Assembly: GCA_964187785.1 (NCBI GenBank)
Contig: OZ076409.1
Coordinates: 46,006,001-46,070,000 of the forward strand
DNA: 64,000 nucleotides
Origin: Amphiscolops sp. MND2022
Lineage: Eukaryota
Reading direction: 5' to 3'
Shown: positions 1 through 64,000 of the stretch, in pieces
Position numbering within the stretch: position 1 is the stretch's first letter
Layout of the letters: every line of letters starts with the position of its first letter
Translations under genes and position numbers: made by a program
Notes under the pieces: generated by a model
Told to the model about the DNA's origin: nothing
Database searches by the model: none
The model's input: only the letters and a program-made list of their open reading frames with translations

Positions 1-880
1 TAGTTGGATATAATCCGCAAAAAACAGCAAAGTACAACTTGCGACCGAATCCTAAACATAATGCTAATCCTGACTTTAGACGACTTGACGCCATGACTAC
101 GACTCACTAAAATAAAAAGACAACTTTCAGCAGTCCAAATCGAACCGACTTGACGATTTCAATTATGGCATACTATGGCCTCCTTTTCTTTACTTTTGAC
201 TCCAGAATCAACAGATTTCTTTTCTAAATTAGCAATACATTTGTCCCACTTCACTTGAGACATTTGCAACAAATCATAACAATACAAAAATACAAATAGC
301 AACGAAACTACAGTCCAAATACAAACTAGTTCACCAGAATGAAAGAGCATCAAGACAACGACGTCACTTGTCTTTCAACCCGGATTCAGCTATTGTAAGA
401 TTCTTCTTTCCTCGTTTAGTCGTCTTCTTCTTCTTGACAACAACAGGTTCACTCTCTTTATGGTCTTTTCTTCGTCCAAGTAGAGATGCCAAACTGGTAT
501 GGATTCGTGTAGTACTCTGTCGAAATGAACTGGAACTGCTCGAAACACCAGCTGGTGGCGCAGACACAACAGAAGAAGTTGGACCCTCAGAACGTCCCAC
601 AGCAGAAGATTCACCACCACTTTTGACGCAGTGCTTACGATCAGTTTGCCTGATATATCCGCTGATAAGCCCCCTCCTTCCGACGAGAAAGATGAGCCTT
701 GAATAGCTCAAAAAAGCGCTCCATAAAAGAGCATGGCAATCACTACATATCCTATTCCAAGGGATTGAAGTCCTCCTGCTGCATAAAATTTTCAAATCCA
801 GCGATCGCCGACCGGACGCATTCCATAGTATGTTTTGTGAAGAATGGTCCCTGCTTGTATTTAGGAGCTGAAACATAACT

Positions 881-3724
881 CTAAATGCCTCGAATACAGG
901 CTTTCACAGCAACAACAGGCACTCTACACCCATCCAAATCGATCTCTACTTGAGGATACTTTGACGAGGTCTGCCGAATCATCAGGCAACACAATTTGAC
1001 CACTCGACACAAATTTTTCCGTGCCACCAATCCATATTCAGCCAACAAATACTCGATAACATCAGCAATATCTTCCACTTGACTACGACTGGCCAAATGA
1101 CGTGCACGAACGTCTGCAACATAAATGGTAAAGTCCTCCACTGCAGGCTTCGACTCCACGGAAGATAAAGCGCCACTCCACTCTAGTACCCGAACCAACC
1201 TGCTGAACAGGCTAAACACACAGTGGTCGTCTCCCTCTAAAGGCAGCTCAGGACAGAAACGATACACACCCTGGAGAAACTCGGAAGACACCAGCAACTG
1301 TGACAAAATGACATCAACAAGAGCGTCAATAAAGCGACGACATCGGCTCACTGAGTTCCACACAGAAATCAAATCGGCAACAACGCCACAAAGATCGGCA
1401 AAAGGGACCCGACCCGCGATGACACTGCGTCGAAGTTCCACAACATCCTCCATCCACGGTTCTTGAAGAGCGCCGCGTAAGCGCAACATGAGGAAGTCAA
1501 CCATTGATGTCATCTCCAACATTCTAAAAACTTCCTGATGAGCCTCGCGATAGCACTGGAGAAACACCTCCTTAGTAAATTCTCGGCAAACGATAAAGCG
1601 ACGTCCATCAACACGGTTGTCGTTTAGGACTCGCTGCAAGCTGGGGCTACCACTTTTTATTGCAAGTGGCCATTGACAGGAAGCAAGACTATCCACGATA
1701 CGTGACATACAGGACAACTCAGCATATGGAACTTGCTGACCGATTGCTTCGACTCGCACGCAAACGTCTTGGAGGCACACGTCATCCCATGTTCGCACAA
1801 AGCAGTACAGACTGTCGTCACGCTGTACGTAGAAAATGCTGTACTCCTTGGAGGCGGCAACCCGTGCGAAAAGAGACCGCAACACACGAGGAAACACGGC
1901 ACCACAGAGCAACGACTAAAACAAAACCCAACATATTGCATGATTGCTAACCCCAAAGCATACCTAAGTACAAAACACAACGTGCCATGCAATCACAAAA
2001 GGACAGTTCATGAAAATTACTTACTGATGATTCAGCGCGGCTCCAATTTATTTTGTACAGCGGACTGTCGTTACCCAAGATAGCTCGAAAGCAACCCCAC
2101 AATCTGCGCGAAAGAACGTAGCTAATACCACATCGGCACAGATTAAGTAAACACTTCACCACCGTCATCAAAGGACCCGAAGAATCCACTCGCGTACAAG
2201 CCGGCAGAAGGTCCTCAGTAAAACTGAAACCATCAGACTTCCCTTTGCAAGGACGACTCGTATAATTTGTCAATTGAGATTCGGACAACTCCATGGGATC
2301 CGTGGGGCGAATCCATGGGGCGATTCCAATGAGACGTCACGTTGACAAATCATACAGTGGAAGAGTTTGTCAGAGCCAGTACTAGAGCCAATCACAAATA
2401 ACTCGAAAACGGGATGGTTGGCCACCATATCACGCCGGAGTTGATTCCGCGAGCTGTACACACGTTTTCGGCCAGGCGAAGCACCCTCTAGAGTGGTTTC
2501 AACTCATTTCACCAGCTCCTCGAACCCTATAACAAAAACACCCACAAAATTAATTCGATATGACAACGCTGCCAACGACAACAGACGGCCCCTAACCTAC
2601 AACTTTGAACTCAAACCATCACCATCAATGGAACAATCACTAATATAGTTCGAAAAGAGGGAAAACGTACTTGCAACAAAAGGCTCTAAAGACAAACTCT
2701 CCAACTCAGAGCCAATCGCCTCCCTCAGTTTAGCAGACCGTGAAGACTGTCGCGCAGATGAAGGTTCAGCGTTGGCCTCCTCAACAGTACAGGCAAACGA
2801 GAACATTCTAGACTTCGCAGGCACCTCAGAAGTCGACGGACGCAGATGACTGGATGACGCCTGCTCACATGGCTTTTGTTCAGTCGGTGTTACCACCCAC
2901 ACGAACCATCAAACTCAAAACATACATTTTACAGCCCGGCCACTTCAAATTGAAAAAAAAAGAAAAAAAGAAGAAAATTTTAGAAAGAAAAAACCATAAC
3001 ACAGAACGAAAACCCCCAACCCACCTCGTTTAACGATCGGAGAAGTAGTTCGACTTCCAAAATACTTGTCAAATCCGGGCAAGAAACCACTAAAGCGAGA
3101 TGAAGAATGGGTCTGACTGCAAACCACCTTAACCGATTGTCCAAGCCCATCTTTTTCACCCTGCTGGAGGGGGGAAGATCCTCACCTCCATGAGTATCAT
3201 CAACAACTGCATTGGAAGACGATCCTGCGGGGGCATCCAACGGAGTTCCAAACTCACCCTCATGGGTAACAGAAGAAAGTTTTCCCCCAAATGGAGCAGG
3301 AGAAACAGCAACAGCAATCGTAGCAGCAACGTCAGTTGTAACTGTGGTAGACAGAGCAACGGCACAAAGCGGCTCCACATAAATGGCGGAAAGATTAAGC
3401 GGAAGGGGAGTAACCTCACGCTCGTTCGGATTGACGACAGGAGAAGAAGAAACTGGTCCAGACTCTAAAAACAACTTCCCCTATTTCGAGGAGTCAAGAA
3501 AATCTAAGCTGTGAAAATACTGCAAAAGGAAAGGCCTAACTGTTGAAAGTATATTTCACAAAAACTTAATGGAATGTGGGGATAAGAAAACTCACCAAGT
3601 ACTGGACGGTTGACAAAATCAGCGTCACTATCACGCACATCTCCTTCTGAGAATAAGACCTGCGTTTGGTGTCCGCTTCGAGCGCCAGGATCAACAGCTG
3701 GAATAATGGGTGGACGGAGCCCAT
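881..3724 (-). pseudogene. Spliced, decayed hAT-transposase-like gene (copy A)
   Basis: ATG at 3724; donor TTG|GTGAGT (~3597) and acceptor TTTTGCAG| (~3520) join in phase to the 2980-3474 ORF through one TAG. Contains a BED/TTF-like half finger (KLFHCMICQRDVS), a hAT-like strand pair (YSIFYVQRDDSLYCFVRTW) and a C-terminal KNLCRVVKLCCLM resembling the hATC region. Several stops and frameshifts. Confidence 0.4.
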
Positions 3725-3777
3725 AACAAAAAACAAAGAATCTGAAAAAAAACGAACATGAAAGAGACCAACGAAAA

Positions 3778-3970
3778 TGACGTCAACAAAACGGTGACAA
3801 AACCTAAAGTTGGCTAATTACCAACGAAATTGACGTCGCCATAACGTCGACAAAAAGGCTATTAGGACTAGAACACTAATCCTGTAAGCTATAATGACGT
3901 CATCAAATCGGTGACAAAAATAAAAGCTAGTTAAAAGCTAGCGAAATTGACGTCAGCATAACGTTGACAA
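3778..3970. promoter_or_regulatory. Array of CRE/ATF palindromes (2 x 117-bp unit) between divergent ORFs; TAATCC/GGATTA motifs nearby
   Basis: TGACGTCA at 3778, 3895 and 3948; TGACGTCG at 3831. Each is followed by an AA(C/T)C?G..GACAAA-like element. Confidence 0.55.
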
Positions 3971-4191
3971 ACTTGGTTAAGCGAGCTTCTCAATTCGCAG
4001 CCATAAAAACGCGACCTTGGCAAAACGCTAACTCCTGGGATTAAAAAAGGATTAAAATGATTGATTACCCAATCAGAATGAAGGGATTTATCCTAACATT
4101 TTTCTTAATCCTAACTAATCCTAATGTAATTGTGAAACACTCAGCAGTGCAAACAAGCAACTTGACAATCTACAACCGCTGCTACAAAAAA

Positions 4192-4497
4192 ATGAGCATT
4201 TACAAAGGAACATACGAATTGGTCGACATCTCATCGAGCGATGAAGAGAGGATCCTGGAAAGAGCCTCCACCCCCCTCCCGAGATGTGAGATTCCGAACT
4301 ACCGCGTAGTGTTAGAAGTTCTCCATTCTCCCACTGAAGCCACAGTTGGAGATGAAGAATATTTCGACTTGTCGCTAGAGTCTCTGGAATCTGACTGCAG
4401 AAGAATGAAATTAAATCTAAGCTACGAATCTATTGAATCTGAAGAATCTCCCGAAACAGAATTGGCATTAGAAAACTTGCGGGAAGGATATTCATAG
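4192..4497 (+). CDS. Small acidic protein (MSIYKGTYELVDISSSDEE...) with a phospho-SIM-like motif; may be the truncated start of a longer ORF
   Basis: AAAATG start inside the 4057-4497 ORF; E/S/D-rich composition; open in both copies. Confidence 0.4.
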   Translation: MSIYKGTYELVDISSSDEERILERASTPLPRCEIPNYRVVLEVLHSPTEATVGDEEYFDLSLESLESDCRRMKLNLSYESIESEESPETELALENLREGYS

Positions 4498-5847
4498 TTG
4501 AACATGCCGCCCACGAAGAATCAGTGACATCAGCACATCAAGAAAAATAGGCTTCCAACCAATAAGCACCCTGAATGGCCTGGAGGAAAGGAGAGATAAA
4601 GCAGAATCTGCATCCACCAGAGAATCTGTGCCACAGCTGCCGCTACTGCCCCGACAACCCGGCAGAGGCCTTCCCCCAGGGAGTGGCGCTGTCACAGCCC
4701 GCTCCCGGTCTGGGATGTTGCTGCAAACGCATCGGACTCGGGAGAGGACACGGCAGCAGCCTGCGATTCCCCAAATGGTATTTTAACTGTTAACTGCAAA
4801 CATTAGTGCTCGCATTTAAAATAAACTGTAATTGAAAGTATAAAATGTACGTCTATTTTGCGCAAATCTCAAACAAAAATGAAAATCAGAGATTATGTGA
4901 GCTAAAATGATTTCACGCATTTCCGGCATTGACGTTTTTGTCACGTCAAAATAAGAACATCCGTTACCTAAAAATTGAACCTAAACTACTACTGATGCGT
5001 TGATTTTTATGTTGATGTTTGTAAACGTTATTTTGTCCCTAATCCAATTTCCATCTTTGCAATCTATTCAGAATATCTTCCTAGCATCGTTCAAACAATC
5101 ATAACTCAAGATTTAGTTAGTCATAGCATTTGCCCAAGTAAAAATTCGAAATCAGGTATTAGTGGTTCATTTCCGCATCAATTTTCCTACGAACCAACGC
5201 CGTAAAACAGGGATTCATTTCCGGTATGACAGACTGAAGTAATATCTATTTCCTGCTTGGGAGGAAACAAAAGGACACAGGAAAGAAATGATATGATTAT
5301 GGTTGATAACTAATACTGAATTAAACTGTTGTGTCTCAAAATTTGACGACATGTCGACGCAAATTTGGGAACAAGATGATTTTTTCATCAAAAATACAGG
5401 AAATGACTAATTGTTTGAAAGAAATTAGGGATTTACTTGTGATCAAATGATGCTTGGAGGGTATATATTTGATGATCTTAGATAATTGAGGGACTCAGTC
5501 TTTTCTCATCTGTAAAAATCAGTTTTGTTACGATTTCTCATATCCCAGATCATTTCCCAACTTTGTTGTCAATACAGTTCGAAATTGAAGGAAATTGAAC
5601 TACAAGGAGCCAAAAGAGAAGGAACAACCAGCAGGAGGGCACCGAAAATGTAAGTGAAGGTCTAGTTTCACCAATAGTAGTAGAAAATCCTTGTTTCCTG
5701 GACCAGGACGTGAGCATTGCGGGTCCCTCAAGATCAAAATCTCTCAGGATTGACAAATTCCGTCAGAATAAATTCAACCCAAAACAACGACCCGAACGCG
5801 AGTCGTAACATCAGGAACGAAGATCAATTCAGCGCAAATTCAACCCC

Positions 5848-6250
5848 GGAAGACCCCGAAAATGTACCAAATTTACCGAAAAAACCGTTCTTCGGAGCTG
5901 TAAAAATGACGCTTTTTTAACAGCTTCTGAAATTGCCCAGACTTTACCAATTATGATCGCACCTTCTACGGTTCGCAAGATTTTGTGTAAATACAACCTG
6001 AAGGCAAAAGTTTACCACAAAAATCTTATCATTTCCCATTTTAATCGGGTGAACAGAATCCTTTTTTGCAGAACAAAATTATATGAAAAGTGGACTAAAC
6101 TGGTGGGATGTCATTTTTTCTGACGAATCGATGATTGAATTACGACCTACTCGTCGGATACTTATCAGAAGACCACCTAATTTAGGTTTTCATCCGTTAT
6201 TTACGCCAAAATTGAAAAAAGTGCCAGCAAGAAAAAAGGATCATCTGGGG
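5848..6250 (+). pseudogene. Tc1/mariner transposase fragment (copy A, cut at the duplication junction)
   Basis: GRPRKCTKFTEK...IAPSTVRKILCKYNL (linker plus HTH), a frameshift, then WWDVIFSDES (first catalytic D). Confidence 0.85.
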
Positions 6251-8918
6251 TCAGTCAATATCTTCCACTTGACTACGACTGGCCAAATGACGTGCACGAA
6301 CGTCCGCAACATAAATGGTAAATTCCTCCACTGCAGGCTTCGACTCCACGGAAGATAAAGCGCCACTCCACTCTAGTACCCGAACCAACCTGCTGAACAG
6401 GCTAAACACACAGTGGTCGTCTCCCTCTAAAGGCAGCTCAGGACAGAAACGATACACACCCTGGAGAAACTCGGAAGACACCAGCAACTGTGACAAAATG
6501 ACATCAACAAGAGCGTCAATAAAGCGACGACATCGGCTCACTGAGTTCCACACAGAAATCAAATCGGCAACAACGCCACAAAGATCGGCAAAAGGGACCC
6601 GACCCGCGATGACACTGCGTCGAAGTTCCACAACATCCTCCATCCACGGTTCTTGAAGAGCGCCGCGTAAGCGCAACATGAGGAAGTCAACCGTTGATGT
6701 CATCTCCAACATCCTAAAAACTTCCTGATGAGCCTCGCGATAGCACTGGAGAAACACCTCCTTAGTAAATTCTCGGCAAACGATAAAGCGACGTCCATCA
6801 ACACGGTTGTCGTTTAGGACTCGCTGCAAGCTGGGGCTACCACTTTTTATTGCAAGTGGCCATTGACAGGAAGCAAGACTATCCACGATACGTGACATAC
6901 AGGACAACTCAGCATATGGAACTTGCTGACCGATTGCTTCGACTCGCACGCAAACGTCTTGGAGGCACACGTCATCCCATGTTCGCACAAAGCAGTACAG
7001 ACTGTCGTCACGCTGTACGTAGAAAATGCTGTACTCCTTGGAGGCGGCAACCCGTGCGAAAAGAGACCGCAACACACGAGGAAACACGGCACCACACACA
7101 GAGCAAAGACTAAAACAAAACCCAACATATTGCATGATTGCTAACCCCAAAGCATACCTAAGTACAAAACACAACGTGCCATGCAATCACAAAAGGACAG
7201 TTCATGAAAATTACTTACTGATGATTCAGCGCGGCTCCAATTTATTTTGTACAGCGGACTGTCGTTACCCAAGATAGCTCGAAAGCAACCCCACAATCTG
7301 CGCGAAAGAACGTAGCTAATACCACATCGGCACAGATTAAGTAAACACTTCACCACCGTCATCAAAGGACCCGAAGAATCCACTCGCGTACAAGCCGGCA
7401 GAAGGTCCTCAGTAAAACTGAAACCATCAGACTTCCCTTTGCAAGGACGACTCGTATAATTTGTCAATTGAGATTCGAACAACTCCATGGGATCCGTGGG
7501 GCGAATCCATGGGGCGATTCCAATGAGACGTCACGTTGACAAATCATACAGTGGAAGAGTTTGTCAGAGCCAGTACTAGAGCCAATCACAAATAACTCGA
7601 AAACGGGATGGTTGGCCACCATATCACGCCGGAGTTGATTCCGCGAGCTGTACACACGTTTTCGGCCAGGCGAAGCACCCTCTAGAGTGGTTTCAACTCA
7701 TTTCACCAGCTCCTCGAACCCTATAACAAAAACACCCACAAAATTAATTCGATATGACAACGCTGCCAACGACAACAGACGGCCCCTAACCTACAACTTT
7801 GAACTCAAACCATCACCATCAATGGAACAATCACTAATATAGTTCGAAAAGAGGGAAAACGTACTTGCAACAAAAGGCTCTAAAGACAAACTCTCCAACT
7901 CAGAGCCAATCGCCTCCCTCAGTTTAGCAGACCGTGAAGACTGTCGCGCAGATGAAGGTTCAGCGTTGGCCTCCTCAACAGTACAGACAAACGAGAACAT
8001 TCTAGACTTCGCAGGCACCTCAGAAGTCGACGGACGCAGATGACTGGATGACGCCTGCTCACATGGCTTTTGTTCAGTCGGTGTTACCACCCACACGAAC
8101 CATCAAACTCAAAACATACATTTTACAGCCCGGCCACTTCAAATTGAAAAAAAAAAGAAAAAAAGAAGAAAATTTTAGAAAGAAAAAACCATAACACAGA
8201 ACGAAAACCCCCAACCCACCTCGTTTAACGATCGGAGAAGTAGTTCGACTTCCAAAATACTTGACAAATCCGGGCAAGAAACCACTAAAGCGAGATGAAG
8301 AATGGGTCTGACTGCAAACCACCTTAACCGATTGTCCAAGCCCATCTTTTTCACCCTGCTGGAGGGGGAAGATCCTCACCTCCATGAGTATCATCAACAA
8401 CTGCATTGGAAGACGATCCTGCGGGGGCATCCAACGGAGTTCCAAACTCACCCTCATGGGTAACAGAAGAAAGTTTTCCCCCAAATGGAGCAGGAGAAAC
8501 AGCAACAGCAATCGTAGCAGCAACGTCAGTTGTAACTGTGGTAGACAGAGCAACGGCACCAAGCGGCTCCACATAAATGGCGGAAAGATTAGGCGGAAGG
8601 GGAGTAACCTCACGCTCGTTCGGATTGACGACAGGAGAAGAAAAAACTGGTCCAGACTCTAAAAACAACTTCCCCTATTTCGAGGAGTCAAGAAAATCTA
8701 AGCTGTGAAAATACTGCAAAAGGAAAGGCCTAACTGTTGAAAGTATATTTCACAAAAACTTAATGGAATGTGGGGATAAGAAAACTCACCAAGTACTGGA
8801 CGGTTGACAAAATCAGCGTCACTATCACGCACATCTCCTTCTGAGAATAAGACCTGCGTTTGGTGTCCGCTTCGAGCGCCAGGATCAACAGCTGGAATAA
8901 TGGGTGGACGGAGCCCAT
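6251..8918 (-). pseudogene. Spliced hAT-like pseudogene (copy B, 3'-truncated by the duplication junction)
   Basis: Near-identical to copy A. The 6251-7186 ORF keeps the frame that copy A lost through a 4-nt deletion near 1905. Confidence 0.4.
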
Positions 8919-8972
8919 AACAAAAAACAAAGAATCTGAAAAAAAAACGAACATGAAAGAGACCAACGAAAA

Positions 8973-9165
8973 TGACGTCAACAAAACGGTGACAAAACCT
9001 AAAGTTGGCTAATTACCAACAAAATTGACGTCGCCATAACGTCGACAAAAAGGCTATTAGGGCTAGAACACTAATCCTGTAAGCTATAATGACGTCATCA
9101 AATCGGTGACAAAAATAAAAGCTAGTTAAAAGCTAGCGAAATTGACGTCAGCATAACGTTGACAA
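8973..9165. promoter_or_regulatory. CRE array, copy B
   Basis: Duplicate of 3778-3970. Confidence 0.55.
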
Positions 9166-9386
9166 ACTTGGTTAAGCGAGCTTCTCAATTCGCAGCCATA
9201 AAAACGCGACCTTGGCAAAACGCTAACTCCTGGGATTAAAAAAGGATTCAAATGATTGATTACCCAATCAGAATGGAGGGATTTATCCTAACATTTTTCT
9301 TAATCCTAACTAATCCTAAAGTAATTGTGAAACACTCAACAGTGCAAACAAGCAACTTGACAATCTACAACCGCTGCTACAAAAAA

Positions 9387-9692
9387 ATGAGCATTTACAA
9401 AGGAACATACGAATTGGTCGACATCTCATCGAGTGATGAAGAGAGGATCCTAGAAAGAGCCTCCACCCCCCTCCCGAGATGTGAGATTCCGAACTACCGC
9501 GTAGTGTTAGAAGTTCCCCATTCTCCCACTGAAGCCACAGTTGGAGATGAAGAATATTTCGACTTGTCGCTAGAGTCTCTGGAATCTGACTGCAGAAGAA
9601 TGAAATTAAATCTAAGCTACGAATCTATTGAATTTGAAGAATCTCCCGAAACAGAATTGGCATTAGAAAACTTGCGGGAAGGATATTCATAG
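9387..9692 (+). CDS. Small acidic protein, copy B
   Basis: Duplicate of 4192-4497 with two amino-acid changes (L>P, S>F). Confidence 0.4.
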   Translation: MSIYKGTYELVDISSSDEERILERASTPLPRCEIPNYRVVLEVPHSPTEATVGDEEYFDLSLESLESDCRRMKLNLSYESIEFEESPETELALENLREGYS

Positions 9693-11042
9693 TTGAACAT
9701 GCCGCCCACGAAGAATCAGTGACATCAGCACATCAAGAAAAATAGGCTTCCAACCAATAAGCACCCTGAATGGCCTGGAGGAAAGGAGAGATAAAGCAGA
9801 ATCTGCATCCACCAGAGAATCTGTGCCACAGCTGCGCTACTGCCCCGACAACCCGGCAGAGGCCTTCCCCCAGAGGAGTGGCGCTGTCACAGCCCGCTCC
9901 CGGTCTGGGATGTTGCTGCAAACGCATCGGACTCGGGAGAGGACACGGCAGCAGCCTGCGATTCCCCAAATGGTATTTTAACTGTTAACTGCAAACTTTA
10001 GTGCTCGCATTTAAAATAAACTGTAATTGAAAGTATAAAATGTACGTCTATTTTGCGCAAATCTCAAACAAAAATGAAAATCAGAGATTATGTGAGCTAA
10101 AATGATTTCACGCATTTCCGGCATTGACGTTTTTGTCACGTCAAAATAAGAACATCCGTTACCTAAAAATTGAACCTAAACTACTACTGATGCGTTGATT
10201 TTTATGTTGATGTTTGTAAACGTTATTTTGTCCCTAATCCAATTTCCATCTTTGCAATCTATTCAGAATATCTTCCTAGCATCGTTCAAACAATCATAAC
10301 TCAAGATTTAGTTAGTCATAGCATTTGCCCAAGTAAAAATTCGAAATCAGGTATTAGTGGTTCATTTCCGCATCAATTTTCCTACGAACCAACGCCGTAA
10401 AACAGGGATTCATTTCCGGTATGACAGACTGAAGTAATATCTATTTCCTGCTTGGGAGGAAACAAAAGGACACAGGAAAGAAATGATATGATTATGGTTG
10501 ATAACTAATACTGAATTAAACTGTTGTGTCTCAAAATTTGACGACATGTCGACGCAAATTTGGGAACAAGATGATTTTTTCATCAAAAATACAGGAAATG
10601 ACTAATTGTTTGAAAGAAATTAGGGATTTACTTGTGATCAAATGATGCTTGGAGGGTATATATTTGATGATCTTAGATAATTGAGGGACTCAGTCTTTTC
10701 TCATCTGTAAAAATCAGTTTTGTTACGATTTCTCATATCCCAGATCATTTCCCAACTTTGTTGTCAATACAGTTCGAAATTGAAGGAAATTGAACTACAA
10801 GGAGCCAAAAGAGAAGGAACAACCAGCAGGAGGGCACCGAAAATGTAAGTGAAGGTCTAGTTTCACCAATAGTAGTAGAAAATCCTTGTTTCCTGGACCA
10901 GGACGTGAGCATTGCGGGTCCCTCAAGATCAAAATCTCTCAGGATTGACAAATTCTGTCAGAATAAATTCAACCCAAAACAACGACCCGAACGCGAGTCG
11001 TAACATCAGGAACGAAGATCAATTCAGCGCAAATTCAACCCC

Positions 11043-11727
11043 GGAAGACCCCGAAAATGTACCAAATTTACCGAAAAAACCGTTCTTCGGAGCTGTTAAA
11101 ATGACGCTTTTTTAACAGCTTCTGAAATTGCCCAGACTTTACCAATTATGATCGCACCTTCTACGGTTCGCAAGATTTTGTGTAAATACAACCTGAAGGC
11201 AAAAGTTTACCACAAAAATCTTATCATTTCCCATTTTAATCGGGTGAACAGAATCCTTTTTTGCAGAACAAAATTATATGAAAAGTGGACTAAACTGGTG
11301 GGATGTCATTTTTTCTGACGAATCGATGATTGAATTACGACCTACTCGTCGGATACTTATCAGAAGACCACCTAATTTAGGTTTTCATCCGTTATTTACG
11401 CCAAAATTGAAAAAAGTGCCAGCAAAAAAAGGATCATCTGGGGATGTGCCAGCTCGAATGGTTAAAGGTTGATGACAAACACAAAGTCAACGCTGATGCT
11501 TTCTAAAAAAGACACCGATGTTTCTCAACACCGACTTTCTAAAAAACAAGGTTGTACCCTTTCGGAATCTCCAGGATAACGCACCGGCTCATACAGCAGA
11601 AAAAAACGATGGTTTTTTTTTCAAGAGAATGCCTTCACATACCTGGAAAACTGGCCCACTTTATGCATCTATTCCGATACGAAAACAAGAAATTTTGAAA
11701 TATAAAGGATACCCAACGAAATATTAG
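11043..11727 (+). pseudogene. Tc1 transposase pseudogene (copy B, internally deleted)
   Basis: GRPRK, STVRKIL, VIFSDES, QDNAPAH and LENWP are present; SPDLNPIE is deleted; typical Tc1 end SIPIRKQEILKYKGYPTKY*. Confidence 0.9.
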
Positions 11728-11827
11728 ACTGTTAACAACGCTTTCTTACTTTAACGCTTTTTTGTTTTGTACAATTTATACTTTTTGTGGCCTAAGTTAA
11801 TTTTGAACTTTCGTTTTCATTTTCAAA

Positions 11828-11852
11828 GAGTTGCATTTTAAACGCTCCTGTA
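11828..11852. mobile_element. Probable right TIR of the Tc1 element plus TA
   Basis: GAGTTGCATTTTAAACGCTCCTG followed by TA, ~100 bp after the transposase stop; the reverse complement begins CAGG. No matching left TIR seen in the window. Confidence 0.5.
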
Positions 11853-14619
11853 TACGTTATACGTCTGATAAAATAAATACGTCTAAAGTGACTTGTACTT
11901 TTGATAACGAATGGAGATGAAGTAAAGCGTCATATGATAGTTACATCAGTGTTTTTCATGTTATGATAAGACGTCCTTCATGAAAAGGGTCCTTTTTGTG
12001 ACTATTTTTGACAGTCTGCAATTTTATTTTGAACAAAATGGGGAAGTTTGGCATTGTGCGACTTTTATGAGAAGCTAGTTTTTAAACAGAAACTGTCTTA
12101 TCTAGCCTAGTCAGATCCGTTTGTCCACATGCATTGGACACCATTTTGGAACTGAATTTCCAACAACAAGTTGTTCCCATGGCTTCCCAATTTATATAGG
12201 AGCAATAATTTTCAAACTGAATTGCATTGTGACTTTTCTCTCATATAACGCCTTTTCCGGTTAAAAAAGCACTGTAACCAAAATATCTACCACCAAATTG
12301 CAGATCTTTACATTTTTGGTAATGGTGAATTAATTGATCTCATTTACAATTAATTTTTTTTCTGGATAGATAGAAACTGTTGAATAAAAGTCAATCTCTA
12401 CCACAGTCAAGAAAATAATCATAACAAAAAAAAACAAAAAAACTGTTTCGAAAGGTTTCCACTCGAAAAACCTGTGCTTATGGGAAGCCTTTCCAGGGGC
12501 TATATTATTTTTACGTTTGTACATATATGTTGATTCTATACGATTATATATTGTACGCATATTATGAATTATTATCTATAGTGCACACTGATAAATAATA
12601 ATTATTATTAATATCTCTCCAATTTGCTTGAAGAAACTACCGTTTCCCCGATGAAATGTTGAGAACGGTAAAAGCGCACTGAAAGTAAAGTTTCGACTTC
12701 CTATCTGTGTGAAATTTCACGGCTCTGATAACTGAGCCTTGATCCAAAGTACTATTATGTCGGATCTTTTAACATAATAACATATTTCCAAAACATATTG
12801 GATCTTGAGCGGACAAAGCCATGCCAAATACTTTCCCGAATTGCCATTTGAAACCTATACATATCCATAAGTGCATGAACTAGAGTCTTCGAATAAATGA
12901 TAACTCTTGTTCAATTAGAAACATTCCGATACATTTCTTGTCTCATTCAGTCTGAAGGCTGTATGATGTTTTTCCCAAGGCGTATTAGTAGAAAAGGTCA
13001 CTGTGCCTCTTGTTCTTTATTTGTACCCTGAAAAGAAAGTTTTTTCCTGAGAAAAAAGTTGTCGAGAACGAACAAAAAACCGTCTAAACTTCCAACTGTT
13101 TACAAATTCATGAATCTGGCTCCATTTTTGAATTTTTGTACCAAGCTATCCGTTTAATTTTTTTAGAAATAATTTTTGGATGTTTCCGTAGGTATGAAAG
13201 TCCTAGGAGTTTATAAAAGAATCATCTAGGCTACCTAGCACACTGTTATGAAGAGAAATCCCAAGTTTTTACTTCAAATGGCTGTGAGAATGAAAAAAGG
13301 CAAAAAATCATGGTTTGGGCTATCTTGTTGTAATGATTATAGAATTACGCCCATAATTGTGCGGCTTCAAATATCTCTAAACGCACCATTCTTGAACACT
13401 GAGAGAGTCCTTCATCACTAGCATAAATACTAGTCTTATAGTATCTAGAACAAGATGGTTCTGACTTTCAAGATTCCTCGGCCCTCCTCAAGAACTTTGC
13501 TTGAGATGAAATTGAAAAAGAAACGTCGCAACTGTTTCAAGATTCAGATTACATAAATGTCAAGTTACCAAAGTGAAGTGTCATAAGCAAAATTAGAGCA
13601 CCAAGATAGTCGATTCTCAAGATTTCCGCATTAGAGGACCGTTGAGTTTATCTGTTGAAGTGTACTTGAAACAAGTACAACACCTTGTAATCTTTACCTC
13701 AAAATTTACTGAGAAAAAACTAGTTGAGTGTGTTCATACCACATTGTCAGTTGCGAAGGTAAGTAAATGACGGGGCAACAATTTTTCTCCTACATCAATT
13801 TTTCAAAATTGCTCTCTAAAATCAATTTTCTAAAAAGATCAACAGAGGAGTAAGATTTGCCTTACTTTTTAATTTGAATTGTTTTCTTTCGATTCCTGCA
13901 TTCAAAAATTTTAAAGACAAGTTTCATTAAATGGAAAATACAAGTTAAAATATTCATTTATGGGGCTTTGAATGTTTCTGAATCATTTGGTAAAGTAAAA
14001 GACGAATTTTTTGACAAAATTCCAAGTTCATTTTTCTCAGGATTTTCAGCTTAAGTGTCCTACTTAGTTTCAAACACAGGGTTCATTGGAGCATTGATGA
14101 AAAGTGAAACAGATTTTTTTCGAAAGCGTCTTCGAAGTGGCAAAAATAATCAGAATTCTTGATCATTGATCATGACAGTCCCAAAGCACAAATGATCTGT
14201 CCTCTAGTCCGTTTTCAGTCTCACATTGCATGAAAATCTAATAGAGTATGCCTTTGCTATTGCTAACAACCGACTTTTGTTTTTGATCAAACAAACCTGA
14301 AGTCAATTTAAAAACTGGTGATGTTGCCCAAAAATCGGATAAAGTTTCTAGTAACTGGAAACAGTGAATTAGGACAACTACATTAGGAAACAATATATAC
14401 CTGCCAATATAAACGAAACACTATATCGATAACGAGTGACAGCATTTCAGAAATACAAGTAAGCTCTCGAAATAAAATTTGATTCCACCAAGTAATTATT
14501 TTATCCAAAAATGATCGATTTAAACCACGCGTTCATAGAATCATAGAATAAACTCACGTTTTTAGTCAGCGCTTTTCTTAAGCAAAGAGTCGACTATAGT
14601 CAGGGCTTTTCGTTAGTGT

Positions 14620-14940
14620 TTTTAGTCAACGCCTTTAAGGAAAAAAGCCCGACTATTACAGTGGGCAATTCTTTTTCAGTTCACTCTGAATGGTCCACTT
14701 GTTTGTTCATTTGCTCCGTTTTTTTAACAGAGGTGTTTCAAATCGGATATAACGTTTCAAAGTTCGCATGTAATGTTTTCAAAGTTAAATTTCGGATGTA
14801 ACTTTTTCAAAGTTCGGATGCAGCGTTTTCAAAGTTCGGATATCACGTTTTTACATCTCATAGCTTTATCGATTTTTCCCAACTTTCACAATTTGTTGAG
14901 CCTTAGATATGTCGCCGACTTGGTCCGTTCCCGGCTGGTT
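14620..14940 (+). mobile_element. Non-autonomous Helentron-like (HINE/DINE-type) element
   Basis: 5' TTTTAGTC...CCGACT palindrome; 3' GAGCCTTAGATATGTCGCCGACTTGGTCCGTTCCCGGCTGGTT end shared with other copies. Confidence 0.65.
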
Positions 14941-15433
14941 TTTAGTCGGTGCCTTTTCCCTTAAGGAAAATAGCCCGACTATTACAGTGGGTAGTTTTTT
15001 TTCAGCTGACAATCTCACTTTGAATGGTCCACTTTTTTACAATCTTTTTCATTTGTTCAACTGATATTCTGAGAAATAGGAGATCGTGGGTTCGATTCTT
15101 GCACTAAACCACAAATTTTTTATGCTTCCAAAAGTAGAGGCGAGACCAAAGGGTCCCCCTTTGGGTTTTTTGCGGCACTATGCGACTTTTTTCCGAAAAT
15201 TTTTGAATTCTATCAAAAGGTACACCCTTGCATTCTTTTGAAGTTTTCGGTTTGTATAAACGTTTAATGAGCCTGAGACTTTTTTAAAGAAAAAACTTTT
15301 TGGAGAAAAGGAAATTTTTTCCAAAAATACTTTTTTGAAAAAAAAATATTTTTTCCAAATGTTTCCAAAAGTTGTTCCTTGAATATTTTTGAGCCTTAGA
15401 TATGGCGCCGACTTTGGACGTTCCCGTCTTGTT
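14941..15433 (+). mobile_element. HINE-like element with an internal tRNA B-box segment, head-to-tail with the previous copy
   Basis: 5' TTTAGTCGG...CCCGACT; GTGGGTTCGATTC at 15086; 3' GGCGCCGACTTTGGACGTTCCCGTCTTGTT. Confidence 0.7.
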
Positions 15434-15549
15434 TGACACACCTGAAGTGGCTAAAATAGTTCTACCAAAAATTCTACAAATTGTACACTTTGGCCCAAGG
15501 AACTGAACGAAAAAAAATTTCCTCTTTTTACGCCTAACATACAATACTG

Positions 15550-15920
15550 GTCGAGACTAAAGGGTCCCCATTTCACTTTTTTCAGCTTCAAAAAAATATC
15601 CCCAAAGGGCCACTCTTCAATTTTTCTGGAGTTTTGCGACTGAATGGATGTTGAGAAATGTTGAGAAATCCCAAAGAGTCCCCCTTTTCAGTTTTTTTCG
15701 GCATTTCGAGACTTTTTTCAAAACAAATTTCCCTTCAATTTTTTCGTTGATTTGCGACATAATGGATGAAAAATCTCAAAGCATCCCCCCTGCCGCGCCA
15801 GTTTGGTCCAACTTTTGGGTTTTTCGGGTACTGTAGAAGAGAATACTTTGACACTTTGAAATCCTTTTGCTATTTTTGAGCCTTAGATAGGGCACCGATT
15901 TTGGCAGTTCCTGGCTTGTT
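15550..15920 (+). mobile_element. 5'-truncated HINE-like element
   Basis: AAAGGGTCCCC internal repeats and 3' GAGCCTTAGATAGGGCACCGATTTTGGCAGTTCCTGGCTTGTT. Confidence 0.6.
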
Positions 15921-16522
15921 GGTTACAAGTTTAGGCAGTTGTTGTAAATTTTGAACGGTTGTTGTAAATTTTGAAAGAAAAATTTTACAGAATCTTGGAC
16001 CTTTCAATGACACCACACAAGCAATAGTTTCACATTCTCATATCAACAGGTTGTCTTGTTTGCATTGTTTAACAAAGTTTTCAAGGGTAGATATGTACAG
16101 GTTAACATTATGAACTCTCTGCGTTAATAATCGCTCAAAATCGTTTAAAAAACATTTTGTTTGAACCACCAGTGTGCGGTTCTCTACAAGCCGCCAACTT
16201 TGTATCTCTCGTTGCTTTCACTGTCAATCATTTTACCTCAAGATCCAAACATAACTTAGGCTACGATATAGAAGTTTCCATCACATGCGGTGGCTTGCCC
16301 CACCAAAGATTTATGCAATCCTTTGATGTAACTACCACCTCACTTAAGAATTTTTGAGAAGTTTTGGACAATTTTTCAAGAAGGGAACGCATTAGAAATA
16401 TGAAAAGAAAGAATTCAAGTACTTGATTGCTTCTTTTTAGAGTGTTTTTACCCTTTCATTTTCAATTTCGAAGCGGCTCGGACTTTTGAGAGAAAAAAAT
16501 CCGGTTCCGATCATTTTTACTT

Positions 16523-17850
16523 CGCATTGCTTTGCGTATTCTTTGAACAGTCAGAAAACACAACATTCGAAGGTGAGCCTCGAAAAAAAATAAACAAAAA
16601 TAATGAAAGTTATAAAGCGAAAGTTATAAGCGATGTTTTCCAGCGATGTTTCAGTTTTGGAAAAGTTCACAGTATAAATGTTTTTCGTGTCTTACGGTAA
16701 GGTTCTTTTACAATACAACTTTCGCATCTTGATCTAGTTTGTTATTTTTGTTTTCTTGAACGAAAAATTTCAGTTTTAGCACAGGAATTGTTTCCGTTTT
16801 CGCCTCCAGTTTCCGTAAATAGCTACGAGAAGCGCTGGTGGAAAACTCAAACGAACGTTTCCACTCGGGCTGTAGCAAAGGCGATTTCCTCTACGTGGTA
16901 AGAAAATTCCACTGCATGTACGTGGGTTCAAAAACCACGATAAACAGAAAGTTTTTAACGCTTGCAAGTATATGGGGAAGGCCATAATCTACTGCATTTG
17001 CGTATTGTTTGAACATTCAGAAAACACAACACTCGAATGTGAGCAGTGCTCTGATTTAAAACGTTTGACAGTTTATTAAGCTTCGGAAGCGACTTTTTGC
17101 AACGATGTTTCACTTTTGAAAAAAATCGCTCAACAAAATTTACCCGTGCAAGGAATACTAACTCAATACAAAATAAAATTCAAAAACGTCATACAGTTTT
17201 TGAAGACACACACTGATCATCAGCTTCAACTTTCCCATTCTGATCTAGTTTGTTAGTCGGCGTTTTCGAAGAAAATCCCGACTCTTACAGTTGCTAGTTT
17301 TTTTTCGTCAGTTCAACGCCATCGGTCCACTTTTTGCGCATTATGCACGTTTACCAAATGTACTTAGTACTTCATTTTCAACGCATCCAAAGCCTCTAAC
17401 ATGAGATAAAAACCCATTCCAAAGCAGAAGGGTCTCCCTTTCCACTTTTTTCGACACTATGAGACTGTTCAAATTTCTCATTTTTTTCCGAATTCTTTCT
17501 ATTGCTCCATCATTTTTTTTGATATTTTGTAACAGAATGGATGTTTAAAAAATCACAAAGGGTCCCTCTTCTACATTTTTCGGCACTGTGCGACTTAACG
17601 GAGACCAAAAAAAATCGAAAAAAATTCAGAAAAATTTTTTCCTCGATTTTTAGTTTTTTGAGAGCTTTTGTTGTCTCCAGTTGTAGAAAAAGTGGTTTTC
17701 GAGTCCTATTGAGACTTAGATATGGCGCCGACTTGGGCCGTTCCCGGCTTGTTATTTTTTGTTTTCTCAAAGGTAGAATTTCATTTTCAGCAAAGAATTG
17801 GTTTTTTTCGTTTCTCCAGTTTCTGCAAATAGCTAACGAGTATTTCAACT
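16523..17850. repeat. Old ~470-bp tandem duplication; the second unit is interrupted by a HINE
   Basis: TTTGCGTATT.TTTGAACA.TCAGAAAACACAACA.TCGAA.GTGAGC at ~16530 and ~16997; GATCTAGTTTGTT at 16731 and 17242. Confidence 0.7.
17254..17753 (+). mobile_element. Full-length HINE-like element
   Basis: AGTCGGCG...CCCGACT 5' palindrome; 3' GCCGACT sub-TIR plus GGGCCGTTCCC hairpin plus CTTGTT; paralogous empty site at 16731-16760. Confidence 0.8.
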
Positions 17851-18934
17851 GTCGCAAACAGGAACAAGTATCGGTTGTGATATTTCAAACGTTGTTTCCA
17901 ATGTTTTTGCGACATTTTTTCCTTTCACTTGTCTTGACAGCAGTAAATTATGTGTGTCACCAGGTTTTCAGAACACTAGGGGCATTTTAGTTGAGACTAT
18001 TCCGTCGCTTTTTCGCTTTCAAACAACTGAGTTTCGTAAGTGTCGCTCGCGTATTTTCCAAAGGCCTCCTAAAACTATGAACGAAATCATTCTTCCATTG
18101 CGCTAGGCTGGACAATACAAACCAAACAAACTTGTGTATTGACAATGTCTGTTTCTGAAGCGGCCCAAGTGTGACGTTTTAGCTTTAAGGTATAAATATT
18201 AGTTTTCTCATGAAAATCAATTAATTTCTGTAAATAATGCATCAAAAGATCCGCCACTGAAACTACTAAAGTTAACCAAGCGAGAACGTTTAAAGTCGTT
18301 GCCACGCCTAATGCCTAAAAAAGCAAAGCTTTTGAGATATGATCAAACCAATTTCAAACAAATTCTCACAAAAATAATAGCGCTCAAAAGACACAAAATG
18401 AGTCCTCCCTACCCGAAACATTCCCCAACTGAACAGCACAGAAACCCTAGACAGAACTTATTTTTTGAAAACTGTTCCAATTTGCCAGAAAATTTGAAAG
18501 TGAGACCCTCCAAGTTCTTAGAACGTATAGCTATAAAAGGTCGTCCAAAAATTTAGAACCGACAATCAACGAATTGTTTCAGAAGATGTTCTGTTTTGTG
18601 CGGAACCATCAAAAACCACTCTAGCTTATTTTGTAGTGCTGCTTTATCCGAGAACAGCGTGATTGGGAAGAAAACGACATGACCGGTAATTTTCACAAGT
18701 TCATCAATTGGACAGCGCGTCAAGACAGCGCATTGAACATTGAGATTACAATCTTGGCCTAGAGCCAAGTAAACTGATATGTTTGATTGTGTTAAATTTT
18801 TACCTCCGATGCCTTGAATCGTGACGATACTCTCTCGACTTTCTGGATAAACCCACTGAGAACAGTCTTCCATTTTGAAGCTACTTTTTACTCCAGAATC
18901 AAGACAAGCGCGACAAATAAAACTTCCATCCTAC

Positions 18935-19663
18935 TGTAACGATAAGCGCTGGCGCTTGAACCGCAACGTAGAGTGGAGGAACTAGAACAGCGAATATAAT
19001 CTGGGACCTAGATCTCCGCGGCTCTAGCTCATTTTCCCTCCGAAGGAGCCCGTCCCAAAGTGGGGGAACCGCCTTGTAGGATACTCTCTGGCCTGGTCGT
19101 AGTCTGTAACTGCTAAAAGTAACAGGCATCTTGCAAGACTCAAGACCACTGCTCAACTAGCCTTTAAAAATCGGGCTGAAAATCGATGAAGGTTGAACCG
19201 TAATATTGGAGAATCTGATAAAATCGCCAAATTGGATAAACAGATGTTAAATAACAGCTCTCGAGCACATTAATTTGTCACATCGAAGAATACAACAAGA
19301 AATCAAGAGTTCAGAGTCATTTGATAGAAATTGACCTCAGCTTACCAGCGCTAGCGCTAGTTGCCACACAGGATACCGCAGGGATACTAAGGTGAACATC
19401 TGGAACACTGGTTTTCTCTACTGTAGTAATGGATATCTCCCAGAGATAGACACAATACCGTGTTCTGTATGCGTTGGGGACGTCTTTTTTGTCGTCTCCG
19501 GTGCTTGTTCGTCGCGAGCGGCGATTTCTGTTTTTTTGGCTTGCTTTTTCTGGCAGGTACTTCGTCTTGAGCATGTTTGAGTGCCACGTCAAATTTGAAC
19601 GAATTTTTGACAAAAATTCTAAACATGTCGGTTGATATTGCTGTACCAGAGCTTGCCGTTACA
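18935..19663 (-). repeat. 3' LTR
   Basis: TGTAACG...CGTTACA; ~25 substitutions relative to 36817-37545. Confidence 0.97.
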
Positions 19664-19672
19664 TCACTCCCC
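19664..19672 (-). promoter_or_regulatory. Polypurine tract
   Basis: Minus-strand GGGGAGTGA directly abuts the TGT of the 3' LTR. Confidence 0.75.
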
Positions 19673-20419
19673 AGGCTCCTGGCTTGTCGTCCCTGGCAAG
19701 CGGCGTCTGGCTCGTCCGGAAACTGCATCGCAGTGACTGCTGGGAACCATCATCCACACATCGGGGAACAAGGACGAGTCCTTGTTTTTCGGCAACAATT
19801 TCGGTCAGTTTTTGCGGTTTTTTCGAGAAAAAATACTTACTGCCTAGCTATTTGTACAAAACACGAACGGGGTTTTAGCACCAGCTCGAGAGCTAAAATT
19901 TTCAGCCGGTTGAAACTCGTTTGGGCAGCCAACTTACGTAAAACTTTTTTGCGACCAAAGTCGGCTAAAATTTCTTTTTCTTACCATTTGACACTTGTAG
20001 TCTTCAATTCACTTCTGGCGGTTAAAAACTTTTTTCAGAGCTTGCGGGCTCTTACGGTGAACAACCAAATTGATGAAGAACACTAGACTAGAAAGAAAAA
20101 TGCAATCAAGAGGGATAAAACTTCTTTTGATTGTGACAACTCAAAAACACCGCGAACGGTGCGCAACAAAAATAGCAGTTTTCTGAATAATAGTTTTTCT
20201 TTTCTTTCTGCTTGGTAGTTCAAGCCACTGGGGCAGGCGTACTCTATTGGCCGTACACCCAGTGCAACACTAATGGTACACTAATCATATAACCATAACT
20301 ATGAACAAAAATTGCACTTCGTATTGTAGCACCGTTCTGGATGAGAAGTTTTAAGGCACTGTTTTGTTGGCAGTTTTTGAGTGTCTAGGGAGCGCGAACG
20401 CTCCCGTTAGCGGCTGGGT

Positions 20420-23400
20420 TTATTGAGCCGAACTGCGTCGGGTCCGCTCTTTAGTGGTATCATCTGGAGTCTGTTCTGGGTTATCGGTCGACACTGACGC
20501 TCGACGTCGGGGAGAGACTTCTGTGGCAACCGTTTCAGAGTCCGACAGATCTTCGGGGAGCGACAACTCGGCAATGGGCTGCACTAGTGCTGCATTGGGA
20601 GTCAACTCAGCTGCGTGCTCTCCTGACTGCTGCTGCAAGGACTGAGGACTAGTTCGTGACGAAGACGGGCCAACTGGTTCTGGCTCCAAGTTGTGGGTTG
20701 GAAGGTTAATGGTGATCGGTTGAGAGATGGGCCGATCCAAAGACATCGCCATCGTCGGCGCGAGCATGGTAGGCGCGAACGCCTGTTGTCTCGCTATTTC
20801 TGATCTGCCTTCTACGGCTAATGCGACTCGGCGTGAGATCCACCCAGGTTGGCTCCAGAGCTCGCAAGCTCTCTTCCATTTAGGGAAGCTAGCAATCTCC
20901 AACTCCAGACAGTACTCTTCCCATCTTGCTCGTTCTGTCGAGCCCAACACGGAATTGATCTCATCATGCTGGACGATGGACATATCTCCAGACATGGTCA
21001 TCTTTCCTGTAGGCTTCCATGCCGACTTCCGGGGGAATGGGATAACGCGGGATTGGAGATTTCTTTGTCTGATCTGAGCAGCGCCTTCAATCCATCCTGG
21101 GATCTGGGCTGGTTCCAGGTGCTGGATCTGACGGTTGAAAATCTCAGGAGCGCGTCCAACGGGTTTCGCCCTTGGCCAACCTAACGGTTCCTTCCAATAG
21201 CGGTTTGGGAAGGCGATGCATTTAAAGCAGTACAAAGGGTCTACAGGTGGACCAGCACTAGTGCTGGCGCGAATCGCTTTTCTTATGAATTCCTGACTCC
21301 ACGGGAATCTGAAGGGGACTCCTTCCAAACTGAGAGGTGCGGAGTACCATTTCACAGGCCCATGTTCTCGAGGCAGAGGACATGCTTTCCTTGTGCGCGC
21401 GCGCAATAAACCCATCAGGTTCTCCTCCAGCTCTTTTTCAGACTTCAGGGTCGTATACCCATGCGGCACTTCACCACTCAGCACGGCATATATTACCCTT
21501 GGATATGCCAGTGAGGGACGGCCTCGCAGATAAGTGCTAAAGGAGACCATGTGTACTTGGACTGCTGTTGCTAATGGCTTGGTAGGGTATCGGCACACGC
21601 CCACTGCGCCAAAGATGGGGGCCAGGACGGGAGCCATGGCTGCCACGAAATCCTCTACCTCAGCCAGGGTGAGATCAGCGATCTGCTGCGGCAAGGGGAA
21701 TCCTGCCGTTTCTCGTGGGATTTGCTGGTCTGAGTTGTGTAGTGGCTGGGATTGGTCCACACCCACGAATAGACCGGAGGCAAACACCAGGGTGGAATAT
21801 AGCCAGTGCTGGATCGACGCACGCATGCGCTCCAGTTGGGCGGAACAATCTTGTTGGTCCTTTGAAGTCATTAAATGTCCCCAACGGGTCAGGCTGCGAA
21901 GTTGTCCTTGTGCCAGGACCAAGTAGCTGTAGAAAACGGTGAGGTCGCAGGCAATTACGATGTCGACTAGTAGGGCTAGTGGTCCGGCTACAAACTTCGT
22001 TGGACCCATCGCTAGCGCGAGCGCTAGTATTTCTCCGACAGTTGCCTCTCCAATGGTTTCTGGTAGCTTGTCCGTTTGCGTGGGGGTCAGCAAAAACTCG
22101 GAAGTTAGCACTTCAAGGTTCCATCCCAGACCAAGACTGGTACAGAAGGCTTCCAATGGACAATTGAGCTCTCGAGCTACTTCTGCTAGAGTCCTGGTGG
22201 CAAACCTAGTTTGATACCAATAGGCGTAAGTGGTAGCTGCGGCGTCGACCTCGGCCTTCGGATTGGTTGCTTCAATTGCCACGATGCATCGCAGTCCTAC
22301 GGACAGCTTCACGGGCTCGATTCCTGAGGCGAAGTGGATCTGTGGGATTGTCCTCTCAACGGTGCGCGCTGCAGGCCATGCACCGATTTGTTTTGTCAGC
22401 TCGGCTAACTCTGCACGCACTGGGATTTCTTTGTCCTTTCGCACTAGCCAATTGTAACGACGAACAGCCTCTCGTTCGGTCACATTTGACTCTCGGGCGA
22501 TACGATTGCCATCAAGGTCGAAGGCCATTCTGCCCATCCGCATTCCATGATCATAGAGGATAGCGTCGTCAATGGTTAGCTGGGCATTTCCCGAGCGTTC
22601 TATAGCAACGAGCGCTCTAGATATGGCGGCAAAGAAGGCTGGATACGATAAGGTATCTGGGCGCAGGTCCTCTCGGTCTACACGCAGGTTTGGTGCACAG
22701 ACAGCGAATTCAACTGCGCGCCTTGCATACCTCCAGCAGAATGTAGACGAACTGCTGCAGACTTCGTGGCAAGTACATAAATCCTGGCGGGGTTACAAAG
22801 ACTCCCAAACGACCCCGAAGGATCCCTGCGGCACGTTCCATTGCACCGACAACCTCATTTACTAGGGCTGCAATGTCTCCAGGCCGTCGGACCTCGGACA
22901 TTATGGCGTCTAGATCACGCAGCAACCCTTCGCAAGCCATGTGATCTAGAAGATTGGCAAAGATCACGCGCTGTGGGGGTGGCTCCTTCTGTGATCCTCT
23001 TAGGTTTGGATCGTATATGGCTCCAACCATCTCAGCGATCTCAGCGAAGCGAGACAGGGGCATAGTCAGTACCAGCACGTCAGGCATCAAGTTGTCAATA
23101 GGCAGATCACTCCGGCAGGTAGAATCAACTGCCATGCAGTAGCGCGCGCGCTGCAAAGCTGCTTTCAATAGGGGTTTCAGAGATCTCAAGTTGCGGGCGT
23201 AGCGGGCGTTCGCTTCCCATGTCTCACCTTCTCGCAACACATACCGTGCGGGGAAATGCTCGGTTATGTTATGTTGCAGGGGTGCCATGTAATCGTTAGT
23301 TGTCGTGGGCAGCTGCTCTCGAGCACGCTGTTCCCAAGCCTGCTCCGACATATCTGCGTCACGGGGGCGTAGCGAACGTGTGACCTGCGCCGGTACTGTG

Positions 23401-24460
23401 GTTCGATTGATTTCCTTTTGCTCCGTCTCAGTGGGAGGGGCTCTTTTCTTTATAGCGCATTGACTGGGGTAGAGATGCTCAGCGGCCATCCAAATGCGTT
23501 TGCTATCATTTGTGACTACTGAACCAGATACGTCATCAGATGGAGGGAGGAAGGCTGGAGGGCGGGCCTCCTCCACCGTCTCAGGTATCTCCAGGGACAT
23601 ATCTATTGGATTCGTGCCCGAGGGCACAAAGCTCACTTCCGAGCCTGCATCCGGATCTCCATACTGCTCGATTGCGTCCGCTAGAGACATCTGAGGCGCG
23701 CCTCGGCCTAGATGACCCACTCGGTACGGAGGCCTGGGGATGACTACACTTTTCAGCTGGGGTCGAGGTACATCAGCGCGCTTGTCGGGAGGGGGACGAC
23801 TAGTCGGGCTCTCGGGTACTGAACCAGCTGGGGTGACTGAGGCAGTTTCGTCGGTTAGTCGCTTTCTCCCGGCTTCTTCCCGTGTGCCAGTAGCAGCGCT
23901 TGCGCTGTTGCTTGGTCCAGCAGCAATTTCTACATCCATAGATGCTGTCTCGACTAAAGGAGCAGGCGGTCACAGCCCGAGGGCTGAACAGCAGCTTGCA
24001 GATAAGTGGCTAGTCCAGGGATTCACTGCTCTACGGCACGGACAAAATCGGAGGAGTTCGGATAGTTGGCCACTGCTTGTAATGCCACAATTACGGCCTG
24101 TTCGCTGGTACTCCTTCCAGTCAGCTCTGGGTTAGGTATGGGTGGCAACCGGGACCCCGAGGGCTCCCGATCAGAGACTGGTGCACTAGTAGTGGTTTGC
24201 AGTACCATGTGTGGCGCTCGGTAACCAGCTACTTCCGTCACCAGAGACACAGATACACCTGGCAGCGTCTGCATCGTGTCTAGTTGAGAGAGCAGGGCGG
24301 CCACGCCCGCTACCGCTAACGGTGAGAGGCCGTTCCTCAATCGTTCTTCTACATATTGGACTTGATTAGTCCTCTGCGCTCGCGCAGGCAATTCTTGAGA
24401 CCTATTGCTATGAGGTCCCGTCGTGGGAATAGGCACCGTGTTGTTGGGGTAAATAGCCAT
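20420..24460 (-). pseudogene. Extra ORF3 of the retrotransposon (~1350 codons if repaired), with an SGNH/GDSL-like domain
   Basis: ORFs 24023-24460, 22710-23939 and 20420-22543. After ...VCKAR a frameshift gives VEFAVCAPNLRVDREDLRPDTLSYPAFF...DHG, which runs in frame into the 707-aa ORF. The link to the 145-aa ORF needs one TGA plus one frameshift and is less certain. Confidence 0.75.
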
Positions 24461-24747
24461 TATATCATAGGTCTAAAAAGGATTACCGTTAGGCTTACCA
24501 GGTGCATTGTGGGGAGAGCTTAGGGCTCATCATCCAGTTACAATGGTACAAAGATGGCTCCATAAGGGAACCGCAACAAGTTTAAATTGTAGTTCAACTA
24601 ACTAACTAGAACATAAAGATAGGAGTTATTTAACGATACGTTACGAGGTAATCATTCCTTGGGATAGTTTAAGACTTCCTCCCAGACATAACAATTACCG
24701 GGGTGGATAAATTGAATAGGGGGTAACAGAAAAGAGTTTTGGGCAGG

Positions 24748-27036
24748 CTACTCCGGCCCTATGCTCAAAATGGACACGTACACGCGGTTATGCAGCACAA
24801 CGTGAATGCCAGTGCCCTCAAGCAAATTCGTTAGGGTATGGTACAGGTTTACCAGTGAGAGGGCGGGTCGCTCTGGATCCAGTATAGGTAGGTGGACCCT
24901 CGTGGATCCTTTCTCTATCAAACGCTGTATCAAGTGCGTCATACAACGTAGGTAATCCTCGGTGAGCAGCGGCGCACGCTGATTTGCTCTAATTATCAGT
25001 AAGTGAATACTCTGATTGGGGTTTGGGTTGATATCAGAGGGAATGGTGAGAATCTCTCCCACCTTGGGACGTAGGGAGAACACATTCTCCTTGCCACACT
25101 CCCGTAGCACGTACCGTAGGGCGGCTGAGTTGGTCTCTAGGTCAGCGGGACACGCTAACACCATATCACCTTCTACTTGTAGAAAATCAGTCACATCATA
25201 TGAGAGGTGCTCTGTTGGGGCTGGATACAGAACTCCCGGGTAGATAATTTCTCTTCCCGGCCCATTGTCGGCGGGTAAGCATACGCGGGGCGTGCGCCCC
25301 TGGATTGCAGCCAGGTCTTGCCACACCGAGCGTGGCATCGCTCGATTATCACTGCTCGCTTTGACCCATGTGTCCAGGGTGCTCAAAGCGGCTTTTGGGG
25401 GAAGCGGAATTTCGAATGTATGAGTCCACTCGTCCAGCAATCTAATGCGAGGATAATTGGTGAAACAAGTGATGATTAGTTCCAACCACCACGCGAACTT
25501 CACTTTGCCACGATACCAGTCTATAATGTGGAAGCAAAGTATCAAGTCCGCAGTAGTGAGGGTCCTCAGACCTTCCAAGCAGGACAGCAGGTGCAGTGGT
25601 TCCACTATTGCCTCCACTCGTGGAGCAGTAACCAGCAACCACCAGTGCGGTGATGGGCTGTATACTCCGCCCGGGTTCACGTGAATTCCGTATTTGTCAC
25701 AGAGAAGATCAGCGGTGATGCATCGGACCATTTGCACAGGTTCCCGCTCGAAGTTGAAGGGTCCAAACGCAATATTGCTGGGTACTGGGGGCATCACCGT
25801 AGCGAGGGTAAACTCTAGCCCTTTTCCGTCGCTAGTCCACTCCTTGAATCGAGGGCATGGAGCTTTTGCTACTCCAGGTGATGATAACTTCTCCAGAATA
25901 GTATCCAAGGGATAGTCTCCGCATCGTTCCAGGGAGGAATAAGTCTTTTCAGCTCTCACCGTAAGGCGATGCACTAGATTTTCCCCCCGTTCCGGAGGAA
26001 CTCCCCGGGCTCCAGTGGGAACCCTCCGGTTCTCATTGACGGCTAGCAAGCAGACACAGTCTCGCAGCCCACAGGTCCCGCATTTGTAGCGTGGCTGCCG
26101 CTTGCTTCTCAACTGGTATCGAGGGACTTCAGAAGCCTCGGTCGGCATTGTTGTTTCCGATGGCATTGTTGTTGTTATTTCCTTCTTCCTTGTTCTTGCC
26201 TTCGCTCTGACCAGCCGTTTTCGCGTTTTGGGTGGTCTCCCCCTCCCCCTTTTGAGAGAAGGAGCGGTCCCCGTTCCGGGCAATGTCGTGGGAAGAGTAG
26301 GCACATTGGACTGAGCGTCGTTATCCTCGGTGGGGGACTTCAGAGGGAGGGATGGAGCGGCCGGCCAATTGGGATAGTTATTGAGGAAACTAGTCAGTGA
26401 TGGATTTGTCAATAATGGGGCCCATGTTCCCAATAATGAGGGCTGTTTTTCGGGAGAGGATATTTGTGGTGACGGAGAGCGCGCGCGCTCATGGTCTGAG
26501 AATAGTTGAGGTAGATGATGGGTAGGTGATATTGATTGATCTGAAGGGGGGTGGGGGACTTCGAGCTCCCTACGATCAGCATCAACGGGATCAGGAGGTA
26601 CCGGCAACATGATTTCGGATAACTCATCGTCAGTGCCCGAGGTCGAGTAGTCGAACTGCTGGTAGTGCATGCGGGAACCTCCAGCACGCAACTTTGTGCG
26701 TAGACGGGTATCCATCCAATAGTGCTTGCGCGAAGGCAAGGATACGTCAGATGCTTCTGAAAGCAGTTGTTCAGTTTTATATGAAGGCTGAGACTTATCA
26801 TCGTCAACCACATCGATAGAACGTTCAGGGTCAGGGTCCATGAGTACCACTATTTCGCCGCTGTCCGCTTGCGCGGTGGCGAGCTCAAGGGGCCCACTGT
26901 GATGAGGTTTCAGGCGCTCAAAATGAACCTTTTGGCCTGTGTCCAACACGTAGACACGTCCTTCTTGGAAGACCTGTACTACTTTATGCGGGCCACACCA
27001 GGCACGCATCAGTTTGGGGGAGCCTTTTTGCGGCAC
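24748..27036 (-). pseudogene. Integrase C-terminal extension (GPY/F-like region, AT-hook, Cys cluster, two macrodomain-like units)
   Basis: In frame with the IN core across a single TAA at 27037. Motifs: WCGPHKV...VHFERLKP; KRGRGRPPK; CGTCGLRDCVC; OARD1-like C-terminus. Confidence 0.85.
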
Positions 27037-27910
27037 TTAGCGGCAAAAAACCCAGACAAGCTCTCCTGGCTGGTAGGCTCGTGCCCGAATAGCACGATCA
27101 TTTTTCAATTTTTGGCGTAGCTGGGCCTCGTGCGTATTGCACCGGACCAAGTCGTGAATTTCTTGTTGGCGAGCCAACACATGATCCACATACGCCTCAT
27201 GCGTATCAAAGGACTTGGCTGCAAATTCAGGGTACAAAAAGGTGAGGGGGATTGCTTTCTCAACACCTTTAGTCAACATGTAGGGCCAGAAGCCTGTAGT
27301 GGCGTGCCTGGTAGAATTATAGGCACCGATCACTTCATCTAAGCATTGGTCCCAGTCGCGCATGCGGCGCGAGCAAAAGACTCGCAATAAGGTTAGAAGG
27401 GTGCGGTTTTGCCGTTCCACCAAACCTTGAGTTCGTGGATGTCCGGCGGTGGAGGTCACTTTAGTGACGTGGGCTGCCTTTAAGAACTCATTAGAGACTT
27501 CAGCAGTAAGGTTGGGAGCATTGTCTGATTGCATGCGAGTGGGAGTGCCGTGGCGGGCAAACCATTTCTGCAGCAGCAATCGTGAGGTGGTCACTGCGTC
27601 ATAGTCGTGGTGACTACAAGGGACTGCCTCTGCGAATTTAGAGAAATGATCTATGATGACCAAAATGCCGGTGTTGTTATTATCAGAGGGGCAGATTTTT
27701 AAGTGGTCATACTGGACCAACTCGTTGAAGTAGCCACTCTGAATGTTTTTCAGTTGAAATCGTACGTCACCAGGCTTGTCACGTACTTGTTGGCAGGTGA
27801 GGCACTGGCCGACGTATCGACCGACACTGCGCCGGGCAAAGTGTGGCGCTCTTGAATTCGAGCTACCACTTTTGAGATACCTTGGTGTCCCATGGGGTCG
27901 TGCGCACGGA
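27037..27910 (-). pseudogene. Integrase zinc-binding and catalytic core
   Basis: HDPMGH...(frameshift)...CxxC; VQYDH, IIDHFSKF, SDNAPN, HPRTQGLVERQN (DDE). Confidence 0.95.
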
Positions 27911-29246
27911 ACAGAATCTCATGCTGGTACAGCTGAGGCATTATGATCATGCACGGACGTTCGTGCAATGGGCGTTGGGTGGGTGAGTATTGCACGCAAA
28001 GGACATCATTCTTGTTTATGAACAAGAGGTCCTTTTTCTGGCGAAAATAGTTACGTGCGAATTCACGCACGTTCTCTGGAAACACGTCGTTATCTAGGGA
28101 CTCACACTGCACGAGCTTTTTCAGTGCTAGCACATGGACGTCGCGGTTTTGGGCTAGGACCAAATCCTTGATCCCATGTACGGTATGAGTGTGTTCATGG
28201 AGCTCGGTGTCAATGTCCTTGAGGACCATGATTGACTCGCGCACGCCACAAGGAAAATCCTGAAGCGTGGCGTTATTCGTTCCCGCCACAGAATAGATAG
28301 TGCGAGAGGGGACATTTACTGCATGCGTTGGCAGCAGGTAATCCTCGCTCGCCTCGGTGGTGACGTCTATCCAGTCTTCAGGATAGTCTGGGTAGAAGTC
28401 CTCATGCTTTTGCAGCACGGGTGGAGGCTTGGGCGGTAGAGGTGCGGCTAGCGCCTTTGCCTGTCGTTCTCGCTTATTCGCTCGTTGCACACGGCGAAGC
28501 ACACGAAGTGCTTGGTCAGGAGCCTTAGGTTCCAAGTTCTGCAGATGTGGTGGTAGGTCAGGATGATTTGGAAATATTCGACCTTGCAGGTCGAACCAGG
28601 GAGCTACGGGGAGGTTGTCGAATTCCTCGGCCGAGAGGAAATTCCAACGCTCTCCTGTAGCTGGCAGCTGCGCAAGCTGCTTTTCTCGGCATCGATAATC
28701 GTTGGTTCGTTTGCTCAAGCCATCAGCATTGCGGTGTTGAGTTCGCGGTCTGTGTTCCACACGAAAGTGATACCTGTCCAGCGTCATGATCCAACGTCCA
28801 ATCAATGCTTGGTCTGTGGAGTAGGTTTTCAACCAGGATAGGGCTTGATTATCGACTCTCAGGGTGAACTTTCGGGGGCAAAGGTAGCTGTGGTATATCA
28901 GGATGAAGTAGTAGGCTGCAAACATTTCCAACTTGGGTGCCCCATATTTGGCTTGCGTGGTGGTTAATTTCTTGCTGCCGTATAAGATCGGTCGCAGGCG
29001 TCGCTCTCCTGGAGCTCCTTGCCACTGGTGTAGAATGCCGGAAATGGCAACGGCGCTGGCATCGGTGTCCAGCACAAACTCTCCTTCGGAATCAGGCTGC
29101 GCGAGCGCAGTCGCCTCGATCAATGCTTTCTTGATCTCGTTGAAGGCCTTTTGCTGGTCAGGGCCCCATGCAAACGTGGCATTCAGTCCAGTAACGGCGT
29201 GGAGGGGCGCAACCAGCTTGGCATGCCATGGGATAAATTCACGATA
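27911..29246 (-). pseudogene. RT connection, RNase H and linker
   Basis: FVLDTDASAVAISGILHQ, KLEMFA, FTLRVDNQALSWL, HRNADGLS. Confidence 0.95.
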
Positions 29247-30060
29247 TTAATTAGCGAATCCCAAAAAACTTTGCATCTCTGTCTTGTTGCGAGGGATGTC
29301 CCAGTCGCGCAGTTTGGCAACAGCCTTCGGGTCCGGCTTGACACCTTCTGCGGAGACTACGCGTCCCAGATATTTGATTTCTGATTTCATGAAGTCGCAT
29401 TTGGCTACGCGCATCTTGAAGCTAGCCTCGCGGAGGCATTCAAAGACCTCGCGCAGACGCGCCATGTGATCTTCCACAGTTTCCGTTGCTATGACCATGT
29501 CGTCGATGTATGCCATGACCATGCTGCCTTTGCGATTAACTATTTTTTGTAGCGCTCGCGCTATTTCTCGCTGGAAGGTGGCTGATGCATTGCACAAGCC
29601 GAATGGCATTCTCCGCCTTTCGAAGAGTCCCAACTCACAGGCAAAAGCTGTCTTGTGGCGGTCCGCCTTTCGCAAAGGAATTTGCCAGAAGGCCCAGGCA
29701 AGATCTATGCTAGTGTAGATCTTTGCATTGCCCAGTCACGCCAGGCTTTCGTCGATGCGGTGCAGGGGGTAGGCATCCTTAATGGTTACTTCGTTCAGCG
29801 GTCAGAAGTCACAGCAAAAACGCAACTCCCCGCTTTTCTTTTTTACCATTACGATACCACTTGCCCAAGGGGACAGTGAGGGTTGTATCATCCCTAAGGC
29901 CAGTAGGCTCCGAACCTCCTGGTTGGCTCGTTCAGCCTTTTCGGGGACATTCTGCGAGCACCTTCACGGTGCGGTACAGCCCCAGGCTCTACCTCTATCG
30001 TGTGTTTAGCAATGGTACAGCGGCCAATATCCGCCTTACGCTTCATGAATAGGTCATCAA
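29247..30060 (-). pseudogene. Reverse transcriptase (Gypsy type), with in-frame stops and a frameshift
   Basis: SPWASGIVMVKKK, RFCCDF*PLN, DLAWAFWQI, KTAF, MPFGLCNASATFQ, YIDD, YLG, FLGFAN*. Stops at ~29803, ~29737 and ~29248. Confidence 0.97.
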
Positions 30061-31110
30061 ACTCGTTAAGAATGTTGTCCAAGGACTCGCAGGCGCTAGC
30101 GCCCCAGAGTTTCTTAACTTCTTGCAATTGAGAATCGGGCCCAAGGATCGGGGCCAATAGGTCCGGATCGGTGCGCTTACGAATCTCGCGCTCCGAAAGC
30201 CCCGCTTCACTTGGATCCGTCGAAGACAAAAACTCAAATTCAGATGAAGAAGTCAACTCAGAAGCAGTGGATAGATTCATTTCACTGTACACTTTATAAA
30301 CAAAATTTGCTCGACTGTTGTCGGCTTCAGTTTTGTGGTCAGTTTCTGCAGTAGCATCCAGATTTTGGGGCACAGCCTGGTATACTAAAGACACAGGCAC
30401 TACCGTGCCCAGGTGGGCACCACATCGTACACGCTGCTGGTTGCTGGTGAGGTTTATCAGACTCACATACAATGTTCCTGTCTCACTGACAGTGGCCACG
30501 CTGTCCTCTAAAAAGATGGTATTTTGCAATGAGGGGTCAGACAACGAGGCGTTAAGCGCCACGGTCTGGAAAACTAGTGGTTCAAGCGCGTCGGTGACAA
30601 GTTTAGCCTTTGCCACTGTACGCTCGAAAGGCTGTAGGACCAGGTCACTGTCCAGAGCAATGGGAGTAGTTAGCGAAGCATCACCTACCTGGGTGTGTGC
30701 ATGATGCCAGACGGGCTTCACTGGTGCTCGCACCACTATCTTCATGGAGGTTAGGTCTACCAGGACTTGGTAGGAACAGAGGAAGTTTCGACCCAGCAGA
30801 AAGTCCTCCACACCCATTGCGTCATCTACCACGACAAAATTGGTTTCGAGTTCGTACCCTCCCAACTGGAAGCGTACCTGCTCAGCCAACCCGAAAGTCT
30901 TTATTGTCTTCCCCTTGGCAGCGTACAAATCAGATTGATAGGGTTTCAGGACCGCACCGGTCCTTGCAGCTACCCGGTTAAAGGCGGAGAAGGTTAGTAT
31001 GGACACCCCGGAACCAGTATCCACCAAGCCTCGCAGTGGGATAGGTGCCGCATGGGGCACCACAAAGGAGACAACAAGCGACGCACGCTCATCTATCCGC
31101 GCTTCCCCGG
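30061..31110 (-). pseudogene. Aspartic protease plus a degenerate dUTPase-like beta domain
   Basis: GLVDTGSGVSIL...FLLGRNFL; followed by LVLQPFERTV...VSLINLTSNQQRVRCGAHLGTVVPV. Confidence 0.9.
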
Positions 31111-34100
31111 TGGGTTCTTGTAGTTAATATTATAGCATTTCAGCTCTTGAGGTCCCAAGCATAAGCCGGGTGGGAATACATCTACCACCACACAGGCCTC
31201 GAATTTCACGTCTACGCCGTCCATCGTTGCACAGACTGGTACCGGCGAGTATGTAGTTAGGGTCTCTGACTCTCCAGGGACGTACCATTGCTTTGGGCGG
31301 GGCAACTCCATCCGGTTATAGAGGACAGATAGCTCAACCCAGAGTTTCGCCAAGGTTAGCGTTGGTCTACGCACCTGCTCGGCTGCCAGCATCAGATGAA
31401 TCGAGATCAACGTTCTCCCCTGTGGATCGAACGTGGTGGGCTCCAAGCACGTTTGGATCTGCTTTGTTCCGCATGTAACTATCAGTCGGGGATGAAACGC
31501 TGGAGGTTCCGCCGGGTGCAGCATTAACACGCGATCATCCTCCAGGGGTACAGTGTGGGCGGCCACACCAGCGGATTCCACCTCGGCCCATCGATTGTAG
31601 GCCAATTCATCATTAGGCCATGGAGCTTGAGAATGCTCACCGCAGGGGACATCCACATGGTCATAGACTCCACAGTGCGCACACTGATGAATGCCTGGAT
31701 AATTCTCCAACACGCCATCAGTTACGTCTTCAGCAGTGACTTTCACGCCTTCTGGCTCGGGAGCTGCTACTGGTTTGCGAGCCTGATCGCGGGTGGGACA
31801 GTCCCGGGCAAAATGCCCAGCTTGACCGCAATTGAAGCATGCGCCAACGGGTAGGCGTGCCGCAGGCTGCGCTGCTGCCTGATTTGGTGGGGCAATGCTC
31901 GCAGGTGGGGGAGGCATTACTCCTTGTGGTAACACCATTTTGTTGGGGGGTAGTGGCGCAAAGGGATGAGGTCTAGACCTCATTGCTAGTCTGGGGTCAT
32001 AGGGTTGAGGGAATTGGTTGGTTTTTGGACGATTGCGCTGCAATTGGCGGGTGGTGAAGCGAAGGGATTCCACCGTAGGTGGTTCGGTCAGGAAGACTTC
32101 CGAGGCATACACTATAGCAAGCTCCCGCCTCAGCGCTGGGTCTCGTACGCCTTCCATGAAGCGCTGAAGGATTTCGTAGCGCTTGGTAGTGATTGCCTCT
32201 TGCGGGAATCCTTGACTTCTAAGACCCTCTAGAGCGTCTAAATACTGCATCCAGTCTTCTTTCTCATGTTGAATGCGGCTCTGAAAGGCTTGTCGTACCC
32301 GCATACGATTTCTTCCAGCGCCAAAGCGGCTAGATAACAATTCAAACACCTTCTCGGGGGTGTCGCGTTCGGATTCTGCTTTGTTAATGATGTAGTTGCG
32401 AGCCTCACCCTCAAGGTGACCAATAATGCTCCAGGCATGGTCCTCGGCTGAGACCTTGGTTTGCGTTCTCTTCAGATATCTCTGCATAATAAGGATCCAC
32501 CCATCAATGGATCCGTCTTTGGAGCCGCGATACACATTGGGTCTCGCCTGAGCCAAGTCTCTACCGGCGAGTAAAGGCGCTAACTCTTTTGACTTCGCCT
32601 TTGATATGGCGGCCGTGAATCTCAGCTGCTCGGGGGATATGGCTTCTCCTTCTTCGATCTTAGCTTCCCCCTCACGCGTCCTGTCATGGATACCAAGAGT
32701 GGCTTGCATTGACAGGTCAGCGATTTCGTCCTTCTTGCGAGTGCTGCTGGCACAGGGAGTGCCCGAGGGCAGTCCATGATCGGCTGACAAGTCTGCGGTC
32801 AAACATAAGGAGTCTGGTCCTGACATCGAAATAGGGGCAGTTGCAAACGTTGCTCCCTCGGTTTGAGAACCTAGGGTTGCCTTGGTATTGGATAAGTCGA
32901 CTTCAACCGAAGAATCAAGGTAGATTATTGACATCGGGTCCACGCCTTGATCGCGAGTAGTGCCCTGGGCTGCAGAGGGCATTGATGACTCTGCTGAGTC
33001 GTGATGTCCGCTCATCTGCACTCGTGCAGGCTTGCGCTCTGCATCAGGCGTGGTTATCACCAAATTTCCGGCTGCTCCTTCATCTTTCCGGGGCGCAGGC
33101 ACCGTCGGTCTGGAAGCGCTAGGCTTCAACGCACTTGGCAGTTCCGGTTTCACTACTTGGCTCGAGTACGTCGGCTCCGAGACACGGACTGGATCTCCAT
33201 TCCGCACACCTCCACTGGCACTGGGCTGCCGCGGGAGTGACCTCTCACGCCTCATGACATCAATGGCATTGAGTACTGTGTGCATCTGATTGCTTAAGTC
33301 GTTGATCTGCGTTTCCACGCGCAACTCGCGAGCCATCAACATGTCATTCATCTCTCCCATCCGGTGACCCAATGTGTCCACTCGAGCATTTTGCACGTTC
33401 TGCGCGGTACGCAATTGATCACTGACTTGCAGAACCTCACGCATCGTCGTCTGCATCACTTTAATATTTTCCACGATGGCAAGATGTTGCTCATTGCACT
33501 CAGCACGAGTGCTGGCCAGACCTGCTAGAGCCCGCTGGGTTTCGGCTCGGGCATCTAATAGCGCTGCCTTGTACACCGAGGACCGTTGCGATGAGGCCAA
33601 TGAACCTGTCATACTCCTAACACGGGATGTCTCCTGACGAGGTTCGCCTGCATGCAGTTTGGGTGGTGGCACCTTCTTGTGCTTTCCGTAGGCACAGATC
33701 CGAGTAGGTCCTCGAGTGGTCCCGAGTCCTCGCGGTCTCGCGTAACTCATGCCTCCCACATAAGTGGGTCCTGCTCCATGTCGGTCTGTGAGCCGAGTTG
33801 TGCCTCTCCAGCCGGGGGTGCGCGCGAGCACCCTTCCTCAGCCACCAATTCATCGGTTGCATTCGAATTGGGCCAGCCCTCCTCCACTTCATTGGTTCTA
33901 TCGCGGCAGGTTTCGTCGACCCACTGCTCGGTTCGACGCGAATTCTCGGAAACACTTGAATTCTCGGAGGGAGGAACCATAGCGGCCAACTCCTCTTTTC
34001 GCTGTTGTTCGATAGTGACTTCATCAGACATGTCGTCTGAAAAACGCGAACCATCTATCGTGACCCACGATTGTGAACAAGTATGGGGCACCGCCATCAG

Positions 34101-34112
34101 TTCGGTGGCCAA
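31093..34112 (-). pseudogene. Gag (coiled coil, capsid-like region, CCHC knuckle) plus a degenerate protease-like module
   Basis: 912-aa ORF with IDGWILIMQRY...HLEGEARNYI...FQSRIQHEKEDWMQYLDAL (capsid-like) and CFNCGQAGHFARDC at ~31798-31839. The upstream 33747-34112 ORF is probably its broken N-terminus. Confidence 0.9.
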
Positions 34113-36783
34113 CGCGTTTTATTAATAGCGATCGAGTTACCGCTCACGATTACTCGGAAGACTCAAATTGGGTCGCCGATCGCACTAGGGTCTTCAATTC
34201 GAGGCTGATCCCTTGGTCGTCCCGGTGAGCACTTAAGAAATTTAATGCTACTCAATGTCCTAGATTTTTCGAAACACGTTCTAGAGCTCGTAGGCTGTTC
34301 AAATTTGCACAGCGTTTTCCCACAAGCACACTGGGCCAGAAAATCAACCTGGTTTACGACAAAAAGTCTCCAGTCACTCACAGGAAGAATTTCAAAGAAT
34401 TTTAGGATTTTCCAAAATTCGCACGACAACACTCAAGAGGCTCGTGTGTGCGTTAGAAGCGCTGTATCAAGCCCAAAATTGACCAGCAGATCTTAGGTGC
34501 ACGTAGATTTACAAAAATGAACACAGTTTTGAGCTGCGCCCCTTCTACACAGTTTCACCTAGGTACAGACGTGCGGTACCACTATGTACCGAAATACACT
34601 GTTTTTCACGTCTTTTTCAAGAATGCGGTCCACTGGAAAGAGCTAGCAAGCTCAAATTCTCTGCAGCAACGTAAGAACTAGCACAAGTTACGATGGTGGG
34701 CTACAATATAGCCCCACCCGTCGGCCAGGGTGCCCGGGTTACTTGGAAAAATTAAGAAAAAACTGCCTTTTTGCGCACTTTTTTGGGTGCCACGTTTTTC
34801 CTATTTTCTCAACAAGTATCACACAGTTCGGCACCAAACTTGACAGTTTATGCCAGTGGGCACCTACAATGCCACTGATATGGTCGAATTGAAGCGCGAG
34901 CGCTTATTTGAGGTTTCGACCTACTATGTACGTTGTACACGAAAAAACACTGTTTTGGACTACTTTTTTCACAAATTGACCAAGAGGATCACCTCAGAAA
35001 GTGATACGGCGGGCAAAATGGGACCAACGTGTTGCCCCACTATCCGTAGCACTGGGATAAACCCTCAATTGGTTGTGCCCGTTAGGTATAAGGCACTGAT
35101 AGTCCGGCAGTTTTGGACTTTTTCGGTCCTTTTATGCTTTTCTGAAGTCGAAACGTCAGAGAGCTTTTCTCGACTTTGGTGAGCGATACGCTCACCAAAT
35201 TTTTGGTACTAACGTTAATTTTTGTGGTGGTTACGAAAATGCAATCACTTATTGGCTAGGGTTCGGGAATCGATGACTCGACCCTAGCTTAGAGGCAGTC
35301 CGGTTTTGTGGAAAATTGATCAAATTCAGTGCGTTTTTCCACTTTTCTCAGCACTGAATGGGAGTTTTTACACGCGGTTTTCACCACCACGCGTTATTTT
35401 TACTATAAAAACAGAAGATGAGAGCGCGCGGGCTCCCAGGTCTCGAAAACACTGAGTGCCCCAGGGGTCTTGATGATGCACTCTGGCACTCCTGAAACTG
35501 GCCAAAAATCAAGGTTTTTCAACTTTTCTCTACACTGAAAAGGAGTTTTTACACGCGGTTTTCCCCACGATGCGTTGTCTTTGCTGCTAAAATCGAAAAA
35601 GAGAGCGCTCAAGCCCGCTCTCTTCGAATAAGCTTCGCTCTGGGTATTTTTGGTTAATGCACTTTCTCTGTTCGAAAATGCCAAAAATCCTAAGTTTTTC
35701 GCACTGTATCAGCACCAGGCTGCCTGAGTCCGCTACAAAAGTTGCAATTAGTATCCTGAGGGTCAACTACACTTGGGGCAATACCGTACACTGCCGTTTT
35801 GCACTTCCATACTCGTGTACGTTCACATTTTAGGTGCCTTTTTGGCCAAATTTCCACTTTTTCCACATTTTTCGGCGTCAAATTGGCACTTTTATCACAA
35901 TCAAAGGCTTCAACTTCAACTTTCGTGCCTCGTGCCGGCTTTCTCGAGCCTTGCAGCTGCTTTTTCAAAACTTTCCACCAAGCTTTCCTGGGTGCTTTGA
36001 GCACTAGTGCTCGAAACCAAGAAAAACACCAAAAAAACGCAAAAATGAGGTTTTTTCTCCAAGTGCTATCTTTTTCACAGAAAAGCACTTCGTAGGGTGT
36101 CGTTACATTTATGGTAGAACGTCACTGACCTGCACCAACAATTCTCCATCGAAAGAGGTGTATTTTCAAAATTTTTGCCAACCATACTCCATCTGAGCGA
36201 CACATCTGGTCATAGGGGGTGCATCTTCACCACGTTATTTCTCCACATCTAGACCAGACAGAAACACGCGGGTGGGACCATTAGCACCGTCTGTCGTTGC
36301 ACTTGCTGTCCACCAAAAACCATGCCTCTAGGACGTCTCCACGAGAAATGGGAATAGGAAGTAGGCAACACGAGGTTTGTCCCCTCCTTCGCCTCGCTGG
36401 AATATGGTCGACCATCCATCCGTTACCCTCTTGCATGACATAAAATGGCTGAAAATAGCTCAAAAAACCTGTTAGACACCCGTAGCCACGTGCTACGGTC
36501 CTCTGCGCCTGCAAAAAGGTACCCGCTGATGGGTACACAACACATCACACATAAAGAGCGATTTCCTTCTAAAATGCCCAAAAATACCATTTTCACACCT
36601 GAAAACACGTTTTCTTCGGCATTTTCTCTGGTTCAACGCCTCTCCCAGTTCCAGTAAGACGTAATACGACTAAAAAAGGTAAAATTCTGCTTCTCTCTCC
36701 TGTCCAGAGTCGAAAACGGGCTTGGCGCTGATCACCAGGGGGCCAGATCTTTTAAAAACTGCTAGGGAAAGCTTCCCAAGACG

Positions 36784-36801
36784 ATCCCTCTGTGGTCGCC
36801 A
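36784..36801 (-). promoter_or_regulatory. Primer-binding site, tRNA-Arg-like
   Basis: Minus-strand TGGCGACCACAGAGGGAT is complementary to a tRNA 3' end ...UCCCUCUGUGGUCG-CCA, which resembles animal tRNA-Arg(UCG). Confidence 0.75.
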
Positions 36802-36816
36802 AAAAATGAGTTTCTA

Positions 36817-37545
36817 TGTAACGATAAGCGCTGGCGCTTGAACCGCAACGTAGAGTGGAGGAACTAGAACAGCGAATATAATCTGGGACCTAGATCTCCG
36901 CTGCTCTAGCTCATTTTCCCTCCGAAGGAGCCAGTCCCAAAGTGGGGGAACCGCCTTGTAGGATACTCTCTGGCCTGGTCCTAGTCTGTAACTGCTAAAA
37001 GTAACAGGCATCTTGCAAGACTCAAGACCACTGCTCAACTAGCCTTTAAGAATTGGGCTGAAAATCGATGAAGGTTGAACCGTAATATTGGAGAATCTGA
37101 TAAAATCGCCAAATTGGATAAACAGATGATAAATAACAGCTCTCGAGCACATTAATTTATCACATCGAGGAATACAACAAGAAATCTAGAGTTCAGAGTC
37201 ATTTGATAGAACTTGACCTCAGCTTCCCAGCAATAGCGCTAGTTGCCACACAGGATACCGCAGGGATACTCAGGCGAACATCTGGAACACTGGTTTTCTC
37301 TACTGTAGTAATGGATATCTCACAGAGATAGACACAATACCGTGTTCTGTATGCGTTGAGGACGTCTTTTTTGTCGTTTCCGGTGCTTGTTGGTCGCGAG
37401 CGGCGATTTCTGCTTTTTTGGGGTGCTTTTTCTGGCAGGTACTTCGTATTGAGCATGTTTGAGTGGCACGTCAAATTTGAACGAATTTTTGACAAAATTT
37501 CTAAACATGTCGGTTGATATTGCTGTACCAGAGCTTGCCGTTACA
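36817..37545 (-). repeat. 5' LTR
   Basis: TGTAACG...CGTTACA; 729 bp. Confidence 0.97.
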
Positions 37546-40159
37546 TACCATTCAAGAGATGCACGAAAGCTGTAGCAAGAATTCTTTGACTATTTGATTA
37601 GCGTAACTGAAAACTTTGAGAAAATTGATCAACCAATATGATTACTGCGGTTGACTCATCATGAATGAAAGAACGATGTCGAAGCATGTCGCTGTTTCGG
37701 CTTTAATGAACTTGCTACTGACAATTGAAAACAAAAAATATTTGTTTCGACGAACTCCTTCATTTTGACGATTGTTGAAGCAAGGAACTTTTGACCAGCG
37801 TAGAAATTGTGCGTATGCTTACAGACCGGAAATCTTTCTTGCTCTGTTACATGAGCAACGAGCAACATTTGCGCTTTGGGCGTCTGATTTTTCAAAAAAG
37901 CAGCTTCAATACCGTTGCTCTATTTTCAACCAACGTTTTTAAAGCGCTATGAGACAAAAAAAAAACCGTGCCTGAGTTTTCGGAGGCGTGTTGCTCCCAA
38001 ATTTTTTCAGCTACTGCATCAAAGCGTTCCGTGACTACGTAAATTGGAATAAACGATCAAAAATGGGCGCGGACGCTGCACTGTTGAAGATAGGGATTAC
38101 ATTTGTCCGCTGTTTTGATTATCTTCCTCGATACCGTAACGGTTTTTGCTTTTGACTGCGTTAAAACTAACAATAGAAAGGAAATGTTCGCGAACAATGA
38201 GAATTTTCTTCTCCTAACGCTTCCGCAAAAGATTCAGCGTGACACTGTACTTTGTCTTTGTGATCGTCAGCGAACTTCGACAAGGTTCTTCTTTCGCAGA
38301 TCTTTTTGGGTACTGTAGGATTTTTTATCTGTTGTTTGAATCGACAGAGGCCTTATGAAAATCAATGATCGAAATCCATTTATTTTAGCATCCGGAAAAA
38401 CAAAGCATTTTGAGTTTCGATATTTTGATGTTCTTTGTTGACAAAATAGAGTCTTTAAAAGAAAAACTTGATCACCAAATTATCACTTTTCCTCGAGTTT
38501 AGGCTGTGCGTTGTGAAAAAAACTTTCGGCGACATCGATATAACGTCAAACCTTCTGTAGTAGGTCAATTCTTGCCCGATGTTCACATTCAACATTCGGT
38601 GTTATCACTTCAATTTGAATGCTTGTCAAAGCGAGCGCAAGAAGTTCTTGTGAAGATGTCGCTTCGACTTGATCGAAGGTTACGCCATTTACCGATCTTG
38701 GGACATGTGCAAAAGATGATTAAAAAAGTAGTCAACGTAATTGCACGAAACGTTTGTGTTAACAAAAAAGCAGAACCAGGAGTGCTGCAATCTCCTGTGA
38801 TTCGAAAAAATGAGTTAAAATTTTGTTTCAAACAAAATACACACAACAAAAGCATCATGACTCGTTGAATAGAAACCTATTTTCAGCGATTTTTTGCGCG
38901 CAAAGGTTTCACACTAGCTAAAATAGTCTTAGTACATTAGAATCTTGGCCACAGCTACGCTCGTTGCTGATGTGCTCATTTAACCTGCTCAAAGAAAACC
39001 AAACACTAGAACCATTCGCTGCATTCCATATCTTGTTGAAAGTTATGGATTCGCATGAACCCGTGAGTGAACGGTGTTCCTCCAATGTTTCCAGTGAATT
39101 CTATGCTCTTGTCTTAGAATCGCAAGCGAAAGTGGGGTGGTCACAGAGTCTTAATCGAGCCAATACTGGTGCTTGATTTGCTTTCAGAAGGTTCACTATT
39201 CCATTAGAAATAAGTGAGAGTTCTGTGTGGATTCTTGATTTCCGATTCCGACTAAGGAAGTTGGCAGCATCATAGAGCTTCAAAGAAGCATATCTTTCTG
39301 CTCTGAAAAATTAGGCCGTTTCGCAACTTTGGATTAAAACTGATAGTGACATCTTGACAATTTCGAAAAAAAGGCGCTTCACAATTATGCATATTGAAGA
39401 TGAAGAACTCAAAACTGGAAGTGACTTCACAGAAATAGACAATGATATTTCTAAAATTTTAGGGGCAGAACAAAGAGAATTATTTTTTAGTAGGAAATCG
39501 TTGATGGTTGAAAACTTTGTCAAAGTTTCGAGAGTTTCAGGAATGCATTCTGTTAGTTTTTTCTTCAGCTGTGAGCTTCGCATTGGCGATTGTATCAGCC
39601 ACTTGACTGACAGCCATGTTGATATTTCAAAGTTCTTTTCTGTCGACCATGTTGCTCCATGGAAGATCATCATGACAAAATGGCCATTGTGATTCATCAA
39701 AGTTCACTGTGTTACAAAAAATTTGAAGGATTTTTTCTCGAATTGAGATTGTTATGCTGGTTATTAGGATAATCGAAAGTTTTACGTTTGAAACTGTTTT
39801 AGTTAATTTTAAAAGTTCTTATATTTCAAAATCAAAACTTCTGAACAACCCTAATAAATGCGTTGCAACCATCGTATATTAAAAACGTGTTGCTCGTTTT
39901 CCAATGCTGAATTTTTGTTATTTTGATTTTAAAGTTTTAACAGCAATGTTCTATTTGGAAAAAAATCACAAGAACTTGTCCAGTCGACAATTTCTGATCT
40001 TCATAACTTTTTTTTCCAAACAGCTTGTCTTGGAAGCAAGTTTTCAAGATTTTCAATGTTGAGACGGTTCCATGCTTTCAAACCCGACTTTTTCTCTTTA
40101 GTAACATAAACAACCAGTATCTGCCACATCCAATTAAAAATCTTCAATAACAACACGAA

Positions 40160-43100
40160 ATGAATTTTTCTGATGTTCCAAATATCACTGCTGGCTATTC
40201 ATCATTGGATGACGTCATGAAAGAAGAGAACTTCGTTTTGTGGATGACCAAAGCTGTGACTTTGTCAACTACGATTCTGTCTGTTCTTGGAATCCTGTCG
40301 GATGTTGTTGCTTTCCGCATCAGCTGGGGACTACCGGAGAAAAAGTCAGCCAAATCGTTGATGCAAATGCAAGCAGCTGCCGATTGCTTTCAGTGTGTTT
40401 TCCTTTTATTGGGAGCAATTCGGAGGCTGAAAGGTTGGGCGAAATTTCTACGAATTCAAACTCTATTGAAGTGTAATAGTCCTGAACAAACGTTGCAGCT
40501 AGATACGTCAAACATTATTTCAAACGTTCATTAGGTTTATCTTCCTAGTTTCTAGATTTCTTGATCCAGGCCCGCACCAGGTCCTAACATTAAATTGGAG
40601 TTCAATGTACTGCTTCTTTTGCAATTTTACACTTCTTGGTTTGATCATCATGAAAGGACTCAGAATAGTGATCAAGAGTTGACAAAAGACTACGATTTCG
40701 TGAACCAATGCTGTACATGGGTAGCATAGATTATCATTATTATGAAAACTCCAAGAACCAGTTTTCTGTTTCTCGAAAATTTCATGTTTGCACCGCTAAT
40801 ATATGTTTGAACTCTTCAGTCGCATTGGCGGCACTACCAAATTGTTTGAATTGTAGAACTTTTGTGAACTCTTGGAAACACATTTTGGTAGGACACGTTC
40901 CTATTTTAAACTAAATGGTTTCAGTAACTAACCAATAAAGATACTACTAGCGTCCCCTCTTTCATCAATGTCAAAAAAAGTACGGACACTTTTCTAAAAA
41001 AGGACCTTTTACTTCCAAACAAGCTGAGAGTAATAATTGACAGTTCAGATCATCAATACTTTAGCCGTTGCAAATGATCCTCGTACCTAGTCCATAAAAT
41101 TCGAAAAAGTCAATTTTGCAAATTTTACGTGGGCTTGAAAAAAAACAAGGGTATTGTGTGCCATTTTGATGCATGGAAGCATTGCAACGTGATAGGTTTT
41201 CCATTGAAGGAAATAGGGCTCAATCAAGAGCATCGCCAAGGCCAAAATTCCAGAAAAACCTATTACCATATGTTGGTTGGTTGAACCTGACTTATCGGTT
41301 GAAAGGTTTTGTGATGATGAACTTTGAAGAGCCATGTCGTGCTCACCGCATTGATCCAAAGGAAAGTGCTGTACGTAAACTTTATGAATCCTACTGTATG
41401 TGGAATTTCACTTGATTCAAAATTTTAAAATCATCCTGGAGTGCTAAAAGTGCCGCTAGAGAAAGAACAGAAGTTTTCAAAACTTTCACATTTTTAACTC
41501 ATATAGTAACTATCAATTTTTTAGTCGGCCCAATCCGTAGGAAAGTGTGTCCGAGTATAACAGTGAGAGTTTTTTTCACCATATAACTAATGTACTTTTT
41601 GGAAAATCTTTGACTGAGATCTAACCACCATCGAAAAGGACGAAATGGCTCTCCGTTTTAGAGGTTTTACATTTTCACTTGAATTACAAATCTTCATGAT
41701 GCCAACATGAGCCTTTGTTCTTTTTCCAGCACTTCTTGAATTTTTTAAATTTTGGGCCATTTTTAATTTGTTCGAAGTCTTCTGCCCCAAAGTTTTGGTT
41801 GATTACTGAAAGATTAACTTTTTGAACGTTTCTGAAGCTTGAATATAAAAAAGTGCCCTTGAGCATGTTTCAAAAAAGCCTTTTTACTTTTGATGACCGT
41901 TACGATTGTCCTTTTCAGTTACCAAAGTATTGTGTAGTAGTTGTTGGAGCATCCAGCTTGTATCAAGATCGAATCCTTTTTCACTAACAGTTGTTAGGTG
42001 TTACAAAGTACTTCGACCTTGTCTTAAGTGATCCACCCACCGTTTAACACTAATTACTGTTATTGTCTTCATTGAGAAGTTTTTCATGAGAATGAGAAAC
42101 GCAAAGCACCTAAAGGACTTCGAGCAAAACATTATGAAACCTCTTCATTGAGCCTACCACTGGTTGAAAATATCGTACCATAGCTGACTATGATGAGATA
42201 AAACCCGAAACTTTTCCAAACGATTTATATAGACAAAACTTTGTCAGCGCTTGTTTGACACATTGATGAAGCACTGACATTGAAACTTAGATATGGCTGT
42301 TTGGCATCCACGTCGCAAAATTGGATATATGAACTGTTCGATGCGTATTTTAGGTTTGAAAATAACCGATTACGACTCCAACTTATCTTGCAAGTTATCC
42401 AAGTTTCCCTACACTTTTGCGCCTCATGTTGTCGCGCTGACAACGAGCTGCATCGCTGCAGACAGACTTGTTGCAGTCATGATTCCCATTCAATACAAAA
42501 CTCATGCTACTGAAGCTAAGGGCTATCTGGTTGGGTCTGTAGCCATGCTTCTTGGATTTTTAATTGCTAGTCCAACGTTTGTGCTCAGCCAATTGGTTGC
42601 TGATAAATGCATTATCGGTGAATGGAATGATCTTGTCTACCAGCTTCATGCCTATGCAAGTAAGTCTGCTTACTCACGGCCTTCTGATAATAATTTTTTA
42701 TACTAAAAAGGAAAGAAGGTTGAATAAGAACAACCATCAAACTATTTTTCTAATCTACAAGTAGGCTTTTCGATGATTGCTAGTAATCCTAACTAGGCGA
42801 AGGGCCTATCAATTGACATTCTCTAAAGTACATGTCATCTACTCAGTTTTTTCAAGTACTGATTGCAGCTTGAGTACTTCAAGATACTTTGAAATACAAG
42901 ATTCAAATTTAGGACAACCCGTCATTTTTCAATGTGTTTCAGTCATTGCTTACATACCAATCTCGACAATTTGCACATTGACTGTTGTACTGACAATTAT
43001 AAAGCGCAAGGTCTCGTCACGATCAACAGCCAGGAAGACCAACACTTTTTCTAAACGAGACAAAGAAGTGACAGCTGGTTTAATTGCGCTGTGTTGTGTT

Positions 43101-45084
43101 TTCATTGTGTCTGAAACAGGGTAAGTAAATTACAATAACCAGTGTTTTTGAATGTTCGACACTTGTAGTGAAAAAATACTTCTCCTAAAGTTCCATGGTC
43201 CTTCGTCAACTACAGCTACCGATCCCAGCGTGTTACTCTGGTTTCATCAAATTTTGCCCACGTTTGTTGTTTCCGACAGTTTTGTGCGATCATATACTTA
43301 AGATTTTTCAACATTACTTCATTCTTCAGTATCAAAACTTGGACAATACTTATGCTTCTAGCGTCTTCTATTCCACTTATAACAAAATAGTGCCAAAATT
43401 TCCCCACCAAAACACTACTAAAAGTACTTGTAACATGTTTCAATCGTCAATTGATTTCACGTTGCAACTACTGTTTATCAAAATCCGTTTGAAGTATATT
43501 TCAGCCGTTTTCCACACAAACCAAATGCATGGTAGTCGCACTGATGTTTCACGGATGTCACACTTATTGGACGCTTTTGTGAAATTTCAAATGCATCCAA
43601 AAAAATGCAGGGTAACAATATTGAACACACATATGTATTTGAAACCGAATGAGTAAAATGAAAAGGGGGACCCAATATCTCAACATAAACCGAAGATCCT
43701 TCTGAATGATTAGGGGTGATTTTCAGCCGTTACTTGTTTTTTTTCTCCAGACCACAGAGCTCACACTGGAAGGGCCACATTTTAAAAACTTTACACTTTA
43801 GACCTAAAGCGTACCGGAAGAAGTACTCCCTTCGAGCACTTCATAATGTTTCACTTCGAAATTATCCGTGAAACATATGGGATCGATAGGTCCCCGCCAG
43901 AGTTTTTTGGGCTCATTCATCGGCCTTTCATCAGAAAGTACCCTTGAACCCTGTGATCGAGGAGACTGCTCATTTCGAATTTCGTGAGGGCGCCGACTTC
44001 TCCCGTTTCATAAAATTATTTCAGAATATTGTTGGTGCTGAAATTGTATGCGTTTTCAAATGAATGATGAGCCTGATTTATATTGGACTAATCGAAAATT
44101 GTTCAACGATACATACAGAAATATATACATACAAATGAACAAACTGAGACAAAAGCAACAATTGCTGTATGTAGACGACCCGATCTTTCAAGCCATAAAT
44201 TATATATGGGAGTACAACCTTTCTAGGTTGAAGCTTCAAACTTTCAAAAACACTTAATATATTTTTTCTCAAGTACAATCTTCAGTAGCCAATTGAACTG
44301 AAAAAAGTCCTCGCATGAAAACTTTTTATGCAAGTTTTTTGGGACACATTCCTAAACTTCCGCCTATGCATAGTTTGATAATTTTTAATAAAAAAGTTCA
44401 AAAAGACCATTTCTCACCGTTATTTTCTTCTAATCTTCGCACTGTAATCTTAATCTTTTTTACCAAGAAATAGTTGGTTCTTAAATTAATTCATACATCT
44501 GATAAAGAGATATTAATGAGACAAAATGTATTCAGTTTTTTTGTTTAGATTTTCTTTAAAATTTTGCCTGAAGAGACGGAAATTATTCCAGAGCACTCCT
44601 TGCCTTTGGTATGAGTTGGTTTTAAATCAATGTCAATTAAATTTTCAACAAAAGTTGAAAAAAAAACTAATCACCAGGTGAACGCCACTCAGTTGTCGAA
44701 CTCTTTGATTTTTTCACTGAAGAAATGACAGACAAAACTCCGACACAGACACACCGAAGTTTGATATTTGACAGTTTGGCAATCACGTTGTTTCGCTTCG
44801 ATCATTTTTGATTCGGTCCAAAGAACCTATTATTTCTAGTCGTCCACAATATGTTTCAGAAACTTCTCCATTTCAGGTACGCTGTCTTGCAAATGGGGGC
44901 TAAGACCGGCTGGAACTCTACAGTGGATGTTTCGCAGTCGATGAGTAAATTTTTGCTAGCACTGAGTGCTTTTTGTCTGGTAGTCAATAGTGTGGCCACT
45001 GCTCCCATCTACTTGTGCATTACGCCAATGCGTCAAGCTCTCTTCAAAACATCCTCCCAACCAACTAGCAACAATCAAGTCTAG
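40160..45084 (+). CDS. Divergent class A (rhodopsin-like) GPCR, 4 exons: 40160-40433, 42354-42659, 42943-43120, 44877-45084; 321 aa
   Basis: All three introns are GT-AG and phase-compatible (1, 1, 2); total 966 nt. Seven hydrophobic segments, N-glycosylation sequons (NFS, NIT), AAAD (TM2), C3.25, AADRLVAV..P (TM3), ECL2 Cys, YIP (TM5), NS...PIY (TM7). Confidence 0.9.
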
Positions 45085-47695
45085 ACCAAGTTCTGACAAT
45101 CTGAAAAGTATTCAACTCACTTCGAAGTATGCAAACTTTTTAGCGACAGTTGAACTGAAGTAGCGTTTACATCGCCAGAAAGCTAGACAAATGTACTCAT
45201 CGCGAAAATATGATAAAATGGAAAATATAAAATTCGGTTTTTTTAATGATTTTGTTGATGAAAACTTTGCTAGCTCTTCAATTCAGCTGTAACATTATTC
45301 TCTAAAACTTTTCCTCAAGTTTTTTTCCTTTAAAATTATACTTCCCCAATTTTGTTGCTGCCTCGTCAGAAACACCACGCTAAGAACCCCCGCATGTTTT
45401 GAATCACATTATCATTTTTGTTTCTCAGAGCACCCAAAAAAGCTATAGTGAAGCCATAATTACATGCGCAACTCTGCAATTACATGTGTTCTGATAGAAG
45501 TTTAAGGTTTAGCTTCTCCCAATAATAACTTTGCAGAAGTACTTATATAATCTTTCCAGGTAACTAGGTCGCATTCCTTTAGAATGCTACTGTGATCATT
45601 AAAATCGATGATTGAAAATTGGAATTTGCTGAGTCAATATAAACCCATAAGATTATCTTTTCACACTACTTTCAAAAATTTTTCGACAAAACAGAGCATG
45701 CATTTTCAAAGATTTCACTTGAACTCTACCCATTTGCATGGAAGCAATCTGCTCATACCTTTATTCAATAAATCGAGTTTTGAAAATCATATATATCAGA
45801 AATCCGAGTGTAATTGTGCTTGTAATACAATAACACGATCTTCACAAAAAATCTTTTGTCTTTTCTTCACGAGATATATGGTCAACAAAGCCTCCTTTTC
45901 ATGCAGACATTGACCTTTTACGTATGTCACTGGAAAGCTGCTTTGGTGTATCTGCTAGTATTGGGATTCTTCAGAACCTTTTGAAAGAAAACCGTGAGCG
46001 TACTTGGAACAAACTCACTTTGAAACCACGGTGTAAATGAATCGAATGTTGCGAACCTGACTTTGCCGAGTTTATCAAAAACCATATTACTTTTCGGTAA
46101 TTTAGATGGAAATTTGATACATACAACAACACATATCAAACTTGATTTTGAAACTTTTTGATTAACAACATCTACGATTCTAGAATTTAATTCCAGCTCC
46201 AGCCAAAGGCATTAAAGCAATCGGTCAGTGATTCGTGCACCTGATCAAATCAGGAGAGCCTACAATTCATAGGATAGCTAAAAGATCATACAATCGAACC
46301 AAGATCTTATACTTTTGTGAAGGCAAACCCAATATACGGCCTCGACAAAATGCCATTTCACCATTCAAGACAAACGAAAATACAATGCTGAAGTTCTGTA
46401 ACAGTGGTATAGTCTAGACATCATTAGACGTCACAATTCTAACTAAACGTTCATCTGTGTTAGATACCTGCCAGACTGTTTATGTAGACTAAAACTGATG
46501 AAAAACATGTTGGCTCGATATAGATACCTTTATTTAACTAAAGTCTTTGCTTTTTACTATACACTGTTTTGACCTTGAGTAGCCTTAGAATACGAGGTGG
46601 CACAGCCAGCATTGGATTAATTCTAAATCACAAAATTATTTTGGACCGAGATTTAGCCATCCACAGTAACAAGTAACCGGAGCGGCAGAACAAAAATCAT
46701 CAATACAGTGCATCTGCAAGCTTTTTCTGAGCGTTTTGCGGAAATCAAGACACGAACTCTCGGAAACCGGGACGCGTGCACTGAATTCATTCCTTTGATG
46801 TCGACTGCCTTAGCTTCCTTTGAAGTTGACATCTTACTTTCCGCATTTTTGTGTCTTGGCAAGTTTATAGGGCCAATTAATTGCCACTTATGCCAGGCCT
46901 CAATAGGGCCAATTATGTAGAGAGCAAATAGTGCAACGTGTCTCAGATTCCAGAATTTTATTCAGTAGAGTAATTCGTACACCTAGATTCCGGAACAATT
47001 ATAATATGTTTCTGCATTTTATCCCTTGAAATCAGATGAAAATTGCTAGAAAACATACTGTTCGGAAACAAAATTCTGTTAAATGAAGCTTCACGATTTG
47101 ACCCACAATTGGAACCAAAATATCTCCAAGTCCACAACAATTATTTCATTGAAATTTTCATTTTTTTTCAATTTCATTACAGTTGGTAGAAAAGTAAGCT
47201 TTTTTTCTTAAGATGGTCTTTTCCATTGAATCCCCCGCAAACCCTTCCCCCCGCAGTATGCGCAGAAATTTTAATTCCCCAACAACTACCAGCGATGATG
47301 TAGAGTCATAAAATACTGCTATTTGATTGATTGTTAGTATTATTTCAATGATAATTTTTCTTGACCGCCTATGTGAAGTGGAATAAGTTAGTGGGGGGAA
47401 TTAACAGAAAAGATACGTAAGCGTTTTTTCTGATTCTTTTCTAATATAATAAGACTGTAGATTTCGGTATCTAAAGTTCGGTTGGAAACAAAAGATTCAA
47501 TGCTTTATTCAATAGAGGCAATGATGCTCAGGAAGATCTCAAAATTAAGCTTTGGTTGCAAAAGAACAATAATTTTAAATAAAAATACCAAACAGTATCA
47601 AACAACGGCTAGCTTTTTTGCTTTTTTTCAAGCTTATTTGAAATACATTTAATGGTAAAAATACAAAAAAAATCTGGCATTCTTTTCTACACAAT

Positions 47696-47767
47696 TGCCG
47701 TTAGCGAGATCTGAACCCACGAGCTTACGATTTGAAAGCTAGTGCGCATCCTATTTGGTCAACGGGT
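47696..47767 (-). pseudogene. Degenerate tRNA-like sequence or SINE head
   Basis: Minus strand CCGTTGACCAAATAGG (A-box-like) ... GTGGGTTCAGATCTCGCTAACGG (B-box-like; CCGTT/AACGG acceptor-like pairing). Confidence 0.45.
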
Positions 47768-47814
47768 CTTCTTCTTTGAACGATATCTATTTGGTAATAA
47801 ACTAAATGCTTTTG

Positions 47815-47909
47815 AGCAGGATATGCGCTCGATTATGCGCTTTGATGCGCATACTCAAAAATACGGGCTCATTATGCGATTTTAGCGGCGCACAAAACTA
47901 CGGTCCCTG
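47815..47909. mobile_element. Possible hAT-type MITE end
   Basis: Clustered ATGCG(C) subterminal motifs ending in GGTCCCTG; the reverse complement begins CAGGG. Confidence 0.3.
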
Positions 47910-48169
47910 AAGCTGCCTTGAATAATTATCACGTTGATAGAATACTATTTTTATAGGTCACGACAAACGATTACGTAACTACGAGAGTTACGCTATTCTG
48001 TCAGTACGCTATTCCGAAGTTCAACTCTAATAATAACTTAATTATGACGATTCGATCCACAATTGGAACCAAAATCTCTTCAATTGCATTCTATGTGTCA
48101 TATCGATGACGGCCCAGTGGTTCATAATCAAAAAAAAGTTAATATATGCGTTCAATGCAACGCCATAAC

Positions 48170-48431
48170 GGGGATGGTGGCGCAGTTGATAAAGCGAGTA
48201 GTGAAGCTTGAGGCGTAGCCTGTCACCGGATCGATCTCCGTCAAAACATTCTGCAAGGTGACTCTATACAGACAACTCTGTCTTCCCCCAGATCGATCCG
48301 GTAAAAGACTTCGGAGGGCCTAATTGAAGATTCACTGCGCCACTGCATCCCTTTCTTCTGTCTGGCAGGTCATCCTGTCTGTGAATGTCTGAGATGACTC
48401 GCTATATTAAATCAAACTCAAAAACTCAAAT
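48170..48431 (+). mobile_element. tRNA-derived SINE-like element with fold-back structure
   Basis: A-box GGTGGCGCAGTTGATAAAGCG, B-box-like GGATCGATCTCC, AAACTCAA-type repeat tail, nested inverted repeats. Confidence 0.65.
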
Positions 48432-49086
48432 GTTTCGATTGATTTTGTTGTTAATGATTTGAAGCATCAAAACTCGACCCACAATTGGAACCAAAATCTT
48501 TAACTTTTTTTCTCGATAACTCAATAACAGTTTTGTACATTTCGTAATTTTTTGAAGTACGTTTTCTCTTAACTCTAATTATCAACGTGCTTCCGATGTA
48601 ACTTTTGGTATGAAGTTTATTGAAACATTTGTTGCACTCAAATGTGATTTAAGATTACAAAGTAATTGACTTCTTCAAATCAAATTTAATTTTTTGCATA
48701 GCGTTGCAATTGTTGCAAAAACTGATTTGAAATGGTTAAAAATCAAGTTCAAGCTTTCGTCAGCATTCTAATCTCAAAACTGTTCCAGTTGAAATTGAGT
48801 AACAGCATTTGGAACAATGACGTACAATAAAACCAATGCTACAAAAGTCTAAAAGTTTGCAAATGAAAGTTCGCATTCACCTTCAATTTTCCTCGTCCGA
48901 TTCATCTGCAAGATTGTCACTGTTTTTTCTTGGTTCTTGACTACCGTTTAAGCGACCGCTTGTGTTTCCAGAGCTGCTTCTTGACTGTGATTCACTGAAC
49001 TCAGAGCGAGCTGTCGGATCCTCGTAGTCGAACATTAACTGTTCGAAGGGATGAATTGTTCTGCTTGCTCGGAGGACAACAGTTAC

Positions 49087-49543
49087 GGATATTTGGAGAT
49101 TTTTAAGCAATACTATCGACATTTGAATATACCGGATTTGGTGTTTCAGCAAGACAAAGCCTAAGGACACAAAAGTGTAGTTGTTTGCAATTTTCTGGCC
49201 CAAAAGCAATGGGAGGTGCTGGATTGGCCAGCTTACAGTCCTGACCTGAATCCTATTGAAAATATTTGGTCCATATTTAAAAAAAAGCTTGCGAGGTCAG
49301 ATTGTTACCTAGGAGAATTTAGAAGAAAAGGTTATGGAAGTGTGGAACAATATAAACCCTGATGTTGTTCGCAACTTGTACTCATCGTATGAGAATCGTC
49401 TGGTGAAGGTAATCAAAAACCATGGCAGTTTGACGGGATATTGATTTATTATTTGTTTCAACAGTTGTTTCAAATTTTACTCTGTTCGGTTTTTTTTTAA
49501 AAAAAAAGTGTTGGTGTACCTAGTTTTTTGATACCATAGTGTA
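49087..49543 (+). pseudogene. Tc1 (DD34E) transposase 3' fragment with right TIR and TA
   Basis: VFQQDKA*GH...LDWPAYSPDLNPIENIW (34 residues between D and E) ...YENRLVKVIKNHGSLTGY*. The end ...GATACCATAGTG|TA is at 49541. Confidence 0.9.
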
Positions 49544-51299
49544 TATGTAATGAAAGCAATCATAGAGCAATCTAGTCCAATGATGTGTTATGAAAACAAT
49601 GATTAAGTGGGCTTCAATATCCCGTTTGAAAAAAACCTGTATCGAGTACCTGAACGTGCGATGCAAAGTTTTGTGACTTACGAAGTATGAGAAGTCAATT
49701 TCAGAAATGAAATAATTATTAATCCTATGCAGTGTTCATCTTTGATCATTATGATAATCTATAGAACTTGAAATTGAGCCATTAAGCTTATTTTGACCCG
49801 AAGATTTTGACAATTATATGCGCCCCAGAATGAGCTGTGAGCTATCACAACTGTGAGCTATAACTGATCAATTCTCAATTCTTCCTGTGAATCAGTTTCT
49901 CAAAACAGTTCATGTGATACCGTGTCTAATTTGTTATGCGAAACCATTTTCATAACCATTATTTATCCTTTGTTAAATTCGCAATTTTATGACCAGGATT
50001 AAATCTTGGTAATAAATGTGCGTTTTTATGAACTCTAAAGTGTCTGGTCAAACACGTTTGACATTTCATCTTCGTTTCCTCCCAAAAATGGTGTTTAAAA
50101 TGTACTTTTTGATTGTTTTGCGTGGCATAGCTATAAGTCATATCAAGCGATAACTCATAATAATTAAGGGAAATTGAAAAACCATTCCAGGTTTGTCAAT
50201 AGGTTACAAATACCCAAACTATACTTCGAAAACACTGTAATTAGCGGCAATTAGAAAAACTTATTCATTAATAAATCTTATTCATTTCATTCTATTCAGG
50301 AATTTTTTCTCTGCAAATCCTTCTTAGATCAAAGTGTATAATTAAAATAATGAAATTACTATCAAAGGTACTGATTCTTACCACACTTTGTTACTACGTT
50401 ACAATTTTTAAAACTGCTCATCAATTGATAACTACATGTCTAATTATTAAATACATCATTTGGATTAAAATTTCAACTTCTCTGATATAGGATTTAATTT
50501 TCTGATATGAATTTCGTCTGATATGAGTAGTCAATTGATAAGTTGATTAGATGTGCAGAAGCTGACGAAAATACTGCGTAATTTTTTTCCTCCTGTTAAT
50601 GATGTGTTAATGATCTAGATTTACTGTACTTCAAAACCAAGTTCAGTTTTCGGCGTCCCGAAAATGAGGAAGCTGAAGGTTAAACCTTGAGAAAATAAGA
50701 ATCAGACCAGTTAAGCAGACCAGAAGTTGAGATGCGTTTTATCAAGGAAGCGTGACAAGATTGAATGCCTCAGTCAGAGGGAAGCGTTTTGGAACAGTTT
50801 TTTACAGTTGAATCGACGCCGGGTCGAATAGAGTGTGAAAAACAATGTGGCGTTTTCAAAGCGAAGCTACTGCAAAGTATAAATGCCTGGCGCTGTACTT
50901 CAATTTTCATGAAGTTTTGATTTTTATTTCATGTTTTGAATTCACTTGAAATAAAACCTATTTCTTCGAGAAAACATATTATTTAAAAGTCCTGTTTTCC
51001 ATCTTGCTAAGAAGAATTCCCAGGAAAAACGCCACGACTCGTCGCATAGAAGGGTCCAAGATTTTAACCAGTAGAACTGAAGATGAAAAAAGGTCTCCAA
51101 AAGCGATTAAAAAACATTACAAAAAAAATCGAGAACACGGTTTCAAGAAGACTAAAATTAAATGTGAAGAAACTAGTACAATTTGCATGTTAGCAAAAAA
51201 ATCCTGCATGTTTTTTGAAAAGCTCTACTGAGGAGGTGAGACGTGATTGTGTGAAAAAAATTATGAAGTTGCTAACGATGCCGACATGTTTCCACTTTT

Positions 51300-51820
51300 T
51301 AGTGGTTAACACGGATTTCCGGTCCTAGTGCAGAGCTCTGAGCATCAAGAGTATGTGGGTTCGAGTCCCGCTGAAAACTTTTAAGTTTGCAAAAGTATGG
51401 GGAGACCAAAAGGGAGTCCCTCTTCGAATTTTTTGGCACTATGCGACTTTTTTCAGAAGTTTCTTCAATCGAAATGATATGATTTTTAGGCCCCTCTTGA
51501 TTTTTAGCAGGAACAAAACGTCTTGCAAGCATAGAGGGCCACGTTCATTTTTTCGGTACAATGCGACGATTGAAACTTTTTTGGTTTCTTGAGATTTTCT
51601 GATCGAAGACACTTTTCGGAGTCTAAAGTGTGATCGCATTGACCATTTTTGGTCCTGTGGAACAAATGAGAGTTTTCTCAATAATTGGGGAAATGACCTC
51701 CGGTATTTTTCGGCTCTGTGCGACTTCGAAACAAACTTTTGTTCAGTCAAAGTGTACCCCCTTCACTTTCATAATTGTTTCGGGCTTGGAACCGCCAAAT
51801 TGGGCCGGTCTCGGATTGTT
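51300..51820 (+). mobile_element. HINE-related repeat with a tRNA-like segment
   Basis: TAGTGGTTAA ... GTGGGTTCGAGTCCC; GGCACTATGCGACTTTTT internal motif; 3' CCGCCAAATTGGGCCGGTCTCGGATTGTT. Confidence 0.55.
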
Positions 51821-52280
51821 TTTAAATTAGACTGCATAAAGTCACTTTCTATACTAGTCTATTACTAAAAACAGCTATTGAAAAAAAATTGAATTAAACA
51901 TGCAAACAATGACAATTGGATGCGCTTGGCGCAAATGTACAGTGGTATCCTAGACGAATGCAAGTTAGCTGCGCGAAGTGAGAGAGATTCTTAATTCCAT
52001 TTAGTTCATGCGGCCTTGATCAAAATTAAAAATCAAATAGTTCGAGTCCTCACAATATTTCAAGGGTCAATTCTCAAGTTTTTTCCTAAATGTCATTTTT
52101 TGCAGAAAAATATAATGGAAGAAAAATTTATATGGGCAAATTTGAAATTTCCGTTGCATTCATTTCCAGATAGGGAGTTCAGATATAAATTGGCAAAAAA
52201 ACAGCCTCCATTATAAGTGTTTGGATTTTCATGATAACAAACCATACCAAAGGTTTTAAATAATTTGAAGGTATTTTTAA

Positions 52281-52723
52281 TTGGCGTTTTCGAAGAAAAT
52301 GCACGACTCTTACAATGACTAGTTTTTTTCGTCGGTTCAACGCAATCGGTCCACTCTTTTGTTCATTTTTTCAAATTTTTGGCCGGCTAATTTTCTGGGG
52401 TCTGAGAAGCAGGAGAGCGTGGGTTCGAGTCTCGCACTAAACCACAAATTTTTCTTAAGCTTCCAAAAGTAAAGGGTCCCCCCTTTGGGTTTTTTCCGGC
52501 ACTATGCGACTTTTTTTACCAAATACTTTTTTGAGTTTTTTTCCAAAGACAGGTTAGTTTTTTCTGTTTCCAGTTCAGAAAAAAAGCTGTTTTCGAGTTT
52601 CGGGGAAAACCCTTTCGGGTATTTTTCGGCACTAAGTGATAGTTAAAAAATTTCACAATAGTTGTTCCTTGAACATTTTTGAGCCTTAGATAAGACGTCG
52701 ACTTGGGCCGTTCCCGACTTGTT
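52281..52723 (+). mobile_element. HINE-like element with a tRNA B-box segment
   Basis: 5' GGCGTTTTCGAAGAAAAT..CGACTCTTACA as at 17259; GTGGGTTCGAGTCTCGCACTAAACCAC as at 15086; 3' GTCGACTTGGGCCGTTCCCGACTTGTT. Confidence 0.75.
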
Positions 52724-53384
52724 TAACTAACTTCACGCTAGCTGGAACATAGTCGTGACCTAGGAAAATTATTTTTGAATAATTTTAGCGGTTTTCTATT
52801 TTTGAAACACGGAAGTTAAGGCAAGGATCTTTGTGATTAAAGATCCTTGTAATTACAATAAAAATGCAAGTAACTTTGGCAAATTTGTCGATTCTGAATA
52901 CTCTCTGAGATATAAGTCACCAAAAATTGATATTACATCGCATTCTTTCAGGATAACACTGTACTTCACAATTTCCCTTTATGGAATAAGTTCAAAGATG
53001 TAATTATTTTACAAGATAAGCTGAGGATTTGAAAGCTTTAACGCTCTTTAGCATTTTGAAAGGAACATCACAGCACTAAGCTTCTGAGACATGAGTGAAA
53101 ACCAAGTCTCGAATGGAATAATTCATTTTGAGTTGTAATAAAAATAGTATTTTTTCATGCAAACCAATTTGGACTTGATTGGAAGAAAAGACGACTAGAA
53201 ATTCATGCGGTCTAAACACAGGCTACATACTTAGCAGGTACATGTGAAATGCGGCAAGCAGTAGCAAGCACAGCTGGAGTTAAGACCGGAAGTGAAATCG
53301 GCCGAAGTGTTCAGAGAACATCTTAGCACCAAATTGCATAGCGGACAGAAGAAGTTTGATTGTTCGTCAGTGTCAACATTCAGT

Positions 53385-56300
53385 TTATTTCGCTTTGGGT
53401 GGCAACGTTGGTTTCGAAGCAGTTGATGACACCGATGCTCTTTTAGCAGCAGTGGCGCCAACTGTGGAAGATTTGGTAGAAATTGGCCCAGATGACACGG
53501 AAGATTTGGTAGCAGCTGGTTTGGCAGCAGCCGGTTTTGCAGTTGAGCTGCTGGGTGAAGCCCGTACAGTTGAAACCCCGGGAGTAGTCTTCACCGTCGT
53601 GACCGGTTTTGATGTTGCAGTTGTTGGTGGTTTGGCAGTTACAGGAGAACTCTTCACCTGAACAGAAGCTGTTTCTTTCTTGATCATTGTCTTTGTATCT
53701 TTACTGGGTACTGCAGCAGTTGACGAAACAGTTTTCACTGTTTTGGTTGCAGTAGGAGTAATGGAAGCTTTAATGACCGGTTTTGTGGTAGGTTTTGCTT
53801 TTACATCCGAAGAAGCAGGAGTTTTGCTCGTAGATTCTGGTTTAGCAGCTACTCTGGCTGCAGGTGACGGAGTTTTCGTAGCTGTGGCTGTTTTAGCAGC
53901 ATTACTTGCGACAACACTTCCACGTGAACCTCTCAAATCAGGATTTGATTTTCCTTGAGCTCCAGTTGTAACAGATGACCTTCTGGGACTTGCAGCAGAA
54001 GAGTCGTTTTTCGTTTCATCTTTTTTGTCAGATGTTGGCACAGGTTTTTTAGATAAATTTCCAGTCGAGTTAGACAAAAGTGGTTTTGGTTTTGCAGTAA
54101 TACTTGTCTTCGCAGTAGTAGTATTGGTTTTCACAGCAGTAGTAGTAGTGCTAGTTTTTGCAGCGGTCGTACTTGTTTTCGCGACAATGGATGTAGTACT
54201 GGTCTTTGCGGTAGTAGCAGAGCTAGGTTTGGAGATCACTGGCGTTGTTTTCTTGACTGTTGATGAACTCGATGTCTTGGCAGCACTTGTTGGTGTTGAT
54301 TTGGTAACGGATGACTTGGCGGCTGCAGTTGGTTTAGACGATGTGGAAGAAACTGCTTTCGCTGGCGCTTTACTAGTGAGGCTGGTCCTATTCGCAGTTT
54401 TGGAAACAACCGGGCTAGTTTTACCGGACGAAGCACTTTTGATACCAGCTTTAGAGGCCACTTCTTTTTTTGGCTTAACGTCTTTTTGAACGTCGTCACT
54501 CGATGCTTTAGAAACACTTTCATTCGATTTCTCAATTGAAGATTCCATGTCTTTTTGTTCGCTTCCACTTTCATTGCTTGAAACCAATGAAGATTCCATA
54601 TCCGATGACGTAGGTATTCCATGATCAACCAAAGACTTTGTTGACCCCTTCGCCTTTTCAATCAGAGCTTCTGTATCTGGCGTCTCGGATTCTTTTTCAG
54701 GAATTGCAATTTTGGAAGATACATCTGGTTCAACTGCAACCTCTGCAAATTCTACTTTTGGTTCAACTAGGGCGTCTGAAATTGGTTTTTTAGACTCTTG
54801 TTCAGCCACAGCACCTTCTAAAGGTTGCAATTGTGGTTCAGCAGGAGAATCTGGGCCTAGTTTCTCGGGTTCAAGCTCAGAAGCAACAGCTTCTGAAGGC
54901 TCCACATGTAGTTCAACTACAGCCTCTTCTGTGTCGGCTTTTTGAGGCTCTGATTCAGGAGCTAGAGGCTCTGTGGATTCGATTTGTGGTTCACTATGAG
55001 CTTCTGAAGAATCCATTTGTCGTTCAGAAGGAGACTCTGTATCTACTTTCTCAGGTTCAAAGACAGAAGCTTCAGCTTCCTTCGATTCCACTTCAGGTTC
55101 ACCTGGTGCTTCTGTGGACTCCACTTGTTGTTCAGATAGAGGTTGTCTACCTACTTTCTCAGGTTCAGTGACGGGAGCTTCGGCTTCTTTCGCTTCCACT
55201 TCTGGTTCAATTTCTGTGGACTCCACTTGTGGTTCAGACAGAGGTTCTGTATCTACTTTCTCAGGTTCAGTGACGGGAGCTTCAGCTTCTTTCGATTCCA
55301 CCTCAGGTTCACCTGGGGCGTCTGTGGACTCCACTTGTGGTTCAGATAGAGGTTCTGTATCGACTTTCTCAGGTTCAGTGACGGGAGCTTCGACTTCTTT
55401 CGCTTCCACTTCTGGTTCAATTTCTGTGGACTCCACTTGTGGTTCAGGCAGAGGTTCTGTATCTACTTTCTCAGGTTCAGTGACGGGAGCTTCAGCTTCT
55501 TTCGATTCCACCTCAGGTTCACCTGGGGCGTCTGTGGACTCCACTTGTGGTTCAGATAGAGGTTCTGTATCGACTTTCTCAGGTTCAGTGACGGGAGCTT
55601 CAGCTTCTTTCGCTTCCACTTCTGGTTCAATTTCTGTGGACTCCACTTGTGGTTCAGGCAGAGGTTCTGTATCTACTTTCTCAGGTTCAGTGACGGGAGC
55701 TTCAGCTTCTTTCGATTCCACCTCAGGTTCACCTGGGGCGTCTGTGGACTCCACTTGTGGTTCAGATAGAGGTTCTGTATCGACTTTCTCAGGTTCAGTG
55801 ACGGGAGCTTCGGCTTCTTTCGCTTCCACTTCTGGTTCAATTTCTGTGGACTCCACTTGTGGTTCAGACAGAGGTTCTGTATCTACTTTCTCAGGTTCAG
55901 TGACGGGAGCTTCAGCTTCTTTCGATTCCACCTCAGGTTCACCTGGGGCGTCTGTGGACTCCACTTGTGGTTCAGATAGAGGTTCTGTATAGACTTTCTC
56001 AGGTTCAGTGACGGGAGCTTCGGCTTCTTTCGCTTCCACTTCTGGTTCAATTTCTGTGGACTCCACTTGTGGTTCAGGCAGAGGTTCTGTATCTACTTTC
56101 TCAGGTTCAAAGACAGAAGCTTCAGCTTCCTTCGATTCCACTTCAGGTTCACCTGGTGCTTCTGTGGACTCCACTTGTTCTTCAGATAGAGGTTGTGTAC
56201 CTACTTTCTCAGGTTCAGTGACGGGAGCTTCGGCTTCTTTCGCTTCCACTTCTGGTTCAATTTCTGTGGACTCCACTTGTGGTTCAGACAGAGGTTCTGT

Positions 56301-59300
56301 ATCTACTTTCTCAGGTTCAGTGACGGGAGCTTCAGCTTCTTTCGATTCCACCTCAGGTTCACCTGGGGCGTCTGTGGACTCCACTTGTGGTTCAGATAGA
56401 GGTTCTGTATCGACTTTCTCAGGTTCAGTGACGGGAGCTTCGACTTCTTTCGCTTCCACTTCTGGTTCAATTTCTGTGGACTCCACTTGTGGTTCAGGCA
56501 GAGGTTCTGTATCTACTTTCTCAGGTTCAGTGACGGGAGCTTCAGCTTCTTTCGATTTCACCTCAGGTTCACCTGGGGCGTCTGTGGACTCCAGTTGTGG
56601 TTCAGATAGAGGTTCTGTATCTACTTTCTCAGGTTCAGTGACGGGAGCTTCAGCTTCTTTCGATTCCACCTCAGGTTCACCTGGGGCGTCTGTGGACTCC
56701 ACTTGTGGTTCAGATAGAGGTTCTGTATCTACTTTCTCAGGTTCAGTGACGGGAGCTTCGGCTTCTTTCGCTTCCACTTCTGGTTCAATTTCTGTGGACT
56801 CCACTTGTGGTTCAGGCAGAGGTTCTGTATCTACTTTCTCAGGTTCAGTGATGGGAGCTTCAGCTTCTTTCGATTCCACCTCAGGTTCACCTGGGGCGTC
56901 TGTGGACTCCACTTGTGGTTCAGATAGAGGTTCTGTATCTACTTTCTCAGGTTCAGTGACGGGAGCTTCGGCTTCTTTCGCTTCCACTTCTGGTTCAATT
57001 TCTGTGGACTCCACTTGTGGTTCAGGCAGAGGTTCTGTATCTACTTTCTCGGGTTCAGTGACGGGAGCTTCAGCTTCTTTCGATTCCACCTCAGGTTCAC
57101 CTGGGGCGTCTGTGGACTCCACTGGTGTTTCAGACAGAGGTTCTGTATAGACTTTCTCAGGTTCAGTGACGGGAGCTTCGGCTTCTTTCGCTTCCGCTTC
57201 TGGTTCAATTTCTGTGGACTCCACTTGTGGTTCATGCAGAGGTTCTGTATCTACTTTCTGAGGTTCAGTGACAGGAGCTTCAGCTTCCTTCGATTCCACC
57301 TCAGGTTCACCTGGGGCGTCTGTGGACTCCACTGGTGTTTCAGACAGAGGTTCTGTATAGACTTTCTCAGGTTCAGTGACGGGAGCTTCGGCTTCTTTCG
57401 CTTCCACTTCTGGTTCAATTTCTGTGGACTCCACTTGTGGTTCAGGCAGAGGTTCTGTATCTACTTTCTGAGGTTCAGTGACGGGAGCTTCAGCTTCTTT
57501 AGATTCCACCTCAGGTTCACCTGGGGCGTCTGTGGACTCCACTGGTGTTTCAGACAGAGGTTCTGTATAGACTTTCTCAGGTTCAGTGACGGGAGCTTCA
57601 GTTTCTTTCGATTCAAGTTCAGGTTCACCTGGGTCTTCCGTGGAATCCACTTGTGGTTCAGACAGAGGTTCCGCGTCTACTTGCCCGGGTTCAGTGACAG
57701 GAGCTTCGGCTTCTTTCGCTTCCACTTCTGGTTCAATTTCTGTGGTCTGCAGTTGTGGTTCAGAAAGATGTTTGGTATCTACTTCCTCAGCTTCAGTGAC
57801 ATGAGCTTCAGGTTCTTTCGGTTCCACTTCTGGTTCAACTGAGTCTTCTGTGGTCTCAAGTTGTGGTTCAGAAAGAGGTTCTGTATTTACCTTCTCAGGT
57901 TCAGTTACGGTTACGGGAGCTTCGGCTCCAGTTTCCATTTCTGGTTCATTTGGAGCATTCGAGTATTTTACTTCTGTTCCATTTGAAATTTCAGTATCCG
58001 TCTTCTCAGGTTCAAGTCCAGGAACTGAAGTTTCATTAGACTCAAAGTGGGATTTAAATGAACTTTCTGTTTGTGGCTTCTCAGGCTCTGTTTCGTGAGC
58101 TGTAGTTTCAGTGGATTCAATTTGTGGTTCGATAGGTGTTTGTGTATCTGTCTTCTCAGGTTCTGGTTCAATGGCTACAGTCTCCGTAGACTCGACTCGT
58201 GGTTCGACAGCAGCTTCTGTGGATTCTACAAGTGATTCGACTGCAGCTTTTGCGGATTTTACTTGCGACTCAGCTGTAGCTTTTACATCTGCTTTTTCAG
58301 ACTCTGGTACAGGTGCTTCTGAAAAGTCTTCTGTATGTGTCTTCTCATGTTCTGGTTCAGGAGTTGCTTCTTCGAAGGTCTCTAGCTCAATAGGAGCTTT
58401 TGTGAACTCTACTTGTGGTTCGACTGGAATTGTGCGATGAGTCTTCTCAGGTTCTGTTTCAATAGCAATAATTTCGGTAGCTTGTGGTTCAAGGAGAAGT
58501 TCAGTGAACTCTATTTGTTGTTTCGTTGAAACTTCTTCATCTAGCTCGGGTTCTGTTTCTGTTTCGGGAGTCACACCTACTTTACTCTCGGATTGTGGTT
58601 CGGTAGTCTGTCGCTCAGCTTCTGAATCAGTTTGCACTGTTTCAACCTTTTTCTCTTCAGCACTAGGTTCTTTTTTGTCTTGCTCCGCTTCAACAGTTTC
58701 TACCTCCCGTTCTGCATGTGACTCGACTGGCGCCTCGAGTGCATCTTCGAGCTTGTCTTTCGGAGGAGCTGATTGCTCGACTGATTCTCGTGAACAATCA
58801 ACCGGTTCCTTTTCAGTGTCTAGTTTGTGAGACTCGGCCTCTTGAGCAGCAGATTCAATTTCTGGCGCATCATGTGATTGAACAGCACGCTCTGTCTCAG
58901 CAACTGCATCTCGTGAATCCTCAGCCGGTTCTGTTCCAGTGATCGGTTCTTGAGCTTCTCCTTCTGAAGCAACAGGCTCTTCTTCAGGGGCTTCCTCGAA
59001 ATCAGCATCAGGTTCTACTTCCTCCTCTGATTCTTCGGCCTCAGCATTTGCATCTCGTGAATCATCAACCGGTTCTGTTGCAATGACCCCTTCTTGATCT
59101 TCTCCTTCTGAAGCAACAGGCTCTTCTTCAGGGGCTTCCTCTAAATCAGCATCAGGTTCTACTTCCTCCTCTGGTTCTTCGGCCTCAGCATTTGCATCTC
59201 GTGAATCATCGACCGGTTCTGTTGCAATGACCCCTTCTTGATCTTCTCCTTCTGAAGCAACAGGCTCTTCTTCAGGGGCTTCCTCTAAATCAGCATCAGG

Positions 59301-61367
59301 TTCTACTTCCTCCTCTGGTTCTTCGGCCTCAGCATTTGCATCTCGTGAATCATCAACTGGTTCTGTTGCAATGACCCCTTCTTGATCTTCCCCTTCTGAA
59401 GCAACAGACTCTTCTTCAGGTTCTTCCTCGGAATCAACATCACGTTCTAATTCCTCCTCTGGTTCTTCGGCCTCAGCATCTGCATCTCGTGAATCATCAA
59501 CTGGTTCTGTTGCAATGACCCCTTCTTGAGCTTCTCCTTCTGAAGCAACAGACTCTTCTTCAGGTTCTTCCTGGGAATCGACATCACGTTCTAATTCCTC
59601 CTCGGGTTCTTCGGCCTCAGCATCTGCATCTCGTGAATCATCAACTGATTCTGTTTCAATGACCCCTTCTTGAGCTTCTCCTTCTGAAGCAACAGACTCT
59701 TCTTCAGGTTCTTCCTCGGAATCAACATCACGTTCTAATTCCTCCTCTGGTTCTTCGGCCTCAGCATCTGCATCTCGTGAATCATCAACTGGTTCTGTTG
59801 CAATGACCCCTTCTTGAGCTTCTCCTTCTGAAGCAAAAGACTCTTCTTCAGGTTCTTCCTGGGAATCAACATCACGTTCTAATTCCTCCTCTGGTTCTTC
59901 GGCCTCAGCATCTGCATCTCGTGAATCATCAACCGATTCTGTTTCAGTGATCGGTTCTTGAACCTCTACGTCGGAAGCAGCAGACTCATCATGTGATTCA
60001 ACAACGGGCACTGGTTCAGTCTCAGTTTCATCCGATCGATAGGTTGAGGTAGAACGTTCTCCTTCAAGGGCTTCTTGTTGTTCAACTTGAGACTCCGTTC
60101 CAGTGTCTTCACGTTGATAGTTTGTAGTTTCTCCTTTTGCTTCTGGTGAAACATCAACAGCTTCGGTTTCACTATGGGGTTCAAGTTCAGCATTTCTTTC
60201 AGCAGTTTTATCTAGAGAAGATTCCATCAAATCAGCTGCAGGTTCTTCCGAAGCATAAGCCTCCACTTGATAACTGTCTAGATTATCTGAGGGCTCATCA
60301 TGCTCTGGTTCCTCTAGTTGATTTTGAGCCACAGCCATGTCTTCTCCAGGTTGGCACTCCAATTCGATGGAAGCGTTTGCATCCTTTTCTGCCATCTCTG
60401 CTGCAGTAGCTGGGTTTGATTCATCTTCGGCTGTGCTAGCTTGTTGAGGTTCAGCATTATCATCTGCAAAAGTTACAGATGTGTCGTCCTCATCATAGCC
60501 TTCAAGGTCTCCGGTTCTAATTTTGGTGTTGCAATCATCTTCAATTTCATCCTGAACTTCCTCCTTCTCAACGGATGGAAAGTCTGGGGTGGCAGTTTCT
60601 GCATTAGCACGAACATCTCTTTCAGACTCTTCACACAATTCATTTGCAGCACCAATTATTTCGGAATTCGATGTGTTTCGATTCTCTATATTATTGGACA
60701 CCGCGACTGCATGAATGGACTGACTTCTGTCCAAATCTTCTAATCTGTGATCTTCAGCTGAAATATCGCTCGGGGAACTTTCACACACAGACGAGTTTTT
60801 GTGTTCAGTAGCTGTTGAGATTTCATCCAAGCTCAGCATCGTATTTGAATCGGGGATATGAGACGCCACGTGTTCCCCCTGAGCATCTGGTGCACTGTTC
60901 TCTTTAGCTTCTGGATCCGCGGTATTCGCTGTTTCGAGGTTGGGATTGGAGTTTGCATTTTCTTCTGGTATAATTCCCAAGACACCAGTACAGAATTCAT
61001 CTACTTTCAAATCTTCTTCGTCGCTGTACTCATCAACTTTAAGCAACTGAATTTCTTCAGATAACTCATCGGCTGGGCTGTTACGAGAAGCATTTCCAGA
61101 TTCATGTTCTACTTCCAACGACGACGATGAAAGTAGCTCCAGTTTTTGATTTTTAGCAGCAGGATCGAAGTCTTGCTTCGTGTTGTTGTTGTTTTCGTTA
61201 GCTGATACACCATTGGTGTACTTTTGTTCCTCTTGGGTATGATTACCGTTAATTTTCAAAGCGTCGACGTCCCCTGAGAAATCGCTTTCTGCCATCTCAG
61301 GACTGCTTGGGTAAGAATGTATGTCGTTGATGTCTGTTGCAAGAGAATTGTCCAAATCAATGTAATT
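53385..61367 (-). CDS. Giant intrinsically disordered protein (~2640 aa): Glu/Pro-rich repeat body plus a basic K/S/T/A/P tail (MAP/futsch-like charge layout)
   Basis: One uninterrupted ~8-kb frame. A phase-0 acceptor CTAATATTGTTTAG| lies at 61367, and the first ATG (GAGATGG) is at 61295. Repeat length variants preserve the frame. Confidence 0.9.
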   Translation of the reverse strand, partial: NYIDLDNSLATDINDIHSYPSSPEMAESDFSGDVDALKINGNHTQEEQKYTNGVSANENNNNTKQDFDPAAKNQKLELLSSSSLEVEHESGNASRNSPADELSEEIQLLKVDEYSDEEDLKVDEFCTGVLGIIPEENANSNPNLETANTADPEAKENSAPDAQGEHVASHIPDSNTMLSLDEISTATEHKNSSVCESSPSDISAEDHRLEDLDRSQSIHAVAVSNNIENRNTSNSEIIGAANELCEESERDVRANAETATPDFPSVEKEEVQDEIEDDCNTKIRTGDLEGYDEDDTSVTFADDNAEPQQASTAEDESNPATAAEMAEKDANASIELECQPGEDMAVAQNQLEEPEHDEPSDNLDSYQVEAYASEEPAADLMESSLDKTAERNAELEPHSETEAVDVSPEAKGETTNYQREDTGTESQVEQQEALEGERSTSTYRSDETETEPVPVVESHDESAASDVEVQEPITETESVDDSRDADAEAEEPEEELERDVDSQEEPEEESFASEGEAQEGVIATEPVDDSRDADAEAEEPEEELERDVDSEEEPEEESVASEGEAQEGVIETESVDDSRDADAEAEEPEEELERDVDSQEEPEEESVASEGEAQEGVIATEPVDDSRDADAEAEEPEEELERDVDSEEEPEEESVASEGEDQEGVIATEPVDDSRDANAEAEEPEEEVEPDADLEEAPEEEPVASEGEDQEGVIATEPVDDSRDANAEAEEPEEEVEPDADLEEAPEEEPVASEGEDQEGVIATEPVDDSRDANAEAEESEEEVEPDADFEEAPEEEPVASEGEAQEPITGTEPAEDSRDAVAETERAVQSHDAPEIESAAQEAESHKLDTEKEPVDCSRESVEQSAPPKDKLEDALEAPVESHAEREVETVEAEQDKKEPSAEEKKVETVQTDSEAERQTTEPQSESKVGVTPETETEPELDEEVSTKQQIEFTELLLEPQATEIIAIETEPEKTHRTIPVEPQVEFTKAPIELETFEEATPEPEHEKTHTEDFSEAPVPESEKADVKATAESQVKSAKAAVESLVESTEAAVEPRVESTETVAIEPEPEKTDTQTPIEPQIESTETTAHETEPEKPQTESSFKSHFESNETSVPGLEPEKTDTEISNGTEVKYSNAPNEPEMETGAEAPVTVTEPEKVNTEPLSEPQLETTEDSVEPEVEPKEPEAHVTEAEEVDTKHLSEPQLQTTEIEPEVEAKEAEAPVTEPGQVDAEPLSEPQVDSTEDPGEPELESKETEAPVTEPEKVYTEPLSETPVESTDAPGEPEVESKEAEAPVTEPQKVDTEPLPEPQVESTEIEPEVEAKEAEAPVTEPEKVYTEPLSETPVESTDAPGEPEVESKEAEAPVTEPQKVDTEPLHEPQVESTEIEPEAEAKEAEAPVTEPEKVYTEPLSETPVESTDAPGEPEVESKEAEAPVTEPEKVDTEPLPEPQVESTEIEPEVEAKEAEAPVTEPEKVDTEPLSEPQVESTDAPGEPEVESKEAEAPITEPEKVDTEPLPEPQVESTEIEPEVEAKEAEAPVTEPEKVDTEPLSEPQVESTDAPGEPEVESKEAEAPVTEPEKVDTEPLSEPQLESTDAPGEPEVKSKEAEAPVTEPEKVDTEPLPEPQVESTEIEPEVEAKEVEAPVTEPEKVDTEPLSEPQVESTDAPGEPEVESKEAEAPVTEPEKVDTEPLSEPQVESTEIEPEVEAKEAEAPVTEPEKVGTQPLSEEQVESTEAPGEPEVESKEAEASVFEPEKVDTEPLPEPQVESTEIEPEVEAKEAEAPVTEPEKVYTEPLSEPQVESTDAPGEPEVESKEAEAPVTEPEKVDTEPLSEPQVESTEIEPEVEAKEAEAPVTEPEKVDTEPLSEPQVESTDAPGEPEVESKEAEAPVTEPEKVDTEPLPEPQVESTEIEPEVEAKEAEAPVTEPEKVDTEPLSEPQVESTDAPGEPEVESKEAEAPVTEPEKVDTEPLPEPQVESTEIEPEVEAKEVEAPVTEPEKVDTEPLSEPQVESTDAPGEPEVESKEAEAPVTEPEKVDTEPLSEPQVESTEIEPEVEAKEAEAPVTEPEKVGRQPLSEQQVESTEAPGEPEVESKEAEASVFEPEKVDTESPSERQMDSSEAHSEPQIESTEPLAPESEPQKADTEEAVVELHVEPSEAVASELEPEKLGPDSPAEPQLQPLEGAVAEQESKKPISDALVEPKVEFAEVAVEPDVSSKIAIPEKESETPDTEALIEKAKGSTKSLVDHGIPTSSDMESSLVSSNESGSEQKDMESSIEKSNESVSKASSDDVQKDVKPKKEVASKAGIKSASSGKTSPVVSKTANRTSLTSKAPAKAVSSTSSKPTAAAKSSVTKSTPTSAAKTSSSSTVKKTTPVISKPSSATTAKTSTTSIVAKTSTTAAKTSTTTTAVKTNTTTAKTSITAKPKPLLSNSTGNLSKKPVPTSDKKDETKNDSSAASPRRSSVTTGAQGKSNPDLRGSRGSVVASNAAKTATATKTPSPAARVAAKPESTSKTPASSDVKAKPTTKPVIKASITPTATKTVKTVSSTAAVPSKDTKTMIKKETASVQVKSSPVTAKPPTTATSKPVTTVKTTPGVSTVRASPSSSTAKPAAAKPAATKSSVSSGPISTKSSTVGATAAKRASVSSTASKPTLPPKAK
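55030..57900 (-). repeat. Coding tandem repeat: alternating 34- and 36-aa units (210-nt dimer), ~27 units
   Basis: EPEVESKEAEAPVTEPEKVDTEPLPEPQVESTEI and EPEVEAKEAEAPVTEPEKVDTEPLSEPQVESTDAPG. Confidence 0.95.
58907..59960 (-). repeat. Coding tandem repeat: 48-aa (144-nt) unit x ~7
   Basis: The anchor CATCTCGTGAATC recurs every 144 nt from 58907 to 59915. Confidence 0.95.
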
Positions 61368-62329
61368 CTAAACAATATTAGAGTTTGAAAAGACAAGTTA
61401 GTCAATCTACAACAATAACTTCCGAAAAATCAAACGAAATCAGGTAAAAACCCCAATTAAGTGTGCCAGGGTACTGATTTTCACAAAGATGCAATACATT
61501 CATTGTTGCACAACGAAGTGTAATCTCAACTACGTCAGATGGAACAAATCACTGTTTGCATTTTGGTCTCGATGATGGTCCTAAGAGTCTATATTCTTGC
61601 AAAATAAATAGGCAAGTTACAATTTCCAGGACTATTTAGTCTACGAACTTGATATTTGTCGGCCAATATTCAATTATCACATCATTGTGCACAAAGATCA
61701 TTATGCATAGATTGTCTCTGAGTATACTTTGATCTTTTCATGCACTGTCAACGCGGGTTCTAGTTTGGCTGGTGTGAGAATGCCAATAAAGGAACTGCCA
61801 CAAATGATTCATCAGGGATCAAAAGTAAAAGGAACGAACACTTAGGTTGACCTTTTCAAAAATGAAACGTCGAACAATTGAGTAATTTGACTAATTTCGA
61901 AAATGGACTCGGTTTTTTGTATTTCATAAAAAGTGCAGACTATAGTATGGCTTTTTCGTTAAAATGTACGAACTGATAGATTTTATAAATTTCACAAATT
62001 TTTATCAGATAAAAAGCTAGACCGCCAATTGATCGCCGTTAGTCTGTTGGATCTAGGATTTGATATCGCCCAGGAACAAACTTTCTCATCTTTTCAAATT
62101 GAACTGTACAAATAGCGTTTTCGGATAAAATAGGTCACTCCGGGGCTCAGTACTATTTCCGCTTTAATCTTTCACACAGAGGCGAAGCCGTGCTTCGCAA
62201 ACACTTGCGCAGAAGGTTGCGAACTTTTGAAGAAAACCAAATAAGCAAAATCATACGAAGAACCAAGTGTAAAATGACATTGTTAAAATTTCATCAATTT
62301 TCAGCGCCAATAAAATACCCGAAGGGATA

Positions 62330-62600
62330 CGCATAAATCTCGAAAACCATTCTTCCTCAACTGGAAACAGCAAAAAACCCATCTTTCTCAACCGGAAACA
62401 TTTTTTTTAAAAAAAAACAGAAAAATAAGGAAAAAAATCGAAATTTCTCGGAAAATTTTTTGAAGAAGGTCTCCGGTAAGTCGCATAGTGCCGAAAACCT
62501 TGAGCAGTCCTTTATGCTCGCAAAACGTTTCATTTTAAGTAAAAATTGAGGGGGCTTCGATGAAAACAGATTAGAAAAAAGTAGCATAGAAAAAACTTCG
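62330..62600 (-). mobile_element. Fragment of the HINE-like family, inverted
   Basis: AAGTCGCATAGTGCCGAAAA and CAACTGGAAACAGCAAAAA are reverse complements of the family's internal motifs. Confidence 0.6.
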
Positions 62601-63104
62601 GTCTTTAAAAAAAAACAAATTCGGATATAGCGTGCTGGGTCTCAGAAAACCTAATTTTAAGACAAAAATATTTTGAGTCTCAGCGAGTGCCGACTTTGAG
62701 CTGTTCTCGGCTTGCGTCTGTATTATTACAAGATGAGACAGAACACTTGTTATTACGTTTGCGACTAGAATATTTGACACTGCGACTTACCTGCAAATGG
62801 TAACAATTAGAGGTGTACCAGACAGTAAAATTTCCGTCCTACCGGACTGGATTGATTTACGCCGGATGCTGACCGTAGCGTTTGAAGACTGTTTTCAGAA
62901 TTGGACAAAATGTATGAAAACTATCATTCATTCATCATCCCTTGTTAGACTTTCATTTCCAGTCAAAAACGCATCCAGGAAAATGAATAGTCAGGTCAAA
63001 TAATGAGTCACTTAATAATCGATGCTTTCCATTGATGTAAAATTGATCATCGATCAACTCATACCTGGTCTGAGAAAGGTCTGAAGTCTGATGATTTGTA
63101 ATCA

Positions 63105-63792
63105 GAGTTGGTTGGAGCAGTGATCTCGAAGATTCCTTTAGGATCTTGGTTAATTCAGTGACCTCGATGATCTCACTAGGATCTAGGTTGGACCAGTGAT
63201 CTCGATCATCTCTCCAAAATCTCGGTGGTTGGATCAGTCACCTCGAAGATCCCTCCCAGATATTGGTCAAATCGATGATCTCGAAGATCCCTCCAAGATT
63301 TTGGTTGGATAAGTGATTTCGATGATCTCCCCAAAATCTTGGTTGGATCAGACACCTCGAGGATCTTGGTTGAATCACTGATTTCGAAGATCCTCTCAAG
63401 ATCTTGGTTGAATCAGTTTTCTCGAAGATCTCCGAGATCGTGGTTAAATCAGTGATCTCGAATATCCCTCCAGGATCTTTGTTGGATCAATGATCTCGAC
63501 GATCCCCCCGAGGATCTTGGTTGGATCAATGATCTCAAAGATCCCTCCAAGAGCTTAGTTGAATCACTGATCGCCAAGATCTTGGTTGAATCAGTTTACT
63601 CGAAGATCACTCCGAGATCGTGGGTGGATCAGTGACCTCGAAGATCCTCCCAGATCTTGGTTGGATCAATTATCTCGAAGATCCCTCCAAGATCTTGGTT
63701 GGATCGGCGATCTCCAAGGTCTCTCCAAGATCTCGAATGGATCACTGGTCTCGAGAATCCTCTGAAGATCATGGTTGGATCAGTGATCTCGG
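63105..63792. repeat. GATC-dense ~38-bp minisatellite
   Basis: Consensus approximately GATCTTGGTTGGATCAGTGATCTCGAAGATCCCTCCAA, ~18 degenerate units. Confidence 0.9.
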
Positions 63793-64000
63793 AGTAGGGT
63801 TGGCAAGGCTCCAGTACCGGTACAGTACCGGTACCGAAAAAGACAGTACCTGTACCAGTGTAGTTACCGCATGTATTAATTATAGCGTCATTTCTCAGAA
63901 ATGTAAACATCAATTTATACGTTCACTTACTGCCTAATTGGACAAGACCTAGTATTCATTATATTGTAAATGCGTTTTGCGTTATACGTTACGCAAATAA

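Follow-up and report, generated by a model that had tools for sequence, protein, structure and literature searches.

The window, a 64,000-nucleotide stretch of contig OZ076409.1, carries on its minus strand a defective member of a large and recently active lineage of Ty3/Gypsy LTR retrotransposons, and the family to which this copy belongs is 15-19 kb long and very abundant. The copy has a total span of 18,611 bp and is bounded by two TG..CA LTRs of 729 bp each (5' LTR, 36817..37545; 3' LTR, 18935..19663), which are 96.5% identical and flanked by the upstream (37546..37548) and downstream (18932..18934) copies of a 3-bp target site duplication (TSD). A spacer of 15 nt (36802..36816) separates the 5' LTR from a primer binding site (PBS; 36784..36801) complementary to the 3' end of the host tRNA-Arg(TCG), and a short polypurine tract (19667..19672) lies 3 nt from the 3' LTR. 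The 2.7-kb leader (34119..36783), which is 86% identical between the subfamilies A1 and A2, gave no match in Rfam at E<=0.1. It is followed by a single Gag-Pol reading region of ~3100-3120 codons (24748..34118) and by ORF3 (20420..24460), which comprises ~1347 codons in this copy; these sizes agree with those of the original prediction (18.6 kb, a 2.7-kb leader, ~3100 and ~1350 codons). Frameshifts and several stops spread Gag-Pol of the studied copy over four frames, and ORF3 contains further breaks. Intact frames were observed in its relatives: in one sister (L006), gag through RNase H form one open frame of 1745 aa, in another (L007), the integrase core and tail form one of 1003 aa, and natural Gag-Pol open frames of ~3000-3220 codons occur in subfamily D. 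In addition, 250 bp present at 24219-24223 in 10 of 10 sisters are missing from the studied copy, and full-length ORF3 proteins have 1426-1456 aa.

Pfam matches within Gag-Pol followed the Gypsy order, and comprised a weak PNMA match in a capsid-like region (32113..32511; E 0.0016), a zf-CCHC zinc knuckle (31795..31842), an aspartyl protease with a DTG motif (30720..31080, limits approximate; below cut-off), reverse transcriptase (RVT_1; 29250..29945), RNase H (RT_RNaseH; 28770..29168), and the integrase zinc finger and DDE core (Integrase_H2C2 and rve; 27436..27940). The beta-rich domain after the protease (30375..30660), seen in the alignment, may resemble dUTPase. The protease fold had been predicted to be doubled; the DTG protease stands, and the extra unit, PR1 (31120..31500, limits approximate), is degenerate, lacks a D-T/S-G motif, and amounts to a weak match of its C-terminal half to the PR2 profile (P 0.03).

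The integrase tail contains an AT-hook-like GRGRPP motif inside a basic stretch (26220..26255, limits approximate) and a CxxC-x4-CxC cysteine cluster (26050..26082; every Cys conserved in 42-43 of the 44 rows); the cluster and the AT-hook-like GRPP motif, both named in the original prediction, are kept across subfamilies. Sequence searches of Pfam and the PDB with the tail and ORF3 returned nothing significant; a match to the capsid 8eaw (E 0.009) disappeared when a deeper profile was used. In structure comparison, the modelled macrodomain unit 2 (24781..25221) matched TARG1 (Foldseek E 5.6e-7; Z 16.0, rmsd 2.6, 135 aligned) and is of the TARG1/ALC1 fold class. Of the tandem macrodomain-like units proposed originally, the second is firm, whereas the first (25381..25785) is degenerate and weakly matched, with a profile score of 18.2, just above the highest shuffled score of 17.9 (P 0.03); PARP14 tandem-macro structures align over 106-443 with Z 11.6 and rmsd 17.6. 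TARG1-like domains are annotated in some insect Gypsy polyproteins. A distant metagenome relative, L151, carries a canonical TARG1-like domain after the integrase (E 1.4e-22) that keeps the Lys/Asp dyad and the glycine loops. When unit 2 was aligned through L151, the dyad of TARG1 (Lys84 and residue 125) and the glycine-rich loops were not retained: the Lys is replaced by Arg, the Asp loop by DPER, and GAGIA by NSAAL. In a dN/dS check on the accessory regions between A1 and A2, the ratios were 0.03-0.04 for the macro units and 0.06 for the SGNH region, with 0.01 for RT; these ratios are rough because synonymous sites are close to saturated (pS about 0.55-0.8). Judged from these ratios, the accessory domains are under purifying selection despite the loss of canonical catalytic residues.

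A branch-point and splice-acceptor-like signal (24470..24500, limits approximate) lies directly upstream of ORF3. Foldseek E-values for ORF3 were weak (best 0.087), and PAF-acetylhydrolase aligned with Z 11.2 and rmsd 3.7 over 181 residues and ranked first in a wide structure search too; the modelled ORF3 contains the predicted SGNH-hydrolase fold (22590..23300, limits approximate). With catalytic residues assigned by motif position, not from coordinates, Ser78 is present in 41 of 47 rows and a near-invariant N-x-x-D-H motif follows (N134 45/46, D137 45/46, H138 41/46), whereas the block-V His position is occupied by Arg in 41 of 46. By these residues, the canonical catalytic set is incomplete, but with Ser78 and N-x-x-D-H kept the protein may still be catalytic. 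The helical part (model residues 260-657), searched within the whole model, had no fold match. The original prediction noted that the third ORF of animal Gypsy elements is usually env. ORF3 does not look like env: in a hydropathy scan of five homologues, neither a signal peptide nor a conserved furin site nor a strong membrane anchor was seen, and the hydrophobic peaks, one or two in number, reached 1.6-1.96. L151 also carries an SGNH-like ORF3. Subfamily D includes ORF3-less copies (D-short) with LTRs that are 99.4-100% identical; because such young relatives exist, ORF3 is accessory and is not needed in cis.

We addressed the integration footprint, which the original prediction does not mention, by analyzing paired copies from four subfamilies, taken as best-scoring matches and not sampled at random. 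The TSD was 3 bp in 42 of 44 copies (A1 10/10, A2 10/11, B 8/8, D 14/15); one exception, in subfamily D, had 4 bp, the other had 2 bp, and in one further copy the TSD sits in an A-run where 4 bp fits as well. No TSD could be scored for subfamily C copies, D1, L008, L055/L067, or two control pairs, and 3 of 4 rows marked 'solo?', which resemble mistyped ends of full elements, were excluded from the 44. When pairings were shuffled, the mean was 1.1 and the maximum 7, compared with 17 of 21 observed. Base preferences in the flanks mirror each other around the middle base (A 62% at -6, T 65% at +6), and the weakly palindromic target site reads A-N-N-[N-W-N]-N-N-T; symmetry around a single base fits an odd-numbered stagger. 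The PBS matches host tRNA-Arg(TCG) genes and lies 15-16 nt from the LTR in subfamilies A, B, and D, and the 3' LTRs terminate at CA. By comparison, in a control LTR family of this genome that is unrelated to the lineage, 7 of 8 copies have a 5-bp TSD (the remaining one only 3 bp) and the PBS lies 2 nt from CA. Retroviral integrases duplicate 4-6 bp (PMC11054761), well-sampled Drosophila LTR families have TSDs of 4-5 bp (PMC3276498), and Drosophila Gypsy has a modal TSD of 4 bp in all families with at least 8 insertions (PMC3276498 Table 3). The integrase core has a 2-residue insertion and reads SDNA where relatives have SDNG, SDQG, or DRG; the insertion and the replacement of Gly by Ala next to the second catalytic Asp may be candidate causes of the short stagger, as a correlation. 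Family E (57% RT identity) is absent from the matches in this genome, the best of which reached 55%, and no LTR pair was recognised in L151.

The best solved-structure match of the RT was Ty3 RT (E 2.9e-64), and RT-RNase H shares no more than 35-43% identity with named database proteins. The RT-RNase H tree, built from database matches and without references for 412/mdg1, Mag, CsRN1, Osvaldo, Gmr1, Barthez, and Burro, supports the predicted status of these elements as a distinct lineage. Each query returned ~2000-3500 first-look candidates in the 1.07-Gb genome, and viral_contigs held no relative of the lineage. In the literature searched, which did not extend to Repbase, GyDB, and most subscription papers, neither this lineage nor a Gypsy element with a macrodomain tail nor a Gypsy family with 3-bp TSDs is described. 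The further claim of an undescribed kind of system was not sustained, because SGNH ORF3s (PMC5408684) and larger Gypsy elements (PMC6431247) have been published. The chromatin-targeting or host-interaction machinery that the original prediction also envisaged is a candidate role.

The lineage shares with Ty3/Gypsy elements (Metaviridae) the TG..CA LTRs, a tRNA PBS after the 5' LTR, the PR-RT-RH-IN order, a Ty3-type RT, and a palindromic AT-rich target; it differs in its 3-bp rather than typical 4-6-bp TSD and in its PBS 15-16 nt from the LTR. As in Vesta of bdelloid rotifers, an SGNH/GDSL ORF3 follows pol in place of env and was gained and lost within the lineage (PMC5408684); however, Vesta keeps the GDSL catalytic residues, whereas the fold seen here, embedded in a protein of ~1430 aa, is missing the block-V His, and that paper does not mention a macrodomain. 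Burro/GYPSM1 of planarians and plant Ogre are likewise high-copy Gypsy elements of great length that encode long polyproteins and carry extra domains, but Burro exceeds 30 kb and has BIR, MATH, ankyrin, and env homology (PMC6431247). The same review mentions neither a macrodomain nor TSDs, and our lineage falls below its 20-kb threshold for 'giant'. TARG1/OARD1 shares the macrodomain fold and, in L151, the dyad and loops, whereas the unit of subfamilies A-D is integrase-fused, probably doubled, and has these residues replaced. Chromoviruses carry a chromodomain, also a reader-type module, at the integrase C-terminus (10.1101/2021.11.30.470311); our lineage has no Pfam Chromo match, its tail fold is a macrodomain, and it stands apart from chromodomain-bearing proteins in the tree.

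Taken together, we proposed, with a probability of roughly 0.6, that the studied element is a defective Ty3/Gypsy copy with a tRNA-Arg PBS 15-16 nt off the LTR, an integrase that combines a 3-bp stagger with trimming of a long overhang, and a predicted TARG1-like tail and SGNH-like ORF3 that act as non-catalytic binders. Gag-Pol, in one frame, is likely processed by the DTG protease, and host tRNA-Arg, whose match to the PBS is observed, would prime reverse transcription. The resulting cDNA end would include the 15-16-nt spacer; because the 3' LTRs nevertheless end at CA, the integrase would nick between CA and T, dropping a long flap, and likely cuts the target with a 3-bp stagger. The tail likely started as an ADP-ribose eraser against host marks, was then duplicated, and may have decayed into a tether acting with the AT-hook, and ORF3 is likely translated from spliced RNA and may aid particle assembly or trafficking.

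Alternatively, the accessory modules could be enzymatically active through rewired sites, with ORF3 as an esterase that relies on Ser78 and N-x-x-D-H and the tail as an ADP-ribose eraser countering host defence. The conservation of those ORF3 residues, strong purifying selection, the catalytic residues retained by bdelloid GDSL ORF3s (PMC5408684), and the removal of ADP-ribose from nucleic-acid ends by TARG1 (PMC7050489) are consistent with this explanation, but the Arg at block V and the replaced dyad and loops of unit 2 argue against it, and we consider it unlikely. A rather smaller chance attaches to non-integrase steps as the source of the short TSD and long spacer, namely trimming of cDNA ends by RNase H or an exonuclease, or host repair taking one base off a 4-bp stagger. 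The 4-bp TSD of the D copy fits such steps, as does the short polypurine tract, so that end formation may be unusual; however, the control family in the same genome shows 5 bp, and the single-base flank symmetry points to an odd stagger.

That ORF3 is an env substitute for particle exit from or entry into cells appears improbable: its env position, the splice-acceptor-like signal, and the hydrophobic peaks would suit this role, but the homologues lack the signal peptide, conserved furin site, and strong anchor, a search of BFVD gave no match, and with it no viral fusion fold, at E<=0.001, and ORF3-less copies have spread. The broken state of the studied copy and the absence of ORF3 from D-short might also suggest nested insertions or decayed passengers, and the original prediction had named nested insertions absent from sister copies as its refutation. 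However, 10 of 10 sisters are colinear with the studied copy, therefore the extra ORFs are not nested insertions and the accessory domains belong to the element; together with low dN/dS, this refutes the explanation. Many long open ORF3 frames among the best 150 matches and homologues in other assemblies further argue against it, leaving it a negligible chance.

A bolder version of the non-catalytic reading, held tentatively and with the odds somewhat against it, describes an undescribed marine-animal Gypsy clade with a new integrase geometry (3-bp cut and 15-16 nt 3' processing, compared with about 2), a captured TARG1-type anti-defence eraser that is intact in outer branches and a doubled dead tether here, and a dead SGNH protein resembling Oskar and carrying its RNA to the germ line. 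The OSK domain of Oskar has a catalytically dead, RNA-binding SGNH fold; the likeness to it (5a4a; Z 7.8) is in the background range and serves as an analogy only. If true, the range of geometries known for integration complexes would grow to include a 3-bp stagger shared by a whole family and paired with a long terminal overhang, and the lineage offers a natural comparison for what determines the stagger. LTR finders whose defaults demand a TSD of 4 bp or more or a PBS near the LTR would miss or mis-trim these elements. Relatives whose integrase bears an intact TARG1-like domain, in turn, suggest that hosts use ADP-ribosylation to defend themselves against retrotransposons.

The element under study lies on the minus strand (window 18935-37545) and is bounded by LTRs of 729 bp, ending TG..CA, that differ at 25 sites (K2P 0.035). 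Pfam recovered the Gypsy domain order and Ty3 RT was the top solved-structure match; the element is a member of Ty3/Gypsy and works likewise. Both coding regions of this copy were interrupted by frameshifts and stops; thus, the window copy is defective. Searching the host genome (1.07 Gb) for the LTR yielded 1956 first-look candidates; 40 of these were scored, and 10 LTR pairs were retrieved for comparison with the window element. All 10 retrieved sisters were colinear with it at 93-98% identity, which indicated that the extra ORFs are part of the element, and the nested insertions considered in the original prediction were not borne out. A stretch of 250 bp within ORF3 was present in all 10 sisters and absent from the window copy. 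Among the set of host-genome copies L008 and L010, one stood in tandem, its LTR common with the upstream element, and the other carried an internal inversion of 223 bp within its macro region.

Homologue and genome searches distinguished the subfamilies A1 (the window's own), A2, B, D, and the decayed C. Over RT-RNase H, A2 was 93% identical to A1, B 86%, and D about 73%. In subfamily D, Gag-Pol occurred naturally as open frames of about 3000-3220 codons, which confirms that it is a single frame. In the same subfamily (L106-L117 and L131-L138), 19.2-kb copies with ORF3 were found alongside 14.8- to 15.1-kb copies without it, the LTRs of the short copies being 99.4-100% identical; ORF3 is dispensable in cis. 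A related family, E, was found in the protein collection (RT-RNase H 57% identical to A1) and not in a search of the host genome; scanning of metagenomes yielded 80 loci. A tree of 55 RT-RNase H sequences was built with FastTree from 21 proteins and 34 sufficiently covered loci (of 81 with hits). In this tree, A-D formed one clade (support 1.0) and clustered with E and most of the nearest metagenome loci (support 0.75-0.96), separate from the vertebrate, arachnid, algal, and fungal database proteins that served as references.

The window copy was flanked by a 3-bp target-site duplication (TSD), as were 9 of 9 scorable A1 sisters, 10 of 11 A2, 8 of 8 B, and 14 of 15 D copies (overall 42/44 scored copies of these subfamilies). 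The exceptions were one TSD of 2 bp and one of 4 bp, and one A2 duplication lay within an A-run where 4 bp would fit as well. When the flanks were shuffled, the number of matches averaged 1.1 and never exceeded 7, compared with 17 of 21 observed. An unrelated LTR family of the host genome served as a control; of its 8 scorable copies, 7 had TSDs of 5 bp and one had a TSD of 3 bp. In addition, the insertion-flank profile (52 left and 62 right ends) was palindromic around the middle base, with A at 62% at -6, T at 65% at +6, and about 85% A/T at the center. The family TSD is almost certainly 3 bp. Retroviral TSDs are given as 4-6 bp (PMC11054761) and those of well-sampled Drosophila Gypsy families as 4 bp (PMC3276498, Table 3); one Drosophila Copia family has 3 bp there, from a single insertion.

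The primer-binding site (PBS) matched host tRNA-Arg(TCG) genes at their 3' end. It started 15 nt beyond the LTR CA in subfamily A (16 nt in B and D), compared with 2 nt in the control LTR family. Nearly all listed matches among 256 genome-wide tRNA-Arg pattern matches fell in an array at G000:C9:57.54-57.58 Mb, spaced at about 173 bp, with anticodons called as TCG, CCG, and one TCA. This arrayed tRNA-Arg is the primer tRNA of the family. The PBS of subfamily D was unlike that of A and B. Reverse transcription by the standard scheme would place a copy of the LTR-PBS spacer at the end of the cDNA, but the 3' LTRs end at CA without it; we infer that a flap of 15-16 nt is cut off, with integrase as the simplest candidate agent. 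The A-D integrase core carries a 2-residue insertion and reads SDNA at a place occupied by SDNG, SDQG, or DRG in E, in the metagenome relative L151, and in five database proteins. Both positions presumably adjoin target DNA, as in retroviral integrases, and these sequence changes offer a lead to a possible cause of the unusual integration.

The non-coding leader (34119-36783) was 86% identical between A1 and A2, above RT at the DNA level (80%); it shared a 690-nt block with subfamily B at 75% identity and contained a 95-bp direct repeat. Either constraint or recombination could account for its conservation. Where a doubled protease fold had been suggested, a ~125-aa unit upstream of the DTG protease was 86% conserved between A1 and A2, and this region could be aligned with E and L151; its protease match was weak (P 0.03) and confined to the C-terminal half.

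Downstream of the integrase core, a linker led into an AT-hook-like motif, then a CxxC-x4-CxC cluster, and finally some 400 structured residues. In an AlphaFold model of this tail (window 24751-26100, mean pLDDT 71), residues 297-439 matched TARG1 by Foldseek (E 5.6e-7); the downstream unit 2 aligned with TARG1 at Z 16.0 (rmsd 2.6, 135 aligned), and TARG1 was also top in a wide structure search. Of the proposed tandem macrodomain-like tail, unit 2 thus stands as a predicted TARG1-like fold; the upstream unit 1 was modeled confidently and spanned by tandem-macro PARP14 rows, its profile matches being marginal. L151 encodes one canonical TARG1-like domain at the equivalent position (E 1.4e-22), matched at 62% by that of another metagenome relative, L158. 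TARG1 is described as working through Lys84 with residue 125 (PMC7050489); both positions are kept in L151, and unit 2 of A-D has Arg and a DPER loop at the catalytic positions, with the GAGIA loop replaced. Selection was evident across the accessory regions, as the original prediction had proposed to check, with A1-A2 dN/dS of 0.03-0.04 in both macro units (dS near saturation) and 0.06 in the ORF3 SGNH region.

Full-length ORF3 homologues were 1426-1456 aa, and a relative was 1187 aa (27% identity); a profile searched against 1.84 billion proteins returned 675 hits, and all 150 of those listed align to family members. The SGNH-like character ascribed to ORF3, weak by Foldseek alone, was recovered by structure comparison as a predicted fold at residues 19-260 of a 657-aa model (mean pLDDT 74.5; Z 11.2, rmsd 3.7, 181 aligned). 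Of 47 alignment rows, 41 retained the nucleophile Ser; at the His position of block V, Arg was found in 41 of 46, and an N-x-x-D-H motif was nearly invariant. A signal peptide, a conserved furin site, and a strong membrane anchor were looked for in the homologues and not found, and a splice-acceptor-like signal preceded the ORF3 start. In L151, an extra 509-codon frame without a good Pfam match lay downstream of the ORF3-like region (L151:17269-18795).

Taken together, we proposed, with a probability of roughly 0.6, that the integrase would cut with a 3-bp stagger and process the long flap, that its tail may have originated as an ADP-ribose eraser and later decayed into a tether, and that ORF3 would be expressed by splicing and act in binding. 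The family resembles Vesta of bdelloid rotifers, where GDSL/SGNH ORF3s are reported (PMC5408684), in ORF3, and Burro and Ogre, as described in PMC6431247, in large size; chromoviruses, according to 10.1101/2021.11.30.470311, likewise carry a module on the integrase tail. A literature search found neither the present layout nor any Gypsy family with 3-bp TSDs described, and it is rather unlikely that the family is already catalogued in Repbase or GyDB.

Elsewhere in the window, an older fragment encloses the element (18553-18930 and from 37549 onward), with a protease motif that we take to be BEL/Pao-like and without a Pfam match; its relatives had LTRs of ~1.1 kb and TSDs of 5 bp, with 2 nt separating the PBS from the LTR. 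An open frame of 2660 codons on the minus strand (53388-61367), acidic and Pro/Thr-rich, contained coding repeats of 210 bp and 144 bp and matched nothing in a Pfam search. A 5.19-kb unit with strong A-skew was tandemly duplicated at 1062-11443 (99.3% identical), and degenerate 38-bp tandem repeats formed an array at 63108-63791.

Follow-up and report, generated by a model that had tools for sequence, protein, structure and literature searches.

The window, i.e. the whole stretch of 64,000 nucleotides from Amphiscolops sp. MND2022 that was analysed, contains an 18.6-kb LTR retrotransposon of the Ty3/gypsy type on the (-) strand. The stretch with the macrodomains forms the end of its pol. From the 5' LTR to the 3' LTR the features are as follows, with units 1 and 2 denoting the two macrodomain-like regions and P0239 an unbroken relative:

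36817..37545 (-): 5' LTR (TG...CA, 729 bp), followed by a 15-nt spacer and a TGG-starting stretch that resembles a primer-binding site
31102..32901 (-): gag with a PNMA-like capsid region and a CCHC knuckle (Pfam zf-CCHC E 7e-8; PNMA E 0.0016, below the cut-off; tblastn with P0239)
29936..31174 (-): aspartic protease region (Pfam gag-asp_proteas E 2e-5; tblastn with P0239)
27831..29945 (-): reverse transcriptase (RT), RNase H and bridge (Pfam RVT_1, RT_RNaseH), with in-frame stops near 29804, 29738 and 29249
26900..27918 (-): integrase core and C-terminal domain (Pfam rve E 1.6e-9), with an in-frame stop at 27037-27039 where relatives read through
26227..26250 (-): AT-hook-like RGRGRPPK in a low-complexity linker; [RK]GRP occurs in 58 of the 63 relatives whose sequence extends far enough upstream, a large part of them near-identical
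26050..26121 (-): RYxLR motif and CxxCxxxxCxC knuckle, likely zinc-binding, in 57 of the same 63 partly near-identical relatives; 64% identity to P0239
25783..25977 (-): beta-rich conserved module of 65 aa before unit 1 (EKTY...RFKEW...GLEFTL); pLDDT 73-94, 41% identity to P0239
25429..25779 (-): unit 1, a predicted shortened TARG1-like pseudo-macrodomain with Ala/Ser at the Lys84 position and DxYRG in loop 2, without the first Gly loop and helix
25225..25428 (-): two-helix connector and strand leading into unit 2 (AlphaFold2 model)
24784..25224 (-): unit 2, a predicted full-length TARG1-like pseudo-macrodomain that keeps Asp20 and has Arg at the Lys84 position, DPER in loop 2 and a C-terminal HxRVY strand; it ends pol
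24023..24472 (-): open frame of 149 aa after pol, without a Pfam match
22710..23969 (-): extra ORF, first part; its C-terminal 150 aa match L008:4821-6128 in a locus of the sister lineage described below (26% over 160, pairwise BLASTP E 8e-5)
20420..22792 (-): extra ORF, second part in another frame, 790 aa; its start continues the match to L008:4821-6128 (29% over 58, E 1e-7)
18935..19663 (-): 3' LTR, with a purine-rich tract just before it

According to Pfam, gag, protease, RT, RNase H and integrase follow each other between the LTRs in the order of Ty3/gypsy elements, and the RT has its best match among 18 PDB hits in the Ty3 RT (E 1.6e-25, as compared with 5e-16 for foamy virus). Both LTRs start with TG and end with CA; they show 25 mismatches in 730 aligned positions. 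In the single copy examined a target-site duplication of 4-5 bp is absent, the outer ends sharing 3 bp (GTA). Compared with P0239, which is a natural 2998-aa frame comprising a gag-like region, protease, RT, RNase H, integrase and both units, the window copy has three frame changes and four in-frame stops and is thus a broken copy. The first of the frame changes could be the programmed gag-pol shift.

Downstream of pol, the first part of the extra ORF has no match in Pfam or PDB, and the second part has none in Pfam, PDB or the ESM Atlas. In L008 the downstream region holds an SGNH-like ORF (Pfam Lipase_GDSL_2 E 7e-6, below the cut-off) and a degenerate second SGNH-like ORF, and the latter matches the extra ORFs of the window across their frame change. 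A downstream SGNH-esterase-like ORF, degenerate in the window, is thus common to both lineages and links them beyond pol. A role of the extra ORFs as env was considered as well and is not persuasive, the 790-aa ORF having two marginal hydrophobic windows (about 2.0-2.1).

The tail of pol lies downstream of the integrase core in a 762-aa stop-to-stop frame (24748-27036, (-) strand), in which all the motifs quoted in a preliminary description of this DNA are present. It appears as a separate frame because the in-frame stop at 27037-27039 cuts the integrase core off. In relatives, integrase and tail are read in one frame: from integrase into unit 1 in P0034 and P0063, from integrase through both units in P0065, and over the whole of pol in P0239. 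Thus the two units had rightly been placed at the end of integrase. Between integrase and units lies a low-complexity linker of about 300 aa, whose RGRGRPPK we take to be an AT-hook-like motif. The beta-rich module in front of unit 1 has no known match, in fold searches that barely covered it. A chromodomain gave no Pfam match in the tail of the window copy or in P0239; apart from the 65-aa module, the folded parts of the tail are predicted macro folds. RT and integrase of the window copy are 81% and 66% identical to those of P0239; the knuckle reaches 64%, unit 1 46%, unit 2 40%, and linkers and flanks 9-28%.

For unit 2 both sequence profiles and the predicted structure point to human TARG1 (C6orf130). 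A profile of 77 relatives, compared with 177,635 PDB sequences, gave five matches with E<0.01; all of them were TARG1, the best with E 1.3e-5 and covering nearly the whole domain. The AlphaFold2 model of both units (ORF aa 403-762) has a mean pLDDT of 85.5 and a pTM of 0.53, and because of this pTM the position of the units relative to each other is uncertain. With this model TARG1 took ranks 1-8 in Foldseek (best E 2.7e-9, target TM 0.83). VIA-align superposed unit 2 (ORF aa 605-751, window 24784-25224) on TARG1 with Z 15.6 and rmsd 3.0 over 141 aligned residues; the next structural neighbours, DarG (Z 14.1), BT1257/SCO6735 and yeast Poa1p, lie at Z 12.8-14.1. In the ESM Atlas the features of unit 2 point to phage clusters without names and to a single Macro cluster (0.90-0.91), which we regard as no more than a lead. 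Predicted as a homodimer without an alignment, the two-unit fragment scored 0.00, which counts neither for nor against a dimer.

Unit 1 was also modelled without unit 2 (ORF aa 304-582, pLDDT 83.3), and all eight Foldseek matches of this model at E<=0.001 were TARG1 (best 5.1e-5). VIA-align matched ORF aa 420-536 (window 25429-25779) to TARG1 with Z 10.7 and rmsd 2.7 over 115 aligned residues, which is tied within one Z unit with BT1257 (10.2) and DarG (9.9); the neighbours range from 9.3 to 10.2. Profile searches gave no sequence-level match of unit 1 to TARG1. For this reason it is assigned by its predicted fold and by the similarity of its profile to those of its paralogues; a comparison of the two units shows them to be homologous, with an HHalign probability of 92% and a pairwise E of 6e-7. 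Single-sequence searches with the window units returned nothing relevant from Pfam, PDB or PHROGs, and a match of a single sequence to a PARP1 zinc finger in PDB (E 2) was dismissed as chance. The two tandem OARD1/TARG1-like macrodomains of the preliminary description are therefore borne out: a macro fold is predicted for both units, TARG1 is the top Foldseek match of each, and the model boundaries agree with the coordinates originally proposed.

To compare the active sites, TARG1 residue numbers were transferred along the gap-free stretches of the unit 2 profile alignment, where the catalytic Lys and Asp are 41 residues apart; the numbers 84 and 125 follow the excerpt of PMC7050489, which writes the acid as Glu (Asp in the PDB sequence). 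Residues were counted in 29 representatives of unit 2, selected from 121 hits (at least 70% coverage, less than 80% identity) and including two rows from the sister lineage, and in 29 rows of unit 1 drawn from 139 hits. In unit 2 the Lys84 position is occupied by Arg in 27/29 rows and by Lys in 1/29, and position 125 carries an acid (Asp/Glu) in 0/26. The first Gly loop has lost Gly41 (0/26) and nearly always Gly43 (1/26; Ala in 22/26). At the Gly121 position Asp is found in 26/27 and Gly in 0/27, at the Gly123 position Glu in 22/27 and Gly in 3/27. Retained are Asp20, which presumably binds adenine (22/25), and Asp37 (22/26). Further Arg residues are conserved at ORF positions 641 (22/28), 645 (28/28), 656 (23/28), 683 (27/29), 723 (25/27) and 751 (19/19). 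In unit 1 the Lys84 position is Ala or Ser in 27 of 28 rows and Lys in the remaining one, Asp/Glu at 125 is absent (0/28), and Gly123 is replaced by Tyr or Phe in 23/28 and kept in 1/28; the Asp20 position is mostly Asn, with an uncertain register. Hence the replacement of the Gly-rich loops and of the catalytic Lys/Asp, already suspected from the window copy, recurs across the family, and identical replacements are fixed across families that are 30-45% identical.

In human TARG1 the exchanges G123E, G43E and I44E each abolish ADP-ribose binding and activity (PMC5928194, excerpts). Because of these mutant phenotypes and the residue replacements in the units, the canonical ADP-ribose pocket is predicted to be closed. 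From sequence and model, both units are predicted to be pseudo-enzymes which lack the catalytic and pocket residues of TARG1. As a caveat to this prediction, SCO6735 has neither catalytic residue and yet counts among the hydrolases (PMC7050489, excerpt).

The relatives of the window family comprise 88 proteins among 5197 candidates, and also 253 cluster representatives at E<=0.001 (150 of the 253 among the matches listed). The most distant of them, P0220 and P0221, lie nearer to TARG1, P0221 alone reaching E 6e-5. When metagenome contigs were searched with these two proteins, 23 of 379 candidate stretches were relatives. They make up the sister lineage; its contigs mostly measure 1-3 kb, and a second macrodomain is seen in the six of the 23 loci that reach far enough upstream (L003, L008, L009, L014, L019, L022). 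In L008 this domain (L008:28-495) matches TARG1 (2EEE) with E 5e-24 and keeps Asp20, Gly41, Gly43, Lys84, Gly121, Gly123 and Asp125. Judged by these residues it is an intact-looking TARG1 hydrolase domain. L022, L019, L014 and P0300 keep Lys84 or Asp125 where these are covered and show changes in a Gly loop. The intact-looking domain comes after an integrase 49% identical to that of the window family in L003, shares a single frame with integrase in P0300, and in L014 its end is in a single frame, with two stops, with the dead copy. The whole series of integrase, intact domain and dead copy is unbroken in none of the sister loci.

Unit 2 has its orthologue in the dead copy of the sister lineage (HHalign 99.95%). 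The dead copy has Arg at the Lys84 position in 23/23 loci and Asp or Glu at the Gly121 position in 21/22, lacks Asp125 and keeps Gly123 in 21/22. Its median dN/dS within the sister lineage is 0.12, which means purifying selection; this value comes from the 19 unsaturated among 136 non-independent pairs of 17 loci, 117 pairs being saturated at synonymous sites and six loci with too few aligned codons having been dropped. These data bear on the simplest explanation of the units, namely that they are captured host sequence decaying without function. The lost active-site residues and the breaks at several places in the window copy would be in line with such a decay. However, the same replacements would then hardly be fixed across such divergent families, the dN/dS of the sister orthologue is low, and the identity of the units to P0239 exceeds that of the linkers. 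We consider neutral decay very improbable.

The profile of unit 1 matches the dead copies with HHalign probabilities of 95% and 92% and the intact domain with 3%, and unit 1 and the dead copies have the D-x-x-R loop in common. Since unit 1 resembles the dead copies and shares this loop, it likely derives from the dead-copy lineage. A tree of 30 domains groups unit 2 with its sister orthologue (support 89/75); long branches meet in it, and the order of the duplications is not settled. Counterparts of unit 1, of the module before it and of the Cys knuckle were absent from the 23 sister loci in a profile search, save for cross-hits to the pseudo-domain. The window's lineage is without an intact enzyme copy and has a second, shortened dead copy, whereas the sister lineage has enzyme and dead copy. 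Searches for further members added little: for longer proteins the unit 2 profile returned only 19 already-known members (word-limited search, 8000 scored candidates), and the intact domain was found in one protein among 90 candidates, likewise in a word-limited search. The window's own family was present in 0/88 stretches from metagenome contigs and once in genome contigs, on the 1-kb contig L024, which is likely stray DNA in a bacterial bin. The sister pseudo-domain was present in 0/204 stretches from viral contigs.

The units could be readers or decoys whose remodelled pocket still takes up ADP-ribose, PAR or some related nucleotide. Since unit 2 keeps the Asp20 and Asp37 positions and the sister orthologue retains Gly123, a remodelled nucleotide pocket is possible, and the Arg at the Lys84 position is near-invariant in unit 2 and in all sister loci. 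Members of the ALC1 class function without the canonical pair (PMC7050489, excerpt). On the other hand both phosphate-binding Gly loops are replaced, Asp121 and Glu123 place acid side chains in the diphosphate path, TARG1 loses binding by G123E (PMC5928194, excerpts), and loop 1 is wholly missing from unit 1. Taken together this makes binding by a remodelled pocket rather unlikely. Of the interpretation given in the preliminary description, the part that sees pseudo-macrodomains in the place of a chromodomain stands, as the units are C-terminal in a Ty3/gypsy pol; the part that sees an ADP-ribose reader or PARP decoy working through the usual pocket is weakened by Asp121 and Glu123. A function against ADP-ribosylation is better suited to the sister lineage, with its intact-looking TARG1 domain, than to the units of the window.

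The following history would account for the two lineages. An ancestor in the gypsy clade may have gained a TARG1-like ADP-ribose hydrolase at the end of pol, and the captured hydrolase may then have been duplicated. One copy would have lost Lys84 and Asp125, gained the Arg and the D-x-x-R loop, and been retained by selection. The sister lineage would have retained the enzyme plus the dead copy, and the window's lineage would by now be left without the enzyme and with a second, shortened dead copy.

As to the present function, the reading we favour is that the tail is a non-catalytic docking module, which tethers integrase to a host chromatin partner or to nucleic acid. It is suggested by the chromodomain-like position and by the presence of an AT-hook-like motif and a Cys knuckle just upstream of the units; as it is drawn by analogy, we prefer it tentatively and put it a little short of an even chance. 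With the AT-hook-like motif and the knuckle, the tail would bias insertion sites as a chromatin- or nucleic-acid-associated tether, and docking would occur via the conserved surface Arg residues and not via the closed ADP-ribose pocket. The net charges of the P0239 units are -1 and -3, i.e. they are not basic overall, and this near-neutral charge counts against simple nucleic-acid binding.

The conserved Arg residues and the Cys knuckle would also suit a tail that binds the element's own RNA or cDNA in the particle, in packaging or chaperoning, without a role in site choice. RNA binding of TARG1 is independent of the pocket: G123E and G43E retain it, and the authors assign it to surface patches (PMC5928194, excerpts). 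Yet a CCHC knuckle is already present in Gag, and the charge of the units speaks against this role too. Moreover, Pol is a minor component of the particles in most LTR elements. We regard RNA or cDNA handling as improbable.

The 300-aa linker between integrase and units means that the units could be released by the element's protease. A tail freed in this way could be a counter-defence protein that occupies host macrodomain or PARP partners, together with the pseudo-SGNH ORF. Such a protein would be consistent with the length and disorder of the linker and with the fact that dead domains of two kinds, both derived from enzymes, are kept in both lineages; viral genomes commonly contain TARG1-like domains in degenerate form (PMC4245714, excerpt). 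However, no cleavage site was identified, and the fusion to the C-terminus of integrase is constant in both lineages. The chance that the tail acts in this way appears small to us. In comparison with these alternatives, tethering of integrase remains the interpretation we prefer.

A wider scenario can be added to the tethering of integrase. The eraser may have been captured as a means against the control of integration or silencing by PARPs, and its duplicates may have been turned into a new integrase targeting domain, which would make the element a 'macro-virus' counterpart of the chromoviruses; pairs of enzyme and dead copy (TARG1, SGNH) could then be a recurrent design of the clade. We offer this as a speculation that is probably not correct. 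RNA viruses have macrodomains as established means of counter-defence, but there is little documentation of ADP-ribosylation acting against LTR retrotransposons. Such a role could be tested directly and cheaply with the integrase that is fused to an intact-looking TARG1 hydrolase. With the dead copies conserved in two distant lineages, nature provides a gradation between enzyme and pseudo-enzyme, and these copies are a candidate for a new integration-targeting module. In addition, TARG1-like hits that are counted as host genes of invertebrates may in part belong to retrotransposons.

Among the known systems, human TARG1 (OARD1, C6orf130; 4J5R, 4J5S, 2LGR; ALC1-like class) is the top structural match for both units and the sole significant sequence-profile match for unit 2 among the PDB sequences. 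Unlike TARG1, the window units are without Lys84, Asp125 and both Gly loops and share the new D-x-x-R loop; they are arranged in tandem and fused to a retrotransposon integrase, with unit 1 shorter by about 25 residues. At most they would act in the manner of its non-catalytic surface. DarG, BT1257/SCO6735 and Poa1p, the next structural neighbours, are stand-alone enzymes or antitoxins with no sequence-level match to the window units, and SCO6735 is also without the Lys/acid pair. Some gypsy polyproteins of arthropods reportedly carry database annotations of a Poa1p-like macrodomain, so that more gypsy elements may have captured macrodomains than the matches described here indicate.

Macro-domain ORFs occur in fish epsilon-like endogenous retroviruses (Basta et al. 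2009, as cited in PMC4977317). Going by this citing description, they share the macrodomain with the window element but belong to retroviruses, not to Ty3/gypsy elements, and carry it as additional ORFs. The Vesta LTR retrotransposons of bdelloids have a GDSL/SGNH ORF3 (PMC5408684), i.e. an SGNH-like ORF after pol, as do L008 and, in degenerate form, the window. The main text of PMC5408684 has no mention of a macrodomain, and the sister lineage described here has an intact-looking and a degenerate SGNH ORF in tandem. A search of titles and the beginnings of abstracts, which took in few subscription papers, turned up no account of a gypsy integrase that ends in TARG1-like domains; the main texts of PMC13524379 and PMC9040795 do not mention macrodomains. 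Macrodomain capture by retroelements has precedent; tandem dead TARG1-like units at the end of a gypsy integrase are apparently undescribed in the literature covered. A parallel in architecture is offered by the chromoviruses, in which a chromodomain is located C-terminal to integrase (PMC13524379). The tail of the window differs from it in its fold; in both cases, however, a host-derived reader fold stands C-terminal to a Ty3/gypsy integrase, with targeting by the macrodomains as the putative counterpart.

Three parts of the Ty3/gypsy element, besides its LTRs, gag and the two pseudo-macrodomains (units 1 and 2) at the end of pol, are considered here:

33837-36817, leader from the 5' LTR to gag, ~3 kb, without a long ORF
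25783-25977, minus strand, beta-rich module N-terminal to unit 1, confidently modeled and conserved across the family
20420-23969, minus strand, extra ORF 3' of pol, matching a degenerate SGNH-like ORF of the sister lineage

At the outer flanks of this copy (18915-18934 vs 37546-37565) no 4-5 bp target-site duplication was found; the flanks share a 3-bp match only. The primer-site-like stretch, which starts with TGG, does not abut the 5' LTR: a spacer of 15 nt lies in between. For the beta-rich module, which was folded and searched together with its neighbours, no structural match was reported.

Other repeats lie elsewhere in the window:

1062-11443, tandem duplication of 5.19 kb, copies 99.3% identical
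53388-61367, minus strand, 2660-aa open frame, largely 102/108-bp and 144-bp tandem repeats
63098-63800, 38-bp repeat array, ~18 diverged copies

Each unit of the duplication holds one open frame of 311-344 aa on the minus strand. Neither these frames nor the repeat-built 2660-aa frame had a match in Pfam.

A relative of the element's tail (43% identity) was seen on a 1-kb contig from a Bacteroidota bin (L024, 1-1009), which is likely misplaced eukaryotic DNA.

The sister-lineage counterpart of the extra ORF lies within 3482-6131 of L008, a locus on a metagenome contig. Directly 3' of it, at the contig end (6071-6409), the start of the TARG1-like domain in 1-495 occurs a second time, with 95% identity; this suggests a 6.1-kb block, tandem or rearranged, with no integrase in between. 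Ahead of the degenerate SGNH-like ORF, L008 has a further ORF for an SGNH esterase, this one intact-looking, with a Pfam match at E 7e-6. Thus, as read from the sequences, an apparent enzyme-plus-dead-copy pattern is present twice in the clade formed by the window's element and the sister lineage.
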